From: an uncultured Desulfobulbaceae bacterium
GTDB lineage: Bacteria > Desulfobacterota > Desulfobulbia > Desulfobulbales > CALZHT01
Assembly: GCA_945787445.1 (NCBI GenBank)
Contig: CALZHT010000013.1
Span: 54,079-118,078, forward strand
DNA: 64,000 nt
Reading direction: 5' to 3'
How positions within the stretch are numbered: the first letter of the stretch is position 1; each line of letters starts with the position of its first letter. The notes beneath the pieces are model-generated. The model did not search any database. It saw only the letters and a list, made by a program, of their open reading frames with translations, and was not told the DNA's origin. The position numbers were made by a program, and so were the translations under genes. Below, in pieces: positions 1 to 64,000 of the stretch.

Positions 1-929
1 AGTATCCGTTGAGCGCCGTTGGTTGCCGCGCCCCCGCCCTGTTCGGCAATAAAGGCCATGGGAGCCGCCTCGCACAGGAGCCGCAGTTTTCCGTGCGATA
101 ATCTTGGATCGTGGCTGTCGGCCGGATACATGTAAATACCGCCATAGAGCAGGTTGCGGTGAAAATCGGCAACCAGTGATCCCACATAACGGGAGGTATA
201 GGGTTTGCCGAGATGGTTCCGGTCCGACTTGAAATAATTGATTGCAGCAGTGGTCTGCTCATTCCAATAGAGACTGTAGGATTCATTGACGGAATATATT
301 TTGCCCTGCGGCGGAATTTGAATATTCGGATGAGAAAGGAGAAATTCGCCCACTGAAGGGTCAAGGGTAAAACCGTGCACACCTTGGCCGGCCGTATAGA
401 CAAGGATGGTGCTGGAGCCGTAAAGAAAATAGCCTGCCGCCACCTGCTCGCTGCCCCGGCGCAGAAAATTTTCAATTGAGCCGCACTCGGAGGTCCCCAG
501 GCTGTGATGAATGGAAAAAATGGTACCGATGCTCACATTGGCGTCGATGTTGGAGGAGCCGTCCAAGGGATCAAAAATGATGATATAGTTTCCACGCGGC
601 AGGTTTTCCGGCACTTCGATGACGCTTTCATTTTCCTCGGATGATAGGGCGCAGAGCAGTCCGGAGCGCTGCATTCTCCAGATAAAGACCTGGTCGGCGA
701 AATCATCCAGTTTGCGGACCTTTTCCCCCTGGACATTGACATCGCCGGTGAGGCCGAGGATATCGACCAGACCGGCCTTGTTCACTTCTCGAGAAATAAG
801 CTTTGCGCCAATGATAAGTTCTGAAAGCAGGCGGGTGAATTGACCGGTTGCGGTTGGGCATTCATCCTCACACAAAAGAAGATGCTCGGTAATTGTGGTT
901 CCCATCTTGTGTTTGATTTTGTTTGCCAT
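1..929 (-). CDS. fbp: fructose-1,6-bisphosphatase class 1 (3' end cut by window edge)
   Basis: Own translation of the minus strand from ATG at 929 gives [18 protein letters not shown]... and contains [19 protein letters not shown], the FBPase class 1 signature region. The ORF runs off the window start, so it is absent from the ORF track. Confidence 0.85.
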
Positions 930-1191
930 GCCCAACCTCTAATTTCCTTGAATCCCGCCTAACCCTTATTCTAGAAAATAAGAACGATCGTTTGAATAGC
1001 AAGCACGGAAAGGACTTTTGCGACTCTACTTGGTGGAGAGTCGCGACGATCTGATCAAACAGACCCTGCCGGCTGTCTTTATTTGAGAATGTTACAAAAT
1101 TAAGAAATCGCGGTAGGTTAGGATTAAAGCGGTTTTCGGGCCCTATTTCGCCTGTAAGCTTTCTCTATTTGGGCCTGCATGACTTTGTAAC

Positions 1192-1512
1192 CTATCTGGC
1201 CAGGGTTGTTTGCTTTTTCTCCTTCATTAGTTCGGCCCAGTCTATAGCACAGCAAACGGCATCCAAAGGCGATCCCAAGTTCCATTTTCCTTTTTTCTTT
1301 TCCAAGGATTCGGGATCAGAGGCTCTCCTGAAGACAATGCTTTGATCCTCTGGATCAAGCAAAACAATTTCAAGTTGCGGCGGGATGGAATAAGGGAAGA
1401 TTTTTCTGCCAATTTTTATTGTTTTAACATACCCTGCTTCTTTGTCGCGGAAATCATCTTCAAGTTCTTTTATAAAAGATTGATAATTCTGCTTTACTTT
1501 CTCTTTTTGCAT
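1192..1512 (-). CDS. hypothetical protein, 106 aa
   Basis: Track ORF with no competing ORF of better quality. I recognise no family. Confidence 0.4.
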   Translation of the reverse strand: MQKEKVKQNYQSFIKELEDDFRDKEAGYVKTIKIGRKIFPYSIPPQLEIVLLDPEDQSIVFRRASDPESLEKKKGKWNLGSPLDAVCCAIDWAELMKEKKQTTLAR

Positions 1513-1742
1513 ATACGACCTTCCTCTTCAAGTTTGTTATTTGCCGGACAAAAAATCTGCCTGAACAGTTTTGCTTGCCTGCGAACTTGGCCATTGAGGT
1601 TATTCTGGATGCTATTAGAGGCGCAAAGATACTATCTGATAAAATTTAGAGATATGGAGGTGATAATTTGTTCCTATAATTCGGAAAGAAAATTATCTAA
1701 AGTGATTTAGATAGACCTGGATCCATCCGTATACAAAATATT

Positions 1743-1786
1743 AAAAAAAAGGGCACTATTCCCCTATTTGTTAAGGAATAGTGCCC
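1743..1786 (-). terminator. intrinsic terminator downstream of hup
   Basis: 12-bp stem GGGCACTATTCC/GGAATAGTGCCC. It is followed on the minus strand by an 8-nt T run and lies 35 nt after the hup stop. Confidence 0.8.
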
Positions 1787-1820
1787 CGTTGTCAAAAATA
1801 ATTTGGAAATAAGAAAAGGT

Positions 1821-2093
1821 TTATTTCACAGCCTTTGCAAGCTTGCTGCCGGGCTTGAATTTGGCGACCTTCTTGGCCTTGATCTTCATGGGTTTGCCTG
1901 TCTGGGGATTGCGGCCGTTTCTGGCTTTCCGTTTTGTGACAGAGAAGGTGCCAAAGCCAATAAGTGTCACCTTGTCACCCTTTTTCAGGGATTTGCTAAT
2001 TGCATCAAGCGTGCAGCCCAAGGCCTTTCCTGCAGCTGCCTTGCTGATCTTTGCATTTTTAGCAACAGTTTCAATGAGTTCTCCTTTGTTCAT
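1821..2093 (-). CDS. hup: HU family DNA-binding protein
   Basis: 90 aa: MNKGELIETVA...GFGTFSVTKRKARNGRNPQTGKPMKIKAKKVAKFKPG. This is the typical HU/IHF fold sequence with the RNPQTG arm. Confidence 0.93.
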   Translation of the reverse strand: MNKGELIETVAKNAKISKAAAGKALGCTLDAISKSLKKGDKVTLIGFGTFSVTKRKARNGRNPQTGKPMKIKAKKVAKFKPGSKLAKAVK

Positions 2094-2594
2094 TCTTCAT
2101 CCTCCTCTCTCATAGTAGAGATTTTCCTGACTTTTTCTTATCCCACAATTGATATATTAGTTTCGATTATCAATGAAATAACGAGCACTTGTCAAGGATA
2201 AAGTTATTTTTTTAGGAAAAGAACAAGAATGGTGTTTCATCTCCCCGCAGTTTTTGGGCAGGTTTTCTCTTCAAACATGATCAAGATCGGACTGAAAAAG
2301 CCTGAAATTTTTGGCGTCATTGCATTTAGGTTTAGGTAAATGCGTCTGAAGGCGATTCAAGCTTGACAGCCTCCAGAGCCAATCAGATTTAGGATCACCA
2401 GTTGACGGCCAGGGCTTAATGGATAAGGTTTTTTCTAACACAGCATAAAATTAACTGCCCAACATGCTCTGCCCTTTCATCGTATAAAAGTGATACCACT
2501 GCAAAAAGTTGTTGCTATTCTGAAATTTTCGGCTATTATCTACCCCATCGTTGTGTAGTCACTATTTGTAGTTCATGAATTACGGAAAAGCTAG

Positions 2595-2632
2595 CCGCAC
2601 AATCCTCACTAAAGAGGGAGTGCGGTTTTTTT
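2595..2632 (+). terminator. terminator-like hairpin inside the csp upstream region
   Basis: CCGCAC...GTGCGG stem with an inner CCTC/GAGG pairing, followed by TTTTTTT. It lies 105 nt upstream of the csp start. Confidence 0.55.
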
Positions 2633-2736
2633 GTTTGAACACAATGACTGCCGGCCGGTTTATATTTTCATACACCGGCATTTTATTATTTAAGCGGTTC
2701 CAGAAGCGAACCGCTTACAGTAAGGAGTAGTTCAAG

Positions 2737-2937
2737 ATGGCTGAAGGTACAGTAAAATGGTTTAATGATTCAAAGGGTTTTGGTTTTATCGAGCAGGATG
2801 GTGGAGCAGATATTTTCGTTCACCACAGCGCAATCCAGGCCCAAGGCTTCAAATCCCTCCAGGAGGGCGCTCGGGTAACATTCGAGGTAGTTGACGGTCC
2901 TAAAGGTCCGGCAGCCTCTCAGGTTGTCCAGCTGTAA
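2737..2937 (+). CDS. csp: cold-shock protein, CspA family
   Basis: 66 aa: [33 protein letters not shown], carrying the RNP1/RNP2 motifs. RBS is AAGGAG. A perfect 9-bp hairpin (2692-2716) sits just upstream. Confidence 0.95.
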
Positions 2938-2962
2938 AGCTAAATTTAGACCAAGACAAAAA

Positions 2963-2988
2963 CCCCGCTTCTTGCGGGGTTTTTTTTC
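2963..2988 (+). terminator. intrinsic terminator of csp
   Basis: CCCCGC-TTCTT-GCGGGG followed by a T9 run. Confidence 0.9.
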
Positions 2989-3204
2989 GTCGTATTTTTA
3001 CGTCGAACACCAACCATTACTAGTAGCCGTTTACAGATTTACGGAACCCTCCCACCTGTAAGCATTTAGCAGTGCCACAGATTCATGCAGATAAGCGCAG
3101 ACTTCGAGTAGGTTGGTGAATCTATCACGCCGCGTGATGTGAGCCAGCCTAATCGTGCGAAGATGGGGTGCTGATGAACGCTTACCATTAAAAAGGATCA
3201 GAAC

Positions 3205-3348
3205 TTGGCCAAAACAAATTATTCATTTGCAAAGCGCCAGAAAGAATTGGCAAAGAAAAAGAAGAAAGAGGAAAAAAGGCAGCGCAAGCTGGAGAAACAG
3301 CAGAATTCTCCCGAGGAAAAGGAGAACCTTCCTCTTCAGGATGACTAA
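3205..3348 (+). CDS. small Lys/Glu-rich protein, 47 aa, TTG start
   Basis: Own translation: (M)AKTNYSFAKRQKELAKKKKKEEKRQRKLEKQQNSPEEKENLPLQDD. AAGGA lies 7 nt upstream of the TTG. Too short for the ORF track. It occupies the region the track assigns to a false N-terminal extension of the ABC-F gene. Confidence 0.45.
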   Translation: MAKTNYSFAKRQKELAKKKKKEEKRQRKLEKQQNSPEEKENLPLQDD

Positions 3349-3421
3349 TAGCTTTTCCTTACCGAATACATTCTATGCCACGGGGAGTCTCCTTGTGGCT
3401 TTTTATTATGAGGACATAAAA

Positions 3422-5056
3422 ATGATAACCGCATCTAATCTTGCTCTCGCCTATGGCAAGAGGGTCATCTTCCAGGACGTCAATATCAAGTTTACCCCTG
3501 GCAACTGCTACGGTCTAATCGGGGCGAACGGCGCCGGCAAATCCACTTTTCTGAAAATCCTGGCAGGTCAGCTTGAGCCTGATCGGGGCCAGATTTCCAA
3601 GGGATCGAAACAGCGCATCGCCATGCTCAACCAGGACCAGTTCGCCTTTGACGAGCACTCTGTTTTTAATACTGTGATCATGGGCCATAAAAAGCTCTAC
3701 AAGGTGATGGCCGAACGGGAGGCTCTCTATGCCAAGGCTGATTTTACCGAGGAAGACGGCATCCGTTCCGGAGAACTGGAGGCAAAGTTCGGTGAAATGA
3801 ACGGCTATGAGGCAGAGGCAGAAGCTGCGGTGCTGCTAAACGGCCTCGGCATCCCGGAAGAAATGCGTCAGAAAAGGATGAAGGAGCTTGACGGCAGCGA
3901 TAAAGTACGAGTGCTGCTGGCCCAGGCCCTGTTCGGCAATCCGGATATCCTGCTGCTGGACGAGCCTACCAACCAGCTGGATCTGCAGACCATCACCTGG
4001 TTGGAGGATTTTCTCTCCCGCTTCCAGAACACCGTGATCATCGTCTCCCATGACCGCCATTTTTTGAACCAGGTCTGTACTCATATGGCGGATATCGATT
4101 ATGGCAAAATTCAGGTCTATGTCGGCAACTATGACTTCTGGCATCAGGCCAGCCAACTCCATTTCCGCCAGAAGGAGACCGAAAGCAAAAAAGCCCAGGC
4201 CAAGGCTGAGGAACTCAAGGAATTCATCCAGCGTTTCAGTTCCAACGCCTCCAAGGCCAAACAGGCCACCTCACGGAAGAAGCTTCTTGAAAAGCTCACC
4301 CTGGAGGACATGCCGATCTCCTCCCGAAAATATCCCTACATCGTTTTCCAACCGGAACGCCCCTGTGGAGACGTCATTTTGGAGATCAATAATCTTTGCA
4401 AAGAGATCGACGGGATTTCCATGTTTAAGGATCTCACTCTCACTGTCAACAAGGGGGACAAGATAGCCTTTGTCGGGGCTAATAGCCTGGCTAAAACCAC
4501 CCTGTTTCAGATTTTGGCCGGAGAGCTTGCGCCGGACAAAGGCAGCTTTCGTTGGGGAGTAACCATCAATAGCTCCTATTTCCCGAAAGAGCATAATGCG
4601 TATTTCAATGATGAAGAGCTTAATCTTATTACCTGGCTGCGCCAGTTTGCACCTCCCACGGAGCATGAGAGTTTTGTTCGGGGGTTCCTGGGCAAAATGC
4701 TTTTTTCCGGGGAGGAGGCGATGAAAAATACCTCAGTGCTTTCCGGTGGCGAACGGGTGCGCTGCATGCTCTCCAAGATGATGCTCTCCGGCGCTAACGC
4801 CCTTATTCTCGACGAGCCCACCAACCATCTTGACCTGGAGTCAATCACCTCATTGAATAACGGCCTGATGGCTTTTCCGGAGGTGGTACTCTTTGCTTCC
4901 CATGACCATCAGTTTGTGTCCACAGTGGCAAACCGGATTGTCGAAATCACTCCGGACGGCATCATCGACGTGATGATGGACTTTGACGAGTACCTGGCAA
5001 TGAAGGAAGCGAGTCTGTCCGAAGAGAATGAATACTCGGACAGTCAGGCAGCCTAG
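3422..5056 (+). CDS. ybiT: ABC-F family ATPase, YbiT-like
   Basis: Two ABC domains (GANGAGKST, LSGGE, LLLDEPTN). Collinear with E. coli YbiT as I recall it (QDQFAFDE, VIMGH, HDRHFLN, CTHMADIDYG). Start moved to ATG 3422 (MITASNLALAYG), with GAGGA upstream. Confidence 0.9.
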   Translation: MITASNLALAYGKRVIFQDVNIKFTPGNCYGLIGANGAGKSTFLKILAGQLEPDRGQISKGSKQRIAMLNQDQFAFDEHSVFNTVIMGHKKLYKVMAEREALYAKADFTEEDGIRSGELEAKFGEMNGYEAEAEAAVLLNGLGIPEEMRQKRMKELDGSDKVRVLLAQALFGNPDILLLDEPTNQLDLQTITWLEDFLSRFQNTVIIVSHDRHFLNQVCTHMADIDYGKIQVYVGNYDFWHQASQLHFRQKETESKKAQAKAEELKEFIQRFSSNASKAKQATSRKKLLEKLTLEDMPISSRKYPYIVFQPERPCGDVILEINNLCKEIDGISMFKDLTLTVNKGDKIAFVGANSLAKTTLFQILAGELAPDKGSFRWGVTINSSYFPKEHNAYFNDEELNLITWLRQFAPPTEHESFVRGFLGKMLFSGEEAMKNTSVLSGGERVRCMLSKMMLSGANALILDEPTNHLDLESITSLNNGLMAFPEVVLFASHDHQFVSTVANRIVEITPDGIIDVMMDFDEYLAMKEASLSEENEYSDSQAA

Positions 5057-5595
5057 CCCTGATTATTCACGAATTGAGACGGCAGGAAAGCAGCGGAAGA
5101 AGGTCTATCGCTATACAAAAGTATGCGAAAGGCCTGATAACAAAAGATTTCCTGCTGGATCGACTCGCCTCTGGTGAGCATTTTAGAATAATGATATAGA
5201 TGGATGAAAATGCAGAGTGTCTTTGTGGTTGAAGCTATTTCACTTCCAAATTAAATCATATTTACAATAACATATAAGTAATTTACAAAAATGCTCATGA
5301 ATAATTCGGGCTAGAGAGCCTGAAGGCAGACTTAGCATCTCTGGTGCTCTCTTTTTTCACCGACATTGTTATCAGATGGGTGAAACAGAAAAATTAAGGT
5401 GATAGAAGATTGAGAAATCAACCTGAAAACTATAGAAGATGCTTGACAAAATTCTAGGATAGGTAAAAATTCTTTTCTTTTATGTTTCCCGGTTCGGCAT
5501 ATCTCGAGGTGCTGATTTTTTTCGGCAGGGCGTAGATTAAATTTGGTAGTCTGAAGGGAAGGGATACGTGTAGTAATATTCAGGAAGTAATACTC

Positions 5596-5907
5596 ATGCC
5601 AATCAAGGAAGACTATAGAGAGCGAGCTCTTAAAATCCTGCCTTGGATCTGCTCAAAATGCGGCCGTGAATTTCCAGGAAAAAAATTGCGTGAGCTGACG
5701 GTGCACCATAAGGATCATAATCACGATAATAATCCGCCGGACGGCAGCAATTGGGAACTTCTCTGTCTCTATTGTCATGACAATGAACACTCGCGTTCCC
5801 TGGAGGCTGAGTGGCAGAACACCACTGACCGTGGCGAGGATAAGGGACAAACGGTTACCCATAACCCCTTTGCCGACCTCAAAGATCTGTTGAAAGACAA
5901 AAAATGA
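5596..5907 (+). CDS. yajD: HNH nuclease, YajD family
   Basis: 103 aa with the CSKCG...HHKDHNHDNNPPDGSNWELLCLYCHDNEH motif typical of YajD. Confidence 0.8.
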   Translation: MPIKEDYRERALKILPWICSKCGREFPGKKLRELTVHHKDHNHDNNPPDGSNWELLCLYCHDNEHSRSLEAEWQNTTDRGEDKGQTVTHNPFADLKDLLKDKK

Positions 5908-6325
5908 TGTGTGGCAGTGACCATCGGTTTTGAGCTCCTGGCCGTCCTTATCCAAGACTGTCCGGGTAGCTGTTTATCTTTATTTTTAATCAGCGCTTCG
6001 ATTTCATTTCCCAGAAAATGTTACTGCATCCTTGAGCAGGCATGTGCCCCCACTGCATTTGGTGCAGCCAATCGCATACCAAATCTGGCTCAATAATTCA
6101 ATAAACAATAACGTTTTTGAACCAACGTCTCTTTTTGAATGGCACGATTGTTTGCTTAGCCGCCTCCGTGGACTAAGCAGATATTTTCTGTTAGAATTTT
6201 GAGATTGTAATCAGAAAGGCAATGGAGGAGTAATCTTTACCCCTGACATGAATATCCAGCAAATTGAGATCAGAGCGTCCCGGGACCGGTTTTCTTCTGT
6301 CCTCTGATTGCTGACCTCTGAAAGT

Positions 6326-6401
6326 TGGTGCCCCCGGCATGAATCGAACATGCGACACCAGGATTAGGAATCCTGTGCTCTATCCCCTGAGCTACGGGGG
6401 C
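6326..6401 (-). tRNA. tRNA-Arg (anticodon CCT)
   Basis: Reverse complement GCCCCCGTAGCTCAGGGGATAGAGCACAGGATTCCTAATCCTGGTGTCGCATGTTCGATTCATGCCGGGGGCACCA folds as a cloverleaf. Anticodon loop is TTCCTAA. CCA is encoded. Confidence 0.92.
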
Positions 6402-6529
6402 TATTGGATTGATTTATGTGCGGTTTTTTTACACTAATTCCATTGGCACTGCAAGCTTTCTTAGCTGCATTTTGAAATCCCTTTATCTGACATTGCCTGC
6501 ATGATGGTTTATTCTCTAGCAATCCTTAA

Positions 6530-7699
6530 TCAGCCTAGCCAATCGGATTCAAACAGCATTTTCCAGGGGATCACGGTAATATCTCCAAGTTGATAAGGAA
6601 GTGCGGCAGTGGAAACACAGACAGGCTTTACCTGAGGATAATCATTTATGAACGATTTGAGGCCTCGTAAATCCTGAGCGCGCACGTTGGCGCTGGATTT
6701 TATTTCAATCGCCCAGGTAATCCCTTCCTTTTCAACAACAAGATCGACCTCTGCGCCGTGTGAACTTCGCCAATGGTAAACTTGAAAATCGTATGCCAGG
6801 GAGGAGAGGATCCGAAATACTTCAAGGATAATGAAATGCTCGAATAATCTTCCATAAACCGTTGGTGTCTTGATGGCTTCATAGCTTGTCCGACCGGTGA
6901 GGCTGTTGATCACCCCCAGATCAAACAAATAATATTTAGGATGGCGAACCAGCCTTTTGCGCATGCTTTTAAGATACGGTTCAAGTTTAAGGGCTACAAG
7001 ACTGTCTTCGAGGATTTGATAATATCCTTGGACTGTTTTGCTATTGACGCCTGTCTCTCTGGCAATAGTGGAGTAGTTGACAATATTGCCGCTCTGGTCC
7101 GCAGCAATTGAGAGGAATCTGCTGAAGGCCGGAATATTTCTGACCAGAGCTTCATCAAGTATTTCTTCTTTGAGATAGGTGTTGGTATAAGCCCGCAAGG
7201 TGCGAAAGGCATCCCTGACTTCTTCCTGGATGAGTGGGGGCAAACTCCCTTTGAGAAGAGTTTCATCCAAGGAAAATTTCTTACCAAGCTCAATATGGGT
7301 AAGGGGGTGCAGAGACAATTCCCAGGCCCGTCCAGCAAGTAGATTTACAGAGCCTCTCCTCAGCTTCCTGGCGCTGGAGCCGGTCAGGATGAAAAAGAAC
7401 CTTCCTTGATGGGTTTCAAGCAGGTAGTGAATTCCATTGAGTAAATCAGGCACTCTCTGGATTTCATCAATGAAAACCGTTATCGTCTCCATCCGTTTAA
7501 GGGCATATTCTAATTCTCTCCTTAGAATTGACGGCTCGGCTTTATATTTGAGAAATTCATCGGTTAAAAGCAAATTGATGGCAATGTGTTCTTTTCCCTC
7601 CAACACTTTCTGGACCAAGGTGCTTTTGCCTACCTGGCGTGGGCCCAGCAAAAAGAAACTTTTTCTGTCAATGGGAAGACTGATCATTCTGGGAATCAT
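6530..7699 (-). CDS. AAA-type ATPase with C-terminal DUF4143-like region
   Basis: 389 aa. Walker A is GPRQVGKST. The overall pattern matches the AAA_14 plus DUF4143 ATP-binding protein family (from memory). Confidence 0.75.
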   Translation of the reverse strand: MIPRMISLPIDRKSFFLLGPRQVGKSTLVQKVLEGKEHIAINLLLTDEFLKYKAEPSILRRELEYALKRMETITVFIDEIQRVPDLLNGIHYLLETHQGRFFFILTGSSARKLRRGSVNLLAGRAWELSLHPLTHIELGKKFSLDETLLKGSLPPLIQEEVRDAFRTLRAYTNTYLKEEILDEALVRNIPAFSRFLSIAADQSGNIVNYSTIARETGVNSKTVQGYYQILEDSLVALKLEPYLKSMRKRLVRHPKYYLFDLGVINSLTGRTSYEAIKTPTVYGRLFEHFIILEVFRILSSLAYDFQVYHWRSSHGAEVDLVVEKEGITWAIEIKSSANVRAQDLRGLKSFINDYPQVKPVCVSTAALPYQLGDITVIPWKMLFESDWLG

Positions 7700-8029
7700 G
7701 ATACTATTTTACAGTGTAATTTCGGAATAGCAAGCAGAAAATTCACGATATCTGCCTGGATATGCAAACGGAATTTGTGTCATTCTTTTCCCTATGATCT
7801 TCGGATAGGAGGTGCTGACATAACTGTCGCTCTTTTTTCCGCTTTCCCCTTTTTTGATAAGGGTGCAGGTGCTTTTGCCCGGCTGATTACAGGATATGGA
7901 CTTGGACCTCTTTCACTCTGCGTTACAAGCGGCGCACTGTTCCGGTTCGCCATTGACTTCCCTGTCTCCATTCTTATGATTAGTAAAGAAGCATTCGTTT
8001 GCTGTCATGCCTTGATAGGAGAGGAAACC

Positions 8030-9595
8030 GTGTACAATCGAGCTGATCTTTCTGATGAAGACCTGGCCCGGCTGCTGCCCCACACCATGGGTACGCAGCA
8101 TCCGGACAATGTGTCGAGCGTCCCATTCGGCACAAGCCCCAGGGTTGACCGCAACCTTGAAGAAGAGGAAGTGCTGTACAATGTTTCGGTGCTTGGTCTC
8201 AAGGAGGTGATGATAGATTACGAGCGCAAACATGGGCAGTGCACCCCCCTGTGGGATTGGCTGCACAAGTGCCCCGCCTGCCTTGAGGAGAAAATAATCG
8301 GCCGGGACTTTCACGTCACTCCCAGAATTCCCAATCCGGACCAGGAACGGGACGACCCCTACTTCTGGCAGAGCCTGGGTATCTTCATCAGCGATCTGCT
8401 GGTCATGCATCGGATGAGCCTTGAGGGACAGGCCTTTTCGGAATTCATCGTACCACAGACAAGCAGCGGGGCCATGGTGGCCAGAATCGAGCGCGACATT
8501 CAGGAGCGGTTTGCTCTTGAGAAGAAGCAATATCAGCATTACGGAGACGGCTCCCGATTCCCCTTTGACCGGGAGTTTTTTGTGCAGGGCATTCCTTTGA
8601 TTGAGACGGTTGAGGAATTACTTGCCCCGGAGCGCATCTGGGATGAGCTCATCCATACCCGAAAAGAACTCACCGGCAAGCAAACCCATATCCAGCGGAG
8701 TTTTATCGCTCGCAGCGACCCAGCCCTGACCGCCGGAATGGTGCCGGCCCTGTTGGCCGCATCGGTGGCACTTCACAAGGGACGCCAGTATGAAGCCGAC
8801 ACCGGCATCAGGATTCCGCAAATCGTGGGGATCGGTTCCGCCCCTTATCGAGGTGGTCTATTGCCGGAGCCTTCGAGTATAGAAGCGGTGGTGGCCACCT
8901 ATCCGGGAGCCATGACCCTGACCGTGCAGTCGGCGTTCCGTTATGATCATCCGGAGGACCAGGTTATCAAGACAATCGGAACTCTAGATGCCCATATCGC
9001 CAAAGGGTGGCTTGACCGGGCTCGGATCGGTCCTGGGCCGGGTCTGGATGAAGTCAAAGAGATTGGCCTGGTGATCAGCAAATTCAAGGAGCGATATGAA
9101 GAAGGCTACCGTCAGCTTCTGCCTTTTCTGGCAAGGGTTGCAAGCCAGGTGCCCAGCCACCGCGAGCGCTATGAAAATGTGGAAATCGCCGGGGAGGCCC
9201 GTCTGGTAGGAGGGCTGCCGGCTGTACGGGCCATCAAGTTTGCCGCATCCTGTTACAGTATTGGCCTGCCGCCAGGCATTATCGGGGTTGGCGCTTTTCG
9301 TGGCCTGACCAAGGCACATAAAGAGCTTATGGCAGCCATCTGCCCAATGATTGACTACTGGATTCGTCAAGAGCTTCGCTGGCTAAACATTGATACCCTG
9401 AAGGCATTAGAACCTCTTGCGGATGCCCGCACGGTCAAGGAAGACCTTGAAGTAGCAGAGGATTGGGTTGGGATCATCGAGCCGCATCAACATCATGCAG
9501 AACTCACTGCCGAGATAGCGGCACTCTGTGAGAGGGGTGCCGAGTTCACTCCGCAGATTATGAAGGCTGCCAAACTACGGGGTTTTTTAGGCTGA
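8030..9595 (+). CDS. archaeal-type phosphoenolpyruvate carboxylase (PepcA family)
   Basis: Motifs MGTQHPDN, EVMIDYE, VTPRIPN, IARSDPA, GSAPYRGG, TVQSAFRYDH and the C-terminal KLRGFLG match the archaeal-type PEPC family. Start set to GTG 8030 behind GGAGAGG. The upstream 148 codons of the track ORF overlap the divergent promoter region. Confidence 0.85.
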   Translation: MYNRADLSDEDLARLLPHTMGTQHPDNVSSVPFGTSPRVDRNLEEEEVLYNVSVLGLKEVMIDYERKHGQCTPLWDWLHKCPACLEEKIIGRDFHVTPRIPNPDQERDDPYFWQSLGIFISDLLVMHRMSLEGQAFSEFIVPQTSSGAMVARIERDIQERFALEKKQYQHYGDGSRFPFDREFFVQGIPLIETVEELLAPERIWDELIHTRKELTGKQTHIQRSFIARSDPALTAGMVPALLAASVALHKGRQYEADTGIRIPQIVGIGSAPYRGGLLPEPSSIEAVVATYPGAMTLTVQSAFRYDHPEDQVIKTIGTLDAHIAKGWLDRARIGPGPGLDEVKEIGLVISKFKERYEEGYRQLLPFLARVASQVPSHRERYENVEIAGEARLVGGLPAVRAIKFAASCYSIGLPPGIIGVGAFRGLTKAHKELMAAICPMIDYWIRQELRWLNIDTLKALEPLADARTVKEDLEVAEDWVGIIEPHQHHAELTAEIAALCERGAEFTPQIMKAAKLRGFLG

Positions 9596-9624
9596 TTCCT
9601 CGCGGTTTACTGCGGGGTAGTTCA

Positions 9625-11277
9625 TTACACCGGGCGTGGTCCTACCTCCATGAGATTCATTGCTTCCTTGTTGCCTTTATACGCAGCTTCAAATTTTTCC
9701 TGGAAGCTTTTTGCCAGTCTGTTTGCCGCTTGCCGGTAAGCCGCGACATTGTCCCAAACCTCCCACGGTTTAAGGATATCCTGGGATGACAATCCTATGC
9801 ACTCTGTTATCATGTCAACACCGAACTGCTCATGGGTCTGGTGCCTGGCGTGATTAAGGTCTCCATCCAAGGCCGCGGCTATCATGGCTCTGCTGTCCTT
9901 GATTGCAATCCGTGATCCAACCCCATAGCCTCCGCCTGACCAGCCGGTATTTACCAAATACACCTGGGCGCCAAATTGTTCTAATTTTTTTTCCAATAGT
10001 TGGGCATATTCAAACAAATCCCTCGGCATAAAAGGGAGACCATAGCAGGCGGAAAAAAATGGTTGGGGCTCGGTTACGCCGACTTCGGTTCCGGCCAGTT
10101 TCGAGGTGTATCCCATTAAAAAGTGGTACATGGCCTGTTTGGAACTGAGCCTTGAAATCGGCGGCAATGTTCCGGTGGCGTCTGCCGATAAAAAGAAAAT
10201 CGTTTTCGGATGCTTGGCCGTGCCGGTTTCGCTCGGATTCGGTAAACTTTTTAAGGGGTAAGATCCTCTGGTGTTTTCCGTAATATTGCCGTCATCATAG
10301 TTGAATCTTCCTTTCCGCATGACAATGTTTTCCGCCAGGGCGCCAAACTTCTTCATGGCATTGTAAATATCAGGTTCGGCATTTTTATCCAGCTTGATAA
10401 GCTTTGCATAGCAGCCCCCTTCCATGGCAAATAAGCCATTCGGGCCCCAGGCAATTTCATCATCGCCAAGCATTGCCCGGTCCGGGTCCGAAGATAAGGT
10501 AGTTTTCCCGGTGCCGGAGAGCCCGAAAAACACCGCAGATTCTCTATCATTGCCAATGTTGGCGCCGCAATGCATGGGGAATATATCCATTGTGGGGTAA
10601 ATATAATTTAAGAATGTAAAGGCGCCTTTTTTGGGTTCCCCGCAATAGTTCATGCCGGCGGCCAGAATCCTTCGCTTTTTAAAATCAAGAACGACGGCAC
10701 CGTCCTGTTTCAGGCCGTATTTTTCCGGGTCGATTTTGAGTTCGGGCAATACTATTGCCGTTACGGCGTCCTGGGCAATCTGGCCCTCTGCGATCATATC
10801 CAAAGGCGGCAGGTCGCGGAATTGATTTATGGCAAATAATGCCCTGGATGCATGGGATGTTATGAATTGAAAGGGAAAGGCATTCATTAGATCAGAACCC
10901 AGCATGCGGTTTGCCACGAAAATTTCCCCTGTTTTATTGATATATTTGATCATTTCATTATAAATCTTGTTCGCCGTGCTTCTGGAGATTGGCTGGTTCA
11001 GCTTCTTGTTGGAAAAGTCAACGCCGGGTGCATCGTCACAGATATATCGTGCCGCAGGAGTTCTGCCAGTATGCCTCTGTTTGCCATACTGATCATCAAC
11101 CCTTGTATTGATAACCAGGGTGCCTTTCCTGCTCAGGACGCCTTCTCCTCTACGTACCGCTTCCGTAACCAGTTGCGAAAAGTGAAGATTATCAATACCT
11201 TCTGTTTCACCTAAATTAGAGGTTACCGTATCTTTTATGCCCAGTCTGCCCAGATTAAGCAATTCGTCGACAGCCAT
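9625..11277 (-). CDS. pckA: phosphoenolpyruvate carboxykinase (ATP)
   Basis: 550 aa with the kinase-1a motif GLSGTGKTTLS and PckA-like context (FFGLSGTGKTTLSSDP, NTGWSGG). Confidence 0.9.
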   Translation of the reverse strand: MAVDELLNLGRLGIKDTVTSNLGETEGIDNLHFSQLVTEAVRRGEGVLSRKGTLVINTRVDDQYGKQRHTGRTPAARYICDDAPGVDFSNKKLNQPISRSTANKIYNEMIKYINKTGEIFVANRMLGSDLMNAFPFQFITSHASRALFAINQFRDLPPLDMIAEGQIAQDAVTAIVLPELKIDPEKYGLKQDGAVVLDFKKRRILAAGMNYCGEPKKGAFTFLNYIYPTMDIFPMHCGANIGNDRESAVFFGLSGTGKTTLSSDPDRAMLGDDEIAWGPNGLFAMEGGCYAKLIKLDKNAEPDIYNAMKKFGALAENIVMRKGRFNYDDGNITENTRGSYPLKSLPNPSETGTAKHPKTIFFLSADATGTLPPISRLSSKQAMYHFLMGYTSKLAGTEVGVTEPQPFFSACYGLPFMPRDLFEYAQLLEKKLEQFGAQVYLVNTGWSGGGYGVGSRIAIKDSRAMIAAALDGDLNHARHQTHEQFGVDMITECIGLSSQDILKPWEVWDNVAAYRQAANRLAKSFQEKFEAAYKGNKEAMNLMEVGPRPV

Positions 11278-11388
11278 ATGCGACTCCTTTATAGAACGAG
11301 ATTAGGGTTGCGTTGTTGCGTTATGTACCTATTAAAAGTAAAAAATGAAAAATTAGAAACTATTTTTTTATCAAAGATGATTTATACG

Positions 11389-11479
11389 TGAGGAGTGAGA
11401 AGTGAGGAGTGAGGAGTGAGGAATGAGGAATGAGGGGTGAGGACTGAGGACTGAGGACTGAGAGGTGAAGGGTAAAAGG
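11389..11479 (+). repeat. tandem heptamer array TGAGGAN x 12-13 (family D)
   Basis: Read directly: TGAGGAG TGAGAAG TGAGGAG TGAGGAG TGAGGAA TGAGGAA TGAGGGG TGAGGAC x3 TGAGAGG TGAAGGG TAAAAGG. The array ends 6 nt before the nitroreductase ATG. Confidence 0.95.
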
Positions 11480-11485
11480 AACCAT

Positions 11486-12031
11486 ATGGAATTTTCAGAG
11501 TTGATAACGATCAGGCAGAGTGTCAGAAAGTATCAGGACAGACCGGTAGAAAATGAAAAAATTGCGCAGTTGATCGAGGCGGTCCGCCTGGCTCCGTCTG
11601 CCAGTAATTCGCAGCCTTGGAAGCTTATAATTGTTAATGAATCCGGCCTGAAGGATAAAGTGGCCAGAGCGACATTCAGTAAACTTGTCTCATTCAATAA
11701 ATTTGCCCCGCAGGCCCCAGTTCTTGCTGTTTTGACCATAGAAAAACCAAAGGTCATCACCCAAATAGGCGGCAGACTGAAGGATAGGGAATTCCCTTTG
11801 ATCGATATCGGCATTGCAGCCGCACATTTTTGTCTGCAGGCTGCGGAATTGGGACTGGGGACATGTATGCTCGGCTGGTTTGATGAGGCGGCAGTAAAAA
11901 AGCTTTTGCATATTCCGGAGAAAACGAGAATTGGCCTGGTGATCGCCTTGGGGTATGCTGCGGCAGGTTATCCCTTGCGGAAGAAAATACGTAAGGATGT
12001 CAAGGATATGGTGAGCTTCAACAGCTATTAG
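11486..12031 (+). CDS. nitroreductase family protein
   Basis: MEFSELITIRQSVRKYQDRPV...APSASNSQPW, the typical nitroreductase N-terminus. Start moved to ATG 11486. Confidence 0.85.
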   Translation: MEFSELITIRQSVRKYQDRPVENEKIAQLIEAVRLAPSASNSQPWKLIIVNESGLKDKVARATFSKLVSFNKFAPQAPVLAVLTIEKPKVITQIGGRLKDREFPLIDIGIAAAHFCLQAAELGLGTCMLGWFDEAAVKKLLHIPEKTRIGLVIALGYAAAGYPLRKKIRKDVKDMVSFNSY

Positions 12032-12036
12032 CCAAT

Positions 12037-12177
12037 ATTCAGATCTCCTGAACTCGAGGATTTACGATGATACCAGCGTTGATAATCTCCGTACGGAAGA
12101 GTGCCTAAAGTTTGAAGTGCCTAAAGTGCCTAAAGTTTAAGAATTTATCTAATCAGAAAAGTACCATAACTTTAGGC
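12037..12177 (+). repeat. family B hairpin element, copy B1 (right arm truncated)
   Basis: 5' module ATTCAGATCTCCTGAACTCGAGGATTTACGATGATA..TTGATAAT, then a left arm of AGTGCCTAAAGT units, a loop, and a right arm that stops at AACTTTAGGC. Confidence 0.85.
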
Positions 12178-12651
12178 GGTGTATTCGAATTCATCTGCGA
12201 GTTTGGCTTCACCATGAACCACTTTGGTCTTAACCGTGTATGACCCTGCGGCCTTGAAATCCACATCGGCCCCGTATCCGCCGGTCATTGCCATGGTCAT
12301 GGCCTTTTGTTTGTTTCCGTCGGATGAAGTGACCAGGTAGCCCACTTTGGCATCCTTGATTTTCTCGCCCTTGGGCCCTTCAATGTAAAGCATGAGATGG
12401 TGAGATTTCATGTTCTCCATGGCGTCGGCGGCCATGGTGTGTTTTTGATCCATAGTGGCCATCTTTTCCTTCATGTCGATCAGGTGGTAGGCAAAGGTGA
12501 AGCCGTCAACCTTGGTGGTCCTGATGAGTTTTCCCATATGGGCGGAATGGTCCATTTTATGGCCCTGATGTCCTTCGGACATTGCTACTGCTTGGGCGGC
12601 AATGATAAGCCCGCACATCATCAGTAAAGAAAGAAATTTTGTGATTTTCAT
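12172..12651 (-). CDS. periplasmic His/Met-rich putative metal-binding protein
   Basis: Signal peptide MKITKFLSLLMMCGLIIAAQAVA, then HQGHKMDHSAHMG and several M/H clusters. Strong RBS AAGGAG before ATG 12651. Last gene of the efflux operon. Confidence 0.7.
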   Translation of the reverse strand: MKITKFLSLLMMCGLIIAAQAVAMSEGHQGHKMDHSAHMGKLIRTTKVDGFTFAYHLIDMKEKMATMDQKHTMAADAMENMKSHHLMLYIEGPKGEKIKDAKVGYLVTSSDGNKQKAMTMAMTGGYGADVDFKAAGSYTVKTKVVHGEAKLADEFEYTA

Positions 12652-12741
12652 ATGGTTCTCCTTATGTAGTGGTATGTTTTGCATGGTTTGAATATCCGGT
12701 GTCGGTGTTTTCACCAACACGGTAAGTATTCTTGCTTAGAT

Positions 12742-13080
12742 TTACAAGGCATCGGTGCTTTCGCATTTGTTGCGTATTTTCATGAGCCGGTTGACGTTTG
12801 ACACAACGATGATGCCGTCGCCGCTGAAACCGGTGCAGGAGGCCTCCCGGATGATGTCCACCAGCCGCAAGTCGTCACGGTCGCTGCAGATCACCTCCAG
12901 TTTCACCATCTTTGTGACCCTGCGGCCGAACTCCATGTTTATCTTGGCATCGCCGTTGTCAACGTGTTTGCCGACGGCCAGAACATGGTCGACCGTGGCA
13001 TGGATAGCCCCGGCATCCTGCAAGGCGTCAAGGGTTTCCCGCGCCTTGTCGGCCCGAATGATGGCTTTAATCTCCTTCAT
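12742..13080 (-). CDS. P-II (GlnB-like) family protein associated with metal efflux
   Basis: 112 aa with a P-II-like pattern: MKEIKAIIR...TV..V...G...KLEV.C.D...TG..GDG.I.V. Its start overlaps the cusA-like stop by 14 nt. Confidence 0.7.
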   Translation of the reverse strand: MKEIKAIIRADKARETLDALQDAGAIHATVDHVLAVGKHVDNGDAKINMEFGRRVTKMVKLEVICSDRDDLRLVDIIREASCTGFSGDGIIVVSNVNRLMKIRNKCESTDAL

Positions 13081-16000
13081 AATGCACCTCTTCTTCTGGT
13101 AAGGTTTTACGCGTAAAGATCTGCCGCAGTTCCCAACGTTTCCAGATATCGTATACCGCAGGGATAATGATCAGGGTAAGGATGGTTGAGGAAAGAAGCC
13201 CGCCGACCATGGGCGCGGCGATGCGTTTCATGACCTGGGACCCTGTCTCGGTGCCTATCATGACAGGAAGCAGACCGATCAGGGTGGTGGCCACGGTCAT
13301 CAGCTTGGGCCGTACCCTATCCGCGGCACCCTCGATGATGGAAGCGTGCAGGTCCTCATGGGATGTCATTTGCGCATGTCTCTTGCGGCGGTTAAAGGAT
13401 TCGTCAAGATAGACCAGCATCACGACGCCAGTCTCGGCCGCAAGGCCGGCCAGGGCAATGAAGCCCACCACCACGGCCACCGAAAGGTTATAGTTCAGAA
13501 TATACAAAAGCCAGACGCCGCCCACCAGGGCAAAGGGCAGGCTGGCCATGACAATCAAGGCCTCGATCATGTTCTGGAAATGGATAAAGAGCAGGACAAA
13601 GATAACGGCAATGGTCACCGGAATGATAATATTTAAAGTTTTACGCGCTTTTTCCATGTATTCGTATTGCCCGGACCAGATAATGGAATACCCGGAAGGA
13701 AAAGCAATTTCATTTTCAACGATTTCCTTGGCCGTTTTTACGTAAGACCCCACATCGACGCCCTTGAGATCCACGTAGATCCAAGCGGTCTGCCGGGAAT
13801 TTTCGCTTTTGATTGCCGGCGGGCCTTTGACCAGGTTGATGTCGGCAAATTGGGCCAGGGGTATCTGGGCCCCGGTGGGAGTGGAAACCAGGACGCGCTT
13901 CACCTGCTCGATGTCATCCCGCAGTTCCCGGGTATACCGTAGACTCACCGGATAGCGTTCAAGGCCTTCCACGGTATAGGTGACGTTCATACCGCCAATG
14001 GCCGTGGAAATGACATCCTGCACATCGCCTACTGTGAGTCCGTAACGGGCTATCTGATCGCGGCGAATGGTAAAATCCAGGAAATTACCGCCCGTGACCC
14101 GTTCGGAATAGGCGGATAAGGTGCCTGGAATATCGCGGACCAACGCTTCGATTTTCGATCCCAAATCCGCTAGCACTTCAAGATCAGGACCCATAAGCTT
14201 GATGCCCACCGGGGTTTTTATGCCGGTTGACAGCATGTCGATCCTGGTCTTGATCGGCATGGTCCAAGCATTGGTCAGCCCTGGAAACTGGATGGCACTA
14301 TTAAGATCGTCAGCTAACTCGTCGATGGTTATATAACGCTCTTCCGGCCAGATGAAGGTGAACGGCATTTTGATCCAGCCGGGCCAGCCGGAAAAGAAGC
14401 GCTCTATTTTCCTTTTGCGCCACTGGTCAAGGATCTTGCCCTGTTTCTTTTCAGGCAGGATAAGGTTGAGCGGGCCTTTAAGCCATTCGGGCCAGCCGGA
14501 AAAGAAGCGGTCCACGGTTATGGTTTCATAGGTGACTTTCGGTTTCAGAGTGATGGTGGTTTCAATCATGGAAAGGGGCGCCGGGTCCGTGGCGGTCTCG
14601 GCCCTGCCGATCTTGCCCAGGGTATGGTCCACTTCCGGAAAACTCTGGATGATTTTATCGGTCTGCTGCAGGATTTCCTTGGCCTTGGTGATGGACAGGC
14701 CGGGACCAGCTGGCGATGATGACAAAGGTAGCGATGAGCATTGTAATTTTGGGCCATGTGAGCACCTGGGTAATAACAGGCAGGTAGGTGCGTACAAAGA
14801 ATTTGCTTAACGGATTGCGCTTTTCAGCGATCAGCCGCTGCGGGACCAGGAAGATCGCGGCAAAAAGGGAGACTGCCAATGCTGCAAGTAATGACCAGCC
14901 CGGCAACTCAAGCCCGGCAAGGCCGCCGATGATGACCAGCAAAGGCGGCGCCCCGATTGCCGCTGCCCAGGAAATGGTTTTTTTCTTTCGGCTCATTGCC
15001 GGGGGCAGAGCATGTTCGCGGATAAAGAAGGTCATGAGCACCGGGATGATGGTGACGGCCAGGATGGAGGATGCCGCCATGGCAAAGGTCTTGGTATAGG
15101 CCAGGGGTTTGAAGAGGCGGCCGGATTGTTCCTGCAGGGCAAACACCGGCAGGAACGATATGGTGATGATCAGCAGGCTGTAAAACAGGGCCGGTCCCAC
15201 CTCCTTGGAGGCATCGACGATGATCTGCAGGTGGGTCTTGCTCCCCTTTTCTTTTTCCAGATGTTTGTGGGCGTTTTCCACCAGCACTACCGAGGCGTCC
15301 ACCATGACGCCGATGGCAATGGCAATGCCGCCTAGGCTCATGATAGTGGCATTTATGCCCAGAAAATACATGCCAAGAAACGACATGAGGATCCCTACCG
15401 GCAGGGTGAAGATGGCCACAAAGGCTGAGCGGAAATGGAGCAGGAATACCACGCAGATAAGGGCCACCACGATCATTTCTTCAAGGAGTTTTTCCTTCAG
15501 GGTGTCAACGGCGCGTAGGATCAGGTTGGAGCGGTCATAGCCGGTTTTGATCACCACCCCTTCCGGCAGCCCTTTTTCCAGCTCTTTGAGCTTTTCCTTG
15601 ACGTTTTTGATGATCTCCAGGCCGTTTTCGCCGTAACGCATCACCACAATGCCGCCCACGGTTTCGCCCTGGCCGTTCCATTCCAGTATGCCGCGCCGCA
15701 ATTCGGGCCCCACGTGGATATGGGCAATATTTTTCAGCAGGATCGGGGTCCCCATCCGGTCGACGCCCACGGCTATGATTTCCAGATCTTGCATGGAGCG
15801 GATATAGCCCAACCCCCGCACCATGAATTCAGTCTCCCCCATTTCAATGAGCTTGCCGCCCACATCCCGGTTGGAGCGCTGGATGGCCTGCTTGATTTTG
15901 CCGATGGAAAGGTTGTAGGCCAGGAGCTTGTTGGGATCGACCTCCACCTGGTACTGTTTGACGTAGCCGCCGATGGAGGCGACCTCGGAAACCCCGGGGA

Positions 16001-16511
16001 CCGCGGTGAGTTCATAGCGTAGATACCAGTCCTGGATGGACCTGAGCTGCTGCAAATCATGGCGGTCAGTGGTATCCTGCAGCACGTATTCATACACCCA
16101 GCCCACGCCGGTGGCGTCCGGGCCCAGGCTCGGGGTGACACCCTCGGGCAGCCTGCCGGCCACGAAGTTCAGGTACTCCAGGACGCGGGAACGGGCCCAG
16201 TACAGATCGGTGCCGTCTTCAAAAATGATATAAACAAAGGAGACGCCGAAAAAGGAGTAGCCCCGCACTACTTTGGCAAAAGGTACGGAGAGCATGGCCG
16301 TGGTGAGCGGATAGGTCACCTGGTCCTCAACCACCTGGGGGGCCTGGCCGGGATAATCGGTCTGGATGATAACCTGCACGTCCGAAAGATCCGGGATGGC
16401 GTCCAGCGGCGTGTTGAGCATGGCGAGAATGCCGCCCAGGATCATAAAGATAGTGGCCAGGATGACGATGAACCGGTTATTTATGGACCATTCGATGATT
16501 TTTTCTATCAT
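13067..16511 (-). pseudogene. cusA: CusA/CzcA-family heavy-metal RND pump, disrupted by internal deletion plus frameshift
   Basis: The N-terminal ORF 14655-16511 (MIEKIIEWSINNRF...DVQVIIQTDYPGQAPQVVEDQVTYPLTT) and C-terminal ORF 13067-14797 are in different frames. They meet near 14700-14715. The conserved segment between ...WPK.T.L.. and PG(I/L)S..EA...LQ.TD is missing. Confidence 0.8.
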
Positions 16512-16559
16512 GATGCTGTGCGCAGTAAGGTCTTAAGATGATGGCTGCTGTCCCACACC

Positions 16560-18032
16560 CTACATGTCCTTAAAGAAGTCATTTACGGATTCTTCCTTTG
16601 GCGGCGGTTTTGCGGTCTTTGCCTCGATCATCTTCTGCACCGCCTCCTTGAGCTTGGATTCGGAATCAATAAGGAACTGTCCGGATGTCACAATTGCGTC
16701 ATTTTCAGCCACGCCGGACAAAACCTGAACCATGCCGTTGTCCAGGGTCAGGCCGGGGGTGATTTCCCGGGGCGTGAATTTGCCGGCGCCGCGGGTAACG
16801 AACACCAGGTTTCTTTTGCCGGACCGGATCACCGCTTCCGAGGGGATGACCAAGCCTTCGCCCTGGGAACTGACCTGGATCATGATATCTGCATACATGT
16901 CCGGTTTGAGTTCCAGGGTGGGATTGTCGAATTCAAGGCGGATGACGACATCACGGGTTTTCTGCTGCAGATAGGGGTAAACGTAGGAAACGGTGCCGGT
17001 GTATTTTTTCCCCGGCTCATAGGGCAGGGACATTTCCGTTTCCTGGCCGATTTTGATCCAGGGTAGCTCGTACTCGAAAATATGGGCTTCCACCCATACC
17101 TTGCGGAGATCGGCAATCTGGAACACCGTTGTTCCGGCTTTGATATAGGAGCCTTCGTCCGCATTTTTCTTGGTGACCACCCCGCTGAAAGGGGAGGGGA
17201 TGGTAATGGTTTTTCGCACCTTGCCGGACTTCTTGATTGATTCGATCTGGTCCTGGGGAACATCCCAGTATGCAAGGCGGCGTTGGGTCGACTCCAGCAG
17301 GTCCCTGCCCCGGTCGCCTTTCATCCTTTCCAGGTTCTTGTGGGCGGCCAGGAATTCCTCCTGGGCGGAAAGGAGTTCCGGAGAATATATATCAAAGAGC
17401 GGTTCGCCTTTCTCGACCATCTGGCCGGTGAAATCCACATGAAGTTTTTCAATCCAGCCGTTGAATTTGGGATTGATCTCCGCGGTCCTGGTCTCGTCAT
17501 AGGTTATATGGCCGTAAGTTCTGATGGACCTGATCAGGGGCGCCTTTTTTACCAGCTGGGTGCGGATTCCCATGTTCTGCTGGGTAACCGGGTCTATTTT
17601 TACTTCCACCCCGCCGATCACTTCATCCTCATATACCGGGACCAGGTCCATGCCCATCTTGCTTTTGCCGGGCTTGTCATAAATTTCGGTGGGGTCCATG
17701 GGCGCCCGCCAATAGGCGATCCTGCGTTCTTCGTTCCCTGATGGATCTCCTGATCCGGTATCATCGAGCTTTGGCGTCAGCTCCATATTACAGATGGGGC
17801 AGAGGCCAGGTTCTTCGGAAATAATCCACGGGTGCATACCGCAGGTATACAGGGTTGCTTCATCTGCGTGATCTGCAGTGGTATGGGGGACCGCTGCTGT
17901 CTGCTGATCGCCGGCATGGTTGCCGATCAAATAAAAAGCCCCGCCGGCAACAGTCAAGGTGATGACTGCGGATAGGGCAGCGGCCAGCAGGGGGGATATT
18001 TTCTTTTTCTTCATGTTTTCCATGAATGTCAT
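16560..18032 (-). CDS. cusB: efflux RND periplasmic adaptor, CusB-like, with N-terminal metal-binding Cys motif
   Basis: 490 aa: N-terminal TM, then YTCGMHPWIISEEPGLCPICNMEL and membrane-fusion-protein-like beta-barrel/lipoyl regions. Lies directly upstream of cusA. Confidence 0.85.
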   Translation of the reverse strand: MTFMENMKKKKISPLLAAALSAVITLTVAGGAFYLIGNHAGDQQTAAVPHTTADHADEATLYTCGMHPWIISEEPGLCPICNMELTPKLDDTGSGDPSGNEERRIAYWRAPMDPTEIYDKPGKSKMGMDLVPVYEDEVIGGVEVKIDPVTQQNMGIRTQLVKKAPLIRSIRTYGHITYDETRTAEINPKFNGWIEKLHVDFTGQMVEKGEPLFDIYSPELLSAQEEFLAAHKNLERMKGDRGRDLLESTQRRLAYWDVPQDQIESIKKSGKVRKTITIPSPFSGVVTKKNADEGSYIKAGTTVFQIADLRKVWVEAHIFEYELPWIKIGQETEMSLPYEPGKKYTGTVSYVYPYLQQKTRDVVIRLEFDNPTLELKPDMYADIMIQVSSQGEGLVIPSEAVIRSGKRNLVFVTRGAGKFTPREITPGLTLDNGMVQVLSGVAENDAIVTSGQFLIDSESKLKEAVQKMIEAKTAKPPPKEESVNDFFKDM

Positions 18033-18043
18033 AGAGTAACTCC

Positions 18044-19588
18044 TTAGGGCAGGGAGGCGCCGATGGTTTCCTCAAGAACGCTGTAGGCAATGCCCAGGTC
18101 GCTTCTACTCTGTTCCTGCTTTAATAAGGCTTGCAGCCAGTTGGTATAGGAAGTGATGACATCTGCAAAGGGCGCCTTGCCCGACTCGTAGCCGCTGGTG
18201 ACCACCTCAAGCGCCGCCTGGGACAGGTCCACAATGTTGTCCGCATAAAGCGCTTCTTCCCGTTTGGCCTTGTCAAGGCTGAACCATGCCCGGCGCACCA
18301 TGAACAGGGTTTCCGCCTCCATTTTTGCAAGGGTATTCCTGAGAGCCTGCAAGCTGTGGCGGGTTCGGTTTATGTAAGCGTCATTGCTGCCGAACCAAGG
18401 TGCTTTGGGAAGTCCGGCGCCCATTGCCGCCGTGGTGGCGGCCGGGAAGGTTTCCTTCTGCGCCGCCGTGCCTACCTGGCGAACCGCCTCATCCTCGAAC
18501 CGGGAAAGATTCAAAGTTAACGGCGGCAGGATCATGGTTTCCGCCATTTCGATCATCAGTTCCATTTTTGCGATCATGGCGCGCGTTTTTCTGAGTTCCT
18601 GCCGCTTGGCAAGGGCGATAGGGTACAGAGGATCCAGGAGCGGCATCTCTCCGGGGGCTTCCCCGGCTGTAGGAGCACCGATCCGGGAATTGGGGGGTAG
18701 ATTGAGCAGGTTTTTGAGCAGGGCTTCAAGGGTTAGCTGTTTTTCATGCAAGGTGTTGAGTTCTTCTTCGATGGTTGCCAGTTTGATCCGCACCTGGATC
18801 ACATTCTGGAAACCGGTCTTGCCGGTCTCGTAGCGGGTCTTGGCCACTGTCTCAAGGTGTTTCAGGAGCTGGACCATATCACTGGAAATCTCCTGAGCCT
18901 TGTGATTGAAGAGTAGATTCCAATATCCTTTGCGGGTTTTAGTCAGCACGGTGCGACGTGCTATTTCCAGTTGTGCGCGGGCCGCGATGACCTCCTGATT
19001 GGCGATTTCCCCTTTCAGCGCCATGGTTCCGGGGAAGGGGAAGCTGTTTTTGACCGGGACCTTACCTTTCATGGGGCCGACGGCGGTCATAAGCGCTTCC
19101 GTAAAAGCGGTGTATTGCTTGAGAATTTCTTCAAGATTGGCAACCTGGCTGATGGATTGAAGGGCAGCGGTCATGTTTGCCTGGGCCGCTTTGATGGCAG
19201 GGCTTCTGAGCAGGACCAGTATTTCTAGGTCCGCAAGCAGAAATTTTTCGTTAAGGACTGCGGTTGTTTTTTCATCATCCGCAGCAATCTCCTGCAAGCG
19301 GCGTAATCGCTCAGGATCAGGCCTGAAAAAGCTTTCAGCAGAAGAGGATGAGGCAACTGCCTCTTGCCAGCTGGCTTTGGCCTGTTCGAGCTGCTCAATT
19401 CCCATTTTGAATGCATCTAAATCAGGAACATCCGCTGTTTCCAAAGGTTCGCGGTCCCGGACATTTTCCTGATAAAATATACTGGGCTGATATGAATTAA
19501 ATTCCTTTTTCAGGCTACCATAACCTGCCAGGGCATAATTGGAACCGAGCAGAATCAGGGCAAGGACCAATGCTGTACAATACTTCAT
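18044..19588 (-). CDS. TolC-family outer membrane efflux protein (paralog 2)
   Basis: Signal peptide MKYCTALVLALILLGSNYALAG and long coiled-coil-rich OMF-like sequence. Its ATG overlaps the upstream stop (ATGA). Confidence 0.75.
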   Translation of the reverse strand: MKYCTALVLALILLGSNYALAGYGSLKKEFNSYQPSIFYQENVRDREPLETADVPDLDAFKMGIEQLEQAKASWQEAVASSSSAESFFRPDPERLRRLQEIAADDEKTTAVLNEKFLLADLEILVLLRSPAIKAAQANMTAALQSISQVANLEEILKQYTAFTEALMTAVGPMKGKVPVKNSFPFPGTMALKGEIANQEVIAARAQLEIARRTVLTKTRKGYWNLLFNHKAQEISSDMVQLLKHLETVAKTRYETGKTGFQNVIQVRIKLATIEEELNTLHEKQLTLEALLKNLLNLPPNSRIGAPTAGEAPGEMPLLDPLYPIALAKRQELRKTRAMIAKMELMIEMAETMILPPLTLNLSRFEDEAVRQVGTAAQKETFPAATTAAMGAGLPKAPWFGSNDAYINRTRHSLQALRNTLAKMEAETLFMVRRAWFSLDKAKREEALYADNIVDLSQAALEVVTSGYESGKAPFADVITSYTNWLQALLKQEQSRSDLGIAYSVLEETIGASLP

Positions 19589-20964
19589 GGCACGGTCCCC
19601 TCTGCTTGGTTCCCGGTTGGTTCGATGCTGGTGAGGCCTCGGCCGCATAACCTTTCCAGGCGGGCCAGGAATTTGCCATAGTCGGCTTGAGCCCGGGCCA
19701 GGGAAAGTTGAAAATTATACACCGTGGCCTGGATCTCAAGCAGATCGGCAAAGCTCCCCTGGCCTTCACGCTGCCAGGTTTCCATGGATTCCAGACTGCG
19801 GACGGCTTGGGGCAGAAGTTCCTGTTCATAAAGAGAGACAAGGCGTTGAGCATTCCTGAGGCGGAAGAACATCTCACGGATGCCTGCATTTGTCCTGTTA
19901 ATTGTTTCGTTTTTCAAGGCCAGGGCTTTTTCCGTGCCGGCGCCGGCGCGGTCCAGGCCGCTTTTATTTTTTCCAAACCAGAGCGGGATGGTCATACCTG
20001 CCTGGACGCCTACCGCATCTCGGCCTGCGTCCTTTGGCGGCGAGAGAACATCAGGATCGCCTATCTCCGCATAAAAAACGCCGACCTTGAAATCCGGTAA
20101 GAATCCATATCCAGCCAGTTTCTTTTTGATTTTACTTTTCCGGTATTGCAGGTCAGCACTTTGAATTTCTTCACTGTTTTTCTGGGCCAATTGATAGATT
20201 TCCTCAAGGTTGTATACAACCGGACTTATTGTTGTCCCTGACAATCTGCCGATAACCGCATGAGGATCACGGTTCAGCAGGGTGTTCAGTTTGGTTTTTT
20301 CCGTCTGTTCAAGTTCCTCGAGCAGTAAAATATCATAGCGCAGCTGGCCAACCTGGGCCTGGGCCTTGACCACATCAGCCAGAGTGGCATGATCTTCTGC
20401 ATAGGAAGTCTCCGAGATCTTTCGGAACTGCTCGAGCAGTTCGTTGTTTCTGGCGGCAATCTTTTTTGCTGCCTGGATGTAAAGGAGTTCGTGGTAGGAC
20501 TCCCGAATGCTGACGATCATATCCCGCACTGCCTTGTCCAGTCCGAGCCGGGCTATCTTGGCATCGGTTGCTACAATGGCGCCTTTCTTGGTCAGTTTAC
20601 CTGGAAACGGGATCTGCTGGGTCAGGGTGGCGTTCCAATCCTGGGGCCCCAGTCTGGTCTCAATGGGATCGGTGAAATAGGTGACCATCACTTGCGGATC
20701 AGGGTAGCCGCTTTCCAGCCGATAGCGTTCAATCTCCATGCGCCATGTCTGGCGTTGTGCCGCAACGGTTTGGTTGTTCCGGTATCCATAGGCAATTAGA
20801 TCCGCAATGGCCGGGCCCCCAATAACTTTCTGTTCGAGGTCCATGCTGTTCTCCGCACCTTGGAGAGGTGCGGCACATCTCAAGAATAATGCAGTAACAA
20901 GGGTGAGGGAGAGAAGGATATGTTTTATAGTAAAGCGTCGGGGAGCATGAGCTGTTATATTCAT
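19585..20964 (-). CDS. TolC-family outer membrane efflux protein (paralog 1)
   Basis: 459 aa with a signal peptide and OMF-like repeats (YPDPQV, GPQDWNATLTQQIPFPGK). First gene of the operon. Confidence 0.8.
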   Translation of the reverse strand: MNITAHAPRRFTIKHILLSLTLVTALFLRCAAPLQGAENSMDLEQKVIGGPAIADLIAYGYRNNQTVAAQRQTWRMEIERYRLESGYPDPQVMVTYFTDPIETRLGPQDWNATLTQQIPFPGKLTKKGAIVATDAKIARLGLDKAVRDMIVSIRESYHELLYIQAAKKIAARNNELLEQFRKISETSYAEDHATLADVVKAQAQVGQLRYDILLLEELEQTEKTKLNTLLNRDPHAVIGRLSGTTISPVVYNLEEIYQLAQKNSEEIQSADLQYRKSKIKKKLAGYGFLPDFKVGVFYAEIGDPDVLSPPKDAGRDAVGVQAGMTIPLWFGKNKSGLDRAGAGTEKALALKNETINRTNAGIREMFFRLRNAQRLVSLYEQELLPQAVRSLESMETWQREGQGSFADLLEIQATVYNFQLSLARAQADYGKFLARLERLCGRGLTSIEPTGNQAEGTVP

Positions 20965-21041
20965 TACTGATTTCTTGATTTCTATTTTATGTCCTTAGTA
21001 TGTAATTATTGTGAAAGGATAGCATCAGCGTCTTTATAAAA

Positions 21042-21056
21042 GCAATACTGATGCCA
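21042..21056 (-). promoter_or_regulatory. sigma-54 (-24/-12) promoter of the efflux operon
   Basis: Minus strand reads TGGCATCAGTATTGC: GG and GC with exact consensus spacing (TGGCAY-N5-TTGC). It is about 78 nt upstream of the ATG at 20964. Confidence 0.7.
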
Positions 21057-21119
21057 TGATATTTTTTGTTTTCATTTTGAATAGTTAACTGTATCAGGTG
21101 AAATGATCCTCCAGGTTTT

Positions 21120-21173
21120 AGAGAATATTCTTTAGGTTGAATGAAGAATATTCTCTAGTGTCGTGTCACGACA
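21120..21173. promoter_or_regulatory. two palindromes, candidate enhancer-binding-protein sites
   Basis: AGAGAATATTCTT-N11-AAGAATATTCTCT is a perfect 13-bp IR at 21120-21156. TGTCGTGTCACGACA is a perfect 15-nt palindrome at 21159-21173. They lie 65-130 bp upstream of the sigma-54 promoter. Confidence 0.5.
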
Positions 21174-21348
21174 TTCAGATTTCCTGAATTCGAGGATTTT
21201 ACGATGATATGAGCATTGATAATGCCCGTAAGAGTGCCTAAAATTCGAAGTGCCTTAAGTGCCTAAAGTTAATGTACTTGTTTTGTCAGATATTCCTTTA
21301 ACTTTAGGCACTTCGAACTTTAGTGCACTTTAGGCACTTAACTCGGTA
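21173..21348 (+). repeat. family B hairpin element, copy B2 (most complete)
   Basis: Same 5' module as B1. Left arm is GAGTGCCTAAAATTCGAAGTGCCTTAAGTGCCTAAAGTTA. Right arm is TAACTTTAGGCACTTCGAACTTTAGTGCACTTTAGGCACT. Confidence 0.9.
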
Positions 21349-21470
21349 TCAAACAATTTCCTATAGGGTCCCTCTATCTCCTCAATATTATGTCATGAGG
21401 TCAGCAGTTCTGACATTAGTGTTTGGCATCACATGTCCTCATAGGGACAAGGGAAAATATTGATTTCATT

Positions 21471-21992
21471 ATGGATGCGCTTTTTACCATCGGGCATTCC
21501 AACCACAGGCTGGTTGCTTTTATTGAGATGCTCAAAGCCAAGGCTATTGAGGTGGTTGTGGATATCCGCTCGGCGCCGTATTCCCGCTATGTGCCGCAAT
21601 ACAATAAAGCAGAGATTGCCAAGTCCCTCGAGGAAACGGAATTGCAATATCTTTATTTAGGAGATGGCTTGGGCGGCAAACCAAGGGATCCAGGGATAGC
21701 CGCGCTTCCTGTAGAAGAAAAATATGTACGAATTGCAGAGTCGGCCCAGTTCCAGCAGGGCCTTGATCGGTTGGAAAAAGGACTTGCTGCCGGCTGGCGA
21801 ATTGCACTCATGTGTGCGGAGGAAAATCCCTTAAAATGCCACCGGCACATGCTTGTTGCCAGAGAACTCGAGCTGGTCCGCCATGTTCCGGTCTATCATC
21901 TCCGGGTAGATGGCACTTCATTGCGGGCGCTCAAGAAGCTGGTTGACAGCCCGGAACAAATGCGGTTGTTTAATCGGGTGCATAGGCTTTGA
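21471..21992 (+). CDS. DUF488 family protein
   Basis: MDALFTIGHSNH...VVDIRS.P.SR...CAEENPLKCHRH, the pattern typical of DUF488. Start moved to ATG 21471. Confidence 0.75.
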   Translation: MDALFTIGHSNHRLVAFIEMLKAKAIEVVVDIRSAPYSRYVPQYNKAEIAKSLEETELQYLYLGDGLGGKPRDPGIAALPVEEKYVRIAESAQFQQGLDRLEKGLAAGWRIALMCAEENPLKCHRHMLVARELELVRHVPVYHLRVDGTSLRALKKLVDSPEQMRLFNRVHRL

Positions 21993-22063
21993 TGGAATCA
22001 CAAGTAAGCTTTTTTACCACAGAGAACACAGAGAACACAGAGGGAACAGAAGCAATAGGCAGA

Positions 22064-22100
22064 GGGCACAGAGTAGGGCGGGCTGTGCCCGCCGGTTTTT
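22064..22100 (+). terminator. intrinsic terminator after the DUF488 gene
   Basis: GGGCACAG...CTGTGCCC (or GGCGGGC-TGT-GCCCGCC) followed by GGTTTTT. It is preceded by an imperfect 9-mer repeat CACAGAGAA x3 (22018-22050). Confidence 0.7.
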
Positions 22101-22172
22101 GATTATGAATAATTATAATGGTTAGGTTCTTCTGGCCTCTGGATTCTTTATTTGATTTTCATGGAGGGTGCA

Positions 22173-22772
22173 ATGACTAAGATAGAAGAAAAGGTTTTTG
22201 GTATAAATGGTTGCCAGGTGCATACCTTGCAGGCCGGCAATCCTGAGGGGCAGGATGTTCTGCTCCTGCACGGCATGGCGTTTCAGGCCCAGACCTGGCA
22301 TGATCTGCAAACACTGAGCACCCTTGCCGAGGCGGGTTTTCACGCCGTGGCCCTTGATCTGCCGGGATTCGGTAAATCACCGCAGTGCTCCATGAATCCA
22401 CAGGAAGTCCTAGTGGCGGTGATCGAACAGGCTGGGCTAAAGAAACCGGTACTTGTCGGTCCTTCCATGGGCGGCCGGGTGAGTCTGGAGTTTGCCTTGG
22501 CGCGGCCGGATCTGGTGGGCGGTCTGGTGCTGGTTGGCGCAGTGGGAGTTCAGGAAAACAGAAAGCGGCTGGCTGAGATCAAGGTCCCCTGTCTGGTGGT
22601 CTGGGGCGGTATGGATACTATTTCGCCTCTTGAGAACGGTAAACTGCTTGAGCACTCCATTGATAATGCCAGGCTGGTGATCATCGAGGAAGCGCCCCAT
22701 CCCTGCTACTTGGATAATCCCGATATATGGCACCACGAGCTTCTTGCGTTTCTTAAGGAACAGTCCGGTTAA
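22173..22772 (+). CDS. alpha/beta hydrolase fold protein
   Basis: HG dipeptide (LLLHGMAF), nucleophile elbow GPSMGG, C-terminal EEAPHPC. RBS GGAGGG precedes ATG 22173. Confidence 0.8.
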   Translation: MTKIEEKVFGINGCQVHTLQAGNPEGQDVLLLHGMAFQAQTWHDLQTLSTLAEAGFHAVALDLPGFGKSPQCSMNPQEVLVAVIEQAGLKKPVLVGPSMGGRVSLEFALARPDLVGGLVLVGAVGVQENRKRLAEIKVPCLVVWGGMDTISPLENGKLLEHSIDNARLVIIEEAPHPCYLDNPDIWHHELLAFLKEQSG

Positions 22773-23607
22773 TCAAAGGATTGGCATAACAATACAGGCA
22801 GCCGTGCCGGCATTTCTGAAGGTATGAGCCGATATCGCGGCTCTGGAAGCAGCCGCATCCTTTCCTGGTTGGTTTTCTGGAGAGAGGCAAATGGTTTCCG
22901 AACCTGTCGGTCTGCATCAGGAGATCTTGGTCAACGCAGGCGGCAGAGCGGATTTGCGGGATGCTCTCGTGGACCTCATGATTGCAGCAATTATAGATGG
23001 TAATCCCGGCATGTTGGGCGGCGAGAAGCATCCTAGTTGTTATTGCCTCGCGTTCCTCCGGGGTAAAGGAAAGAAAGCGTATCGATCGGTTCTGCAACTT
23101 GGCATATAGTGTCATAAAGGAAAAATAACATCGTGTGATTCCCAGTCGTTCCATGGAAGAAAGCAAACGGAAAAATCCATCGCCATTGTCCATGGCCAGT
23201 TTTCCTGGATTCTGATAGCGGCAAAGGGGATCATAGCGCCAAAGAACCCTTTCCGCCCCCACTAGCTCACAGAGCTTTTCCAGGGTCTGAATTCTGTGGT
23301 CGAGAGGTGCAACATTCGGCTCCAAGGATGGACAGTGGTTGATGGTGAAATGAAAGACAGCGTTATTTGTTGCAATAAGCCTTTTAAAGCGAGGGTCTTT
23401 TATAAGTAGGCTATAATCCTTGGACCAGAAGATATACCCCAAGACGTCTTCCGGCTTCAATGAAACAGTATACGAACGGCCGTAACCTCCGTTGTAGGTG
23501 ATCTCACCGTTTTCCCAGGCCGCGAAAAATTGATCGCTATAAAAACGAGGAATGTCGGTGCGGCGAGAAACGGAAATATACTGTGGTTGTTTTTTGGATA
23601 GAAGCAT
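22753..23607 (-). CDS. DUF1848 family protein
   Basis: N-terminus ISVSRRTDIPRFYSDQF and a C-terminal Cys cluster (CGCFQSRDIG...CRHGCLYCYAN), as I recall for DUF1848. Confidence 0.65.
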   Translation of the reverse strand: MLLSKKQPQYISVSRRTDIPRFYSDQFFAAWENGEITYNGGYGRSYTVSLKPEDVLGYIFWSKDYSLLIKDPRFKRLIATNNAVFHFTINHCPSLEPNVAPLDHRIQTLEKLCELVGAERVLWRYDPLCRYQNPGKLAMDNGDGFFRLLSSMERLGITRCYFSFMTLYAKLQNRSIRFLSFTPEEREAITTRMLLAAQHAGITIYNCCNHEVHESIPQIRSAACVDQDLLMQTDRFGNHLPLSRKPTRKGCGCFQSRDIGSYLQKCRHGCLYCYANPLINRTVP

Positions 23608-23728
23608 GGGGATTATGGAATGTATGTGATCCTCTAAAGGAAATAATAAACCTATGGTTGTTTGCGACGCTTGGAAAACAGCACATGCAATTAGTATACT
23701 GCTTTAAACTGCTGGACAAGGAAATGCA

Positions 23729-24307
23729 ATGGTGAATAGAAAACTCCGTCGGCTGAGACAGGAGGCGCACAAGCTGGCGGAAAAGAGGTATGAACGGCAC
23801 AGAAGGCAGAACCTGGTGCAGGCAACACCGGGTGTCCATGAATTTATCATTGTGCTGGATAACCTGAAACCATCGTTCAACATCGGCAAGATATTCAGAA
23901 GCGCCGATGCTTTTGGTGCCCGTGGAGTGCATCTGATCGGGACGGAATTTTTCGATCCTGCATCGGCTATGGGCTCTTTCAAGTGGGTGCCGGCCTTCTT
24001 TTACAACACCTTTGCCGAGTGCTACGAACATCTGGTAAGTAGGAAGTATACCCTCTTCACTCTGGAGCCTGAGGAAGGTGAGTTACTTAATCGTGTGGAA
24101 CTGCCAAAAAGAAGCGCCTTTATATACGGACATGAAGAATTCGGATTCAGTTTTGACAAACGAGATTTCAACCACATCCAGAGCCTCAGGATCGAACAGC
24201 AGGGCAGGGTACAGAGTTTAAACGTCAGCGTTGCCGCCTCAATTGTCATGTATGAGTATTTTCGGCAGCACAACCAGATACCTTCGGTTATTGATCAGAA
24301 TCCTTGA
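23729..24307 (+). CDS. TrmH/SpoU family RNA 2'-O-methyltransferase
   Basis: SpoU motifs NIGKIFRSADAFG, FIYGHEEFG, IEQQGRVQSLNVSVAASIVMYE. Confidence 0.8.
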   Translation: MVNRKLRRLRQEAHKLAEKRYERHRRQNLVQATPGVHEFIIVLDNLKPSFNIGKIFRSADAFGARGVHLIGTEFFDPASAMGSFKWVPAFFYNTFAECYEHLVSRKYTLFTLEPEEGELLNRVELPKRSAFIYGHEEFGFSFDKRDFNHIQSLRIEQQGRVQSLNVSVAASIVMYEYFRQHNQIPSVIDQNP

Positions 24308-24457
24308 CATTGTCTTTTGGGTTTTGTTTACGATTTACTTAACCCATTAAACCATCAGCTATTCTGATGGTCCAAATTTTGCTATGTGTTATAATGGGAG
24401 ATTTTCAGAATAATTTACTCTAATGATCATTTTGAGTATGCACTTTATATCAATCTG

Positions 24458-24490
24458 TTCTTTTTCTTTGCTTGCCCGAAAGAAAAAGAA
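24458..24490. repeat. perfect 12-bp inverted repeat TTCTTTTTCTTT-N9-AAAGAAAAAGAA
   Basis: Read directly. It is followed (24500-24615) by a GC-rich stretch loosely resembling family G. Confidence 0.8.
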
Positions 24491-24728
24491 CCAAAAAGAA
24501 AGGGCAGCCGTTCACTTGGTCCCGCGTTGCGTGACTACCCTGCGTGCTCAGACAGTCCTCGCGCTTAATCCGGCCAATTCTGCGCTGCTCGGCTGCGTGA
24601 AATGGCAATGTAAAAAGCTTAACTGCTAATATTGATTACCCTTTTAGATTCGCATCTTTTGCCACTCCTACTAAGGGCGGTCGTTAATTAACAGATCAAC
24701 TTAATTTAAGGTGAAGGGGAGGAAAATA

Positions 24729-25190
24729 ATGAAACTGTATCTTGTGCAGCACGCTCAGGCCACCTCCAAGGAGGAAGATTCCAGACGGCCGCTTGCCATG
24801 CAGGGGTTGGATGACATCAGAAAGGTTGCGGAATATGGCGCAGCCCATTGCGCCATTATCGTTGATAAGGTATTGCACAGCGGCAAACTGCGTGCCCAGC
24901 AGACGGCGGACGCCCTTGCTTCTACGATGAATCTGCCGGCGCCGGAGGAAACCGACGGCCTGGAACCTCTTGCCGATCCTTCACTCTGGGCGGATCGCCT
25001 TGCAGAAAATGAGGATGATCTGATGCTGGTGGGCCATCTGCCCCATATGGCCAGGCTTGCCTCCTTTCTGCTGTGCAAGGATGCAGACAGGGGTGTGGTC
25101 CGCTTTCAGATGGGTGGTGTTGTCGCTCTTGAACGGGACGATTCTTTTCAATGGTCGCTGAGCTGGATGATTGTCCCAGCGATTCTGTAA
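24729..25190 (+). CDS. sixA: phosphohistidine phosphatase SixA-like
   Basis: MKLYLVQHA start (RHG-type histidine phosphatase N-terminus, LVQHA...) and HSGKLRAQQTA. RBS AAGGGGAGG. Confidence 0.75.
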   Translation: MKLYLVQHAQATSKEEDSRRPLAMQGLDDIRKVAEYGAAHCAIIVDKVLHSGKLRAQQTADALASTMNLPAPEETDGLEPLADPSLWADRLAENEDDLMLVGHLPHMARLASFLLCKDADRGVVRFQMGGVVALERDDSFQWSLSWMIVPAIL

Positions 25191-25210
25191 TGTCTTTGTG
25201 GTAATAGTCT

Positions 25211-25457
25211 CAGTTAAGGTAAGTACCCCTTCCTTTCAATTAGGCAGCTTTAGGTCGTATTTGTTATTTTCGTGCTCGTGCGCGTAATCGTGTAATCGAT
25301 TTTCCTTGTATTCATAATCAAACACAGAATGCTTCCTTTTCAATTACGATTACGATTACGAGCACGAAAACGTTACAAACGGATCTTTTTGACCCGTATC
25401 CGGACTTTCAGTCCTTTGCATTCAAAATCCATCGTCTTCAGACGGAGGCTGTTGGGT
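25211..25457 (+). repeat. family A structured element, copy A1
   Basis: Aligns over its full length with A2-A4. It carries 3 CGATTA-type units and 1 AGCACG unit in the right arm. Confidence 0.9.
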
Positions 25458-25493
25458 CTCTACACCCCTTCTCCTTGGCTTGTGGGCCAAAGG

Positions 25494-26057
25494 TTAAAAA
25501 TGCTGGTCGGTAAGTTCCAGAAACTGAGAAACTGAGGTCACATAGGTCGGCTCCGGCTCGGGCTCTTCCAGCAGTTCAACAGTAAAGAGCTGTTTTTTTA
25601 TTGGATCCTGCCGGATAATCCATAATTTCCATTCCGCTCCTTCTTTGAAAAGGATGCATCCCCTTTTACCGCTGGCATGCCAGAGATCCTGGAAAGGTAC
25701 TTTGGCTGTTGCACCATTTCTGAGTTTGAGAATGTTGCTCTCTCTTTCCTCAATGAAAGTACTGTATGCCGGTATTCCCGAGGGTAGAGCAATGTCAGAT
25801 TCGCCTGCAATTCGGCCTGTATGTTGTTTGTTCTGAGTGGAGGATTTGTAAGCTATTATAGCAGTGGCAATGTCATCCGAATTGAAGTGCAGGAGAGATT
25901 GATCCGCGACACACACCCCTTCAATAAGAGAGTACCCTATCTCACAACTGGGATTTCCGGAAAAATCCTTTGGATTTGAAATATCAATGAGATTTGCAAA
26001 AGATAGCGAATGTATCAACAGAAAGAATACAAAGCATATACACCATAGCTTTTTCAT
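25494..26057 (-). CDS. secreted hypothetical protein, 187 aa
   Basis: RBS GGAGGAG before ATG 26057. Signal peptide MKKLWCICFVFFLLIHSLSFA. No family recognised. Confidence 0.6.
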   Translation of the reverse strand: MKKLWCICFVFFLLIHSLSFANLIDISNPKDFSGNPSCEIGYSLIEGVCVADQSLLHFNSDDIATAIIAYKSSTQNKQHTGRIAGESDIALPSGIPAYSTFIEERESNILKLRNGATAKVPFQDLWHASGKRGCILFKEGAEWKLWIIRQDPIKKQLFTVELLEEPEPEPTYVTSVSQFLELTDQHF

Positions 26058-26300
26058 GGATCTCCTCCCCACCAGAAAGAATTTCGAAGGTTTGTTCCTT
26101 ATAAATGCATAAGTACTGTGGCATCAAACCAGCTGCCCCCCAAGTCGCCGGTCGTGATACATGTATATATGAAAAATGGAGGCGATGAAGTCAACCATAA
26201 AATAGCCAGAGAGGAGAGATTGTGCCATGGATGGACCTGCGGAGGATTCTAATGATAGTTGCTCGTTTGTTTCCTACTTAATTCTGCCGGGAGTCTTGAT

Positions 26301-26315
26301 TTGCCAAAATGGCAA
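26301..26315. promoter_or_regulatory. palindrome TTGCCA-AAA-TGGCAA, candidate activator site
   Basis: Perfect 6-3-6 inverted repeat about 80 bp upstream of the sigma-54 promoter at 26390. Confidence 0.35.
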
Positions 26316-26389
26316 AAAATCGTGCCATAATGACAGGAATAAACGCCACTCAATTTTATAAGTATTTAATATTGTTACTTTTTTCGTGT

Positions 26390-26405
26390 TGGCATGGAAT
26401 TGGCA
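26390..26405 (+). promoter_or_regulatory. sigma-54 (-24/-12) promoter
   Basis: TGGCATGGAATTGGCA: GG and GC at exact consensus spacing with one mismatch (TGGC for TTGC). It is 75 nt upstream of ATG 26480. Confidence 0.6.
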
Positions 26406-26479
26406 ATAGTATAAAAGCAAAGAGCAAAAAAAGGATTCAAAAAGGCAACAAGAGAAAAAAGTATAACAGGAGGAACATC

Positions 26480-26692
26480 ATGAACACCACAATGACAAAA
26501 AATAAAACCAGGACTCAGGGAATTGCATCCGTTAATACTGGAACAGCTGCAGTAACAAAAGGCGGCATGGCTGTCTTGGCCGGTTCATCTGCACTGGTTG
26601 GCATTTGGGCAACTGCCTGCATGGCAATAGCACTCGTATCCAGCGGACCTGCTGAACTTATCAGAGGTTGGTTAGGGGCAGTGATTGGCTAA
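26480..26692 (+). CDS. small single-pass membrane protein, paralog 1 (70 aa)
   Basis: RBS AGGAGG. MNTTMTKNKTRTQG...SSALVGIWATACMAIALV...IRGWLGAVIG. Paralogous to the next ORF. Confidence 0.7.
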   Translation: MNTTMTKNKTRTQGIASVNTGTAAVTKGGMAVLAGSSALVGIWATACMAIALVSSGPAELIRGWLGAVIG

Positions 26693-26729
26693 GAATCTGT
26701 AAATAGAATTTCTCAGTGAGGCGACGACC

Positions 26730-26945
26730 ATGACCAGGACATTGGCAAAAACCAAAAACAAGACAAAAGAGATTGAAAGCACCCAGGCCGGTATTGATTC
26801 CGTTTCCAAAAGCAGCCTTATTGCCATGGGGGTAATCTCAGCACTGGTCGGCCTTTGGGCCTTGGCCTGCCTGATCAGCGCTATTTCAGGCGGCGGGCTT
26901 ATGGAGATGACCCAGGGATTGTTCACGGCCTTAACTGGAAAGTAG
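26730..26945 (+). CDS. small single-pass membrane protein, paralog 2 (71 aa)
   Basis: MTRTLAKTKNKTKE...ISALVGLWALACLISAIS...TQGLFTALTGK. The shared core with paralog 1 is SALVG(I/L)WA.AC. Confidence 0.7.
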   Translation: MTRTLAKTKNKTKEIESTQAGIDSVSKSSLIAMGVISALVGLWALACLISAISGGGLMEMTQGLFTALTGK

Positions 26946-27002
26946 AAAGAGGTTAAAGAAGCACGCTTCAGATTTCCTTCTGTAAGATATCAAAATAAAA
27001 AA

Positions 27003-27043
27003 GCCCATTCCGAGGATCGAAAGATTGCGGAATGGGCTTTTTT
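27003..27043 (+). terminator. intrinsic (bidirectional-looking) terminator
   Basis: GCCCATTCCG...CGGAATGGGC 10-bp stem, with an A run before and T6 after. Confidence 0.85.
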
Positions 27044-27050
27044 ATTGTCG

Positions 27051-27315
27051 CAGTTAAGGTTAATACCCCCCTGCCTTTCATGCAGGCAGCTATAGCTCGT
27101 ATTTGTTGTTTTCGTGCTCGTGCGCGTAATCGTAATCGATTTTCCTTGTATTCATAATCAAACACGTAATGCTTCCTTTTCGATTACGGTTACGGTTACG
27201 GTTACGATTACGATTACGAGCACGAGCACGATACAAACGGATCTATTTGAGCCGTACCGGACTTTCCAGTCCTTTTTATTCAAAACCCACCGTCTTTAGA
27301 CGGAGGTTGTTGAGT
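27051..27315 (+). repeat. family A structured element, copy A2
   Basis: Full-length copy with 6 CG(A/G)TTA units and 2 AGCACG units. Its last 36 nt overlap the 3' end of the ykgJ-like ORF. Confidence 0.9.
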
Positions 27316-27861
27316 AATGATGTCCCTGATGGAGATTCGTTGAACTGGTAAGTGCCCTATTTTTTGGCTAAATTTTTCGTTTAGAGTAGCAAGTATTGCA
27401 TTGAATTGGTCCATCAGGAGCAAGTCATCGATCCCAAATTCCGCATCTTCCGAAAAATTAACAGGGCAGGCAGAGACCTCGATCGTCTCGTTATTATTAT
27501 TTACATATCCAACAGGCAAGCCGTGGGTGCGGCAGATGAGGGGCCTTGCCTGATATACGCTGCAGAGGTTTTCGATCAGAAATGGGCAGGCTCTGTTTTT
27601 ATTTTTTGCCTGACTGTGAATTATTTGGATTACGTCATTGCTTAATGCGTTGAATGCCTCTTGCAAAATCTCTGCTTCCAAAGGCAAGACGCTCAGTTCC
27701 TTACAGCACTTGATACAGCCGGGCCTGCACTGAAGTATACCCTTATATTGCTTTTCCAGCTTGCGGATTTCATTGTTAACATCTTCCATAAGTTTTTTGT
27801 AGTCATTAAAACAAATCATCGCTGCATAGTAGCGCTGATCCGATAATTTTGGAATATCCAA
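27280..27861 (-). CDS. YkgJ-family cysteine-cluster protein
   Basis: CRPGCIKCCK and ACPFLIENLCSVYQARPLICRTHG motifs. The last 11 codons and the stop lie inside repeat A2. Confidence 0.75.
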   Translation of the reverse strand: MDIPKLSDQRYYAAMICFNDYKKLMEDVNNEIRKLEKQYKGILQCRPGCIKCCKELSVLPLEAEILQEAFNALSNDVIQIIHSQAKNKNRACPFLIENLCSVYQARPLICRTHGLPVGYVNNNNETIEVSACPVNFSEDAEFGIDDLLLMDQFNAILATLNEKFSQKIGHLPVQRISIRDIITQQPPSKDGGF

Positions 27862-28018
27862 AATAAAGACATATTGATCAGCCTGAAGAAGAGAAGCAGG
27901 ATGTGCTTTTCAGCAAGCCGCGGAAAGTTTCATTCTTAACATGGAATTCATTTCGGTTCAAATTATGTTTGACAATCCCTTTTCAAGCTTGCCAAGATTT
28001 TAGTGAGGTCAAAATATG

Positions 28019-28261
28019 TGGCAGCCGGCTTAAGCTCGTATTTGTTATATTCGTGCTCGTGCGCGTAATCGTAATCGATTTTCCTTGTATTCATAATCAA
28101 ACACGTAATGTTTCCTTTTCGATTACGATTACGATTACGATTACGATTACGATTACGATTGCGAGCACGAGCACGATACATACGGGCCTATTTGACCTGT
28201 ATCCGGACTTTCTAGTCCTTTTTATTCAAAACCCACTGTCTTTAGACGGAGGTTGTTGAGT
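28019..28261 (+). repeat. family A structured element, copy A3 (5' hairpin module missing)
   Basis: Aligns from GGCAGCCGGCTTAAGCTCGTATTTG to GGAGGTTGTTGAGT. It has 7 CGATTA units plus 2 AGCACG units. Confidence 0.9.
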
Positions 28262-28264
28262 TAT

Positions 28265-28897
28265 ATGGGAGTGTTGAAGGTAAGAGGCTTCCAAACTGCT
28301 AGGAGTTCAATTGGGTCCTTTTTCTCCATGGGACCCTTTGTCGCCGTAATTACCTTGATCATGGTTTTCATGGCAGGAACAGCGGCGGCAAATGAAGTAA
28401 TGGGGAAGGGAGGTGGCGCCATGGCATTTATTATTGTTTCGGATGTGTTTCGGCACAAAGGAGGGATACCAAGCGATTACACTTGTGACGGAAGGGATGT
28501 TTCTCCGCCCTTGGAATGGTCGGGAGCACCTATAGGCACAAAGAGCCTGGCTCTTATCGTGGATGATCCGGATGCCCCGGACCCGGCTGCACCGAAAATG
28601 ACCTGGGTGCACTGGGTGTTGTATAATATTCCGCCTGAGATAAACGGGTTGGCTGAAGACGTTGAACCCAGCCAGCTTCCGGATGGAATTAAGGAGGGGA
28701 CCAATAACTGGAACCGCACCCGATACGGCGGACCCTGCCCACCCATTGGCACCCATCGATATTTCCATAAACTCTATGCCCTGGACACTGTGCTGCCTGA
28801 CTTAAAAAAACCTTCCAAGGAGAAGCTTTTGCAGGCAATGGAGGGACATATTCTGGCCAAGGCGGAATTGATTGGTACCTACGATCGATCCCGTTAG
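28265..28897 (+). CDS. YbhB/YbcL family PEBP-like protein with N-terminal signal/TM segment
   Basis: YTCDGRDVSPPLEWSGAP, LIVDDPDAP and GPCPP.GTHRY.F.LYAL are typical of bacterial PEBP. The start is uncertain: TTG 28253, ATG 28265 or ATG 28328. Confidence 0.8.
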   Translation: MGVLKVRGFQTARSSIGSFFSMGPFVAVITLIMVFMAGTAAANEVMGKGGGAMAFIIVSDVFRHKGGIPSDYTCDGRDVSPPLEWSGAPIGTKSLALIVDDPDAPDPAAPKMTWVHWVLYNIPPEINGLAEDVEPSQLPDGIKEGTNNWNRTRYGGPCPPIGTHRYFHKLYALDTVLPDLKKPSKEKLLQAMEGHILAKAELIGTYDRSR

Positions 28898-28936
28898 TAT
28901 CAGGAATTCTGGTGTCGGGATTGATAGAGGTTTTAA

Positions 28937-29563
28937 TTGACAATGGCTGGCCTCCTTTCATTGGCAGCTTTGTGGATATTGTGGTGTATCATCCACAGCC
29001 TGCTCATTTCCCTTCCGGTTATCGCCTGGATGAAGCAGCGTCTTGGAAAGCGATTCGCCTTTTACCGTCTCTTTTATGTGATTACCAGTATTATCACCTT
29101 AATTCCTGTTGTCGCATATCAATACTCCCTTGAACAACAGATTTTTTTCACCTGGACCGGACCGTGGCGGCTGGTCCAGATGTTTTTGTTTATCTATGCA
29201 TTGATCCTCTTTGCCGGAGGGGCGGCAGTCTACGACCTTAAATATTTCATGGGCATCAGCCAGGCATTGGATTACTTGGCCCAAAAAGGTTCATTAGACA
29301 TTCATTTTGAAACCAAGGGAATGCTTCATTATGTACGGCACCCCTGGTATTCAGGCGGTATCGCTTTTGTCTGGGCCTTTGGCTCGGTAACAGACGTGAG
29401 CCTGGTGAGCAAGGGAGTTTTGACGGTGTATCTGATCTTGGGGACGATACTTGAGGAATGGAAACTTGTGAAAGAGATCGGCGCGCCGTACCGCAGGTAT
29501 CAGAGCAAAGTGCCCATGCTGATTCCAAGGTTTCGAAAAAATCCTGCAACGGGCAAAGATTGA
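28937..29563 (+). CDS. membrane methyltransferase, PEMT/ICMT-like family
   Basis: Multi-TM protein. The C-terminal motif RHPWYSGG...LEEWKLVKEIGAPYRRYQSKVPMLIP resembles the isoprenylcysteine/phospholipid methyltransferase family. Confidence 0.65.
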   Translation: MTMAGLLSLAALWILWCIIHSLLISLPVIAWMKQRLGKRFAFYRLFYVITSIITLIPVVAYQYSLEQQIFFTWTGPWRLVQMFLFIYALILFAGGAAVYDLKYFMGISQALDYLAQKGSLDIHFETKGMLHYVRHPWYSGGIAFVWAFGSVTDVSLVSKGVLTVYLILGTILEEWKLVKEIGAPYRRYQSKVPMLIPRFRKNPATGKD

Positions 29564-29571
29564 CCTAATAT

Positions 29572-29613
29572 GCAACCACGCTTCTCGCAAATTTTTGCGA
29601 GAAGCGTGGTTGC
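29572..29613. terminator. perfect 20-bp palindrome between convergent genes
   Basis: GCAACCACGCTTCTCGCAAA-TT-TTTGCGAGAAGCGTGGTTGC. There is no flanking U-tract, so the terminator role is uncertain. Confidence 0.45.
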
Positions 29614-29875
29614 TCCCTTTCCCTCCATTTTTTACCGGAGCCGTAGTCTGTGTCTTGTCACTGACTAAATATAGTATTACCTTTATCGCTCACCGCCTCA
29701 GTGAAGCATTTCACGAAAAAAAGGTATGGTTTTGATACTTTAAAAAATGACTTATTTACAAAAGGTTAGGGGAGAGGACACCTTCTTCTATGCAAAAGTA
29801 CAGATGTTTCTGACATAGCGCCTTCGCAAAATTACGATCTACAGCAATTTTTTGTTATCTTCAGGCGCAGAGCAC

Positions 29876-32236
29876 CTAAGGTTTTCCCGCTTTGTAGTAA
29901 TAACGGTTCAAATCAAATAATCCTGATTTGATTGGTTCATCATTGTTAAAACGCTCCTGAAACCAATCATATTCGTCCCAAAAGGTATCATCTGCTCTGT
30001 TCACTCCATACTTAGAGATTCGTTCAACATATGCGGGGCTTTTTTTAAAATGTGCCAGGAGATCAAAAAAATCGGGCAGATCTTTTTCATGTACATCAAA
30101 AAAGTAATTGGGATACGAACCGATAAAGCCCTCAATGAAATGAGCACAGTCCTTTGAAGAATCGAGAGTGTCATCCTCACCAATCAGAAAGGCCACATTG
30201 TCATGCCAACGATTGAGTACAATGGAAACCACATGGTTTTCTCCACTTGCAAGGCGTATCCTTATGTAGGCAAGATTGGCATTGTAATCATCCACAATAG
30301 AGAAAATCGAAGTACCCGGTTTAGAAAGGGCACGAAAACCTTGGAGGTAGTCGGCCTTGTTTTCATACTTCGCAGGGAGTGGCGGATGAGAAGCTCCTGC
30401 CTGGAAATAGTTTATTGGATCAAACGCTATATTTGTTGCAGGCAGAATATGTTTGTTAATAATATATTCTATAAACTCACGCTTTGGGTCATCAGAAGCA
30501 AAAGATATTTTTGCAGGCATGGTAGCGGGGTAGTAGTTAATTTTCTTTAAATCCTTGTCCTTGTACCACGATTGCATAATCTCCTGCCGTTTTGTCTGAG
30601 GCAGGAAATCCAGGAAATAGCTCTCGCTTTCCACCCGGAGGGCATCCATATAAAGACGGACAGACAGCTGGTGGGCAACATTGCCGTAAACATCAAAGCC
30701 GGCAACCAACGCATAATAGATGCGTTCGAACAAAGGGTAGTCAAGAACCCACATTGTTTTTGGCAGGTTGCCAAGCACCCCCTTATGCACGGAAGCGCTG
30801 TCAAAATGGCGATATACCGTCAACACCGGGGCATCCTTACCACTGTTTCCTTTCCAGATAGCTTCATAGCCAAGACCATTATAATTGTGGGACATGTAAT
30901 AGTCCTGCCGGTCTTTATAAAACGCAACAGCCGCCTTGTGATACTCATTACTGATAGCCTTAAAGATACGATAGTCGCTTCCCTTTTCGATGGGCATTCT
31001 CAGATTGTCACTGTGCAATTTCAAAAAAGCGGGGTACCTCAAGCTCAGGTCATGCACCGGATCCAAAAACATGATCCAGAAATGATCATCAATCACATTG
31101 AGGGCGATTTGACCTTTACAGACCGGGCCCCGGATAAAAGTCATTATAATATAGTGGGCATTATCCAGTAAAAACTGATAGCGCGAGCGCGGCGGAATCT
31201 GTTCAAATGCTTTAAAAGGATTGGCGCTCAGTTTCGGATCATAGCCTACCAGATGCGGGGACTCCATCCACTCCGGTTCTATAAAGAGATCCTTGAACCG
31301 TTGGAGTTTGGCATGGTCAAGGTCAAATACCATGTGGGTTTTATGGACGATAGTTGCGTGGATCTTTCTAAAACGATAGTAGAATCTTGCCACGCCAGGA
31401 TCATCGTAAGGGCGCACCGTGGCAATAAGGTCAATGGGTTCTCCCGGCCCGCTCCTTGAACGCACCAATTCATAATATTCATTGGTCTCCGTACCGAATT
31501 TCAGATGGGCCAGAAAAAGGTGCTCGTAAAGATAGCGGGCCGTCATGGCATGCTTGGCATCGTCTGTATTGAAAAATGCCTCCCATTGGCTGATTGCCAA
31601 AGCATCACTTTCAGCAGGTGATGTGAGAATTTTTTGCTGGTCAGGGTTCGGTCCTTGAGCTCCCTGGGCCAGCCAGCCGGCAATGATCTCAAACTCTTCT
31701 TTTTTGAGGGGTGGGAAGCCGAACGGCATGCCACGGTTCGGATGTTTTTTCAGGTACCCGCCAAGCTCTACCTGGTTTTCGGAACAGGTCAGATCTTCTG
31801 CCTCAGGGCGATATTCTCCAACACTTACCGGATTTTTCATTTTATGGGAAAGCAGTTGAATCATGAGAGAGTTATTTAACTCGCCTGACACAGTACTCTC
31901 TGTGACACTGAAAAAACCCTTTTGACGCCACTCCTGCGTAGACTGGGCATCTGTAAAGAGACGGGTGGGATCCATGGTCTTCAAACGTGAGGCATGATAG
32001 ACGGGTTTTTTGGTGCCACCGCGATCAAGGCCTTCAAAAGAGCTGAGTTTGAGCTGGCATGGTGAATTGTAACAGGAATGGCACACCACACAGCGTTTAT
32101 CCAAAATTGGTTTCACCTCGCCCAGGTAATCTATCGTTCTCGATGGGATCTGGACGGCCACAGGCGCCGGCGCTTTTGCTGCACATCCGGCAAGCCATAC
32201 AACCATTGCCAAAACAAATACTATCGTACTCCTCAT
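29876..32236 (-). CDS. cti: fatty acid cis/trans isomerase (Cti), heme c-binding
   Basis: 786 aa. Lipoprotein-like signal (WLAGC). CVVCHSCYNSPCQLKLSSFEGLDRG with the CXXCH motif, as in Pseudomonas Cti. Confidence 0.8.
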   Translation of the reverse strand: MRSTIVFVLAMVVWLAGCAAKAPAPVAVQIPSRTIDYLGEVKPILDKRCVVCHSCYNSPCQLKLSSFEGLDRGGTKKPVYHASRLKTMDPTRLFTDAQSTQEWRQKGFFSVTESTVSGELNNSLMIQLLSHKMKNPVSVGEYRPEAEDLTCSENQVELGGYLKKHPNRGMPFGFPPLKKEEFEIIAGWLAQGAQGPNPDQQKILTSPAESDALAISQWEAFFNTDDAKHAMTARYLYEHLFLAHLKFGTETNEYYELVRSRSGPGEPIDLIATVRPYDDPGVARFYYRFRKIHATIVHKTHMVFDLDHAKLQRFKDLFIEPEWMESPHLVGYDPKLSANPFKAFEQIPPRSRYQFLLDNAHYIIMTFIRGPVCKGQIALNVIDDHFWIMFLDPVHDLSLRYPAFLKLHSDNLRMPIEKGSDYRIFKAISNEYHKAAVAFYKDRQDYYMSHNYNGLGYEAIWKGNSGKDAPVLTVYRHFDSASVHKGVLGNLPKTMWVLDYPLFERIYYALVAGFDVYGNVAHQLSVRLYMDALRVESESYFLDFLPQTKRQEIMQSWYKDKDLKKINYYPATMPAKISFASDDPKREFIEYIINKHILPATNIAFDPINYFQAGASHPPLPAKYENKADYLQGFRALSKPGTSIFSIVDDYNANLAYIRIRLASGENHVVSIVLNRWHDNVAFLIGEDDTLDSSKDCAHFIEGFIGSYPNYFFDVHEKDLPDFFDLLAHFKKSPAYVERISKYGVNRADDTFWDEYDWFQERFNNDEPIKSGLFDLNRYYYKAGKP

Positions 32237-32290
32237 GGTATTTTTTCCTCTAATATTTTTAAGGTGCTTTCCCCTGGTTTTTATTCGTCT

Positions 32291-32524
32291 CAGGTAAGGG
32301 TAATACCCCTGCCTTTCAGGCAGGCAGCTTTAGCTCGTATTTGTTATATTCGTGTTCGTAATCGTAATCGATTTTCCTTGTATTCATAATCAAACACGTA
32401 ATGCTTCCTTTGCGATTAGGAGCACGAGCACGAGCACGATACAAACGGGTCTATTTGATCCGTATCCGGACTTTCAGTCCTTTTCATTTAAAAACCCACC
32501 GTCTTTTGACGGAGGTTGTTGAGT
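32291..32524 (+). repeat. family A structured element, copy A4
   Basis: Full alignment with A1-A3. It has 1 CGATTA unit and 3 AGCACG units. Confidence 0.9.
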
Positions 32525-32645
32525 GGGCCTGTCCGCCTTTGGTGGATCGCAGCCCCTCGAAAACAGGATTTCCGTTTTTCTCCAATAAGCCGGGTGATTG
32601 CACTTAGAGGCAGGTATAAATGCTCACTTCGTGTGTTCAAATGAA

Positions 32646-33098
32646 TTATTCATCTACAGCGATTGCTGCTTTTATGTAACGCTCGAGCTGATCATGCTGG
32701 TCAGGATAAAGGTTTCCAAATCTGATGCCGCGGCGCACCATATCATTTCCTGGAATGGCTTTTTCATAAACAATTTCGCAGGCAGGAATTGAAAGTATCT
32801 GCACCGAATTCTTGTTAAAATCCTCATCATCAAACAGGAGATCAATCTGGAAAGGTGTTCGAGGCCATTTTCCCGTGCTCACATGGAAAAAAGCCATTCC
32901 ACCTGCGGCAAGATCGAGAATCTGCGCGATCTTTGCAATAGAAAAATGGAGGACAGCAAACGCTCCGGGTTTGGCCGTGTACCGTGTGTCTTGTCTTTGT
33001 TCGGATATAGTGGGGCCTTGCAGTAACACGACCTGCTCCTTTAGCCAATAGTTTTTTTGAAAAACGAGATACAACTCCTTCCTTCTACAGCACATCAT
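32646..33098 (-). CDS. PilZ domain protein
   Basis: RQDTR (RxxxR) followed by DLAAGGMAF (D.S..G-like). Confidence 0.6.
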   Translation of the reverse strand: MMCCRRKELYLVFQKNYWLKEQVVLLQGPTISEQRQDTRYTAKPGAFAVLHFSIAKIAQILDLAAGGMAFFHVSTGKWPRTPFQIDLLFDDEDFNKNSVQILSIPACEIVYEKAIPGNDMVRRGIRFGNLYPDQHDQLERYIKAAIAVDE

Positions 33099-33141
33099 TT
33101 CTTTTTATAATTGTCAAACCCAAAAACTCAGATTTGATTAA

Positions 33142-33304
33142 CTCGTAAAAGTCACAGGATGGCTAAGCAGCTATGCGTAGACTGCGAAAAGTTCGATATA
33201 CAAGGAGTAGAGGCGTCGAGGGCGCGGAGGCATACATCAGGTATGTCGAGCACCTGAGAACCCGCTACAACGCAGTAGATCGGATTTTTTGCGACGCCAT
33301 CAAA
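33142..33304 (+). repeat. divergent relative of the family F shell element (H)
   Basis: 5' CTCGTAAAAGTCACAGGATGGCTAAGC compares with F CGCAAAAAGTCGGGAAAGCGGTTAACGC. 3' GATCGGATTTTTTGCGACGCCATCAAA compares with F AATCGTATTTTTTACGATTTCATCAAT. The internal segment is different. Confidence 0.5.
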
Positions 33305-33313
33305 TTTTCAAAA

Positions 33314-35410
33314 TTACAGCATTGCAGGATGTGCAGGTCTTTCAAAATGTTTTTTGATCTGTTCTATCAGCCGCACGCGTACAAGTATTGTGATCCTGTC
33401 GCCTTTCAAGAGTTTGGTGCCGCCATGGGGGATATACATGGTGCCGTCCTTGCGCACCAGGGACACCATATTGGCACCGTGGGGCAGCTGTAAATCAGAC
33501 ACCTTATTCCCGAGACAGGGGCTCGAGCTTGTCACCCTGAACTCGATGAACTCCATATCGCCCACTTTTCTGAGCACCATACGGTCCCGGACATGCTGGG
33601 TATGTTGTTTGCGGATGAGGCCCACTTCATAGGCCCGCAGGATATCACTTCTACTGATAAGTCCGATCATCTTCGGTGGGTTTTGCCGCGAGATTACCGG
33701 CAGCCTGGCCAGATCCCGCGGCGCCATTTTCTGGATGGCGGACCACACAGGTTCATCAAAAAATACGGTGACAGGATCTGTGGTGGCAACATCGCGTACC
33801 TTGAGGTCGCGGATTTGCTTATCTTCGTGTTTTGCCAGCCACCGTTCCATATCCTGGAGGGTTATTATGCCGAAAACCTCCCAATCCCTTGTAATTACTG
33901 GAAAACCATTGAGGTGGGTATCTTGAAATATGGCAAAAAGGTCGGCGGCTTTCTGATCTTCATATATGGTGATGGGTGAATCATTCATGACTTCTTCAAC
34001 AAGCACCCCCTGCATGACATCCATATCACGGCCTTGTTCCAAGCGGATACCGCGCTTGGTGAGCTTTAAAGTATAGATAGACTCGGGATACAGCCATTGG
34101 GCGAAGGAAGAGGCAACCATGCCTGCTGCCATGAGCGGCAGGATCAAATGATAGTCGTTGCTCATTTCAAAAACAATGAGGATGGATGTAAAGGGGGCGC
34201 GCGCTGCTGCCGCGAACACTGCGGCCATGCCTACCAGGGCATAGGCCCCCACTTCTCCGGTGATTTCCGGAAACAAGGCTTTTGCTACATACCCGAAAGC
34301 ACCACCGAGCATGGCACCGGTGAAAAGGGATGGCGCAAAGACACCGCCGGAATTCCCTGATCCGAGGGTGAACGATGTTGCCAAAGGTTTCAGGAAGACA
34401 AGCATGGCCAGGAGAAAGAGAGATTCCTTGCCTTGCAGTACTTCTTCAATAAAGGTGAAACCGGAACCGTATACATGGGGGATGTTTTCAACCAGGGGCA
34501 TGCCCAGCCGATACTCTTCCGGAGTAAAGGTGAGAAATCCGGAAAGGCGGAGATAGGTGTAGCCCAGCAAACCGAGAAGAAATGCACCTACAGCGGGCTT
34601 TAATGTTTCCGGAAATTTCCAGTCGTCAAATATATTTTCAAATGCGTTGAGCATGCGGATGAACATGATGCCGACCAGTGCGGCAAGCAGCCCGAGAACC
34701 ACGTACAGGAGGATTTCCCAAGGTGATTGCATCATGTATTTGGGGACCAGGAAGGCAGGGCGCGCACCGAGAAAGATTTGGCTGATAATACTGGCCGAAA
34801 CCGCGGAAATCAGGACATTGCCGAATTTGCTGACCTGGAATTCGGTCATTAATACTTCAGAGGCAAAGGCCACCCCGGCAATAGGAGCATTGAAGGTAGC
34901 TGCGATGCCCGCCGCCGCCCCGCAGGCCACCAGGTTTTTGATGCGCTCGTTGGAGAGCTGCAGCAATTGCCCGGCCGAGGAGCCCAAGGCGGAACCAACC
35001 TGGATAATGGGACCTTCGCGTCCGGCTGAGCCGCCGGTGCCGATGCATAAAGCAGAGGCGATGATTTTGGCGATGGCGACCCTGGCCCGGATGCGGCCGC
35101 CCCGTAATATCAGGGCCTGCATGACTTCCGGCACCCCGTGCCCTTTTGCTTCCCTGGCCCAATGGGCGATGATGGGTCCGACGATTAGGGCGCCCAGGAC
35201 CGGGACAAACACGAAGGCCAGAGTGCCGAGAAAGGGGAACAACCGTTCTGCCTGGCCATATACGGAAATTTGAATAAAGGCAATAAGTCGGATGAAAAAG
35301 ACCGCAGCAAGGCCGGTGCCTCCGCCAACCAGAATAGAGGTGACCACCAAAACAAATCCCTCTCTGGGAGACAGTTTGTCGACAAGTTTTCTAATATATT
35401 GCTGTGCCAT
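33314..35410 (-). CDS. ClC-family chloride channel with CBS pair and TrkA-C-like C-terminus
   Basis: GHGVPEV, GGSAGREGP and GVFAPSL motifs. The C-terminus has CBS-like repeats and an RCK_C-like end. Confidence 0.88.
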   Translation of the reverse strand: MAQQYIRKLVDKLSPREGFVLVVTSILVGGGTGLAAVFFIRLIAFIQISVYGQAERLFPFLGTLAFVFVPVLGALIVGPIIAHWAREAKGHGVPEVMQALILRGGRIRARVAIAKIIASALCIGTGGSAGREGPIIQVGSALGSSAGQLLQLSNERIKNLVACGAAAGIAATFNAPIAGVAFASEVLMTEFQVSKFGNVLISAVSASIISQIFLGARPAFLVPKYMMQSPWEILLYVVLGLLAALVGIMFIRMLNAFENIFDDWKFPETLKPAVGAFLLGLLGYTYLRLSGFLTFTPEEYRLGMPLVENIPHVYGSGFTFIEEVLQGKESLFLLAMLVFLKPLATSFTLGSGNSGGVFAPSLFTGAMLGGAFGYVAKALFPEITGEVGAYALVGMAAVFAAAARAPFTSILIVFEMSNDYHLILPLMAAGMVASSFAQWLYPESIYTLKLTKRGIRLEQGRDMDVMQGVLVEEVMNDSPITIYEDQKAADLFAIFQDTHLNGFPVITRDWEVFGIITLQDMERWLAKHEDKQIRDLKVRDVATTDPVTVFFDEPVWSAIQKMAPRDLARLPVISRQNPPKMIGLISRSDILRAYEVGLIRKQHTQHVRDRMVLRKVGDMEFIEFRVTSSSPCLGNKVSDLQLPHGANMVSLVRKDGTMYIPHGGTKLLKGDRITILVRVRLIEQIKKHFERPAHPAML

Positions 35411-35623
35411 TCCCTCTCAACATGTTTAAGGAATTTTTTCAGCTACTCCTGAAGTCATTGACCCTAATACCTTTACAATTAAAAGGTATTTGGGATATGT
35501 TCAACAATTAATAAAAAAACTTTGCGTGCTTTGCACCCTTATGGGCATAAACGACTTTGCGTGAGAAAAGTGGTCTTCGCGATTTTATCAAGATTTGTTG
35601 AGGCATAGTAAAAAGTAACAAAA

Positions 35624-35673
35624 GCAGAAGGCAGAAGGCACAAAGGCAGAAGGCAGAAGGCAGAAGGCAGAAG
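35624..35673 (+). repeat. heptamer array GCAGAAG x7 (family C, copy C1)
   Basis: Read directly. One variant unit is GCACAAA. Confidence 0.9.
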
Positions 35674-35792
35674 TAAAAAGGCAGACGGCGCATATTAAGC
35701 GGGGCTGCGGGGTAGACCAATAATCTGTGAGTGTCCGCCAATATCCATCTGCCGGGCTTCTTAAGGCCTCACCAAGGCTCAAGGCGGAAAGA

Positions 35793-37055
35793 TTAAAACT
35801 CCCACTTGACTCCTGCCATTATCTGATTGCGATCATATTCGTAGCGTTTGTCCGTGGAATTATCGAGATCGTAGATATCTTCAACCCAAATGTACCATTG
35901 TTTGTTTAACGCATAATCTCCCCGGAATTCAATATCGATGCCGTCGTATTCCTTGTCCGCTTGGTCTAGTTCATCAAAGGCTTTTGCTATATCATAATCC
36001 CTTTCCCAATAGGCGGCTTTCAATCTCATGCGGTATCCTTGATTATTGTCATAGAGAAATCGAACACCGTACTTATTTTTTGTATAGTCGTCATAGCCTT
36101 GATAATCGTCTTCTCGTAATCGGAGTTCATAGTCAAGGTATACAGTAATATTTTTTGTAATACTGTTTCTGAGGCTAATACCAAATATGTGATAAGTATA
36201 TTCCCGTGGTGGATTGGCGGTTAACAACCTCCCATCGCTGCCACGTGAGGGCCTTTCGTCAAAATCCCGTACTCTATAGTCGTAAGATAGTTTCAGCTTT
36301 GACGGTTTTGCTACCCGAAATCTTACATGCCCACCCAGGCCGTAATAATCCTGGTCCAGTTGGGAGATCACCACCGGGTCTTCATAATCCCGAACTTCGT
36401 AAAAGGCATTTGCACCATACTGAATCAATCCTGTTCGCTTGCGAAGCTTAGATTCTATTCCACCACTTACATATTTATACCGGTCTGATACATCTGCACG
36501 TACTACTGGATCGTCTGTTGGTGCAGTCTGCTCAACCCCAAAATCACGGTCAACATAAAACTCCCTATGATAACCCACATAGGGACCCACGTAGATTGTG
36601 TTTTTTCGTTTTCCTTCTTGTGAAAGCAAAAATTCAAGGCCTCCACGGAGTTTGTTGTCGAATTCGTCTCCATTATCTGCTGCTGATTCGAGATAAAATT
36701 CTCCATGAAAACGATAAGAAACAATGCCATGGATTGTTGGGGAAAACGTAGCAATATATTCGGCATCAAGACTGAGCGGCACGAAAAAGCTTGATATCAC
36801 GTCTGGGGTAATCGTAGGGTTTTCGGGTTCAGGAGGGGGAGGAGTTGGGGTAATTGTTTGGGCAAAATCGACATAACTCTCATCCGGTGAGCGGAACACG
36901 TTGCTGTCATACCCAAGCCCGGCTTCTGCTTCCACAAAGAAGCCTGCCTTCTGTCTTGTTTTTTTTGCAGCATAATCCTGAGCAAGGACGTTGCCGGAGG
37001 TTATAAAAATAAATATAAAGCAGCAATAAAGGATGCCAACAATTTGAGTTTTCAT
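35793..37055 (-). CDS. outer-membrane beta-barrel protein
   Basis: Signal peptide ending VLAQ, alternating beta-strand pattern rich in Y/D/R, C-terminal ...GVKWEF (terminal Phe). Starts 19 nt after the TPR gene. Confidence 0.7.
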   Translation of the reverse strand: MKTQIVGILYCCFIFIFITSGNVLAQDYAAKKTRQKAGFFVEAEAGLGYDSNVFRSPDESYVDFAQTITPTPPPPEPENPTITPDVISSFFVPLSLDAEYIATFSPTIHGIVSYRFHGEFYLESAADNGDEFDNKLRGGLEFLLSQEGKRKNTIYVGPYVGYHREFYVDRDFGVEQTAPTDDPVVRADVSDRYKYVSGGIESKLRKRTGLIQYGANAFYEVRDYEDPVVISQLDQDYYGLGGHVRFRVAKPSKLKLSYDYRVRDFDERPSRGSDGRLLTANPPREYTYHIFGISLRNSITKNITVYLDYELRLREDDYQGYDDYTKNKYGVRFLYDNNQGYRMRLKAAYWERDYDIAKAFDELDQADKEYDGIDIEFRGDYALNKQWYIWVEDIYDLDNSTDKRYEYDRNQIMAGVKWEF

Positions 37056-37074
37056 AATGCCCCCGTATGAATAT

Positions 37075-39432
37075 CTATGATTTCTTTAATTTCTTTTTTT
37101 CGCGTCTTTCAATAGCTCTTTCCAATCTTCGTATATCTCTTTTTATGAACCTGTTTTCAGGATCGAGCGCCAAGGCTTTATTTAATTGCTTTAAAGCGGT
37201 TTTTGGTTTTCCCGCCTTCCGCAAAGCTCCGGCAAGTAGCCTTCTGTTGCGAGGGTTTGCCGTTTCGCCGTCTACCGCCTGTTCAAATACCCTTACCGCC
37301 TCCTTGTATTTTTTCATGTCCATAAGAACCAAACCCAGTTCCCTCAAGGCCTTGCTGTTCTCCTGCTCCAATTCAAGGGCTTTTCGGAGAGCGGTTTCCG
37401 CCTCCGCAAACCTTTCGGATCTGGCATTGGCTATGCCCAAATTCACCCATGCAGGCGCATAGGCAGCATTCTTTTTGAGGACCTTTTCGTAAAGAGCGAT
37501 AGCTTCGGGATAGCTGTCCATCCTGGCATAGCGCACCGCAAGATTTAACTGGGCCGGCACATAGTCTGGCTTGATAGTTAAGGCTTCCTGGTAAGCTTTT
37601 ATTGCCTCGTCATTGCGTTCCGAGTCAGAATAGAGAATTCCGAGGTTGAACCAGGCCTGATAATATTTGGGATTCTGCGCAATTGCTTTTTTAAAAGAGT
37701 GTTCAGCATTGGCAAGGTCATTTATTTTTTTGTATGCCAGCCCCAAGTTGTACCAGGCCTCCGGATAGGGGTTGCGGAGTTCCAGTGCCTTTTTATATGC
37801 CTCTAAAGCCTCCTGGCTTTCTTTCATGGCAACCAGAACAAGCCCTTTATTAAGGTAGGCCTCAGGATAATCTCCTTCGTGCGTATCTATTGCATTTTCA
37901 TATTCCTGCAGGGCCTGTTCATACTTGTCGTCGCTATAGTAAGCTCGGCCGAGATTGAAGTGGCTCTCCGCATCATTGGGAAATCTGTTAACGATCCATT
38001 GAAATTGCGTTTGCGCTTCAGGCCATTTTTTCTCAGATAAATAGAGCAAACCAAGGTTGTAGCGGGCCTTGAAATGCTCAGGTTCGAAAAGAAGCGTCTT
38101 TTGGTATGCATCTTTGGCCTTTTTCCATTTCCCTTGCGACGAATAGACTAAACCAATGTTGTAATACGCTTTGGAATAATTAGGTTTGAGTTTAAGGATC
38201 TTCTCATAATGTTCCAACGCTTTTTGGGGTTGTTCCGTGGCTGCATAGACGAGCCCGATATTCAAGTATGCTTCCGGATAATTACCCTGTCGGGCAACAA
38301 CTGCCCTCTCGTATGCCTCGATGGCCTGCGCATACTTTTTTTCACCGTAGAGAGCCCGGCCAAGATTAAAGTGACTCGCTGCATTTTCGGGGTATCTGTT
38401 GACGATCCACTGGAATTGCACCCGTGCTTCCGACCACTTTTCCTTTGATAAATAAAGCAAACCAAGGTTGTAGTGGGCCTTGAAATAATCAGGATCGAAA
38501 AGAAGCGCTTTCTGATAGGTTTCCAGAGCGCGAGTAGTTTTTCCCTCTGCCGAATAGATCAGACCGATATTATAGTATGCCTTCGGATAATCGGGTTGCA
38601 GGTTAAGTATGGTTTCATAACTCGCCAGGGCCCTTTTTCTGCCCTCTTTTGTGTCAGGTTCTAGAGCGGCAAGGGCAAACCGCGCTTCAATATACGCGGG
38701 TTTTATCCTGATGGCATCCTCAAATGCTTTACGGGCCGAATCAATATCCGGTGGTGTCAGTCGTCGGTGCGCTATGCCGAGATTATAGAGTGCCATGGAC
38801 TTTTGGTCACTCCCGGTGAGGGAAGATGCCTTTTGTAGCGCTTCAATAGCTTTGGAGTAATCCTGGAGTTTGATATAGGCCACTCCCATGTTGTAATGGG
38901 ACACGAAGTGGTTAGGCTTGAATTTAATATACATTCCATAGTCCCTGACGCCGTCGACATACCTGTCCATCTCGGACAGAAGGATGCCGCGGTTAAAGAA
39001 GGCCCGCGCATAGAGGGGTTTGGTATTGATGGCCTTGTTGAATTGTTCGAGCGCCCCTCTGTTATCTCCTTTTTTGTACCAGAACACCCCGAAATCATTG
39101 AGGGTGCGGGATGATGTCTCTTGGGCAAGGATGGCTTTGTATTTGATTTCAGCCTCGATCCACTTCTTTTCTCCAACCAGGCGCGTTGCTTCCATTTCCT
39201 CCTCGCTTCTTCCCTGCTCGATAGAGATTGAGGCAATAAAGTGCTCTTCGCTTCCATCCGTGGTCCCCGGCTCATCAATTTGAAGTTCTTTTTCGATTTC
39301 TATGACCGTTACTTTAAGGGCTTCCCGGTTGGCCATAAACTGCGAATAGAGCAAGGTCAAAAATAACGCCAGCAGAACAAGGGAAAGGGGGATGAAGCTT
39401 TCGCGTATGGGATGAAATTTTTTAACTTTCAT
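37075..39432 (-). CDS. membrane-anchored TPR-repeat protein, 785 aa
   Basis: Start set at MKVKKFHPIRESFIPLSLVLLALFL (TM anchor), followed by about 20 TPR units (A.YNLG..Y...G....A...Y..AL.L.P). The track ORF start at 39546 overlaps the upstream gene. Confidence 0.85.
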   Translation of the reverse strand: MKVKKFHPIRESFIPLSLVLLALFLTLLYSQFMANREALKVTVIEIEKELQIDEPGTTDGSEEHFIASISIEQGRSEEEMEATRLVGEKKWIEAEIKYKAILAQETSSRTLNDFGVFWYKKGDNRGALEQFNKAINTKPLYARAFFNRGILLSEMDRYVDGVRDYGMYIKFKPNHFVSHYNMGVAYIKLQDYSKAIEALQKASSLTGSDQKSMALYNLGIAHRRLTPPDIDSARKAFEDAIRIKPAYIEARFALAALEPDTKEGRKRALASYETILNLQPDYPKAYYNIGLIYSAEGKTTRALETYQKALLFDPDYFKAHYNLGLLYLSKEKWSEARVQFQWIVNRYPENAASHFNLGRALYGEKKYAQAIEAYERAVVARQGNYPEAYLNIGLVYAATEQPQKALEHYEKILKLKPNYSKAYYNIGLVYSSQGKWKKAKDAYQKTLLFEPEHFKARYNLGLLYLSEKKWPEAQTQFQWIVNRFPNDAESHFNLGRAYYSDDKYEQALQEYENAIDTHEGDYPEAYLNKGLVLVAMKESQEALEAYKKALELRNPYPEAWYNLGLAYKKINDLANAEHSFKKAIAQNPKYYQAWFNLGILYSDSERNDEAIKAYQEALTIKPDYVPAQLNLAVRYARMDSYPEAIALYEKVLKKNAAYAPAWVNLGIANARSERFAEAETALRKALELEQENSKALRELGLVLMDMKKYKEAVRVFEQAVDGETANPRNRRLLAGALRKAGKPKTALKQLNKALALDPENRFIKRDIRRLERAIERREKKKLKKS

Positions 39433-39442
39433 GGTGATAGTA

Positions 39443-40354
39443 TCATCCTCCCCGCACCTGCGAGTCATGGACTGTTTCCAGTATGTCCCGCATGCCCTGC
39501 AGGTTGATATTCTGAATTTCGAGGCCGGGCCGGACGTTGATCTCAAGCAGGACCGGACCTTTTACAGTTATGGCAATATCCACTCCCAGATATTTAAGCG
39601 GTAAATTTCGGGCAGCACGTATACTTATGGCGCGAACTTCATCCCAGAAAGGTACGGTGAAATCGAGCAGGGGAAGGCCGGTGTCGGGATGCACAGAAAT
39701 TAATTGCCCTTTGATCATGGCATGACTTGCGCGGCCGTTTTCAAGGTTGATGCCGACACCCAGTCCCCCCTGATGGAGATTTGCTTTACCGTCCGAGGCA
39801 AGGGTTGGGATTCTTGCCATCGACAGAATGGGTTCGGCATGAAGGAGGATTATGCGGACATCAGCAAGGCCTAAAGGGCTGAATCTATCAAGGTCCGTAT
39901 GCTGTATGAGCCGTTCTTCAACAATGGCCTTGTCAGAAAGATCAAAGGAAAATACTCCGAAAATAATATCGGAAATGTGTTTCTTTAAAGCGGTCGGTCC
40001 GTATTCTTTGCCGCTAACACTTCTCCACCCGCCGTTGTAATATTCCTGGATGGCGATGATGCCGCCGCCGCCGCTGCCTTGCGCCGGTTTAATCACAAAG
40101 TCCTTTTTGTTTGTCAGATCCTTCTCAAGGGAAGCCAGTTCATAGAAATTACCGTATACGTTATACGTTTCCGGCATGGGTATACCTAGAGGGACCAACG
40201 TCTCCTTTGTGTAAAGTTTGTTGTCTGCCAGGGGATAGAACTTTCTTTGATTATTTGGATAGACATAGATGAGATTGCGCTGGTTCATGGTAAGAACTTT
40301 CTCAGCATTCTCCAATAACTCCTTCCAAGGCATATTGAATAATTTTTTTATCAT
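39443..40354 (-). CDS. alpha-L-glutamate ligase-like (RimK-related) ATP-grasp protein
   Basis: MIKKLFNMPWKELLENAEKVLTMNQRNLIYVYPNNQRKFYPLADNKLYTKE...VIKPAQGSGGGGI...ANLHQGGLGVGI...LLEINVRPGL. The ATG overlaps the upstream stop (ATGA). Confidence 0.85.
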   Translation of the reverse strand: MIKKLFNMPWKELLENAEKVLTMNQRNLIYVYPNNQRKFYPLADNKLYTKETLVPLGIPMPETYNVYGNFYELASLEKDLTNKKDFVIKPAQGSGGGGIIAIQEYYNGGWRSVSGKEYGPTALKKHISDIIFGVFSFDLSDKAIVEERLIQHTDLDRFSPLGLADVRIILLHAEPILSMARIPTLASDGKANLHQGGLGVGINLENGRASHAMIKGQLISVHPDTGLPLLDFTVPFWDEVRAISIRAARNLPLKYLGVDIAITVKGPVLLEINVRPGLEIQNINLQGMRDILETVHDSQVRGG

Positions 40355-41973
40355 ACCTGCTCTTTTGTCCTGTTGAACAATAATTTGTGGAAACGCATAA
40401 ACTCGGACACTCTGATGCCTATCCATTTCCCGATCCAGAGATTCAATGCAATTACAATGAAGAGGGTTTCCGGGAAGGCAAGGGCCATGCTCTGCAGGAA
40501 GTGGGAATCCATGACCACGTAACATGCTGTAACGACAATGAGGGTAACGAACATCATCTGGGTTGCTTTCCATAATCCCTGCTCGGCTTCAATAATTGCG
40601 AATCTTTCCGTGGTTATGGCAAGGATCGCTATGGGAAAGAGCGTTACATGGGCGAGGTCGAATAATTCAAGGTTGACGCCGATCACAGTGATCGACATCA
40701 TGACGATGACTACAGTGGTAAGCATCACGCCCATTTTCGGTGAATGCAGAAGCTGCATCCATTCAAGTGCCATGCGGACGAGCAGGGAAAGGCCTATGAT
40801 TAGAATAAAACCGATAACTCCCCAAAAGAGGCCGGTTTCGCGTGAAGCCACCGCTATAAGGGCGGGGAGAAAGGTGCCGAAGGTCTGCAGACCTATGACG
40901 TTTCTGAAAATAACGGTAATGAGGGCCCCAAAGGGAATCATAAGAATGATCTTTAACAGGTTTTGGGATATGCCGACCCGTTCGAATAGACCATAGAGAT
41001 TGGTGACATTGAGCGCTGAGTCCTGCAGGAAGACCTGCGCCTCCCTTCGGGGGACAAGCCGTTTTATCATCTTGAAGAAGTAATTGTAGTTCACATTGGC
41101 CGTGTGTTTGAACAGCACCTGATCGCCGATGTACAGGGTAAGATAGTTGGCGGGAATTTCAGCAAAGTGGTCATTAATGGTGTCAAAGGGTATCCAGTGC
41201 CCGTTAACATATAACTCGACCCATTGGTGGCTCACTCTTTTGGTGCCGGGCTCAAGGATGATTCCGCCAACGAGCCGTGTCGGAATATTGAGTTTCCGTG
41301 CCAATGCCGCAAAAAGCCGACTTTTGCCGTTGCAACTGGCTTCTCCCAGCTTCAATGCCGTGAGAGCGTCTGTGTAGCCTGAAAAATCCTTGTTTTCGAA
41401 GTTATCCTGCAAGTCTCGGTGAATCGTGGTCAGAGCTTCAAGCAAAGCCGGCACCTTGTCGGGGAACAGTTTTTGCAATTTCTCGGCAATGAGGGGATCA
41501 TCAACTTGTATGCCTTCTTCATGCCTGAGATATGGATCAAGACCTTGAGGACTCGATTCCGGCACGAGTATATCCGGAGGGATGACGTATTGCACATGAT
41601 TGGTTTGGACCGAGTAGCCGTAACGGACGCTGTGTTGACCCTGTACTCCCTGGGCATGCCAGGTGGCGATTTTGTTTAAACCCTCCAGTTGCAGCAGGAG
41701 ATTAAAAATCCCCGAGGAGTTTTCCTCTTCGAGAATAATTTGCCGGCTGTCGGATTGGGGCAGATAGGCCCTCATATTGATTCCGTTCCCATGGCCGTCA
41801 ACAGTCATGCTCAACTCCACCTGGTAACTCACAACTGGGATAAGAGAGGCAAGGGGATAATCAAGCACATACAGCTTGTATCCCATAATACTGAGGGGAA
41901 AAATGATGAAAGCCAGTAAGACAATACTATATGAAAATTTTCTCAACCTTTGCTTTTTAATGTAACTGATCAT
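40351..41973 (-). CDS. transglutaminase-like domain fused to a 7-TM module
   Basis: N-terminal TM, then a periplasmic region with GEASCNGKSRLFAALARKLNIPTRLVGG (transglutaminase-core-like), then about 7 predicted TM helices in the last ~220 aa. Confidence 0.8.
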   Translation of the reverse strand: MISYIKKQRLRKFSYSIVLLAFIIFPLSIMGYKLYVLDYPLASLIPVVSYQVELSMTVDGHGNGINMRAYLPQSDSRQIILEEENSSGIFNLLLQLEGLNKIATWHAQGVQGQHSVRYGYSVQTNHVQYVIPPDILVPESSPQGLDPYLRHEEGIQVDDPLIAEKLQKLFPDKVPALLEALTTIHRDLQDNFENKDFSGYTDALTALKLGEASCNGKSRLFAALARKLNIPTRLVGGIILEPGTKRVSHQWVELYVNGHWIPFDTINDHFAEIPANYLTLYIGDQVLFKHTANVNYNYFFKMIKRLVPRREAQVFLQDSALNVTNLYGLFERVGISQNLLKIILMIPFGALITVIFRNVIGLQTFGTFLPALIAVASRETGLFWGVIGFILIIGLSLLVRMALEWMQLLHSPKMGVMLTTVVIVMMSITVIGVNLELFDLAHVTLFPIAILAITTERFAIIEAEQGLWKATQMMFVTLIVVTACYVVMDSHFLQSMALAFPETLFIVIALNLWIGKWIGIRVSEFMRFHKLLFNRTKEQV

Positions 41974-42260
41974 TTCAAAATTTCAAATTTTTCAAACCGC
42001 GTGCGTTAAAAAAACAACGGATTAGAAGGTTACGAATGGGCATGCCGATTTAGTTTCTAATTCGACATAAGCACGGTTTTATAACATAACCAGTAAACTA
42101 ATAATTAGTACCGATACGGATAAATTTTTTCATAAAATCATGTAATAATAATAACTTACGGTATATAGCTAAATATTATGAAACAAGTATATGGTTATCC
42201 TATATGAGAACGGAAAAAAAAGTAAAGCCCGGTATTGGATGCGAAGTAAATTTTTTAATT

Positions 42261-42346
42261 AGAAGGCAGAAGGCAGAAGGCAGAAGGCAGAAGGCAGAAG
42301 GCAGAAGGCAGAAGGCAGAAGGCAGAAGGCAGAAGGCAGAAGGCAG
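42261..42346 (+). repeat. heptamer array AGAAGGC x12 (family C, copy C2)
   Basis: 12 perfect units read directly. It lies about 290 bp upstream of the transglutaminase operon start. Confidence 0.95.
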
Positions 42347-42409
42347 TGGCGGAAACTTGCCAAAGGATCTATGGCAACATTTTTTTATTCAGGTGAATAG
42401 TGATGATCC

Positions 42410-42598
42410 CGCAAAAAGTCGGGAAAGCGGTTAACGCGCCATGTAATTTCAACTGGTTACAAGGTTATGCATCGGTGAACTGGCAATAGCTTTGCTAGTA
42501 AGCATGGCTGAACTTATCGCCCGTTTCATCGCAAGGAACCAAAGTGGTCAACGCGTCCGCGTAGCAGACAAATCGTATTTTTTACGATTTCATCAATA
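42410..42598 (+). repeat. family F element, long form (shell plus core), copy F1
   Basis: CGCAAAAAGTCGGGAAAGCGGTTAACGCGCCATGTAATTTCAACT...AAATCGTATTTTTTACGATTTCATCAATA. The core is at 42474-42571. Confidence 0.9.
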
Positions 42599-42772
42599 GT
42601 ATTCACAGACGTTATCAAACCAATCGCTGATTTGGTCACCATAGAGGTCGACCGGTGACTTTTGTTCGCACTCCGTGCAAACTACCCGGACATTGCTTCA
42701 GCGGCCCTTGAGGTAAGCCACGCCGCCGCAGTAAACACAGATAAGTTGCGGTTCGAAATCCTTGCTATTCAT
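42593..42772 (-). pseudogene. Lar-like zinc-ribbon ORF with in-frame TGA (pseudogene or selenoprotein candidate)
   Basis: Own translation: MNSKDFEPQLICVYCGGVAYLKGR-TGA-SNVRVVCTECEQKSPVDLYGDQISDWFDNVCEYY. Two CxxC pairs lie on either side of the TGA (42698-42700). Confidence 0.35.
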
Positions 42773-42796
42773 ATCATAGCACGCTCAAATTAGGTG

Positions 42797-42834
42797 AAAA
42801 ATAAAAAGGGCTCCAGAGAAAAATCTGCAGCCCT
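42797..42834 (-). terminator. intrinsic terminator downstream of tRNA-His
   Basis: AGGGCT...AGCCCT stem followed on the minus strand by TTTTTATTTTT. Confidence 0.7.
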
Positions 42835-42847
42835 TTCTTAGAAAATG

Positions 42848-42925
42848 TGGGGTGAGCGAGGGGACTTGAACCCCCGACCTCCGGGGCCACAACCCGGTGC
42901 TCTAACCAGCTGAGCCACGCCCACC
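42848..42925 (-). tRNA. tRNA-His (anticodon GTG)
   Basis: Reverse complement GGTGGGCGTGGCTCAGCTGGTTAGAGCACCGGGTTGTGGCCCCGGAGGTCGGGGGTTCAAGTCCCCTCGCTCACCCCA. It has the extra 5' G(-1) typical of tRNA-His. CCA is encoded. Confidence 0.92.
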
Positions 42926-43064
42926 ATCCAAGTTCTTGAAACAAAATCATTTTGTGTCGCGATAGAAAACAATGCCCCTCAATTTGCGAAACACGAAGAT
43001 AATAGATCGGATGTAATTTGGCAAGCGCAAAGTCATCATGTCTTCAGTGTTGTGAGAGGAAGAA

Positions 43065-43721
43065 TCATATTTCTTTGCCGCAGTGCATGCATACTTTGGC
43101 CTGGGCTTTGATAATTTCAGCGCAATGTGAGCATTCCTTCTTGAAGTTAGCTTTCAGGATCTGCCGGATTGCCATTTCCACATTCTGTTCGATGGTTGTA
43201 TTGACGAATTTATGGTTGCGGAGTGGGTCAACACAGGTGATGTCGTTCATTTCAAGGAGCAGTTCACAGGCGCGCTTACGTCCCTCAACCCCGGCAGCCT
43301 CATCGGTGAGAAGAAAGATCACTGGTTCCAGGTTCTTCTCCGCTACGCAGGTATCAAGTTGGGAGAGGGCCTCTTTTTCTTTGGTATACCTTTTGTTCTG
43401 GGCCTTTATGGTTTCCGGGTCGATGACGCAGCCTTTAAAGGCATCTTTGCCTGCTACCATCATAGCCTGTGCTTCACCATCGGGAAGTTTCATGTAGCGA
43501 AAGGAAGCTGAATGACCATACTGCTCTTCAACATGCTGCCAGCCATTCACAAAAAGCGAGCATTCGTCGTTCAAGCAGATAAAAAGAACTTCGGATCCCC
43601 AACCCAGCCCGTCTCCAACATGCACTGGCGGTGCTTGGCAACAGGAAAGACGAGATTTGCAATGCGGGCAGTAATGTTCTTCATCCACGTATCTAAGACA
43701 TGCATCTGATGCAGATAACAT
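43065..43721 (-). CDS. hypothetical protein with N- and C-terminal zinc-ribbon motifs
   Basis: 218 aa with CPHCKSRLSCC...CLNDEC near the N-terminus and CSHCAEIIKAQAKVCMHCG at the C-terminus. Confidence 0.6.
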   Translation of the reverse strand: MLSASDACLRYVDEEHYCPHCKSRLSCCQAPPVHVGDGLGWGSEVLFICLNDECSLFVNGWQHVEEQYGHSASFRYMKLPDGEAQAMMVAGKDAFKGCVIDPETIKAQNKRYTKEKEALSQLDTCVAEKNLEPVIFLLTDEAAGVEGRKRACELLLEMNDITCVDPLRNHKFVNTTIEQNVEMAIRQILKANFKKECSHCAEIIKAQAKVCMHCGKEI

Positions 43722-44281
43722 TTGATATATCCTCCAATATATGATTTTCCCATCAAGGGGTCAGGAAAATGTGTTTCTTTATTTCTCAGTAAAGATTCTG
43801 TGCAGCCCCAGAAAACAGCAAGAGTAACACAAAATGAAGATCCTTGCTTAGAATATGTTCGGGTCCAATAAGAAAGGATTAAGTAGGCTTTAATGTAGCA
43901 TTTGTAAGCATCCCTTATCCAAACTTCAAGGACGAAAGACGGGCTACAGTTGACTTTTTTCAAGGGCATAGGCACCGGCGCCCCAGATCATTGCCTGCGT
44001 TTCCAGTATAAAAGATTTCACCATTGGCCATGAGTAAACCCATAATTTTTACATTGTATATTGTTAAAGTAAGAGACTTTTTACAAGAAGGCCATTTTTG
44101 ACGTTGCGCCGGACTGGAATAATTTGTAGTTTCATTCTGTATCAGGCTATTAAAAGGCCTGTTTCTTTTCGGCAAATCTTCTATTTACAGCACGGGTACA
44201 TTGATTTCACCGCGGAGCCTTTTTGTTCTTCGGGGTGTTTGGATAGGTTTAGGTACTAATTCTACTTGAGAGACATAAGAG

Positions 44282-45343
44282 ATGGCTGAAGACAAATCTT
44301 CGCGTTATTCGGAATCCGGTGTTGATATTGATAAAGGCAACGAGTTTGTTGACAGGATTAAATCCATGGTATCCTCCACCTTCAGAGGTGGGGTGCTCAC
44401 CGGGATTGGCGGCTTCGGCGGTTTGTATGCCCTTGGCGGCGGACGCTATAAGGACCCGGTCCTGGTCTCTTCTACCGATGGTGTTGGAACAAAGCTCAAA
44501 ATTGCAGTCATGTGCAACAAACACGATACCATCGGTATTGATCTGGTTGCCATGTGTGTGAACGATATTGTGGTGTGTGGGGCGAAGCCTTTGTTTTTTT
44601 TGGATTATTTTGCAGTGGGTAGTCTTGATGTGGACGTGGCTGCCGATGTGGTAAAAGGTATTGCCGAAGGTTGTAAAATTTCGAAATGCTCCCTTATAGG
44701 CGGTGAAACTGCCGAGATGCCGGGACATTATATGCCAGGCGACTATGACCTTGCCGGTTTTGTAGTAGGTATTGCCGAGCGGAACAAGCTGATTGACGGC
44801 TCTGATATTAAAGTAGGGGATGTGATTATCGGTCTGGCTTCAAGTGGATTACACAGCAATGGCTACTCACTGGTGAGGAAGATATGTTTCGAGGAACTGG
44901 GCCTTACTGTTGATGATCAGGTGCAAGAGCTTGGTGGTACCCTGGGGGAGGAATTACTGAAACCAACCCGCATTTATGCAGACTCCTTGATGACCCTCAA
45001 GAGGCACTTCAAAATAAGCGGTCTTGTCCATATCACCGGAGGCGGCATCATTGACAATATTCCCCGCATTCTCCCCCAGGAATGTAAGGCAGTCATAAAC
45101 GGCAAGGGATGGAAAGTGCAGCCGATCTTTAGGTTCCTTCAGGAAAAGGGTAACATTGCAGGGGAGGAGATGTGCCGAACCTTCAATAACGGCATCGGCA
45201 TGGTGCTTATCATTGACGCGAGCCTGGTTGAGGACGTAACCCAGCAGCTCAGGGCTCTTGGCGAGATCCCATATGTTATTGGCGAGATTGCCAAGAACAA
45301 GGGCAAGGAAGGGCCGCTGGTTGAAATATACACGGCGCCATAA
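44282..45343 (+). CDS. purM: phosphoribosylformylglycinamidine cyclo-ligase (AIR synthetase)
   Basis: 353 aa: YSESGVDIDKGNEFV, SSTDGVGTKLKIA, DLVAMCVNDI, GGETAEMPG. Confidence 0.95.
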   Translation: MAEDKSSRYSESGVDIDKGNEFVDRIKSMVSSTFRGGVLTGIGGFGGLYALGGGRYKDPVLVSSTDGVGTKLKIAVMCNKHDTIGIDLVAMCVNDIVVCGAKPLFFLDYFAVGSLDVDVAADVVKGIAEGCKISKCSLIGGETAEMPGHYMPGDYDLAGFVVGIAERNKLIDGSDIKVGDVIIGLASSGLHSNGYSLVRKICFEELGLTVDDQVQELGGTLGEELLKPTRIYADSLMTLKRHFKISGLVHITGGGIIDNIPRILPQECKAVINGKGWKVQPIFRFLQEKGNIAGEEMCRTFNNGIGMVLIIDASLVEDVTQQLRALGEIPYVIGEIAKNKGKEGPLVEIYTAP

Positions 45344-45454
45344 GTCCGATGCATCCCATCATGCTTCGTCACTTGCTGCGGTGCCTGCTCACAGCGCTAC
45401 CAGGCTGCTCCGCCGGCTCCTCGCTCGTTCCTCGCCTGGCTGGGCGCCTCGAAA
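45342..45454 (+). repeat. family G element, copy G1
   Basis: AAGTCCGATGCATCCCATCATGCTTCGTCACTTGCTGCGGTGCCTGC... is shared with G2. It is bracketed by a perfect 15-bp inverted repeat (45329-45343 / 45455-45469). Confidence 0.8.
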
Positions 45455-45483
45455 TTATGGCGCCGTGTAAACAATAGGATTGC

Positions 45484-45996
45484 TCAATCGCCGCAGTCCT
45501 TTACGCCTCCCTTGATTTTGTAAAGGGCATGGGGTAAGGCCGGCAGCACAGTAAGCAGATTTTCGCTTGCCCCTTTTTCACTGCCGGGCAGGTTGATTAT
45601 CAGGCTTTCCTTTCTAATCCCGGCGATCCCTCGTGATAACACGGCATGAGAGGTAAGTTCGAAGCTTTTCTGCCGCATGACCTCACTGATCCCCGGCAAT
45701 TCACGTTCTATTGCTGCTCTGGTCGCTTCAGGGGTTATATCAGTTGGACTGACTCCGGTGCCACCGGTGGTTAGGATGAGATCCAGACCATAGGAATCTA
45801 CCCACTCTATAAGTGCTTCGGTTATGACATCGGCCTGGTCAGGCACAATCTTGACTGCTTTCACATAAAAGGTGTTTTTTTCAAGCAGCGTTTTAAGGGC
45901 CGGTCCGCTGGTGTCTTGCCGTTCTCCCCGCGATCCTTTATCGCTTACCGTTAATACCCCACAAGAATATTGTATCACGCTTTTGTCTTTGGACAC
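45484..45996 (-). CDS. mogA: molybdenum cofactor biosynthesis protein MogA/MoaB family
   Basis: 170 aa: VLTVSDKGSRGERQDTSGP, LILTTGGTGVSPTDITPEA, NLPGSEKG. Confidence 0.88.
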   Translation of the reverse strand: MSKDKSVIQYSCGVLTVSDKGSRGERQDTSGPALKTLLEKNTFYVKAVKIVPDQADVITEALIEWVDSYGLDLILTTGGTGVSPTDITPEATRAAIERELPGISEVMRQKSFELTSHAVLSRGIAGIRKESLIINLPGSEKGASENLLTVLPALPHALYKIKGGVKDCGD

Positions 45997-46001
45997 CTGC
46001 T

Positions 46002-48068
46002 TTAGTCTTTTTTGGCAGCTTCGATTATTTTATCGGCAATCTGACCTGGCACTTCTTCGTAGTGGGAGAATCCCACCGTAAAGGAGCCCCTGCCGCCGGT
46101 GGTTGAAGTCAGATCCGGCGCGTAATGCAGGATTTCCGCCATGGGCACCTGGGCATTGATGATTTCGCTTTTCGCTTCGGAATCCATACCAAGAATCTTG
46201 CCCCGGCGGCCATTGAGATCTCCGATAACGTCACCTACACAATCTTTTGGCACTCGGATGGTCATATTCATTATAGGCTCCAGAAGCATTGGCTTTGCCT
46301 CAAGGACGCCTTTCTTGAAACCGATGGAGCCGGAGATCTTGAAAGCCATTTCCGAAGAGTCCACGGAATGGTAGGATCCATCAACAAGGGTGATCTTGAC
46401 ATCAACAACTGGATATCCTGCCAGCACGCCTTGGGCCATGGCCTCCTGGATGCCTTTGTCAACCGCAGGTCTGTACTGACTTGGTATTACACCGCCGACA
46501 ATCTTGTCTTCAAAGATGTACCCCTCCCCGCGTGGCAGCGGTTCGATCTCAATCCAGGAATCGGCAAATTGACCGCGGCCGCCAGATTGTTTCTTGTGTT
46601 TGCCCTGTACCCGGGCCTTGCCTTTGATTGTTTCTTTATAGGGCACTTTTGGCGGTTGGAGACGCATTTCAACGCCGAATTTCCGTTTGATTTTTTTGCC
46701 GGTTACTTCCAGGTGGATTTGGCCGACTCCGGAAATAAGGATTTCATTGGTTTGGTTTTCCCGGGTAAGCCTCAGAGTCGGATCCTCTTCAAGCATTTTC
46801 GTAATTGAAGCAAAGAGTTTGTCTTCATCATCCTTTTTCGTCGTTGATACGGCAAAAGATATTGACGGATCGACCGGGGTCAAGGCCTCAAAGATGAATG
46901 GGGTTTCTTTCTGGCAAAGAGAATCGCCGGTAGAAGTATCTTTCAGTTTTGCCACCGCAGCGATCATACCGGGATAGACCGCATCCACCGGTTTGCTCTC
47001 TTTGCCTTCCATAACCAGGAGCTGGCCGAATTTTTCCATCTTATCCTTGGTAGCGTTAAAGAAGTTATCACTGGACAATGAGCCGGAAAATACCCTGAAA
47101 ATATTGAGTCTGCCGGCGTAAGGGTCGGCCATTGTTTTGAAGACAAGTGCTGAGAAAGGTTCTTCAATGAGAGGTTTGCGCTCAGACATGTCCTTTATTT
47201 TGGGATCAGTTCCAAGTTGGGCAGGCCTTTCATCCGGTGCCGGCATCAGATCGTTTACAGTATTCAGCAATAACTCTGTTCCAAGATTACCGGTTGCTGA
47301 TCCCATACAGACCGGGCATATTTCGCCTGACTTGCAGCCTTGCACAAGACCTTGTTGTAAATCATCACCTGTGAGTTCGCCCTCTTCGAGAAATTTTTCA
47401 ATGAGTTCATCACTTGTTTCCGCCACTTGTTCCATGAGAGATTCCCGGTATGTGGCAACTATATCTGCCATTTCAGAAGGTATGTCGGTCTCTTTGACCT
47501 TGCCATCCTTGCTAAACATGAAGGCCTTTTGCTGGACAAGATCAACAACTCCCTTGAAGTCGGCTTCCTTGCCGATGGGCAGATAAATGACCACAGGCTT
47601 GAAAGGAAGATCTGTTTTAATATCTTCAATGGTTTTTAGGGCGTCAGCCCGTTCTTTATCCATTTTGTTGATATAGAGAATGGTGGGAAGATTCTGTTCT
47701 GCAACAAAAGAGGCGATTTTTTCTGTCTGGTATTTCACTCCCATCTCAGCCTCAACAACGAAAACAGCACAGTCAGTCACCCGGGTAGCATAAATTGCGT
47801 CATTGATGAAATTGTCATCTCCTGGCGTGTCTGTAATGTAAACTATATGTTTTTTCCAGGTATATTGATGAAAAGAGGAACCAATGGTGAGTTTTCTTTG
47901 CAGTTCCTCAGGCTCGAAATCCATTACGGAAGTGCCATCGTCGACTTTACCGTGGCGGGTTGTTTTGCCGGCAGTGAATAACATCGCCTCTGCCAGGGAA
48001 GTCTTGCCGCATTTGCCGTGGCCGAACATTGCCACATTACGAACCAGTTTGATGTCCTGCATGTACAC
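46002..48068 (-). CDS. elongation factor G paralog (divergent GTPase motifs)
   Basis: 688 aa with EF-G domain order. G1 is GHGKCGKTS, G3 is DTPGDDNF (Asp where the catalytic His is expected), G4 is NKMD. Confidence 0.85.
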   Translation of the reverse strand: MYMQDIKLVRNVAMFGHGKCGKTSLAEAMLFTAGKTTRHGKVDDGTSVMDFEPEELQRKLTIGSSFHQYTWKKHIVYITDTPGDDNFINDAIYATRVTDCAVFVVEAEMGVKYQTEKIASFVAEQNLPTILYINKMDKERADALKTIEDIKTDLPFKPVVIYLPIGKEADFKGVVDLVQQKAFMFSKDGKVKETDIPSEMADIVATYRESLMEQVAETSDELIEKFLEEGELTGDDLQQGLVQGCKSGEICPVCMGSATGNLGTELLLNTVNDLMPAPDERPAQLGTDPKIKDMSERKPLIEEPFSALVFKTMADPYAGRLNIFRVFSGSLSSDNFFNATKDKMEKFGQLLVMEGKESKPVDAVYPGMIAAVAKLKDTSTGDSLCQKETPFIFEALTPVDPSISFAVSTTKKDDEDKLFASITKMLEEDPTLRLTRENQTNEILISGVGQIHLEVTGKKIKRKFGVEMRLQPPKVPYKETIKGKARVQGKHKKQSGGRGQFADSWIEIEPLPRGEGYIFEDKIVGGVIPSQYRPAVDKGIQEAMAQGVLAGYPVVDVKITLVDGSYHSVDSSEMAFKISGSIGFKKGVLEAKPMLLEPIMNMTIRVPKDCVGDVIGDLNGRRGKILGMDSEAKSEIINAQVPMAEILHYAPDLTSTTGGRGSFTVGFSHYEEVPGQIADKIIEAAKKD

Positions 48069-48532
48069 CCCTCCGAAAGATTTATTTGTCAGCCATTTAT
48101 TTCAATTTTTTAGTCGTGGTGAATGAAAATGTCAAATCTACGCATTGCGCGGATATTTTACCCTAAGACGTGTTTTCTTGGGAGAAATCAAAGGACCGTA
48201 TAGTATTCTGAAGAATAAGGCAAAGTCAAGTATGTATTTTTATGGAATCTAAAAGGGATGTTGTTATCTTTGCCGCAACCTGATAATGTGCTGTCTGCAG
48301 TTAGGCTAAGGTTTTGTTATTTGTACGGAAAAAAAGAACCTCACAGGTTTTTGCGGGGCGCCTTTTAGGCGCTCTGTGCCTAAATATAAAAAAATTTGTC
48401 GATGTTGATGTTTATCTTGTTAAAGCAGCTTGCTGCAGTTAACCCAGCCTTAGTTGAAACTTTATAGCGACGAAGTCGCGTTTAACCCAAAATTATGAAG
48501 AAATTTTGTGTAGTAACTTGAGCCAAAAACAA

Positions 48533-50128
48533 ATGCGGAAAGCAGCTCATGATACCGGAAAAATTGCCAGATCAGCAGGCACAGTCAGCTTTGCAGTGAT
48601 GTGCAGCAGAGTGCTGGGGCTGGTTCGGGAACAGGCCTTTGCTATTCTTTTCGGTGCAGGTTTTGCCTTTGATGCCTTTGTAGTAGCCTTCCGAATCCCC
48701 AATCTTCTTCGCGACCTGTTTGGCGAAGGAGCCTTGAGTGCTGCATTTGTTGCGGTGTTTACCGACTATGACACGAACAAGGGTGAGGAGGCAACTTGGC
48801 ATCTTGCCAATAACGTAATTGCTTTTTTTCTGATCCTGTTAAGCGCCATAACCATCATTGGAATTCTTTGTGCAGATCCGATTGTCCGGGTTATGGCGGC
48901 ACGGGAAGGGTTTGAGAATATTCCCAACAAAGTTGAGCTTGCCCATCTGCTCACAGTAATTATGTTCCCCTTTCTGATTCTGGTGTCACTCTCATCCGTG
49001 GTAATGGGCATTCTTAATACCAAAGGCCGCTTTTTTGTGCCGGCCATGGCCTCAAGCTTTTTTAATATCGGTTCCATAGTTGGTGGGGTAAGTCTGGCTC
49101 TGGTCATGCGTTATTATGAACAGCCCGCCATAGTGGGCATGGCGATTGGCACCCTCATCGGTGGCGTTCTCCAGCTCGTGTGGCAATTGCCCTCCCTGCG
49201 CCGTATCGGTTTCCGGTACAGGTTTATGCTTGAACTTACGGATCCAGGCCTGAGAAGGATACTTCGTTTGATGGTGCCTGCTCTAATCGGGCTGGCCCCC
49301 CTGCAGATCAATGTACTGGTCAATACCTATTTCGCTTCTTCCTTGGAACAGGGCAGTCTTTCCTGGCTCAATTATGCTTTTCGACTATTCTGGCTACCGG
49401 TGGGCCTTTTTGGAGTAGCCATGTCCATAGCTTCCATGCCTGTGATATCCAGGTATGCAGCTTTGAAGGATTTACACAATCTTAAGGCAACATACACTTC
49501 ATCTCAGGTGATGGCCTTCTGTCTGACCATTCCCGCATCTGTTGGTTTGGTTCTGCTGGCTGAGCCAATCATCAGAGTTATTTTCCAATACGGTAAATTT
49601 GATGCGTATACCACGGCAAAAACCGCCGAGGCCCTTTGCTATTATGCTTTGGGCCTGTTTGCCTATTCTTCAGTCAAGATTATAGTGCCGGTCTTTTATG
49701 CTCTGGATGATACGAAATATCCGGTAATGGGCAGTTTTCTGGCCATGGGCAGCAATATTCTCATCATCAAAATGACTATTGACTTTTTCCAGCACAAGGC
49801 TTTGGCCCTCTCTATTTCAGGGGCAATGACCCTCAATTTTTTGTTTCTGGCAACAGTCCTGTATCGCAAACTGGAAGGGTATTCCCTGGGTTATATTTGT
49901 GCCGGTTTCGGTAAGGTAATTTTTTCATCAAGTATCATGGGATTGATCGTGGTGTGGATATTGAAAATGACTGTTGACTGGCAAACTGCAGGGGTAATTA
50001 TGGATATGGCTCGTCTTTTGCTCTGTATTCTTATCGGAGCTTCAGTGTATGGCCTGGCCCTTTATCTGCTGAAATTGGATGAATTGAAGGTGATAACCGA
50101 TAAAGTTTTTGCCAGAGTGCGCAGTTGA
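48533..50128 (+). CDS. murJ: lipid II flippase MurJ
   Basis: SRVLGLVREQAFAILFGAG...AFVVAFRIPNLLR..FGEGALSAAFV. Multi-TM MOP/MVF family. Start moved to ATG 48533. Confidence 0.9.
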   Translation: MRKAAHDTGKIARSAGTVSFAVMCSRVLGLVREQAFAILFGAGFAFDAFVVAFRIPNLLRDLFGEGALSAAFVAVFTDYDTNKGEEATWHLANNVIAFFLILLSAITIIGILCADPIVRVMAAREGFENIPNKVELAHLLTVIMFPFLILVSLSSVVMGILNTKGRFFVPAMASSFFNIGSIVGGVSLALVMRYYEQPAIVGMAIGTLIGGVLQLVWQLPSLRRIGFRYRFMLELTDPGLRRILRLMVPALIGLAPLQINVLVNTYFASSLEQGSLSWLNYAFRLFWLPVGLFGVAMSIASMPVISRYAALKDLHNLKATYTSSQVMAFCLTIPASVGLVLLAEPIIRVIFQYGKFDAYTTAKTAEALCYYALGLFAYSSVKIIVPVFYALDDTKYPVMGSFLAMGSNILIIKMTIDFFQHKALALSISGAMTLNFLFLATVLYRKLEGYSLGYICAGFGKVIFSSSIMGLIVVWILKMTVDWQTAGVIMDMARLLLCILIGASVYGLALYLLKLDELKVITDKVFARVRS

Positions 50129-50129
50129 T

Positions 50130-50318
50130 TATTGATGAAATCGTAAATAATACGAGTTGTCTGCTACGCGGACGCGTTAACCGCCTTGATTTCTTGCTAT
50201 GAAACGGGCGATAAGGACAGCCATGCTTACTTGCAAAGCTATTGCCAGTTCATCGATGTATTACGTTTCAACTAGTTGAAATTACATGGCACGTTAACCG
50301 CTTTCCCGGCTTTTTGCG
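50130..50318 (-). repeat. family F element, long form, copy F2
   Basis: Its reverse complement aligns with F1 over the full length. The core is at 50157-50255. It fills the gap between the convergent murJ and rsmE. Confidence 0.9.
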
Positions 50319-50330
50319 AGTGTGTGTCAT

Positions 50331-51080
50331 TTATTGATAGTCAAACTGTTGTCTCAGTAAGCTAATCTGGGAAAGCAAGGCCGGTACTGCTGTATCTACT
50401 CTAAGAATGCGGGGGCCCAGGGTGAAATCACTAAAGCCCTGTTCTTTGAATTTCTGCAATTCAAAATCCACCCAGCCGCCTTCAGGGCCGATGGCAAGAA
50501 GTACTCGCCCGGTTGCAGGATTTGGGGTGATTTGGAAGATGAATTTTGAAGCATTGGGATGGGCTAGAAGTTTACAAGAGTACTCTTTGATAATTTTCGC
50601 AAGCATATCCTCAACAAAGGGCCTGAATTTTTTGTGGATGGACACTTCCGGTACCCTGGTGTCCATGGCCTGTTCAAGACCATGAAGGAACTGGTTTTGT
50701 ATGGTATTGTCCTTGAACAGTGAGGCACTGAAAAAACTTTTTTCAACTCGGTTGGCGTTTATCAGAAAAAGCTTGCCAACGCCTAAAGCGGCAATTTGGG
50801 AGAGAACGCGTTTGAGCATAATGGGCCGGGGCAGGGCCAAAATGAGATCCAGGGGAGGGGCAGCAGGCATCGGGCCATTGGCATTTATCTGTAATCTTAC
50901 TATTGGAGGCACGGCCTCAATTATGCGGCCTATGCCGGTAGGACCGTTGATGATGCCCACGCGCACCGTGTCTCCCGGCGATAACCGCAGGATTTTGATG
51001 ATGTGTTCACTGCGCCTGTCCTGTAGGGTTACGGTGTTTGATTTTGAGATTTCGTCTTTTGCGAGTAAGATCAAATTCAT
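50331..51080 (-). CDS. rsmE: 16S rRNA (uracil1498-N3)-methyltransferase
   Basis: 249 aa. RsmE-like N-terminal PUA region (HIIKILRLSPGD) and C-terminal GPEGGW...E motif. Confidence 0.85.
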   Translation of the reverse strand: MNLILLAKDEISKSNTVTLQDRRSEHIIKILRLSPGDTVRVGIINGPTGIGRIIEAVPPIVRLQINANGPMPAAPPLDLILALPRPIMLKRVLSQIAALGVGKLFLINANRVEKSFFSASLFKDNTIQNQFLHGLEQAMDTRVPEVSIHKKFRPFVEDMLAKIIKEYSCKLLAHPNASKFIFQITPNPATGRVLLAIGPEGGWVDFELQKFKEQGFSDFTLGPRILRVDTAVPALLSQISLLRQQFDYQ

Positions 51081-51154
51081 GGGTTAGAGGTGTGGCTCCG
51101 GAACTCCTGAGAAAGAAACATAGCTTCAAGGAGTTCAAAACGTTCTCGGGTTTT

Positions 51155-51276
51155 GCATTGATAATAAAGTGCCTAAAGTTATGGTACTTTTCTTATAAGA
51201 CTATTTTCAGTGCCCCCTTGAGGGGTATAAATCCTTTAACTTTAGGCACTTTAAACTTTAGCTCACTTTAGGCACT
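51155..51276 (+). repeat. family B hairpin element, copy B3 (5' module truncated)
   Basis: GCATTGATAATAAAGTGCCTAAAGTT, then a loop, then TAACTTTAGGCACTTTAAACTTTAGCTCACTTTAGGCACT. Confidence 0.85.
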
Positions 51277-51367
51277 TCTTTTAGGCTGCAATTTTTTAGC
51301 ATCTACACGTAACAATAGCTGCCGAGTCCTGGTTATCTGAACTAAGAATGTCAAAGTTGGATTTTCC

Positions 51368-52669
51368 ATGCTGTATTTTTACAATTTCCTTCAATGTATC
51401 GGGCTTATAGTAGTAGGTCCGTTCCTTTTCGTCAAAATTATCCTTACTCCAAAATACAGGGGGCGGATTTCCAAAAGGTTAGGATTTGGGCTGAACAGCC
51501 TGGAGCAAATCCGCACCTTTGGTTCCCCCCGCATCTGGATCCATGCCCTGTCCGTGGGGGAAGTCCTGTCGTCGCAGTCCCTGGTAAAGGGATTGCGGGA
51601 GGCATTTCCCAATGGAACCCTTCTATTTTCCGCTTCTACTAAGAGTGGTGAAGAACTTGCCGTGAAGAGCCTTACCGCTGAGATTAATTTTTTTGTTCCG
51701 TTTCCTCTCGATATCATGTGGAGCGTGCGAAAGATTGCCAGACTGCTCGATCCTCATCTTTTTATCTTGGTTGAAACGGATTTCTGGCCCAATATGCTTC
51801 ATGAGATGAAACGAAAAAAGGTGCCCTGCCTCCTGGTAAACGGCAGAATCTCCGAAAAATCTTTTGGAAAATACCAAAAATATCGGTTTTTTTTCAGGCC
51901 TCTTTTTCAAACCTTTAGGAATATTTCCATGCAGACCAAGGCGGATGCGGCCAAGATGGTCACCTTGGGCGTTCCTGCCGAAAAAATAATCACACTTGGC
52001 AATATGAAATATGAGTCGTTACTGCCGCCAAAGAGAGGGGAGCATGTCTTGCCGGACAGGAAGGATTTCGGGATTCCCAGGCAGGCCAATCTCCTGATTG
52101 TCGGCAGTTCGCATCCTGGTGAAGAAGAAATTGTATATCGAGTATTCAAGCGGCTGCAACAAGCCTTCCCCGGTATCTTTCTGGTTATTGCTCCCAGAAA
52201 AGTGGAACGCGGTAAAGATTTGGCATCCCTTGCCGGGGAACATGGATTGCAGGCGCGCAGGAGGAGCATTCCAGGGCAGGATGCAGCGCCGGTATTGATC
52301 CTGGATACCTTGGGAGAGCTTGCCAACCTATACGCAGTATGTGACGTGGCCTTTGTCGGTGGCAGTCTGGTGGCGGCAGGAGGGCACAACCCCCTTGAGC
52401 CCGCGGTCTTTGGCAAACCGGTGCTTTTTGGGCCCTATATGGATGATTTTGAGGAGATATCCCGTGATTTGCGCCAGTGCGGCGCCGGCGAAACCGTATC
52501 TTCCGAAGAGGAACTTTTTACAAGCCTTGATAAATTGTTTGGAGATATTTCATTACGGCAGGAACGGGGCAGGAAGGCCATGGAGATGATGAAGGAGAAC
52601 CAAGGCGTCACTTTACGGCATGTGGAATTGATTGCCGACGTCCTGCAAAGTGAGGGAGCTGATGTCTAA
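51368..52669 (+). CDS. waaA: 3-deoxy-D-manno-octulosonic acid (Kdo) transferase
   Basis: 433 aa: IWIHALSVGEV, ETDFWPN, and a C-terminal GGSL...GGHNPLEPA motif. Confidence 0.9.
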   Translation: MLYFYNFLQCIGLIVVGPFLFVKIILTPKYRGRISKRLGFGLNSLEQIRTFGSPRIWIHALSVGEVLSSQSLVKGLREAFPNGTLLFSASTKSGEELAVKSLTAEINFFVPFPLDIMWSVRKIARLLDPHLFILVETDFWPNMLHEMKRKKVPCLLVNGRISEKSFGKYQKYRFFFRPLFQTFRNISMQTKADAAKMVTLGVPAEKIITLGNMKYESLLPPKRGEHVLPDRKDFGIPRQANLLIVGSSHPGEEEIVYRVFKRLQQAFPGIFLVIAPRKVERGKDLASLAGEHGLQARRRSIPGQDAAPVLILDTLGELANLYAVCDVAFVGGSLVAAGGHNPLEPAVFGKPVLFGPYMDDFEEISRDLRQCGAGETVSSEEELFTSLDKLFGDISLRQERGRKAMEMMKENQGVTLRHVELIADVLQSEGADV

Positions 52670-53708
52670 GGGATATAAATGGCTCTTTGCTTTGGGGCTT
52701 CCTTTTTCGCTTGTTTATAGCGCCTTGATGATCATTCGTACCAAATGCTACAAGATTGGGATTTTCAGACAGCATCGTCTGCCTGTGCCGGTAGTGAGCA
52801 TCGGCAATATAACCATGGGCGGCACCGGCAAGACACCCATGGTGATGTATGTATGTCGGTTACTGCAGAATGCCGGTAAACAACCCGCCGTAGTGAGCCG
52901 TGGATACGGCGGCAAGGCCAAGAATGCGGTAAATATTGTATCAAGCACTACAGAAGTTCTGCTTCAACCCGATGCGGCCGGTGATGAACCAAGGCTGCTT
53001 GCCGATTCTCTGCCGGGAGTACCTGTGTTGACCGGGGTGAAGCGTTATCATCCTGCCCAAGTCGCTATTAATCAATTTTATGCCGGTGTAATTGTCCTCG
53101 ATGACGGATTCCAGCATTTGGCCTTACAACGGGATCTAAATATAGCGTTGTTTAATGCATCATCCCCCCTTGGCAACGGCAGGGTGTTTCCAGGTGGCGA
53201 AATGAGAGAGCCGTTTAGCAGCCTAAACCGCGCCACTGCATTTGTCATTACCGGAGTTGATCAGGATATGCAAAAAGAGATCGACTCTTTTAAAGATAAT
53301 CTGCAAAGCCAATTTCCCGGTCGTCCTGTCTTTATTGCAGAGTACAAGGTAACCAGTCTGCTGGATAATCAAAGTTCCGATGCTATTGCTCTTGAAAAGG
53401 GGAAGAAGATAAAACTTTACGGATTTTGCGGGCTGGCAAATCCTCAGTCATTCCTGCAGACTCTCAGGAAGGAGGCTTTCTCGATCGCCGGCTTTAGAGC
53501 ATTTGAAGATCATCGCCCTTATACAACTGAGGATATTGCAAAACTCATAAATGTGGCAAAAAAATCAGGGGCGCAAGGACTTATCACCACTGAAAAGGAT
53601 TTTGTCAAAATCAGAGGCATGAAGTTTGATTTGCCAATTCTTACCCTTAAAATTGAACTGACCCTGGGCGATGCTTTTGATCGGTTTGTTTTAGAAAAGG
53701 TCGGCTAG
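52662..53708 (+). CDS. lpxK: tetraacyldisaccharide 4'-kinase
   Basis: VVSIGNITMGGTGKTPMV, SRGYGG, DDGFQH. Its ATG overlaps the waaA end by 8 nt. Confidence 0.9.
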   Translation: MSKGYKWLFALGLPFSLVYSALMIIRTKCYKIGIFRQHRLPVPVVSIGNITMGGTGKTPMVMYVCRLLQNAGKQPAVVSRGYGGKAKNAVNIVSSTTEVLLQPDAAGDEPRLLADSLPGVPVLTGVKRYHPAQVAINQFYAGVIVLDDGFQHLALQRDLNIALFNASSPLGNGRVFPGGEMREPFSSLNRATAFVITGVDQDMQKEIDSFKDNLQSQFPGRPVFIAEYKVTSLLDNQSSDAIALEKGKKIKLYGFCGLANPQSFLQTLRKEAFSIAGFRAFEDHRPYTTEDIAKLINVAKKSGAQGLITTEKDFVKIRGMKFDLPILTLKIELTLGDAFDRFVLEKVG

Positions 53709-53745
53709 AGTGCATGTGGGCCGAGGAATTTGTATAAACTACAAA

Positions 53746-53844
53746 TTGTCTGCAACGCAGATGCGTTGACCACCTAGATCCCTTGCGATGATCCAGGCGA
53801 TAAGTCCAGCCGAAATTTTTTGAAGAACTATTGCCAATTCATCG
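53746..53844 (-). repeat. family F core alone, copy F5
   Basis: Aligns with the core segment of F2 (TTGTCTGC.ACGC...GCGTT.ACC...GGCGATAAG...CTATTGCCA.TTCATCG). The shell termini are absent. Confidence 0.75.
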
Positions 53845-54025
53845 TTGTTCTGTCTTGTAATCTAATGAATGAACCAGGAAAGAAGAATCAAGCGAACAAT
53901 GAACTACCCCACAAAGAGGTTGCGGGATAGTTCATATACTTTTTGAACACGATCAGCGAGCACATTCCCCGCAGGTTACGCTTCGCGTGCGCAAGCGGCC
54001 GGGGGGAGCTTCAAATCAATACCTT

Positions 54026-54352
54026 TTAGTTGACAACAAATGTTGCCGGATATCGCGTTTCATTGCCGTCGGTATCATAGGCAGACAATTTGAAAGTCTT
54101 GGGCTGGACCTCATTATCAATACCACATTCCATTTTTAAGGCATGAATGTCTTCTGTGGCGCAAATAAGGCTTCCCCCTGCCTGGTATAGCCGCAAACCT
54201 TTTATTTCATCATCCGTATTTTTGTCATATTCCCATTTCACTGTGACTCTCGATGTGTCCGGATTTACGTTGAAGGCAGCTTGCTTTCCTTCACCTACAA
54301 GGCAAGCGGTTAAAAGCAATGATATTGCCAGAAGAATGAATACCTGTTTCAT
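54026..54352 (-). CDS. small lipoprotein, 108 aa
   Basis: MKQVFILLAISLLLTAC lipobox, followed by a beta-rich (Ig/FN3-like) sequence. Confidence 0.6.
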   Translation of the reverse strand: MKQVFILLAISLLLTACLVGEGKQAAFNVNPDTSRVTVKWEYDKNTDDEIKGLRLYQAGGSLICATEDIHALKMECGIDNEVQPKTFKLSAYDTDGNETRYPATFVVN

Positions 54353-54475
54353 GGTGTTGCTCCTGTATTTTTTTTGGTTTTCATTTTTGGTGACCAGACG
54401 ATCATTTCATAAATTTTGATGTTACATTAAGGGGTTCTGCTGACTGTAAATTCTGCCGGACATTTAACAAAAAAA

Positions 54476-54506
54476 GCCTGCCATCTCTAAAGGTGGCAGG
54501 CTTTTT
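54476..54506. terminator. orphan bidirectional intrinsic terminator
   Basis: GCCTGCCA-N10-TGGCAGGC with A7 before and T5 after. No annotated gene ends next to it. Confidence 0.7.
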
Positions 54507-54999
54507 GTCTACAATACAATTTAACCTTACCATTTCGGCAGCTCCTCCATCCTGAAGTTCAGAACAGGTTGCTTTGCGTCATCCGGTTACCCGGATTTTG
54601 CCTTTTCGATGGTGTCGCATTTTGCTTGAAATGAATACCCAGCAAATAATTCTTAAAATTTTAGCAGGTTTCATGTCTACAGAAAAGAAAAAAATAGATA
54701 AATTATATACCTTGTAAATGTTATGGAAAAAAATGAACAAGAGCCTTGGAATGGATTGTAATAATGGCGGAAAGAATACGAGTGTGTTTTTTTTACCACA
54801 ATTTGTAGCGCAGAATATGCGTAATTTGCATTTGCAGCACAACTTTCTAAGCACTTGAATTTTCAAAGTATTTTTTATGCTTAAAGACAAAATAACCTTC
54901 TTGGAAGAAGGTGGCCCAGTTTTTGCTTACTAAGATAAAATCATTGTTGTGTCAGTTTGTCTACAATCAATCATTAGTGCCGTAAAAGGTTTATACGAT

Positions 55000-55971
55000 A
55001 TGGATTTATTTCAGCATACCTTAAAGAAGAAAGTAAGCTTCAGCGGGATTGGACTCCATTCCGGAAGACAGGTCAGCATGACGCTCCGACCTGCTGCGGT
55101 CAACTCAGGTATCGGTTTTGTCAGGAAGGATCTTTCAGAAGATGTTTTTATTCCTGCTTTCATGAATCGAGTCGTTGACACTCAGCTTGCCACTACAATT
55201 GGCTTAAACGGCGTAACCATCGGCACCACGGAGCATGTACTTTCCGCTCTCGCCGGTATGGGAATTGATAATGCTGTAATTGAGCTGGATGGTCCGGAAG
55301 TGCCGGTAATGGATGGCAGCGCTGGACCGTTTGTGTATCTTCTGAACCGCATCGGCCGCCGCCGCCAGAAGAGCTGCAGGCAGATGTTGAAGATCACCCG
55401 TGAGATTGCTTACAGTAATGGTGAGAAAAACATAAAGGTTGTTCCATACGACGGTTTTAAAGTCACCTGCGAGATTTCTTTTGACCACGATATTATAAAA
55501 AAACAAGTATACACTTTTACATACAGCTCAGAGAAATTCATACAAGAGATTGCCAAAGCCAGGACTTTTGGTTTTCTTGGCCAGGTTGAAAAGCTTCGGG
55601 AAAACGGCCTTGCACTTGGCGGATCCCTTGATAATGCCGTGGTTATTGATCAGTATGGCGTGCTGAATTCTGAGGGGCTTCGTTTTGCCGATGAGTTTGT
55701 GCGCCATAAGATTTTAGACTTGATTGGCGATTTCGCCCTTCTTGGTTGTCCGATCATGGGCCATATTATCGCTTCAAAATCCGGACATGGCCAACACTTG
55801 GGATTGATGAGAGAGATTGCCCTACATCCTGAATCCTGGGAGTTTGTCAAACTTGAGAAGCAGGAAGACCGTATCCTGGAAAAAGTTATTACAACGACAA
55901 TGGCAGCCGGCAATAAAATCCTGCCGTTCTTCCTGCCACCTCCAGCAACCGGAGAGGTTTGCGCCGTATAG
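55000..55971 (+). CDS. lpxC: UDP-3-O-acyl-N-acetylglucosamine deacetylase
   Basis: MDLFQHTLKKKVSFSGIGLHSGR, TTEHVLSAL.G.GIDN, RHKILDLIGD, GHGQH. Confidence 0.93.
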   Translation: MDLFQHTLKKKVSFSGIGLHSGRQVSMTLRPAAVNSGIGFVRKDLSEDVFIPAFMNRVVDTQLATTIGLNGVTIGTTEHVLSALAGMGIDNAVIELDGPEVPVMDGSAGPFVYLLNRIGRRRQKSCRQMLKITREIAYSNGEKNIKVVPYDGFKVTCEISFDHDIIKKQVYTFTYSSEKFIQEIAKARTFGFLGQVEKLRENGLALGGSLDNAVVIDQYGVLNSEGLRFADEFVRHKILDLIGDFALLGCPIMGHIIASKSGHGQHLGLMREIALHPESWEFVKLEKQEDRILEKVITTTMAAGNKILPFFLPPPATGEVCAV

Positions 55972-55997
55972 ATCATTTTCGGCCTGATGATTTAAAA

Positions 55998-56028
55998 ACC
56001 CGCAGCAATTTTTGCTGCGGGTTTTTTT
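55998..56028 (+). terminator. intrinsic terminator of lpxC
   Basis: ACCCGCAGCAA-TTT-TTGCTGCGGGT followed by T7. Confidence 0.9.
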
Positions 56029-56154
56029 GTGGTAAAAAAGGTGTGATAATATGAAGTCATCTTGTATTTCACTTCCGTTGACAGGGAAGTGAAAAAATGT
56101 TTACAGATAAAATTATCTGGAATAAGAATTTCCTTTCAAAATGGAGGAAGGATA

Positions 56155-56997
56155 ATGGCTGTGGATGAAAAAATTTGTTTCATAGGCGGCGGTCGCATGG
56201 CGGAAGCGCTCATCAAAGGAATTATCCAGGCCGGTATTATCCCGGCAAATCATATCTCGGTTGTGGACCCGGATCCTGCCCGTCGTCATGTTTTGGCAGA
56301 TTTATTTAACGTCTCCGCCCTGGAAGATGCCGATACAGTGTGGGAAGAATGCAAAATAATTATACTTGCCGTAAAACCGCAGATTATTCCCGAAGTTTTG
56401 GAGGATTATCGGAACCAGGTCAACAAGTCACATTTAATTATTTCCATCGCAGCAGGAGTTCCCCTTGCTGTACTGGAAGGAAAGTTGGCAGGTAGTGGCG
56501 CGCGAATCATCCGGGTGATGCCCAACACGCCGGCCATTGTTTTAGAGGGCGCTTCAGCCCTGAGCCCGAGCGCAAGGGCCACTGATGAAGATGTGGAGTT
56601 GGCCAAAATGATTTTTGACGCAGTTGGCAAATGTGTTGTGTTAAATGAGAATAATCTCGATGCCGTGACCGGGTTGAGCGGCAGCGGACCAGCCTATGTT
56701 TTTTCTTTTATTGAGGCTCTGGTTGACGCCGGCATTAAGGAAGGACTCACAAAGCCGGTTGCAGAAACCCTTGTTCTGCAGACAATTGTCGGATCTGTAA
56801 AATTGGCAATGGAAAGTGGTGAACATCCGGCCCAATTGCGAGCCATGGTTACTTCCCCGGGTGGAACCACCATTGCCGGCCTGCATGAATTGGAAAGAGC
56901 CGGTTTTCAAGGTATTGTTATGGATGCGGTGGGAAAGGCCACAGAACGATCCAGGGAACTGGGCAGTATGAGCCTTTCCAGAAAAATTATTGATTGA
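56155..56997 (+). CDS. proC: pyrroline-5-carboxylate reductase
   Basis: ICFIGGGRMAEALIKG, VKPQ, and the C-terminal SPGGTTIAGL motif. RBS GGAGGAAGG precedes ATG 56155. Confidence 0.92.
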   Translation: MAVDEKICFIGGGRMAEALIKGIIQAGIIPANHISVVDPDPARRHVLADLFNVSALEDADTVWEECKIIILAVKPQIIPEVLEDYRNQVNKSHLIISIAAGVPLAVLEGKLAGSGARIIRVMPNTPAIVLEGASALSPSARATDEDVELAKMIFDAVGKCVVLNENNLDAVTGLSGSGPAYVFSFIEALVDAGIKEGLTKPVAETLVLQTIVGSVKLAMESGEHPAQLRAMVTSPGGTTIAGLHELERAGFQGIVMDAVGKATERSRELGSMSLSRKIID

Positions 56998-57016
56998 ACT
57001 TGGACATACGATATCA

Positions 57017-57871
57017 ATGGCAAGCAAGAAAGTCGGAATAATTCTCAAGAAAGGTTCTTTAGAACCCCAGGTAATCGGAGAGGAGCTTACACGGTGGTTT
57101 GCCGAAAAAGAGGTTGAAGCGGTTATTGACTGCATAACCCCTGATATGGATTTTCTCGTCATCCTGGGAGGGGATGGCACTTTGCTTCATGTTGCTGACC
57201 AGGCCAGTCAGTATCACATACCTGTTGTTGGGGTTAACCTTGGCGGATTGGGTTTTTTAACTGAAGTCTCGGTTGAAGAGCGTTTCAAAGTGCTTGAGGC
57301 TATTCTTGAAGGATCTGTAATAGTTGAGAACCGGATGATTATCAGGTCCAGATTGCAGCGCCAAGGCCAGCCCGGAGATTGGCAGTATGCCCTAAATGAT
57401 GTTGTAGTCAGCAAAGGCAATATTGACAGGCTGGTTCAATTGAGCACCTGGGCTGATCAGGAATATATCACGACATACAGAGCCGATGGATTGATAATCT
57501 CTACGCCTACAGGCTCTACCGCGTATAATCTTTCTGCCGGTGGTCCCATTGTCTACCCCGGCCTAGCTTCGATTCTGGTAACTCCAATCTGCCCATTCAT
57601 GCTGGAAAGCAGGCCGGTTCTTTTGCCTGCTTCGGTGAGGCTCTCCACTCGCTTAACCAAAGCAGCTGATGATGTTAAGGTTATTGTTGACGGGCGCCTT
57701 GCTTGGGACATGGGTAAAGACGATCTTCTTGAAGTTGAGGCTGCAGATAAGCCCTTGCGGCTGATTACCTCTCCCCAAAAAGGGTATTTTGAAATTCTGC
57801 GGGGCAAATTGAACTGGGGCGGAGGTGCAGGATGTCCGCCACTTGAGGATTATCAGAAAGAAGATCTCTAA
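57017..57871 (+). CDS. nadK: NAD kinase
   Basis: LGGDGTLL, GVNLGGLGFLT, DGLIISTPTGSTAYNLSAGGPI. Confidence 0.92.
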   Translation: MASKKVGIILKKGSLEPQVIGEELTRWFAEKEVEAVIDCITPDMDFLVILGGDGTLLHVADQASQYHIPVVGVNLGGLGFLTEVSVEERFKVLEAILEGSVIVENRMIIRSRLQRQGQPGDWQYALNDVVVSKGNIDRLVQLSTWADQEYITTYRADGLIISTPTGSTAYNLSAGGPIVYPGLASILVTPICPFMLESRPVLLPASVRLSTRLTKAADDVKVIVDGRLAWDMGKDDLLEVEAADKPLRLITSPQKGYFEILRGKLNWGGGAGCPPLEDYQKEDL

Positions 57872-57942
57872 TTCGGTCTCTCAACTTTTTTAAAATTGCA
57901 GCAAAAAAAGAATTCATGCGCCTTAAGTACAGAGGATGACGG

Positions 57943-58332
57943 TTACTCCTCCGCACCAAGGGATTTTGCGATAGATTCCCGTTCCTGCTTCATGGCCTCT
58001 TTGCCCGCCTCAATTGCTTCATTCAAGGCCGATTTCTTTTCGTCCAGGATGTCTTTCCCCTGGCTCACAATTTCAGTGCCCTTTTGAATAAGTTCTTTGC
58101 CTTTGTTAATCATCTCCCTTCCCTGCTGGACAGCGGGGTGGATGCTTTCATTAAAATCTTCAGGGAATTCGGTTAATTTTTCTTTTACTTCAGCGCCGAT
58201 CTCTGAGATTTTTTCTCTGGTTTCTTTACCGGAGCGGGGCGCGAAAAGCAAGGCGGCCGATGCACCAACTAAGGTTCCGGCAAGAAATGATAGTATGGCA
58301 GCTCCTGGCCCGCAGCATTCATGGTCACTCAT
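57943..58332 (-). CDS. YtxH domain protein
   Basis: N-terminal hydrophobic segment plus FAPRSGKETREKI and a long helical Lys/Glu-rich tail. Confidence 0.75.
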   Translation of the reverse strand: MSDHECCGPGAAILSFLAGTLVGASAALLFAPRSGKETREKISEIGAEVKEKLTEFPEDFNESIHPAVQQGREMINKGKELIQKGTEIVSQGKDILDEKKSALNEAIEAGKEAMKQERESIAKSLGAEE

Positions 58333-58365
58333 GATTGTCCTCCGTATGAAATTTCTATGTTTTTG

Positions 58366-58455
58366 AAAAATCGTAAAAATAAGATTTTATCGATATCTTA
58401 TGCTGTAACTAGTTGAAATTACATGGCGCGTTAACCGCTTTTCCGGCTTTTTACG
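58366..58455 (-). repeat. family F element, short form (shell only), copy F3
   Basis: Reverse complement CGTAAAAAGCCGGAAAAGCGGTTAACGCGCCATGTAATTTCAACTAGTT...ATCGATAAAATCTTATTTTTACGATTTTT. It lies between the DUF948-like and ytxH genes. Confidence 0.85.
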
Positions 58456-58461
58456 AGACCA

Positions 58462-58851
58462 TCATGTTTTGGTTTTGCCAGATTTGGTGAAAAAATGGGT
58501 AAAGGCTTTTACTCCAGCATAAAAACCGCCAACTTGGGTTGCAAGGGGTGTAACTGTATTTTTCAGAATATGAGTAGTAATGAGAAGAGTATCTGATGAT
58601 TGTTTTACCGTCTCGATTATCTGATCAGTTTTGTTCACTTTATCATTAAGTGAGGATGTCAGTTTTTGCAGTTCGATTGAAGTTTGCGAAAGCGATTTGA
58701 GAAGAGGCCCAATCTCTTGATTTATAGTATCGAAGAATGCTTCCGCCTTTCGGGCGCTGCGGCTTATCTGAAGAATGGCAGGAGCAAGAACCCCAACCAA
58801 AACAGCAAGGCTGATTATGACGATAACCAGAAAAAAATCAAAAAGCGTCAC
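58462..58851 (-). CDS. DUF948-like membrane-anchored coiled-coil protein
   Basis: N-terminal TM (FFLVIVIISLAVLVGVLAPAIL), then a helical region. Start tentatively GTG 58851 behind AAGGTG; the track start is TTG 58905. Confidence 0.6.
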   Translation of the reverse strand: MTLFDFFLVIVIISLAVLVGVLAPAILQISRSARKAEAFFDTINQEIGPLLKSLSQTSIELQKLTSSLNDKVNKTDQIIETVKQSSDTLLITTHILKNTVTPLATQVGGFYAGVKAFTHFFTKSGKTKT

Positions 58852-58929
58852 TAGATTCACCTTATTAAAGTATTTTGCATGGATATTGATAAGAAACAAT
58901 AGCAAATAAGATTTTTTCAGGCAAGAAGA

Positions 58930-59793
58930 TCAAGTAATGTTTACTGTTCCCTGTTTCCTGATGCGGGCCTTGAGATCATGCATAAGTGAATACGGTACTT
59001 TGAATGATTTTGGCGGTATTCCTCTTTTTGAGTTCGCGTGAGATAAAAAATGGAAATCACTGCCACCTGTGATGAAGAGGTCCATTTTGCGCCCAATTTC
59101 TAATAATTTTGTTATTATTCCTTGGGAATGGTTGGGGTAATATGCTTCTAATCCAGTAAGGCCCATATCCATCAGTTCCTGGATAAAAGTTTCCAGTTTC
59201 GAGAAAGCAGGATCAATGCTGCCCGGGTGGGCGAGTACAGCCACTCCTCCTGCCCTGGTAATCATATCTATCGCTATTTTTGCAGAAGGTTTGGGCCATT
59301 CTGCAAAGGCTCGGCCGCCGTCTTTCAGGTATCTTTGGAAGGCCTGGTCAAAGGTTTTTACTGCCCCGCATTCTACCAACAGTCTGGCGAAATGGGGGCG
59401 GCCGATCTGGCCTTGCCCCTGTTTGGCAAGTCGTTCAGGAGAAACAGATATTCCAAGATTGCTTAATTTTGCAATGATGTTCAGATTTCTTTTTCTTCTC
59501 CCTTCTTGAAAGGTCTTCAGGAGGTTATTCATTTCCGGATTATTATTAGAAAGGCCATAGCCAAGAATGTGAAAGGTGATGCCGTTATGCACCGTGCTGA
59601 GTTCTATGCCGGGAATTACTTCAATATTATTGCGCTTCCCTTGTCCCATGGCCTCCTCAACTCCTGCCATGGTGTCGTGGTCGGTAAGCGAAATTGCAGC
59701 AAGGCCTTTCTTTTTTGCCAGGAGAACCACTTCCGTAGGGGTCAGTTCACCATCTGAATAGGTGGAGTGGATATGGAGGTCAATGTATCGCAT
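58930..59793 (-). CDS. PHP-domain phosphoesterase (TrpH/YciV-like)
   Basis: MRYIDLHIHSTYSDG...SLTDHDT...AHPG, the PHP motifs. Confidence 0.85.
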   Translation of the reverse strand: MRYIDLHIHSTYSDGELTPTEVVLLAKKKGLAAISLTDHDTMAGVEEAMGQGKRNNIEVIPGIELSTVHNGITFHILGYGLSNNNPEMNNLLKTFQEGRRKRNLNIIAKLSNLGISVSPERLAKQGQGQIGRPHFARLLVECGAVKTFDQAFQRYLKDGGRAFAEWPKPSAKIAIDMITRAGGVAVLAHPGSIDPAFSKLETFIQELMDMGLTGLEAYYPNHSQGIITKLLEIGRKMDLFITGGSDFHFLSHANSKRGIPPKSFKVPYSLMHDLKARIRKQGTVNIT

Positions 59794-59972
59794 GAATTTT
59801 TACCGAAGCCATTGATAAACATTACAATTTTCCATCATGCTGCTGCAACGCTCAAATAAAAAAAAGATTAATGCAGCGGCTGCTCTTGTGGATTTTGCTA
59901 TGAATTGCACCTTGATTTGTAGTATATTTTTAAATGGTTATAGTGAGATTGCATTATACAATATTGACGATA

Positions 59973-60069
59973 CGGCAAAAAGTCGGGAAAGCGGCTAACG
60001 TGCCATGTAATTCAACTTTTTTCAACGTTATACATCGATAAAATCGTATTTTTTACGATTTCATCAATA
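59973..60069 (+). repeat. family F element, short form, copy F4
   Basis: CGGCAAAAAGTCGGGAAAGCGGCTAACGTGCCATGTAATTCAACT...ATCGATAAAATCGTATTTTTTACGATTTCATCAATA. It lacks the ~100-nt core. Confidence 0.88.
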
Positions 60070-60111
60070 TTTATTTTTTGGAGTTAGTTCAAACCATAAC
60101 CAGGAGGCTTT

Positions 60112-61194
60112 ATGGCTCAAATTGATGCCTTTTTTAAACTCATGAACGATCAAGGTGCTTCGGATCTGCATATGGTTGCCGGTCAACAACCTGTTTTACG
60201 GATTCGTGGAGAGATGGAGAGGGTTAAGTACCAGACCCTTGAAGACACCAACCTGAAAGAAATGTTATATGAGATCGTTTCTGAGGATCGGATAAAGACT
60301 TTTGAGGAAACAGGTGATGTTGATTTCGGGTATGAAATTCCCGGACTGGCCAGATACCGTGGGAATCTTTTTAGGCAAAAAAACGGTATTGGTGCGGTTT
60401 TTCGGGAAATTCCAAGTAATATTCTCGGAGTTGAGCAGTTGGGTTTGCCAAAGGTGATCCATAGGCTTTCCGAGCTGAAAAAAGGACTGGTATTGGTTAC
60501 CGGCCCGACAGGGAGCGGCAAGTCCACCACCCTCGCCGCCATTGTGGATGAGGTTAATGCCAACCGTAAAGACCATATACTTACCATTGAAGATCCCATA
60601 GAGTTTGTGCATCAGAGTAAAAGCTGTATAGTCAATCATCGTGAAGTCGGAGCCCATACCAACAGTTTTTCCGCGGCCTTGCGCGGGGCCTTGCGTGAAG
60701 ACCCCGACGTTATTCTGGTCGGTGAAATGCGTGACCTTGAAACCATTGCCCTGGCAATGGAGGCAGCCATGACCGGCCATTTGGTCTTTGGCACGTTGCA
60801 TACTCTGAACGCCTCAAAAACAGTGGACCGCGTTATTGAGATTTTCCCTGCCAGCCAGCAGGCGCAAGTCCGTTCAACATTGGCGGATGCTCTGAAAGCA
60901 GTGGTGTCGCAGACGTTGTTTAAGAGAGTAGATATCAAAGGCCGCTGCGCAGCGATGGAAATTCTTCTTTGCACCCCGGCGGTTCGTAACCTTATTCGTG
61001 AAGGCAAGACCTACCAGATTACATCCGCAATGCAGACTGGAAAGAAATTCGGCATGCAGACCATGGATGACGGTATTCTGGAAATATTGGAAAAGGGGTG
61101 GATTTCACCCACAGATGCATATCTCAATGCAATTGAGAAAAATAATTTCGTTAAATTTCTCAAAAAACCACCTTCGGAATTTGAAGATTTCTAG
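60112..61194 (+). CDS. pilT: type IV pilus retraction ATPase PilT
   Basis: ASDLH, GPTGSGKSTT, TIEDPIEF, ALREDPDVILVGEMRD, TGHLVFGTLHT. Confidence 0.92.
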   Translation: MAQIDAFFKLMNDQGASDLHMVAGQQPVLRIRGEMERVKYQTLEDTNLKEMLYEIVSEDRIKTFEETGDVDFGYEIPGLARYRGNLFRQKNGIGAVFREIPSNILGVEQLGLPKVIHRLSELKKGLVLVTGPTGSGKSTTLAAIVDEVNANRKDHILTIEDPIEFVHQSKSCIVNHREVGAHTNSFSAALRGALREDPDVILVGEMRDLETIALAMEAAMTGHLVFGTLHTLNASKTVDRVIEIFPASQQAQVRSTLADALKAVVSQTLFKRVDIKGRCAAMEILLCTPAVRNLIREGKTYQITSAMQTGKKFGMQTMDDGILEILEKGWISPTDAYLNAIEKNNFVKFLKKPPSEFEDF

Positions 61195-61318
61195 AAAACA
61201 CTCAGGCGCCTTTTTTATTTATATGAAAAAGAGAATACTTATCTTTAAAATACTGCCAGGTTTGATTGAGTTCTTTCCTAATTAATGTCCATCCGCAAAC
61301 GCTTCACCTTCCGGATGG

Positions 61319-63790
61319 TTACAGTAAGTTGTTTCCCATGCGGAAAGGTTTGGGGATTAACTCCTCCTCGCTTGTTTGAAAACTGACAGCGCCGTTTTCC
61401 GCGGTGGAATAGACCTGAACGCCACTAAGGGTCAAGTTCTCAATGAGTCCAGGAGCGGGAAATATTTTCGGCCGGTATGATCCTGCTGATATCACCACGT
61501 ATGCGGGAGAAATCGATTCAAGGAAAGAACCGCTGCTGGAAGTCCCGCTGCCATGGTGAGGCGCGAGAAGCACATCAGCACCAAGGGGTAATCCGGATGC
61601 TATCAGTTCTACCTCTGTCCTGCTGTCAATGTCGCCGGGCAAGAGAAACGAATACGGTCCGGCCTCAAGTTTCATGATGAGGCTCATGTTATTGGGATCT
61701 CTTCCCGATTCATTATACTTGCCGTTCAAGTGAAGACCGGCAAGAGCAACAAGGCGCGAATCTTCTGCTTCTGCTATTACTTCCCCTGCTTTTGGAACCT
61801 GTATTTGCGCGCCAATGCTTCCGGCAACATTGAGCAGCTTTTCATATTCCGGGTCATGGCAAGGAATTCCATTTGTCCACAGTCTCTGTGGCCTGAAACG
61901 GGAGAGTATGAACGAGAGACCGTTATAATGGTCCGAGTGTGGATGATTAATGATAACATCGCTGATATTTGTAATACGTCGTTTCCACAGAAAGGGAGCA
62001 ATTATCCTTTCACCAATATTAAAGTGAGGAGTTCTTGGTCCGCCCCCGTCTATGAGAATCGTTCTTCCTCCCGGGAGTTCAACTACGGAGGCATTGCCCT
62101 GTCCAACATCAAGAAATGTAATCACGGTGCTGTGATTAGTTCTTTTCGAGATGACTGTATAAACGGGGCTTAGGACAAGTCCTCCTAATACTGCCATGGC
62201 CAGGATAGGGGTGGTCCTGTTTCTGCTGCTCACCAAAACAACAACCAAAAGCATGTAAAAGGCAGCGATCTCAAAAACATTCGGTGTCGGCAGCCAGAAG
62301 GAGCCCAGGGGAATCTCCGCCAGAAATGCTGAGAGTTTATCTGAAATAACAATACCCAAAGAGCCGGCCTGGAGAATTTTCAGGGCTACAAAAGGGCTTA
62401 TGGGCAGAAACAAAAGACTTACTAGGCCTAGGATAAGGGTCCAGAAGCAAAGAAACGGGGTGATCAACAGGGTGGAAAATGGGCTGAGGATTGAGATCCG
62501 GTTAAAATGATAGAGCAGCAAAGGGAAGGTGCCGAGGCTAGCTGCAATTGACATGGCCATGCAGCTTGTGAGTAATGCTTTAGTTTTCTGAGAGATTTTC
62601 CCCTTTTGAATCGTATCTTCAGGCACTTTGATGAGGTTCTGGACTTTGGGATACATAAGACCGATGGATATCACCGCAGCAAATGAGAGCTGAAAAGAAA
62701 CGTGGAAGAGACTTGACGGTTTCCAGGCCAGGATAACCAGGGCCGCAAAGGCGATGTTGTTTATGATGGTCCACTGTCTGTTCGACAGTATTGCAAGAAT
62801 GAAAACCATGGTCATGAGCAGCGCCCTGACCACAGGAGTGTGGAATCCCGCAAGGAGAGCATAAGCCGTCAGCGGCAGTACGGCAAGTACTGCCGCAACT
62901 TTCCAGACCTGTAAATGATGGAGGAGCCAGATTGATCGTTTCATAAGCCAGGCCAAGGCCCCGGCAAAGAAAAAAGCGAGAAGCCCCATATGCATCCCTG
63001 AAATAGAGAGGAGATGTACCGCCCCGCTGGCCCGGAAATTTTCAAGCAGGGAAGGATCCAGGCCTGACTTGTCACCAGTCAATATGGCCCTGTATAGTCC
63101 AGCAGTTTTTGTATCCAGATTCTGGTCCAGAAATGAAATGATACGGTAACGGATTTTTTCAGTAAAATAGTGGAGCTTTCCAGGTGTGGTGTGGGCGGGA
63201 AGTTTCAATATTTTATGGATATGGCCTGAATCCCTTGCCCATCCGGTAATCCAGATATCCTTTTCCATCATAAAGGCTTTATAGTCGAACGTCCCGGGAT
63301 TGCTGAAGGACCTGACTCTGTCAACAGTGACTTTGGCCATGAATCGGTCGCCGGGCACCAGGTCAGGAGGAGGGGGCGCGGCAATGGTAAGCAGAATTTT
63401 GCCCTTGGCATCGCTTGTCCCTGTAGGGAGCACCAGTTTTTCAATATCCATGAGCAAACGGCTTTTGAGCTCGCCGATTTGCGGCGCTTCCGCCAGAAAG
63501 CCTATTACGGTTGCTTCCTGACGATGGCTGACAAGGTTATGGATATGGCGGGAATCCCTTGGTTCCTGCAGAGGTTCGGCCCGCAAGAAACCAATGAGGA
63601 AAAAGAAAGGGAGGATGAGAAGATAAGTAGTTCTATGGCTGAAAAATTTGTTCGCAAGGAGTATGGCTAGGCCAAGAGAAGCCACCAGCATCCAGCCTGA
63701 AAAGCATGGGGAGTTTGTTGATATGAATTCTCTCCCGGTTATTCCTGCAACAAATGCAATTGCTGCCCACAGAAAAATGTTCGTAACCAT
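61319..63790 (-). CDS. comEC: DNA internalization competence protein ComEC/Rec2
   Basis: Multi-TM competence domain (SGAVHLLSISGMHMG) plus a C-terminal metallo-beta-lactamase domain (INHPHSDH). Start moved to ATG 63790, because codons upstream lie in repeat G2. Confidence 0.85.
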   Translation of the reverse strand: MVTNIFLWAAIAFVAGITGREFISTNSPCFSGWMLVASLGLAILLANKFFSHRTTYLLILPFFFLIGFLRAEPLQEPRDSRHIHNLVSHRQEATVIGFLAEAPQIGELKSRLLMDIEKLVLPTGTSDAKGKILLTIAAPPPPDLVPGDRFMAKVTVDRVRSFSNPGTFDYKAFMMEKDIWITGWARDSGHIHKILKLPAHTTPGKLHYFTEKIRYRIISFLDQNLDTKTAGLYRAILTGDKSGLDPSLLENFRASGAVHLLSISGMHMGLLAFFFAGALAWLMKRSIWLLHHLQVWKVAAVLAVLPLTAYALLAGFHTPVVRALLMTMVFILAILSNRQWTIINNIAFAALVILAWKPSSLFHVSFQLSFAAVISIGLMYPKVQNLIKVPEDTIQKGKISQKTKALLTSCMAMSIAASLGTFPLLLYHFNRISILSPFSTLLITPFLCFWTLILGLVSLLFLPISPFVALKILQAGSLGIVISDKLSAFLAEIPLGSFWLPTPNVFEIAAFYMLLVVVLVSSRNRTTPILAMAVLGGLVLSPVYTVISKRTNHSTVITFLDVGQGNASVVELPGGRTILIDGGGPRTPHFNIGERIIAPFLWKRRITNISDVIINHPHSDHYNGLSFILSRFRPQRLWTNGIPCHDPEYEKLLNVAGSIGAQIQVPKAGEVIAEAEDSRLVALAGLHLNGKYNESGRDPNNMSLIMKLEAGPYSFLLPGDIDSRTEVELIASGLPLGADVLLAPHHGSGTSSSGSFLESISPAYVVISAGSYRPKIFPAPGLIENLTLSGVQVYSTAENGAVSFQTSEEELIPKPFRMGNNLL

Positions 63791-63794
63791 TTCA

Positions 63795-63945
63795 ACATAA
63801 GTCCGATGCATCCCATGATGCTTCGCCACTTGCTGCGGTGCCTGCCTATCACGCCGCATAGCGGGACTTAGCCGACTCCTCACTTGTTCTTTATGTTTTT
63901 AGGGTGCTCGCTGGGCTGGCCGCTTCGAACTTCAGAACTCCTGTC
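63795..63945 (+). repeat. family G element, copy G2
   Basis: ATAAGTCCGATGCATCCCATGATGCTTCGCCACTTGCTGCGGTGCCTGC, then CTCCTCACTTGTTC and GCTCGCTGGGCTGGCCGCTTCGAA modules shared with G1. Confidence 0.8.
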
Positions 63946-64000
63946 CTGAAAGGTAATTTCAAGGAATTGCAAAACGTCTTCAGATTTTGCAATGATACCT

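Follow-up and report, generated by a model that had tools for sequence, protein, structure and literature searches.

Three intergenic copies of a repeat-armed element

The window, that is, the whole 64,000-nucleotide stretch of DNA analyzed here, derives from an uncultured Desulfobulbaceae bacterium and contains three copies (B1, B2 and B3) of a repeat that we refer to as family B. All three were found where an earlier reading of the letters alone (hereafter, the sequence-only reading) had placed them, namely at 12037-12177, 21173-21348 and 51155-51276, and all are intergenic, amid ordinary chromosomal genes. Specifically, a nitroreductase gene (11465-12031) and an unassigned ORF (12172-12720, minus strand) converge on B1 with their 3′ ends. 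B2 is flanked by a TolC-like efflux gene and a DUF488 gene, and B3 by rsmE and kdtA, with both neighbors diverging from the element in each case.

Each copy includes a left arm of forward units, a center, and a right arm of reverse units (Table 1). The numbers of units per arm that had been proposed, 3/1 for B1, 3/3 for B2 and 1/3 for B3, were borne out by unit matches in the sequence. When up to one mismatch was allowed, GTGCCTAAAGT was matched 11 times in the window as compared with 0.85 matches expected, and no shuffle out of 100 attained 11; all 11 matches fall within B1-B3. In addition, Tandem Repeats Finder (TRF) reported period-9 arrays at 12100-12136, 21301-21339 and 51239-51277. The right arms of B3 and B2 share 91% identity, and the core of B2 can be compared with that of two loci from other genomes, L076 and L099, which carry ...TTTTCTGATCAGAAAA... 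at this place. A candidate sigma-70 promoter in B2 (TTGATA-17-TAAAAT) was rejected, as by our own count the two boxes are 21 nt apart in B1 and 10 nt apart in B3.

Table 1. Coordinates of the component parts of B1, B2 and B3 within the window.
Feature	Position	Strand	Description
B1 5′ module	12037..12086	+	begins 5 nt past the nitroreductase stop codon
B1 left arm	12100..12136	+	3 forward units; TRF period 9, 4.3 copies
B1 center	12137..12168	no strand	TTAAGAATTTATCTAATCAGAAAAGTACCATA; retains the other half of the palindromic core, TCAGAAAAGTACCATA, relative to B2
B1 right-arm remnant	12169..12177	+	ACTTTAGGC; overlaps stop codon (12172-12174) of minus-strand ORF 12172-12720
B2 5′ module	21173..21223	+	contains small hairpin TTCAG-ATTTC-CTGAA; common to B1 only
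B2 left arm	21233..21269	+	3 forward units, AGTGCCTAAAAT / TCGA / AGTGCCTTA / AGTGCCTAAAGT; CTAAAGT points toward the center
B2 center (loop)	21270..21300	no strand	TAATGTACTTGTTTTGTCAGATATTCCTTTA; degenerate half of a quasi-palindromic core
B2 right arm	21301..21339	+	3 reverse units, ACTTTAGGCAC / TTCGA / ACTTTAGTGCAC / TTTAGGCACTT
B3 module-tail remnant	51155..51165	+	GCATTGATAAT; remainder of the 5′ module missing
B3 left arm	51167..51179	+	one forward unit, AAGTGCCTAAAGT
B3 center	51180..51238	no strand	59 nt: core half TATGGTACTTTTCTTATAAGA and an extra GC mini-hairpin, CCCC-TTGA-GGGG
B3 right arm	51239..51277	+	3 reverse units; TRF period 9, 4.4 copies

A second assembly of what is essentially the same organism (GCA_945787035.1, locus L116) is 99.9% identical over 4.3 kb and contains the same B3. 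For B1 and B2, the closest relatives among metagenomes exhibit just 55-59% protein identity, and are therefore uninformative with respect to orthologous sites. No record was found for the B2-adjoining efflux protein itself.

Hairpin strength and the 5′ module

The sequence-only reading described the copies as long hairpins preceded by a conserved 5′ module. When folding was compared with that of shuffled sequences, the first part of this description was found to apply to B2 alone, in which both arms are taken up in a stem of approximately 40 bp (-45.7 kcal/mol, z = -7.0). The stem of B3 spans approximately 17 bp (z = -3.1) and that of B1 11 bp (z = -1.2), the latter not being distinguishable from shuffles. 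A long hairpin is also not a rule for the family: in the 125 elements listed, perfect complementarity between the arms has a median length of just 12 nt, and the unit variants of one arm do not recur in mirrored order in the other; B2 is unusually well paired. The units themselves are smaller than the 10-12 nt originally suggested, measuring 9-10 nt with an occasional short unit of 7-8 nt (AAGTTYG).

B1 and B2 have the 5′ module in common (51 nt, 88% identity), but B3 retains only GCATTGATAAT. Moreover, the module is missing beside the hairpins in the 115 other loci listed. We therefore dropped it as a component of the family; the module of B1 and B2, with a TTCAG-ATTTC-CTGAA hairpin of its own, looks like a separate neighboring module. 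What stands is a genuine repeat family with inverted arms that are themselves made of repeats.

Family B is dispersed among many bacterial lineages

We scanned one genome per species for the arm-loop-arm pattern AAGTGCCTAAAGTT-N27-57-AACTTTAGGC, which matches B1, B2 and B3. At least 115 genome contigs elsewhere match this pattern and the family is thus not confined to the window; confinement to the window is what the sequence-only reading had named as counting against it. As every family member was identified through an exact match to 24 nt of arm sequence, the arms appear more conserved than they are. By our count among the matches listed, approximately 65 contigs are labeled as Desulfobacterales or other 'Deltaproteobacteria', 16 as Planctomycetota (mostly Scalindua), 15 as Bacteroidota and 7 as Nitrospirota, with one contig each for Calditrichia, Nitrospinaceae and Pseudomonadota, six that are unlabeled and three that are labeled 'archaeal'; these phylum labels are the submitters' own. 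Given that several matches are located on contigs of 0.2-1.6 Mb (labeled Deltaproteobacteria, Bacteroidetes, Planctomycetia, Calditrichia and Scalindua), misbinning does not explain the cross-phylum spread within bacteria. A phage contig with genes for capsid, cement and portal proteins is also among the matches listed, and has two copies between structural genes. A notable property of family B is that its arm unit is kept in contigs labeled as several bacterial phyla and in one phage.

A spread into archaea was considered and rejected for one 'archaeon' contig (L017), whose genes for Rho and a class A penicillin-binding protein (PBP1A) mark it as bacterial despite its label. Loops from the 'archaeon'-labeled contigs group with those of Desulfobacterales. 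The archaeal labels are thus unreliable, and such a spread would be conjectural for the remaining contigs, among them one labeled ANME-2 (L006).

The distribution of family B is patchy, even among related organisms: 80 metagenome loci, amounting to 642 kb around efflux-gene homologs with 25-61% identity at the protein level, contain one copy, as compared with three in the 64-kb window. BLAST searches of B2 against plasmid and phage collections returned no match. At the gathering threshold, an Rfam search of the whole window returned only two tRNAs and a c-di-GMP-I riboswitch, and a search of the B2 region at E ≤ 10 returned only sub-threshold miRNA and snoRNA matches without meaning. Likewise, a full-text literature search with the unit sequence gave chance primer matches only, and a keyword search for MITEs in Desulfo, Scalindua and ANME brought up no papers. 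The sequence-only reading had not recognized the element as a described REP, MITE or RNA family, which is in agreement with these searches of Rfam, of the plasmid and phage collections and of the literature.

Anatomy of the family

Approximately 130 copies allowed a general description. Elements are 60-180 nt in size and, among the copies listed, contain one to four units per arm. The unit consists of a constant (T)AAAGTG...CT and two to three variable nucleotides in the middle, which are, from the commonest downward, CC, AGC, AAC, AC, CGC, TC and ATC. Among the matches listed, successive units are set 9 nt apart in 114 cases and 10 nt apart in 81, CTAAAGTG being constant, and the polarity of clusters is nearly invariant, with 130 arranged forward-then-reverse (CTAAAGT pointing inward) and one reverse-then-forward.

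The centers of the copies listed measure 9-103 nt, and their mean self-complementarity is above that of shuffles. They often resemble an A/T-rich palindrome with a small GC hairpin on one side; these hairpins have GAA or GAAA loops (GCGAAGC, with variants GTGAAAC, GCGCAGC and GCGCTGAAAGCGC). The subfamily of the window is closest, among the matches listed, to L076 and L099, in which the center is a decayed palindrome around CTGATCAG. B1 retains one half of this core and B2 and B3 the other, which accounts for both direct and inverted similarities having been reported between the copies. A 'loop inversion' between B1 and B2/B3 was accordingly rejected, as the center is itself a decayed palindrome of which different halves were retained.

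We also considered that family B might be an integron attC-like or other site-specific recombination site that is used as a folded, single-stranded hairpin. Class 1 attC cores have the form GCCTAAC...GTTAGGC. Elements of family B are imperfect palindromes, some 60-140 nt in length, located directly after ORFs, and the inner arm GCCTAAAGTT...AACTTTAGGC bears a superficial likeness to these cores. However, the AAC/GTT triplets of the R″/R′ boxes (RYYYAAC...GTTRRRY) are missing at the corresponding positions of B1-B3, attC sites show nothing comparable to the tandem repetition of units, the flanks are housekeeping genes rather than cassette arrays, and no integrase gene was seen among the neighboring genes examined. 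We regard this explanation as very improbable. Other candidates with which the units were compared, and that were rejected since both spacing and symmetry fail to fit, include the CIRCE operator, the Haemophilus uptake sequence AAGTGCGGT, sigma-54 promoters and KorB/ParB sites.

Copies are intergenic and polymorphic between related genomes

Among the matches listed, none of the 76 copies that could be classified is located inside an ORF. Co-directional genes flank 54 of these 76 copies, convergent genes 14 and divergent genes 8; many copies are within 10-100 nt of both genes, nearly filling the gap. An all-against-all clustering of 1,676 ORFs from the 115 loci listed revealed no conserved neighboring gene; the neighbor families that are shared are housekeeping only (aminotransferases, radical SAM enzymes, kinases). 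Genes bracketed by two copies include tgt, OTCase, fliFGH and the like.

Related genomes differ in the presence of the element at orthologous sites; the sequence-only reading had recommended looking for insertion polymorphism between strains. In one contig (L097), three insertions of 239-273 nt hold the element, whereas a relative of 92% identity (L051) has 1-11 nt at these places. In another (L119), approximately 300 nt separate two efflux genes that are only 4-16 nt apart in L130, L134 and L142; in several relatives of L119 the two genes abut or overlap. Four copies in a single metagenome-assembled genome (CSMAG_383) are mostly 90-96% identical in pairwise comparison (82% for one pair) over approximately 220-300 nt, and differ in the left arm, which contains between one and four units. 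Copies that are nearly identical yet carry one to four left-arm units point to recent copying followed by slippage.

The element is often only one module within a mosaic of small hairpins. In both L097 and CSMAG_383 it is part of a composite of approximately 230-255 nt that is bounded by CCNGGNCC-N4-GGNCCNGG hairpins, which are approximately 27-fold enriched near family B copies. Two 255-nt composites of L097 align end to end, with a possible TAAA duplication in both, but no target-site duplication was seen at the CSMAG_383 composite, and simple copies yielded neither a clean duplication of the target site nor a definable terminal signature. Copies that are otherwise orthologous or paralogous differ in whether they contain mini-hairpins of 26-30 nt, and one subfamily carries a different end module, CCTAACCCGGATAAACCGGAA.

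We also searched the approximately 1.5 Mb of flanking sequence for a partner. This limited sample yielded neither an autonomous element nor a transposase or other partner gene, and no ORF in it has a forward array on one side and a reverse array on the other. The solitary arrays that were examined are degenerate or large-loop copies.

The arms are the constrained part of the element

Clustering of the loops among the matches listed yielded one group of 41 (38 of Desulfobacterales type and three unlabeled), one of seven that is confined to Nitrospirota, and one that joins five Planctomycetota loops and both phage loops. The arms are common to all of these clusters and across phylum labels, whereas the loops group by lineage. 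In a pair of orthologous copies from two Scalindua genomes, the arms are identical at 81 of 81 bases and the loop at approximately 63% by our own count, with 76% identity over 2.7 kb of flanking sequence; 57 of these 81 arm bases lie outside the search pattern, although ascertainment still inflates the signal of conservation. Of two further pairs that were compared, one follows the same trend of arm over loop conservation and the other does not. The arms are thus the constrained part of the element. A dead selfish insert would not be expected to keep orthologous arms perfectly conserved at 24% divergence, which is better fitted by a host function or by concerted evolution. Indeed, a putative binding site used by the host fits this observation at least as well as does a selfish element.

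This raises the main rival to a mobile element, in which the copies would be nucleoprotein sites of the host, serving as operators or architectural sites for a global regulator or a nucleoid protein such as IHF or HU and being kept through their use by the host. A unit period of 9-10 bp is near one helical turn, polarity is fixed, centers are A/T-rich and quasi-palindromic, orthologous copies keep their arms as loops drift, and there is no bias with respect to the transcribed strand, all of which would agree with such sites; this is also the interpretation proposed for the analogous sites of Geobacter metallireducens (PMC2700814). The positions of the copies are less easily accommodated, since they occupy convergent gaps and tight operon junctions of unrelated housekeeping genes with no preference for promoters, only 8 of the 76 listed copies being between divergent genes. 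Nor would host sites account readily for presence and absence among related genomes, for the very patchy distribution in related organisms, for the mosaic with other small hairpin modules, or for the recent copying of entire segments of approximately 230 nt that include parts other than the arms. On balance we consider this reading to be unlikely, while noting that it is compatible with a mobile element, as a mobile element can recruit a host protein.

Family B is likely to be recognized as DNA

Many copies directly follow the stop codon of a gene in a co-directional or convergent pair, folding of B2 and B3 is stronger than that of shuffled sequences, and the loops hold small GC hairpins with GAA or GAAA loops. 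Each of these features could also be expected of an element that acts as RNA, whether as a terminator or attenuator, as a stabilizer of mRNA 3′ ends in the manner of some REPs, or as a small RNA or protein sponge with repeated CUAAAGUG. However, the loops are oriented at random with respect to transcription, with 20 co-oriented and 19 anti-oriented relative to flanking co-directional genes among the matches listed, and a second polarity marker gives 9 to 15. The sequence that follows the stem (TTAACTCGG in B2 and TTCTTTTAGG in B3) lacks a T-run, and a scan of 20900-21550 for intrinsic terminators called only two unrelated small hairpins and not that of B2. Furthermore, Rfam has no match, pairing between arms extends over only approximately 12 nt with no compensatory order of units, and copies within operons such as fliFGH oppose strong termination. 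An RNA-level element is in our judgment improbable. The lack of orientation bias, of a T-run and of long-range arm complementarity, together with copies within operons, argues against a role as a strand-specific RNA and in favor of an element that functions, or is at least recognized, as DNA.

A proposed non-autonomous element with predicted protein-recognition arrays

Together, these observations suggest that B1-B3 belong to an intergenic DNA element of the REP/BIME/MITE kind that is non-autonomous, dispersed and polymorphic in its insertions, with arms that are predicted to be protein-recognition arrays; we assign this reading a probability of about 0.5. The dispersal, the presence or absence at orthologous sites, the fixed polarity, the intergenic placement, the conservation of the arms and the lack of strand bias are observed, whereas protein binding, a mechanism of transposition and the nature of a mobilizing enzyme are inferred as follows. 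The element would be a quasi-palindrome in which one to four forward units at a 9-10-bp period are followed by an A/T-rich center and then by a like array in reverse. The arms may be arrays of sites for a trans-acting DNA-binding protein, either a transposase or recombinase or a recruited nucleoid protein, and the bound protein would join both arms across the bendable A/T-rich center, with the element probably acting as DNA rather than as a strand-specific RNA. Long palindromes are generally unstable, and slipped-strand mispairing changes the number of units in tandem arrays. On this basis, unit number would be predicted to shift by slipped-strand mispairing after insertion, and long perfect palindromes to decay to asymmetric forms such as the 3/1 and 1/3 arrangements of B1 and B3.

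Relationship to described elements

The closest description of family B is that of the paired tandem-repeat sites of Geobacter metallireducens, as set out in the genome paper (Aklujkar et al. 2009, PMC2700814), where they are termed 'putative global regulator binding sites' of classes 1-3. That account gives GTTGCTYN x4 (24 pairs), TCTCCGTS[Y] x3 (21 pairs) and MTYCTGA x5 (8 pairs), assigns no function, reports IS elements at a fixed distance from some of the sites, and describes the sites as unique to one genome (PMC2700814). Family B resembles them, as described there, in being multicopy and intergenic and in consisting of opposite-strand pairs at variable spacing: 3-5 repeats of 7-9 nt in that case, and 1-4 units of 9-10 nt per arm with centers of 9-103 nt in family B, a correspondence of architecture rather than homology. 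In contrast to those sites as they are described, its unit, AGTGCCTAA, is unrelated, the family is present in many phylum-labeled lineages, and no IS was seen adjoining the copies. The sequence-only reading had not recognized family B as a described REP, MITE or RNA family. The architectural class is not wholly undescribed, given the paired tandem-repeat arrays in PMC2700814; family B is thus undescribed as a sequence family, but its architecture belongs to a class of which a loose description exists.

REP, BIME and REPIN elements are mobilized by RAYT transposases, with excision and insertion polymorphism documented (Bertels & Rainey 2011, PMC3116915). Like them (PMC3116915), family B is extragenic and non-coding, and occurs as inverted doublets, hairpins and mosaic clusters. 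However, REP units are imperfect palindromes of approximately 20-40 nt (PMC3116915), whereas those of family B are non-palindromic direct repeats of 9-10 nt (AGTGCCTAA), with inverted symmetry present only between whole arms. Each REP type is, in addition, tied to a RAYT gene that is flanked by that REP, and REP types are mostly lineage-specific and vertically inherited (PMC3116915); no RAYT (Y1 transposase) gene turned up among those ORFs of the window and of the loci that were inspected, and the same 24-nt arm is found in contigs labeled Desulfobacterota, Planctomycetota, Bacteroidota, Nitrospirota and Calditrichia. Family B likewise lacks the defining features of integron attC sites and of intrinsic terminators, and corresponds to no Rfam family.

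Bacterial examples of MITEs include Correia/NEMIS, Nezha and Chunjie. As with MITEs, which are small (less than approximately 600 bp), non-coding and dispersed, with inverted ends and presence/absence polymorphism, family B elements measure 60-180 nt, number at least 130 copies and have empty sites in related genomes. The ends differ in that the inverted repeats are tandem-unit arrays of variable number and not a single terminal repeat; a TAAA duplication is possible at the two L097 composites, and none was found at simple copies. A related autonomous IS would be expected for a MITE, and no bracketed ORF was found within the limited sample of approximately 1.5 Mb.

Eukaryotic foldback (FB) transposons have long inverted arms that are composed of short tandem subrepeats in variable number, with a short or absent center. 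Subterminal repeat arrays are also present in Ac/Ds and CACTA elements, and the subrepeats of Ac and CACTA are transposase-binding sites. These elements are eukaryotic and far larger than family B, and the resemblance is one of architectural analogy only, implying no homology or shared enzyme.

Other repeat-armed hairpins and wider meaning

A parallel with a second repeat of the window, family A, had been drawn from the sequence alone, and the two do follow the same plan. Family A has hairpin arms composed of CGATTA and GAGCAC hexamers, its right arm containing 3-8 units. At another locus (L039), a repeat-armed hairpin consists of GGTGTCA heptamers, units that are unrelated to those of family B.

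The existence of these two other types with unrelated units could be taken to mean that such structures are by-products of replication or repair, in which solitary tandem arrays, of which this genome has many, are inverted and duplicated by fold-back or template-switch synthesis, such that the family would reflect recurrent mutation and ordinary duplication rather than a mobile or functional unit. The difference in unit number between near-identical copies and the solitary 7-nt arrays of the window would also be consistent with such an origin. Nevertheless, independent origin fails to explain identical arm strings of at least 24 nt in many phylum-labeled lineages, or lineage-specific loop families on common arms, or whole elements at tight junctions at which relatives have no pre-existing array. 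We consider this origin to be quite improbable.

More speculatively, and with considerable doubt on our part, family B could represent a prokaryotic counterpart of foldback transposons, as could family A and other elements of like architecture. In this case the arms would be putative arrays of sites for a horizontally transferred DNA-binding or recombination protein, the elements would cross phyla with phages as one vehicle, and they would be retained at orthologous sites through an architectural or regulatory benefit to the host.

If the arms of family B are indeed recognition arrays of a single protein, they would provide a handle on a new DNA-binding or mobilizing activity, one that would be common to Desulfobacterales, anammox Planctomycetota, Bacteroidota and Nitrospirota of anoxic sediments, and that would also account for the uncharacterized 'paired tandem-repeat' sequences of Geobacter genomes. 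If family B is instead merely another selfish intergenic palindrome, then its description is a useful annotation and no surprise. As the elements occupy narrow gaps within operons, provide stop codons and travel on a phage, they matter for gene calling, for operon prediction and for breaks in the assembly of metagenome-assembled genomes. They are also usable as markers of horizontal exchange between co-resident lineages.

Cyanobacterial genomes reportedly contain STRR heptamer arrays as well as hairpin-forming inserts of 21-27 nt that are nested in repeats. The cyanobacterial repeats belong to another phylum and have other sequences, but there is a likeness in the 26-30-nt hairpins that are inserted within family B and in the solitary heptamer arrays of the window. 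The latter arrays consist of the units GTGAGGA, GCAGAAG and AGAAGGC.

Small hairpins and composite elements around family B

To the immediate left of the module adjoining B2, one of the window copies of the family B repeat-armed hairpin, lies a perfect 13-bp inverted repeat (AGAGAATATTCTT...AAGAATATTCTCT), followed by the palindrome GTCGTG-T-CACGAC. Because both structures adjoin the B2 module, B2 sits within a cluster of small hairpins.

Contig L097 carries two composites of about 255 nt, each with a family B hairpin in the middle, a terminator-like GC hairpin with a T-run, and CCTGGNCC...GGNCCAGG hairpins at its ends. Both composites are located at operon junctions, and the same junctions are empty in L051, a 92%-identical relative; the composites may both be flanked by TAAA. 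A repeat-armed hairpin of a third kind, built from the heptamers GGTGTCA and CTGACAC, adjoins the family B copy of L039, and is lacking at the orthologous sites of L051 and L097.

Tiny hairpin inserts were also seen to be present or absent within elements that otherwise match, both in L051 and in the composites of contigs L008 and L081. The right arm of the L051 family B copy contains a 26-nt insert, ATCCGCCACCGGTCTTTGGCGGAT, that the orthologous L039 copy lacks, and a 30-nt CCGCC...GGCGG hairpin is carried by two of the four copies in the metagenome-assembled genome CSMAG_383.

Locations of the features described
Feature	Sequence	Positions	Strand	Remarks
13-bp inverted repeat and palindrome	window	21117-21175		left of B2 module
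c-di-GMP-I riboswitch aptamer	window	54534-54612	-	61 bits vs gathering score 35
Family A copies	window	25202-25457, 27044-27315, 27983-28260, 32282-32523
GTGAGGA array	window	11388-11462		x10.7, solitary
GCAGAAG array	window	35624-35689		x9.3, solitary
AGAAGGC array	window	42261-42346		x12.3, 100% perfect, solitary
~190-nt repeat copies	window	42410-42598, 50130-50318, 53723-53869, 58386-58464, 59960-60069
tRNA gene	window	42851-42924
Family B hairpins	L117 (IMGVR_UViG_3300037587_000914)	2585-2641, 6897-6971		phage contig
~255-nt composites	L097	2316-2575, 4360-4625
Tiny hairpin insert	L051	about 4620-4650
Third repeat-armed hairpin	L039	about 2700-2950

Phage copies and a misassigned contig

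Phage contig L117, which encodes capsid, cement and Mu-like portal proteins, carries two family B hairpins, both between structural genes. Their loops fall in the same cluster as those of the Planctomycetota/Scalindua copies. Such clustering of loop sequences suggests the host of this phage, and likewise suggests that the phage is a possible vehicle for transfer.

Another family B contig, L017 (JAIWFS010000037.1), belongs to a metagenome-assembled genome labelled 'archaeon isolate JL_RS_05_5'. Its genes include those for termination factor Rho and a penicillin-binding protein of the PBP1A family, and the contig is therefore bacterial; the archaeal assignment is an error of either labelling or binning.

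Other repeat families in the window

Family A elements are composites that measure about 270 nt. The hairpin at their centre has a conserved 42-nt loop, and its arms consist of CGATTA and GAGCAC hexamers; the number of units in the right arm varies between copies, from three to eight. Small hairpins (CCTGCC-TTTC-AGGCAGG, GGACT-TTC-AGTCC and CCGTC-TTTA-GACGG) lie on either side of the central hairpin. The open reading frames adjoining the family A copies are assorted small genes, with no mobility genes among them.

The three tandem heptamer arrays, all intergenic and with no inverted partner nearby, recall the STRR arrays of cyanobacteria. A further repeat family, about 190 nt in length, has five or more copies, some of them possibly partial, within 18 kb. 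Two of these form inverted repeats of 189 nt that are 89% complementary and separated by 7.5 kb, and one copy lies close to a tRNA gene.

What the first reader, a model, noticed from the sequence alone, without database searches (positions are those of the whole stretch)
25211..32524. Family A: four co-oriented copies of a ~235-265-bp multi-hairpin element within 7.3 kb
Copies at 25211-25457, 27051-27315, 28019-28261 and 32291-32524 align end to end. Each has four parts. (1) A small CCTGCC/GGCAGG hairpin. (2) A long imperfect hairpin with a left arm TCGTGCTCGTGCGCGTAATCGTAATCG, a conserved ~42-nt loop ATTTTCCTTGTATTCATAATCAAACACGTAATGCTTCCTTTT, and a right arm (CGATTA)n(AGCACG)n. (3) A GGAC-TTTCA-GTCC hairpin. 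(4) CCACCGTC-TTTA-GACGGAGG, which on the minus strand reads as an intrinsic terminator (stem plus GUUUUG). Three copies lie immediately downstream of minus-strand genes. I see no transposase, terminal inverted repeats or target duplications, and I do not recognise the element. It could be a multicopy structured RNA, a terminator-carrying MITE-like element or a protein-binding array.
Basis: seen in the sequence. Interest (0 to 1): 0.65.

Follow-up and report, generated by a model that had tools for sequence, protein, structure and literature searches.

The report
Orphan multi-hairpin intergenic repeat family
Four copies of a roughly 250-base non-coding DNA repeat built from hairpins sit between ordinary chromosomal genes of an uncultured Syntrophales-like bacterium; it is most likely a lineage-specific "junk-plus-terminator" repeat of the kind many bacteria carry, and not a new kind of system.

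Summary
Four co-oriented copies (about 25200-25457, 27043-27315, 28019-28261, 32281-32524) are 86-91% identical. A profile search finds no other copy in the 64-kb window. Two corrections apply: A3 lacks the first hairpin and A1's first hairpin is decayed.

- **Non-coding.** No reading frame survives across copies.
- **No known RNA family and no structural support.** Rfam gives no match. There is no covariation and no strand bias in folding energy.
- **No mobility genes or ends found.** The window has no terminal inverted repeats, transposase or integrase.
- **Discrete insertion.** A2 supplies the last 11 codons and the stop of a YkgJ-like gene. A3 supplies the Shine-Dalgarno sequence of a PEBP gene.
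- **Terminator-like right end.** On the minus strand this hairpin is the first terminator-like site after three minus-strand genes.
- **Slippage-prone arms.** The hexamer arms vary between copies and between two strains.
- **Constrained core.** A 42-column central core is invariant (permutation p = 0.0003).
- **Fifth copy.** A protein-level search found a diverged copy on another NCBI contig, so the family is not purely local.

Best reading: a lineage-specific mosaic intergenic repeat (BIME/BOX-like) that acts passively as a transcription stop, with a core bound by some protein. A plus-strand sRNA family remains a live rival. Interest is modest.

The parts
25200..25457 (+). Copy A1. It lies between the convergent SixA-like gene (+, stop 25190) and an unknown secreted-looking gene (-, stop 25494). 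It is the most decayed copy: hairpin 1 is broken and there is a 2-nt insertion in the left arm.
27043..27315 (+). Copy A2, the reference copy. It starts at the T-tail of a perfect 19-bp bidirectional terminator (26994-27046). Its right end encodes the last 11 codons (TQQPPSKDGGF) and the stop of the YkgJ-like gene.
28019..28261 (+). Copy A3, 5'-truncated (no hairpin 1). It lies in the divergent region between the YkgJ-like (-) and PEBP (+) genes. The PEBP ATG at 28265 is 4 nt past the element, and its GGAGG (28248-28252) is the 3' arm of the terminal hairpin. The MAG strain has 3 fewer hexamer units at 28144-28161.
32281..32524 (+). Copy A4. It lies between two minus-strand genes. Its left end is about 45-50 nt upstream of the fatty-acid cis/trans isomerase ATG (32236). 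Its right end is 121 nt after the stop of 32646-33098.
27070..27086 (.). Hairpin 1 in A2 (CCTGC-CTTTCAT-GCAGG). The loop is TTTCA-type, as in hairpins 3 and 4.
27112..27138 (.). Left arm in A2: (CGTGCK)2(CGTAAT)2CG.
27125..27165 (.). Invariant core in A2 coordinates: the end of the left arm plus the first 27 nt of the loop. It forms a run of 42 ungapped invariant columns among the four copies (permutation p = 0.0003).
27139..27180 (.). The 42-nt 'loop' ATTTTCCTTGTATTCATAATCAAACACGTAATGCTTCCTTTT. It carries two UUCCUU motifs on the plus strand (AAGGAA on the minus strand). Its internal CGTAAT can pair with the first right-arm unit to form an inner hairpin.
27181..27231 (.). Right arm in A2: (CGRTTA)6(CGAGCA)2CGA. 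The unit number varies between copies and between strains.
27237..27255 (.). Small hairpin 2b (ACGGATC-TATTT-GAGCCGT), imperfect in 3 of 4 copies.
27259..27272 (+). Hairpin 3, GGACT-TTCC-AGTCC followed by TTTTTATT. It is weakly terminator-like on the plus strand in all four copies (5-bp stem, about -5.5 to -6.7 kcal/mol on the plus strand).
27278..27315 (-). Terminal hairpin 4 in A2. The core is CCACCGTC-TTTA-GACGGAGG, extended by ATTCAAAACC/GGTTGTTGAGT. On the minus strand the stem is followed by GTTTTGAAT. It is the first terminator-like site behind the minus-strand gene.
25428..25446 (-). Terminal hairpin 4 in A1 (minus-strand terminator-like).
28233..28252 (.). Terminal hairpin 4 in A3 (CCACTGTC variant). 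It was not flagged as a minus-strand terminator, and no minus-strand gene lies upstream of it.
32495..32513 (-). Terminal hairpin 4 in A4 (minus-strand terminator-like, tail TTTTTAAA).

Best explanation
Family A is a lineage-specific, non-coding, modular intergenic repeat. It belongs to the same general class as the BIME/REP, BOX, ERIC and Correia elements and the 'multicopy nucleotide sequences' of Geobacter.

**Build.** The centre is an inverted pair of slippage-prone hexanucleotide arrays around a sequence-constrained core of about 42 bp. Small hairpins that share a TTTCA-type loop flank it. The right end is a hairpin that looks like an intrinsic terminator in both directions, with the better U-tract on the minus strand.

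**Shown.** The element is a discrete unit that has been copied into at least five places. It landed in or next to gene ends, and in one case it replaced the tail and stop codon of a gene.

**Inferred.**
- Copying was by an unidentified trans-acting enzyme or by recombination. No such gene lies in the window.
- Once in place, the right-end hairpin stops transcription of the adjacent minus-strand gene and insulates neighbouring units. The long stem would make any read-through RNA a double-strand-specific RNase target.
- The invariant core is the part recognised by a protein, either the mobilising enzyme or a nucleoid protein of the IHF/HU type.
- The hexamer arrays expand and contract by replication slippage, with no functional meaning of their own.
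For: - **Discrete unit.** The boundaries are sharp and the flanks unrelated; one copy is 5'-truncated.
- **Age.** Copies are 86-91% identical, whereas two strains of the organism differ by only about 0.1% over the 11.6-kb region. The copies are therefore old and are not a recent segmental duplication.
- **Insertion into a gene end.** A2 provides the last 11 codons and the stop of the YkgJ-like protein. Homologues have unrelated tails of similar length after the last conserved motif.
- **Contribution to a gene start.** A3 provides the GGAGG 12 nt before the PEBP start codon.
- **Varied contexts.** The four copies sit in convergent, convergent, divergent and tandem gene arrangements. This argues against a gene-specific cis-regulator.
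- **Terminator placement.** A minus-strand terminator-like hairpin is present in A1, A2 and A4. It is the only such site between the stop codons of three minus-strand genes and the next feature.
- **Non-coding.** Indels of 1-2 nt break every frame across the copies.
- **Slippage.** The number of hexamer units differs between copies (about 1 to 8) and by 3 units between strains.
- **Constrained core.** The invariant run has permutation p = 0.0003.
- **Not purely local.** A fifth, diverged copy lies on a different NCBI contig of 29.7 kb.
- **Ordinary setting.** The region is plain chromosome, with EF-G, MurJ, LpxK, PEPCK and similar genes.
- **Other short-repeat families.** The same window holds other short-tandem-repeat hairpin families. 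G. metallireducens has paired inverted arrays of 3-5 tandem repeats of about 7-9 nt in intergenic regions (PMC2700814).
Against: - No mobilising gene, terminal inverted repeats or target-site duplication were found. Mobility is therefore inferred only from the boundaries and the gene overlap.
- The four copies are tightly clustered: all lie within 7.3 of 64 kb, about p = 0.005 by my own scan-statistic estimate. This is unusual for dispersed repeats.
- No empty site could be compared, because the nearest relatives (75-77% CTI identity) share no synteny.
- The terminator role is only a consensus match. The stem has an internal mismatch and the U-tract is only four or five U (four in A1-A3, five in A4). 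A4 sits between the CTI gene and any upstream promoter, so the hairpin cannot be a tight terminator there unless the element itself carries a promoter. No promoter was detected.
- Stronger conservation of the centre than of the ends is the opposite of what classical transposase-end recognition predicts.
- Genome-wide copy number is unknown.
Confidence: 0.45

Rival explanations
1. Family A is a family of paralogous trans-acting small RNA genes on the plus strand. The RNA would start near the left boundary and present the conserved CU-rich core (UUUUCCUU ... CUUCCUUUU, anti-Shine-Dalgarno-like) in the loop of a long stem. It would end at hairpin 3 or hairpin 4. The terminal hairpin would double as the terminator of the convergent minus-strand gene.
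For: - The most conserved part is a single-stranded 'loop', as with the seed regions of Qrr- or LhrC-type paralogues (the comparison is from my own knowledge).
- Two hairpins followed by U-rich tracts lie at the plus-strand 3' end in all four copies.
- By my hand count on the pair table, 8 one-sided stem changes keep a G-U pair when read on the plus strand, against 2-3 that would do so only on the minus strand.
- The terminal hairpin is slightly more stable on the plus strand in 3 of 4 copies.
- Three of four copies are convergent with the neighbouring gene, a common sRNA arrangement.
Against: - No Rfam family matches, even at E up to 5.
- There is no covariation; the covariation term is +2.1.
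- Total folding energy is the same on both strands, -332 versus -329 kcal/mol.
- No sigma-70-like promoter was found at the left end or in the core of any copy. A3 lacks the 5' module altogether.
- The plus-strand terminators are weak: a 5-bp stem, or a UUGUUG tail.
- In A3 such terminators would sit directly in front of the PEBP start codon.
- A perfect stem of about 26 bp made of microsatellite units is atypical for sRNAs.
Confidence: 0.2
2. Family A is a DNA-level protein-binding array. The two inverted hexamer arrays and the conserved spacer would be bound by a nucleoid-associated or regulatory protein (IHF/HU-like or a dedicated regulator) that organises or co-regulates this group of small accessory genes. 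The small hairpins would be incidental.
For: - The core is invariant at the nucleotide level, with no strand preference in structure.
- The core contains AATCAAACACGTA, which matches 8 of the 9 specified positions of the E. coli IHF consensus WATCAANNNNTTR. The consensus is from my own knowledge and the match is post hoc.
- The design parallels the paired inverted arrays of tandem repeats (about 7-9 nt) in G. metallireducens. Those authors suggested, without testing, that the arrays are IHF/HU sites (PMC2700814).
- An HU/IHF-family gene lies in the window at about 1821-2093.
Against: - The number of hexamer units is unstable, about 1-8 between copies and 3 units between strains. That is hard to reconcile with a defined binding geometry.
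- The IHF-like match is low in information and is not improved in the fifth copy.
- The copies sit in all kinds of gene arrangements, including between convergent gene ends where there is nothing to regulate.
- No binding data exist.
Confidence: 0.15
3. Family A elements are recombination sites that delimit gene cassettes, an integron-like or CALIN-like array. Each element would mark the end of a 1-3-gene module brought in by site-specific recombination.
For: - Four co-oriented structured repeats are separated by 0.7-4 kb modules of small accessory-type genes.
- Homology ends in all four copies exactly at GTTGAGT or GTTGGGT, which fits the attC R' core GTTRRRY (the consensus is from my own knowledge).
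- The copies are tightly clustered.
Against: - No inverse core (RYYYAAC) lies at the left end, and the two ends do not pair.
- The length of 243-273 bp exceeds the roughly 57-141 bp of attC sites.
- The element folds as several independent hairpins, not one bulged hairpin.
- Genes between the sites point both ways and include a 786-aa enzyme.
- No integrase was found among the 36 ORFs scanned across the 64-kb window.
- A2 lies inside a gene's 3' end.
Confidence: 0.04
4. Family A is a small-protein gene or a type I toxin-antitoxin-like repeat. A short ORF would be read through the core: on the minus strand, AAGGAAG-6 nt-GTG giving VFDYEYKENRL..., or MNTRKIDYDYAHEHE....
For: - A Shine-Dalgarno-like AAGGAAG lies 6 nt before a GTG in the core of all copies.
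- Gene callers predicted ORFs in two copies: a 66-aa ORF in the MAG's A3 and the 49-aa P0175.
- The E. coli LDR and QUAD repeats set a precedent for intergenic repeats that turned out to be such loci (my own knowledge).
Against: - No frame is preserved. A 2-nt insertion and a stop in A1, 1-nt indels in A2, A3 and A4, and a 1-nt insertion in the fifth copy switch frames.
- The C-termini differ completely between copies.
- The peptides are hydrophilic and low in complexity, unlike type I toxins.
- Core invariance is at the nucleotide level, with no excess of synonymous change.
- No homologous protein family exists beyond the single P0175.
Confidence: 0.03

Closest known systems
BIME / REP elements of enterobacteria, especially BIME-1 (RIP) with two inverted REPs around a central IHF-binding motif
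   Same: Both are non-coding mosaics of hairpins in intergenic regions, often just after stop codons. Both have inverted arms around a conserved central segment. Both are linked to transcription termination and mRNA 3'-end effects. Both are specific to a narrow lineage.
   Different: There is no REP-type palindrome with a conserved 5' GTAG. The arms here are tandem hexamers. No RAYT transposase was seen. Only five copies are known so far, four of them clustered. IHF binding is untested.
BOX elements of Streptococcus pneumoniae (boxA-boxB(n)-boxC)
   Same: Both are modular elements with a variable number of an internal repeated module. Both have strong predicted secondary structure, lie in intergenic regions, have no coding capacity and have no known dedicated transposase.
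   Different: The variable module here is a 6-nt unit that changes by slippage, not a 45-bp box. The sequence and the host phylum are unrelated. The conserved centre is a unique 42-nt core.
'Multicopy nucleotide sequences' and paired tandem-repeat sites of Geobacter metallireducens (Aklujkar et al. 2009, PMC2700814)
   Same: The host belongs to a related phylum-level group. Both are intergenic families made of 3-5 short tandem repeats (7-9 nt) arranged as pairs on opposite strands with a spacer. Function is unknown, and the authors proposed protein binding or small RNAs. The present window also holds heptamer and 11-mer repeat families of this style.
   Different: The sequences are unrelated. 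Family A has additional hairpin modules and a terminator-like end. The Geobacter families have tens of copies spread around the genome.
Correia elements / MITEs
   Same: Both are small non-autonomous repeats that can overlap gene ends, supply terminators or ribosome-binding sequences, and have a central conserved site.
   Different: MITEs are defined by terminal inverted repeats and target-site duplications. Both were looked for here and not found.
IS200/IS605-derived palindrome-associated elements (PATEs)
   Same: Both lack terminal inverted repeats and target duplications. Both have subterminal hairpins at both ends; here hairpins 1 and 4 share a C-rich 5' arm and a TTT(C)A loop. In both, the copies share one orientation.
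   Different: No Y1 transposase or TnpB lies in the window. No conserved target tetranucleotide could be defined from three left junctions. The centre is more conserved than the ends.
Integron attC arrays (CALINs)
   Same: Both are co-oriented structured repeats between short gene modules. The right boundary fits GTTRRRY.
   Different: There is no inverse core and no single bulged hairpin. The element is twice the maximal attC length. No integrase is present. Gene orientation is mixed.
Paralogous sRNA families with conserved seed loops (Qrr1-5, LhrC1-5, CcsR1-4)
   Same: Both comprise several clustered, co-oriented copies with an almost invariant unpaired segment rich in CU, and hairpins at one end.
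   Different: There is no promoter, no expression evidence, no covariation and no Rfam match. The long perfect microsatellite stem is atypical.

Membership tests
MITE (e.g. Correia element) | Terminal inverted repeats at both ends | tested here: not met
   The inverted-repeat search of 24900-32800 finds only internal arms. The ends share at most CTCA...TGAG by eye.
MITE (e.g. Correia element) | Target-site duplication flanking each copy | tested here: not met
   The flanks of the four copies show no direct repeat next to the boundaries.
REP/BIME | REP unit of 20-40 nt: an imperfect palindrome with a conserved 5' tetranucleotide, associated with a RAYT gene, in tens to hundreds of copies | tested here: not met
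   The arms are tandem hexamers, not REP palindromes. No Y1-transposase domain was found among the ORFs scanned. Genome-wide copy number is not testable.
BOX-like / mosaic intergenic repeat (descriptive class) | Non-coding, modular, hairpin-forming, several copies in intergenic DNA, variable number of an internal module | tested here: met
Integron attC site | R'' (RYYYAAC) and R' (GTTRRRY) at opposite ends that pair with each other | tested here: not met
   GTTGAGT or GTTGGGT lies at the right end in 4 of 4 copies, but there is no inverse core at the left end and the ends do not pair in any fold.
Integron attC site | Single imperfect hairpin of about 57-141 nt with extrahelical bases | tested here: not met
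   The element is 243-273 nt long and folds into 4-5 separate hairpins.
Integron attC site | IntI integrase nearby (or a CALIN of co-oriented promoterless cassettes) | tested here: not met
   No integrase was found among the 36 ORFs scanned across the 64-kb window. Genes between the sites are on both strands.
IS200/IS605-derived PATE | Subterminal hairpins at both ends, with no terminal inverted repeats or target duplications | tested here: met
   Hairpin 1 starts about 25 nt from the left end and hairpin 4 reaches the right end.
IS200/IS605-derived PATE | A cognate Y1 transposase (TnpA) in the genome and a conserved 4-5-nt target 5' of the left end | not testable with these tools
The three left junctions (..TAATAG..TTATTG..TTATTC) are too few and too similar to the element itself to define a target.
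Known RNA family (Rfam 15) | Covariance-model score at or above the gathering threshold | tested here: not met
   No match at gathering score. At E up to 5 there are only chance-level hits such as a miRNA precursor, psRNA14 and VR-RNA, all far below their thresholds.
Structured RNA (generic) | Compensatory base changes that support the helices | tested here: inconclusive
   One of 56 predicted pairs has a double change, and that one is in a spurious outer helix. The covariation term is +2.1. Four sequences at about 88% identity give no power.
Intrinsic terminator (hairpin 4, minus strand) | GC-rich stem followed directly by a U-tract, placed after a stop codon | tested here: met
   The consensus scan flags A1, A2 and A4; energies are -8 to -15 kcal/mol. 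This is a pattern match only. Termination itself is not testable here.
Type I toxin-antitoxin / small-protein gene | A reading frame conserved across copies | tested here: not met
   Frames are broken by 1-2-nt indels and stops.

The most novel reading that the evidence does not exclude
The elements are genes for a new family of plus-strand regulatory RNAs. Their invariant CU-rich core, displayed on a long stem, would pair with ribosome-binding sites of target mRNAs. The hexamer-repeat stem, which changes length between strains, would tune processing or stability. A less likely variant is that they are a new kind of about 250-bp recombination site that assembles gene modules.
Probability: 0.15. 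Interest if true: 0.6.

Novelty: new member of a known kind. Interest (0 to 1): 0.3.

Why it matters
Lineage-specific intergenic repeats are common, so one more family is not surprising in itself. It has some practical value. The family breaks or confuses gene calling, producing spurious 49-72-aa ORFs and altering a gene's C-terminus. It supplies a stop codon, a ribosome-binding sequence and probably terminators to neighbouring genes. It also contains a strain-variable hexamer microsatellite usable as a typing marker for an uncultured Syntrophales-like lineage. If the invariant core proved to be an RNA seed or a protein-binding site, it would give a handle on regulation in a group with no genetics. 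That remains speculative.

Tried and rejected
**Database scans**
- Exact-pattern scans with the core 20-mer or 22-mer gave no true hits. GTDB species genomes returned only six chance hits, in Acinetobacter, KSB1 and Woesearchaeota. JGI metagenomes returned nothing and IMG/VR returned nothing.
- A gapped pattern for the 3' module also found nothing in JGI metagenomes.
- Caveat: the fifth copy differs at the last base of my 20-mer and 22-mer, so these negatives are weaker than they look.
- blastn of A2 against PLSDB plasmids and INPHARED phages hit only short unrelated stretches, mostly the hexamer run.

**Protein-level searches**
- A word-indexed protein search with concatenated element-frame peptides found nothing.
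- The exhaustive phmmer search then found one hit, P0175. Its contig could not be fetched.

**Relatives and synteny**
- The nearest CTI homologues are 75-77% identical and share no neighbouring genes. Their loci contain no element.
- The MAG of the same species (GCA_945787035.1) gave only contigs that lie inside the window.
- A second NCBI assembly with a 147.8-kb contig is not indexed.

**Hypotheses rejected**
- Coding capacity was rejected because frames are broken.
- attC, MITE and REP membership were rejected on defining features (see the membership table).
- A sigma-70 promoter in the core or at the left end was not found: only one 9/12 match, and only in A1. Sigma-54-like GG-N10-GC motifs, checked by eye, are not conserved between copies.
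- A CsrA-sponge idea (minus-strand AUACAAGGA and AAAGGAAG in the core) was dropped. There are only about 3 GGA motifs per element, which is no more than composition predicts (my estimate).
- A dif/Xer-like site in the core shares only TTATG and was rejected by eye.
- Calling the strand from folding energy gave no difference.
- A 15-nt complementarity between A1's loop and 25645-25659 (I17) is at chance level.

Full report
**1. The observation**

The region 25000-32800 was read directly. A repeat search, an alignment and a profile search all confirm four co-oriented copies of one element.
- The 27-nt core ATTTTCCTTGTATTCATAATCAAACAC occurs exactly four times, against none expected.
- An nhmmer profile built from the four copies finds them at E 1e-87 to 1e-94. 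It finds nothing else in the 64-kb window, even at E = 10.
It ends sharply at ...GACGGAGGYTGTTGRGT (25457, 27315, 28261, 32524). The flanks are unrelated.
- Pairwise identity over ungapped columns is 86-91%.

- A3 is 5'-truncated and has no first hairpin.
- The first hairpin of A1 is decayed to about three pairs.

The hexamer runs are confirmed by TRF. The CGATTA unit (reported as ATTACG in A1) occurs 3.2, 6.5 and 7.5 times in A1, A2 and A3. GAGCAC occurs 3.3 times in A4.

Both strands fold far better than shuffled controls (z about -7.5). That is expected for a DNA palindrome and does not by itself indicate an RNA.

**2. Context**

The window is ordinary chromosome of a Gram-negative organism.
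- It carries EF-G, MurJ, KdtA, LpxK, ComEC, PEP carboxykinase, an RND efflux operon, tRNAs and a c-di-GMP riboswitch.
- The best named homologues of its fatty-acid cis/trans isomerase are from Syntrophales/Syntrophaceae MAGs, at only 75-77% identity.
- None of the 36 ORFs scanned across the window is an integrase, transposase or reverse transcriptase.

The genes around the four copies are small accessory-type genes.

| Coordinates | Strand | Product |
|---|---|---|
| 24711-25190 | + | SixA |
| 25494-26072 | - | unknown, secreted-looking protein |
| 26480-26692 and 26730-26945 | + | two 70-aa membrane proteins, followed by a perfect 19-bp bidirectional terminator |
| 27280-27819 | - | YkgJ-type Cys-cluster protein |
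| 28265-28897 | + | PEBP |
| 28937-29563 | + | NnrU/MddA-like methyltransferase |
| 29876-32236 | - | cis/trans isomerase |
| 32646-33098 | - | unknown 150-aa protein |

The copies therefore sit in convergent (A1, A2), divergent (A3) and tandem (A4) gene arrangements.

**3. Same locus in a second strain**

A MAG contig (GCA_945787035.1, CALZGY010000086.1 = L007) carries the same 11.6 kb with about 0.1% substitutions; BLAST identity counting indels is 99.5-99.9%.
- Within the elements the only differences are one substitution in A1's terminal hairpin and an 18-nt (three-unit) deletion in A3's CGATTA run.
- The hexamer arrays therefore change by whole units on a very short time scale.
- The copies differ from each other by 9-14%, so they are roughly a hundred times older than the strain split. 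This rules out a recent segmental duplication.

**4. Not coding**

Six-frame translation shows open frames through the core on both strands. Gene callers have predicted ORFs in some copies.
- A 2-nt insertion and a stop in A1, and 1-nt indels in the loop of hairpin 3 (A2, A3) and before hairpin 4 (A4), shift every frame.
- The C-termini of all candidate peptides differ between copies.
- The core is invariant at the nucleotide level, not merely at the amino-acid level.

**5. Not a known RNA, and no evidence for RNA structure selection**

- Rfam 15 gives no match at gathering scores. At E up to 5 it gives only chance-level matches.
- RNAalifold gives a positive (penalising) covariation term. Only one double change is seen, and it lies in a spurious outer helix.
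- Summed minimum free energies of the four copies are the same on the two strands, -332 versus -329 kcal/mol.
- A weak hint favours the plus strand. By my hand count on the pair table, about eight one-sided stem substitutions give G-U when read on the plus strand, against two or three that would do so only on the minus strand. The terminal hairpin is also a little more stable on the plus strand in three copies.
- With four close sequences, none of this is decisive either way.

**6. Signs of insertion**

- The YkgJ-like protein (P0121, 179 aa) ends ...RDIITQQPPSKDGGF. The codons for TQQPPSKDGGF and the stop lie inside the right end of A2 (27315 down to 27280). The other three copies encode the same peptide, or close variants of it, outside any gene.
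- Homologues of the protein end with unrelated tails of similar length after the last conserved motif. The element therefore landed in the 3' end of the gene and now supplies its tail and stop codon.
- In A3, the GGAGG of the terminal hairpin lies 12 nt before the PEBP ATG, which is 4 nt past the element.
- A2 begins at the last bases of the T-tail of a canonical terminator.
- These are the typical side effects of small bacterial repeats that insert at gene ends.
- Terminal inverted repeats and target duplications were looked for and not found.

**7. The right-hand end as a terminator**

- The consensus scan flags the minus-strand hairpin CCTCCGTC-NAAA-GACGGTGG followed by GTTTTGAAT in A1, A2 and A4.
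- In each case it is the first and only terminator-like site after the stop codon of a minus-strand gene (36 nt, overlapping, and 121 nt).
- The scan also flags GGAC-TTTCA-GTCC followed by TTTTTATT on the plus strand in all four copies. That stem has only five pairs (-5.5 to -6.7 kcal/mol on the plus strand).
- The two hairpins face each other across an A/T-rich spacer, the layout of a bidirectional stop.
- This is a pattern match, not proof. The stem carries an internal mismatch and the U-tract is short.
- A4 lies between the isomerase gene and any upstream promoter. Either the stop is leaky or the element carries an undetected promoter.

**8. The constrained core**

- Among 206 ungapped columns, 78% are invariant.
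- The longest invariant run is 42 columns: the end of the left arm plus the first 27 nt of the loop. A run that long arises in 0.03% of column permutations.
- Something other than shared ancestry therefore keeps the centre constant.
- The core carries two UUCCUU motifs on the plus strand (AAGGAA on the minus strand) and a near match to the IHF core. Both are low-information, post hoc observations.
- All three small hairpins share a TTTCA/TTTA loop on different stems. This suggests a common recognition feature or a common origin.

**9. A fifth copy**

All DNA pattern scans of public collections were negative, as were the blastn searches of plasmids and phages. An exhaustive phmmer search with the 72-aa minus-strand ORF of A3 against 1.84 billion representative proteins returned one hit.
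- The hit is P0175, a 49-aa predicted protein from an NCBI assembly, on a 29.7-kb contig.
- tblastn shows that it matches the minus strand of all four copies, in two frames. It is a translation of a fifth, diverged copy at another locus.
- From the peptide, that copy has a 1-nt insertion and at least three substitutions in the loop. One of these falls on the last base of my scan patterns, so those scans would have missed it.
- Its right arm is the perfect complement of the left arm, so the G-A mismatch shared by A1-A3 is absent.
- Its first hairpin has changed by a deletion plus a substitution, yet can still pair in a shifted register. This last point rests on parsimonious back-translation.
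- The contig could not be retrieved.
- The family is thus not confined to the 7.3-kb cluster. Its true copy number and host range remain unknown.

**10. Interpretation**

The best-supported reading is a lineage-specific, non-coding mosaic repeat of the BIME/BOX/ERIC/Correia type.
- It is a discrete unit copied to several sites.
- It tolerates truncation and decay.
- It overlaps gene ends, carries a terminator-like hairpin that is well placed for three genes, and contains a hypervariable microsatellite.

The same window holds other short-tandem-repeat families: AGAAGGC arrays, and facing arrays of GTGCCTAAAGT. The related bacterium Geobacter metallireducens is documented to carry many intergenic 'multicopy nucleotide sequences', including paired inverted arrays of tandem repeats of about 7-9 nt with unknown function (PMC2700814). 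I put this reading at about 0.45.

The main rivals are as follows.
- A plus-strand sRNA family (0.2) would explain the invariant loop best, but it lacks a promoter, covariation and strand bias.
- A DNA-level protein-binding array is at 0.15.
- An attC-like cassette boundary (0.04) and a small-protein gene (0.03) fail defining tests.

Two observations fit the favoured reading poorly: the tight clustering (about p = 0.005 by my estimate) and the fact that the centre, not the ends, is the conserved part. Both should be kept in mind.

**11. Verdict**

The family is new as a sequence family but belongs to a well-known kind of bacterial genome feature. Interest is 0.3. A complete genome and one strand-specific transcriptome would settle the question.

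Noticed in passing
window 35629-35703 and 42262-42346: There are tandem arrays of the heptamer AGAAGGC in two intergenic regions: about 6 imperfect units at the first site and about 12 perfect units at the second. This is a second short-tandem-repeat family.
   Followed up: no
window 12040-12157, 21176-21339, 51232-51277: A family is built from 3 tandem units of GTGCCTAAAGT, preceded by a shared leader of about 60 nt. At 21227-21339 two arrays face each other as a hairpin, the same design principle as the Family A arms. The MAG contig L007 breaks at 21440, right next to it.
   Followed up: partly
window 50249-50320, 58386-57 (+), 42396-42448, 59960-60012 (inverted): A repeat family of about 70 nt (…GTTGAAATTACATGGCRCGTTAACCGCTTTYCCGGCTTTTTRCGAG) occurs in four intergenic sites in both orientations, at 86-91% identity.
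   Followed up: no
window 54534-54612 (-): A c-di-GMP-I riboswitch scores 61 bits, above its gathering score.
   Followed up: no
window 13067-16511 (-): An AcrB-type RND pump is split into two overlapping ORFs: 14655-16511 matches model positions 1-498 and 13067-14797 matches 637-1018. This is a possible frameshift, pseudogene or sequencing error.
   Followed up: no
window 26994-27046 and 29572-29613: There are two perfect palindromes with 19-nt and 20-nt arms. The first has A- and T-tracts on both sides. They are canonical bidirectional terminators after the small membrane-protein genes and after the NnrU-like gene.
   Followed up: partly
window 24543 and 27955, compared with L007: The MAG strain carries a 53-nt insertion at 24543 and a 15-nt insertion (TTTTTTTAATGGTTC) at 27955, relative to the window.
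   Followed up: no
window 45339-45388 and 63796-63845: A 50-nt direct repeat at 96% identity occurs 18.5 kb apart (D11).
   Followed up: no
window 26480-26692 and 26730-26945 (+): Two adjacent genes of about 70 aa encode membrane proteins (…SSALVGIWA… and …SALVGLWA…). They appear to be tandem paralogues with no family assignment.
   Followed up: no
window about 1821-2093 (-) (L014 11117-11389): An HU/IHF-family DNA-binding protein gene (PF00216) lies near the left end of the window. It is relevant only as a candidate binder for repeat families.
   Followed up: no

Follow-up and report, generated by a model that had tools for sequence, protein, structure and literature searches.

A predicted sigma-54-dependent operon for two paralogous single-helix membrane proteins from a family without a Pfam or NCBIfam model in Desulfobulbia

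Two adjacent genes of an uncultured Desulfobulbaceae bacterium, orfA and orfB, constitute a local case of a small-protein family of fair size that is represented by no Pfam or NCBIfam model, and whose members are encoded in tandem arrays of up to six copies. Both genes lie within the 64,000-nucleotide stretch of DNA that was analyzed (hereafter ‘the window’), downstream of a sigma-54-type promoter, a pair of putative enhancer sites and, between these elements, an IHF-like site. As a whole explanation, which we offer tentatively and rate somewhat below an even chance, we propose that the operon remains quiet until it is acted upon by an NtrC-type activator, and that orfA and orfB serve as inducible modulators of membrane-protein homeostasis.

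The first gene, orfA (26480-26692, + strand), encodes a protein of 70 aa (paralogue cluster 12) and is preceded by the ribosome binding site AGGAGG at 26468-26473, located 6 nt 5' of its ATG; orfB (26730-26945, + strand) encodes a protein of 71 aa (paralogue cluster 11), with the site GAGG at 26718-26721, located 8 nt 5' of its ATG. An earlier note on this DNA had described two such reading frames with good ribosome binding sites, encoding paralogous membrane proteins of approximately 70 aa that share a common core, and each element of that description was borne out. The two proteins display 36% identity over 70 residues without a gap (E 3e-13), and by this alignment are paralogues; the core that they have in common, SALVG(I/L)WAxAC, contains the positions that are most conserved in the family (S37, G41, W43, A44, A46, C47 and A51, of which W43 is unchanged in all of the 120 closest relatives). 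Each protein possesses one hydrophobic helix (with a 19-residue Kyte-Doolittle maximum of 1.81 for orfA and 2.43 for orfB), preceded by an N-terminal tail whose charge bias is positive. In orfA that tail is polar, contains K/R and no acidic residues and carries a net charge of +4, and the single transmembrane helix (approximately residues 29-53) is followed by an SGP kink and an amphipathic C-terminal helix. Both are predicted to be single-pass membrane proteins, probably with an N-in/C-out topology. An AlphaFold2 model of the monomer, computed with 120 sequences, displays, at low confidence (pLDDT 59.7), one long helix that leads through a kink at G56-P57 into a short one. A resemblance to light-harvesting-like alpha/beta pairs was considered and rejected, because a conserved His is absent and the hosts are not phototrophs.

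Homologues with a conserved reading frame were looked for in relatives and are present: the frames of both genes are kept under purifying selection, as estimated from dN/dS ratios of 0.11-0.31. The orfA protein is 61% identical to that of the first gene of locus L003 (dN/dS 0.31 and 0.18), and the orfB protein has 71% identity with P0003 and 65% with P0004 (dN/dS 0.11 and 0.30). An antisense open reading frame at 26672-26926 is broken in L003 and in L007, and was rejected as a candidate gene; selection acts on the + frame.

Searches that relied upon word indices and single sequences returned almost no matches, and the family was reached only by means of profile searches, in which it comprises 366 clusters at 50% identity (E<1e-3). 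All of the best 150 of these 366 clusters are stand-alone proteins, of 41-114 aa, and nearly all of the hits that carry an organism label belong to Desulfobulbia. Tandem arrays of two to six copies are found at most family loci (the copy number ranges from one to six), and the orfB type is both the best-conserved type in the family and the final gene in nearly all of those arrays that are of the enhancer type. The proteins had been said to fit no named family, and the searches agree: Pfam and NCBIfam returned no credible match for orfA or orfB (none at E<=10 in the case of NCBIfam), Pfam returned no credible family for 142 distant family members, a profile search of PDB sequences gave a single chance match (E 0.2) and searches of the literature found no description of the family.

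The promoter of the pair, TGGCATGGAATTGGCA at 26390-26405 on the + strand, displays the GG-N10-GC spacing of a sigma-54 -24/-12 element, within a sequence of the TGGCAC-N5-TTGCW kind. Considered alone, this sequence is weak evidence: the window contains two such matches where 0.5 would be expected, a result equalled by 8 of 100 shuffles. The evidence becomes strong because the element is conserved at the heads of the arrays: it was found 5' of 61 of 85 array heads from 77 distinct loci, where the expectation is 0.047 per head, with TGGCACGN4TGGCA as its typical form in the family. The sigma-54 assignment that had previously been made for this operon, with correct spacing, is thus strongly supported by comparison of sequences across loci. 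A sigma-70-like promoter was searched for in 25400-27900 and not found. Transcription would begin near 26416, for a 5' UTR of approximately 63 nt. Variations upon this arrangement exist, in that several array copies in L025 and L031 possess strong promoters of their own, and arrays of type III seem to be without the sigma-54 element and two-component genes, yet retain FtsH.

Upstream of the promoter, the palindrome that had been pointed out earlier (TTGCCAAAATGGCAA, 26301-26315) is real and correctly placed, but is only half of a two-site enhancer. The putative enhancer (UAS) site 1, TGCCAAAATGGCA (26302-26314), is palindromic over 13 bp and has the form TGNCA-N3-TGNCA, and site 2, TGCCATAATGACA (26323-26335), starts 21 bp, or two helical turns, after it. 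The spacer between this enhancer and the promoter is 74% A+T and contains an IHF-like site, TAAGTATTTAATA (26359-26371, - strand), with one mismatch to YAANNNNTTGATW. The paired enhancer is conserved in 27 loci with a near-fixed geometry. Among approximately 885 kb of loci, counted on both strands, the paired pattern occurs 56 times, and the 27 array-upstream sites, each of which is palindromic and so is read on both strands, explain about 54 of these 56 occurrences. For the 13 two-site loci that were tabulated, the gap between sites is invariably 8-9 bp, and site 2 stands 53-55 nt from the -24 element in nine of them and 63-67 nt from it in the rest. Of 14 loci, 11 have an IHF-like site (with one mismatch or fewer) in the interval from enhancer to promoter, where 0.05 would be expected per 55 nt. 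These paired palindromes conform to the usual arrangement of sigma-54 activator sites, which are found some 70-150 bp from the promoter and are usually paired.

Beyond orfB, the strong terminator that had been claimed for the 3' end of the unit is present as an intrinsic terminator at 26997-27046 (+ strand), in which an A-tract paired with a U-tract lengthens the 10-bp G+C stem (GCCCATTCCG/CGGAATGGGC), and a T run (TTTTTTATT) follows. The region 26946-27060 has a minimum free energy of -40.3 kcal/mol (z = -5.2). The hairpin could act in both directions because it is symmetric; it was missed by a simple terminator scan because its loop exceeds 8 nt, and Rfam, applied to 24500-28500, returned only sub-threshold matches upon it. 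The unit had also been described as bracketed by ‘family A’ repeats. Copies of approximately 250 nt do flank it on both sides (25204-25457 and 27044-27315), but with a third copy at 28007-28260 they also enclose a neighbouring gene of 192 aa. They look incidental, and nothing ties them to the function of the operon. A role as the ends of a mobile unit found no support: all three copies share one orientation and flank unrelated genes as well, and relatives with the same gene order have a different downstream gene.

A candidate for the activator is offered by relatives, and by relatives only, since no activator (a GAFTGA-type protein) is encoded in the window. The ‘group-1’ activators contain receiver, AAA+ and Fis-type HTH domains, as do NtrC-type response regulators; their genes are convergent with, and lie just downstream of, the arrays in L002, L010, L016 and L038, and in L005 the gene is found 4 kb away. 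The enhancer was verified in L010, L016 and L005, and the upstream DNA of L002 and L038 is cut off. Among themselves these activators display 64-77% identity, and their HTH segments (GGDKTxAAKxLGIGLRTLYRK) are almost identical. They score under all NCBIfam equivalog cut-offs (491 bits against a required 714 for AtoC, and 389 against 760 for ZraR), and therefore form an orthologous group of their own. Where the contig extends far enough, the activator is accompanied by a histidine kinase (seen in L005, L010 and L016), in which some 200 N-terminal residues without a Pfam match precede HAMP, HisKA and HATPase domains.

The control region, together with this predicted activator and kinase, most closely resembles the NtrC/AtoC/ZraR-type sigma-54 promoters exemplified by glnAp2 and zraP, with which it shares the GG-N10-GC promoter, a pair of palindromic activator sites that lie approximately 55-90 bp upstream and face the same side of the DNA helix, an IHF-like bend site in the interval, and (in relatives) an adjacent receiver/AAA+/Fis-HTH activator and HAMP-HisKA kinase. 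It differs from those systems in that the activators are a separate orthologous group, the target genes are new and TGNCA-N3-TGNCA was matched to no described activator site. The Psp system (sigma-54 and PspF, with PspB, PspC and PspG) likewise produces small inner-membrane proteins in a sigma-54-dependent manner, and a role in membrane stress is plausible here too; however, orfA and orfB match no Pfam family (Psp families included), neither pspA nor pspF is found near the family arrays, and PspF lacks the receiver domain, whereas the family activator would be a phosphorylated response regulator. A Psp reading was rejected on the first two of these counts.

The neighbourhoods of the arrays, again in relatives, provide the indications of function. 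A paralogue of FtsH that passes TIGR01241 is encoded no more than 8 kb from the array in 23 of the 77 distinct loci, a count that overstates the support because loci of related organisms are not independent. It lies directly downstream of the array in 15 loci, and the FtsH-downstream loci L015, L022, L036, L063, L076 and L079 are classed, by gene layout, with orfB-type arrays. No FtsH gene lies near any of the 27 loci of the enhancer type, so that a functional link to FtsH would be carried over to orfA and orfB from sister subfamilies; neither FtsH nor an Hmc-type gene is found among the open reading frames within approximately 6 kb of the pair. Nor can co-transcription of FtsH with the arrays be inferred from L032, where terminators intervene. 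The MerR-type regulator of the type III loci, which may resemble HspR, has PDB matches to GlnR/TnrA-type proteins only.

The other recurrent neighbours are modules composed of an HmcC/NrfD-like membrane subunit, an FeS protein and cytochrome c. In type I loci such cytochrome/NrfD/FeS modules flank the array on both sides; in type II loci the genes for cytochrome c3 and for HmcB-like and HmcC-like proteins (NF045714, E 1e-107) are succeeded by a family gene and a fused gene, B'. In all nine B' proteins (100 aa), the N-terminal helix resembles that of the family (hhalign probability 90%, E 1.7e-6), and a further helix resembles HmcD (best E 9.5e-5; the score of 18 bits is below the NCBIfam cut-off of 34). 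This similarity to HmcD concerns the fused proteins of other loci, and not orfA or orfB.

The mechanism that we propose would begin with a membrane histidine kinase that, through a periplasmic sensor region, phosphorylates the NtrC-type response regulator. The activator would then occupy both TGNCA-N3-TGNCA sites (26302-26335), IHF would bend the A+T-rich spacer, and the ATPase of the activator would open the sigma-54 promoter, so that orfA and orfB would be made and both inserted into the cytoplasmic membrane. There, each would present a basic, disordered N-terminal tail of approximately 27 residues to the cytoplasm, followed by one helix, a conserved Gly-Pro kink and a short amphipathic C-terminal helix on the periplasmic face. 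Because the helix has a conserved face of small residues (S37, G41, A44, C47 and A51), and because distinct paralogue types stably co-occur, we infer that the two proteins may pack tightly with each other and with a larger membrane protein. As modulators they would shield or tag the respiratory or other membrane complexes that are handled by FtsH, or compete for them. Among the roles that had been raised earlier (stress effector, holin-like or toxin-like pair), the gene neighbourhoods favour a stress effector or modulator, while the others gained nothing from searches of phage and defence collections or from context.

Precedents are provided by small membrane proteins with a known influence on FtsH, on kinases or on respiratory complexes (PMC12648545). 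MgtR, MgtS, YccA and SpoVM, which steer FtsH, are single-pass or small membrane proteins under two-component induction, and the resemblance is extended by the linkage of family arrays to FtsH already described, with the same exception of enhancer-type loci. FtsH needs a free tail of approximately 20 residues to begin degradation, a length that the predicted cytoplasmic tails of orfA and orfB exceed. orfA and orfB are about twice as long as MgtR and MgtS; and unlike the FtsH-steering proteins as a group, to which it displays no sequence similarity, the family forms arrays of many paralogues, with no FtsH gene adjoining this pair.

Two other roles in the membrane would be compatible with part of this evidence. 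The proteins might be feedback connectors which, once induced, attach to their own histidine kinase in its transmembrane or periplasmic part and adjust its activity, in the manner of MgrB and SafA with PhoQ. Single-pass regulators of sensor kinases are an established kind (PMC12648545), the operon is itself the predicted target of a dedicated kinase/response-regulator pair, as are the genes for MgrB and SafA, and directly upstream of the array the type II loci encode a kinase-like membrane protein. We nevertheless regard this role as unlikely: the copy number of up to six per array, together with the strong promoters that several possess (L025 and L031), suggests abundance rather than regulatory stoichiometry, neither the arrays nor the paralogue pairs have a parallel in MgrB or SafA (to which there is no homology), the kinase is absent near most enhancer-type loci, and the type III arrays keep FtsH where two-component genes appear to be missing. 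To about the same low degree we would credit the proposal that orfA and orfB are stoichiometric accessory subunits of a quinone-interacting complex of the NrfD/HmcC type (compare HmcD/NhcD, CydX and CcoQ), encoded in this genome apart from the catalytic genes. It draws upon the modules on both sides of type I loci, upon the slot after the HmcC-like gene that type II family genes and B' occupy, where HmcD/NhcD (the small transmembrane subunit of Hmc/Nhc in sulfate reducers) would be expected, and upon the pairing of HmcD-like and family-like helices in nine of nine B' proteins. But orfA and orfB miss the HmcD model (NF045712) and, with no Hmc-type gene among the open reading frames within approximately 6 kb, sit apart from any such complex behind a predicted inducible promoter of their own, the neighbourhoods of enhancer-type arrays are varied and unrelated, and a copy number of one to six under separate inducible promoters is a poor fit to a fixed subunit of a single-copy complex.

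A membrane-permeabilizing pair, in which holin- or toxin-like oligomers would form pores, be kept off by sigma-54 and be cleared by FtsH, seems very improbable to us. The very low basal activity of sigma-54 promoters would suit such a product, the small-residue face of the helix is compatible with oligomerization, and the long disordered cytoplasmic tail would presumably suit degradation by FtsH. However, the best PHROG match (E 0.02) was to families of unknown function, and PADLOC and a phage tblastn gave no match; because none of these searches yielded anything usable, the holin and defence readings were dropped. Just one of the 142 distant members matches a holin Pfam (E 0.0095), with no lysis genes nearby; prophage, endolysin, antitoxin or immunity context was found in no locus, and a conserved, multi-copy chromosomal family under purifying selection is unlike typical toxin cassettes. 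We would give still less credence, and next to none, to exported products, whether two-peptide bacteriocins or pilin-like subunits from which a leader is cleaved. Type IV pilins, too, are encoded by short paralogous genes in tandem and are subject to sigma-54 control, and a [K/R][G/S/A][S/G] motif precedes the hydrophobic stretch, but the alignments contain no G(-1)/E(+5), no Flp G/XXXXEY and no conserved double-glycine leader, and the surroundings of the arrays show no recurrent gene for a prepilin peptidase, for tad/pil, for an ABC exporter or for immunity. Type IV or Flp pilins, class III signal peptides and class IIb bacteriocins were rejected on the absence of these defining motifs and genes. 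Conservation, moreover, lies in the helix and the C-terminus, the opposite of processed precursors, in which the leader is conserved and the core variable.

An extension of the modulator reading, which we consider improbable at present, would make the family an inducible class of single-helix proteins that joins FtsH to NrfD/HmcC-type respiratory modules in Desulfobulbia: upon a two-component, sigma-54-dependent signal, hetero-oligomers of paralogues would dock on membrane subunits and decide whether these are kept, remodelled or degraded, with B' as an evolutionary trace of that docking. Should the proteins instead be merely further membrane-stress peptides, the result would be a useful annotation and no conceptual advance.

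The Desulfobulbia include sulfur-disproportionating and sulfate-reducing bacteria as well as relatives of the cable bacteria, and the manner in which they adjust electron transfer in the membrane is poorly understood. A family without a model, a predictable switch (promoter, enhancer and candidate activator and kinase) and a recurrent linkage to FtsH and Hmc-type genes are now defined, and a cultured carrier of the family exists in Desulfogranum marinum DSM 2058, whose three units of a family gene with B' each possess a -24/-12 element. In combination, the family, its switch and its linkage may provide an entry point to the stress-regulated homeostasis of membrane and respiratory complexes in Desulfobulbia.

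The two genes of interest, orfA (26480-26692; 70 aa, with AGGAGG 6 nt 5' of its ATG) and orfB (26730-26945; 71 aa, with GAGG 8 nt 5' of its ATG), lie in tandem on the forward strand, and their products share 36% identity in an ungapped alignment (E = 3e-13), which bears out their earlier description as a paralogous pair. In the ORF list a longer frame of 127 aa runs from 26309; the start codon that relatives conserve lies inside it, at 26480 (ATG). The pair recurs, in unchanged order, on three metagenome contigs (L002, L003 and L004), one of which (L003) also shares flanking genes with the window, and comparison of both genes with L002 and L003 gave dN/dS values of 0.11-0.31 (Nei-Gojobori). 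The homologues with a conserved reading frame on which the earlier note had made its proposal depend are thus at hand, and conservation and selection together exclude the reading of orfA and orfB as spurious ORFs. An antisense ORF over orfB, which is broken in L003 and L007, was rejected. Divergent from orfA, a 192-aa protein with a signal-like hydrophobic N-terminal segment and no Pfam match is encoded at 25494-26072 on the reverse strand; its gene neighbours the pair in L003 too, and shows no such linkage at other loci.

Each product possesses a single hydrophobic stretch whose 19-residue Kyte-Doolittle maximum (1.81 in orfA, 2.43 in orfB) exceeds the usual transmembrane threshold, as expected of the membrane proteins that had been proposed. 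Their N-tails of ~27 residues carry a net charge of +4 (orfA) and +3 (orfB) and their C-tails are neutral, so that the positive-inside rule predicts a cytoplasmic N-terminus and an external C-terminus for both. Neither protein has a credible match in Pfam or NCBIfam, in agreement with the earlier failure to place them in any family, and 142 distant relatives produced only scattered single matches to Pfam.

Profile searching recovered 165 relatives from 5.8 billion proteins, and 1.84 billion cluster representatives, searched exhaustively with HMMER, yielded 366 clusters at E<1e-3 (99 at E<1e-10), the best 150 of the 366 all being stand-alone proteins of 41-114 aa. Positions conserved among the 120 closest relatives (orfA numbering) are D23, M33, S37, G41, W43 (which is invariant), A44, A46, C47, A51, G56-P57, A67 and G70; in the broader set of 142, conservation above 90% is limited to M1, G41, W43, G56, A67 and G70. 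Within the transmembrane segment these positions form a small-residue face (helical conservation moment 0.25, versus 0.13 ± 0.06 in shuffles). Of 38 genome matches, nearly all of those labelled with a taxon finer than ‘Deltaproteobacteria’ or ‘Proteobacteria’ belong to Desulfobulbia (Desulfobulbaceae, Desulfobulbus, Desulfocapsa or Desulfobulbales), one of them being the cultured strain Desulfogranum marinum DSM 2058; the exceptions are one contig binned as Geobacteraceae and a weak match in a Nocardioides bin (E 7e-4), which was set aside. Family genes, which at most loci stand in tandem arrays, number one in 22 of 77 distinct loci, two in 39, three in nine, four in three, five in three and six in one. 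Clustering resolves stable paralogue types, with orfB in cluster 11 and orfA in cluster 12; cluster 11 is the best conserved, and in nearly every array like the window's it supplies the final gene. Because old paralogues have been retained together in a fixed order, these sequences argue for distinct roles, most simply within a hetero-oligomer.

The sigma-54 promoter claimed for the pair, a -24/-12 element at 26390-26405 upstream of orfA, is not compelling by itself, since the pattern matches twice in the window where 0.5 matches are expected. It is settled by the relatives: allowing at most two mismatches to TGGCAC-N5-TTGCA with GG and GC fixed, an element precedes 61 of 85 array heads (the first genes of arrays), against 0.047 expected per head. 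The interval 25400-27900 showed no sigma-70-like promoter. The palindrome reported further upstream is present and conserved, but it is not single, being the first of two 13-bp TGNCA-N3-TGNCA sites (26302-26314 and 26323-26335) inside the 407-bp intergenic region between the 192-aa gene and orfA. A gap of 8-9 bp places the starts of the two sites two helical turns apart, and the end of site 2 stands 53-55 nt from the -24 element in nine of 13 tabulated two-site loci and 63-67 nt in the rest. This paired enhancer recurs in 27 loci, and of 56 matches to the paired pattern on both strands of ~885 kb of fetched loci, ~54 represent 27 palindromic sites read twice. In 11 of 14 loci, against 0.05 expected per 55 nt, an IHF-like site that has one mismatch or none occupies the spacer between enhancer and promoter; the window's is at 26359-26371. 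As read from sequence, the layout is that of a textbook enhancer-dependent sigma-54 promoter. The strong terminator described downstream of orfB is likewise found (hairpin 26997-27046; flank -40.3 kcal/mol, z = -5.2), with sub-threshold Rfam matches and nothing else from Rfam.

The second of three copies of a ~250-nt intergenic repeat begins within this terminator's tail. The copies (25204-25457, 27044-27315 and 28007-28260) share one orientation and 64-91% identity; the first two are the repeats said to bracket the unit, and the third is additional. Within every copy there are a long inverted repeat (CGTGCTCGTGCGCGTAATCGTAATCG and its complement) and CGATTA/CGGTTA hexamers in a variable series; in appearance the element, the earlier note's family A, is MITE- or REP-like. 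Elsewhere, a second good -24/-12 element, TGGCATCAGTATTGCT (21041-21056, reverse strand), lies ~75 nt 5' of an operon (20964..16560, reverse strand) encoding two outer-membrane efflux proteins and an HlyD/CusB-type fusion protein with a heavy-metal-binding domain. Two copies of AGAATATTCT occur ~60-100 nt further 5', and the operon probably encodes metal efflux under sigma-54 control.

Among the window's genes there is no activator of the GAFTGA type. In relatives, activator genes adjoin or neighbour the arrays and fall into two groups. Group 1 (receiver, AAA+, Fis-HTH; L002, L005, L010, L016 and L038; 64-77% identity within the group) is convergent and just 3' of the array, or 4 kb off in L005, and has a near-identical HTH segment (GGDKTxAAKxLGIGLRTLYRK). 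The paired enhancer was confirmed at three of these loci, by pattern scan in L005 and L010 and by reading the upstream sequence in L016, where the sites are positioned further upstream; the upstream DNA of L002 and L038 is cut off. The group-1 partner kinase (L005, L010 and L016) has ~200 N-terminal residues without a Pfam match, followed by HAMP, HisKA and HATPase domains. Group 2 (receiver, PAS, AAA+, HTH; 51-91% identity) lies directly 5' of the array in L014, L032, L042 and L043 and 3-8 kb off in L027, L039 and L040, and its arrays bear another, longer palindromic enhancer, GTTGCCATTATGTTGCAA-N9-TTGCAACATAATGGCAAC (L032, 8400-8450 and 9700-9760); the five genes of the L032 array are divided between two transcription units, each complete with enhancer, -24/-12 element and terminator. 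Both groups score under every NCBIfam equivalog cut-off, and are therefore regarded as generic NtrC/AtoC/ZraR-like proteins of their own kind. By inference, a group-1 orthologue encoded elsewhere in the genome acts on the operon in the window.

Neighbourhoods were compared by clustering ORFs within 6 kb of arrays at 38 genome loci and mapping reference proteins of the clusters by blastp onto all fetched loci (8-10 kb per side). Arrays with the paired enhancer, including the window's, are found in varying surroundings. In other subfamilies three layouts recur, each given here in gene order with example loci. Type I (L014, L032, L042 and L043) combines an FeS protein, a triheme c7 cytochrome, an NrfD/HmcC-like subunit, a kinase, a group-2 activator, 4-5 family genes, FtsH and a second cytochrome/NrfD/FeS set. 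Type II (L027, L030, L031 and L044) has FtsH, a c3 cytochrome, HmcB-like and HmcC-like subunits (the latter NF045714, E 1e-107), a kinase-like protein, a family gene and a 100-aa protein termed B'. D. marinum (L031, 7750-10977) has three tandem copies, spaced at ~1.3 kb, of a unit that pairs a 64-aa family gene with a ~100-aa B' gene. Every copy has a -24/-12 element to itself, and the three are flanked on one side by a GAF-containing kinase-like gene and on the other by the gene of a 1013-aa HD-domain protein. Type III (L015, L022 and L036, with L063, L076 and L079 assigned by gene layout only) has a cluster-11 gene, a longer paralogue, FtsH, an NrfH/NapC-like cytochrome and a MerR-type regulator, which we take to be reminiscent of HspR. 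Type III arrays (L011, L015, L022, L024 and L036) have no recognisable -24/-12 element and seem to use a sigma-70-like promoter instead, near-consensus in L022 (9905-9935; TTGCAA, 16-nt spacer, TATAAT), so that the family is not always sigma-54-dependent. At four further loci (L026, L033, L041 and L045), where no -24/-12 element was detected, a single family gene directly follows genes for an HD-domain phosphohydrolase, LptD and a PF04228 zinc metallopeptidase.

What the window encodes is very probably an activator-dependent, and probably kinase-dependent, sigma-54 operon for two paralogous single-pass inner-membrane proteins. Their role is a more tentative matter. Association suggests, as a possibility, that the two are inducible small proteins linked to FtsH that modulate the homeostasis of membrane proteins or respiratory complexes; they would act via helix packing using the conserved small-residue face. 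An FtsH gene above the TIGR01241 cut-off lies within 8 kb at 23 of the 77 distinct loci (directly downstream in 15), the related loci among them being non-independent samples. The predicted cytoplasmic tail of ~27 residues is disordered, and FtsH needs a tail of about this length to begin degradation. The B' proteins (L027 10214-10513, L031 10672-10974 and seven others; highly conserved, with 50 invariant positions among nine sequences and the motif HTLVDFYTHIKGIEYLICVAFFVAFP) carry first a family-like helix (hhalign probability 90%, E 1.7e-6) and then an HmcD-like one (nine of nine match the HmcD model, best E 9.5e-5, below cut-off), and are therefore natural fusions of a family-like helix with one resembling an Hmc-type small subunit. 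Weighing against a modulator role are the lack of any FtsH or Hmc-type gene among ORFs up to ~6 kb from the pair in the window, the count of zero FtsH genes near 27 loci with the paired enhancer, the terminators that stand between FtsH and the arrays in L032, the weakness of the HmcD similarity and the non-independence of related loci.

The job proposed for orfA and orfB would be comparable to those of known small proteins: MgtS and MgtR with FtsH, MgrB and SafA with kinases, and CydX and CcoQ in oxidases (PMC12648545). A connector that feeds back on the kinase, of the MgrB/SafA sort, is unlikely. So is a permanent accessory subunit in a complex of the Hmc/Nhc-like kind, a reading favoured by the B' fusions and opposed by the absence of Hmc-type genes among ORFs near the pair. 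The pore-forming, holin-like or toxin-like pair that the earlier note had entertained is quite improbable, since phage, defence and lysis context are all absent, and an exported pilin- or bacteriocin-like product, for which defining motifs and machinery are missing, is barely credible. The modulator reading is kept as the best, if tentative, account, and the products are counted among small membrane proteins under two-component control. Their regulatory architecture is classical; as far as libraries and literature were searched, the family, the two activator groups, the enhancer sequence and the recurrent linkage with FtsH and NrfD-type modules are undescribed. Evidence of an unusual mechanism has so far not emerged, and what the pair offers is a clear and testable system from a clade of environmental importance.
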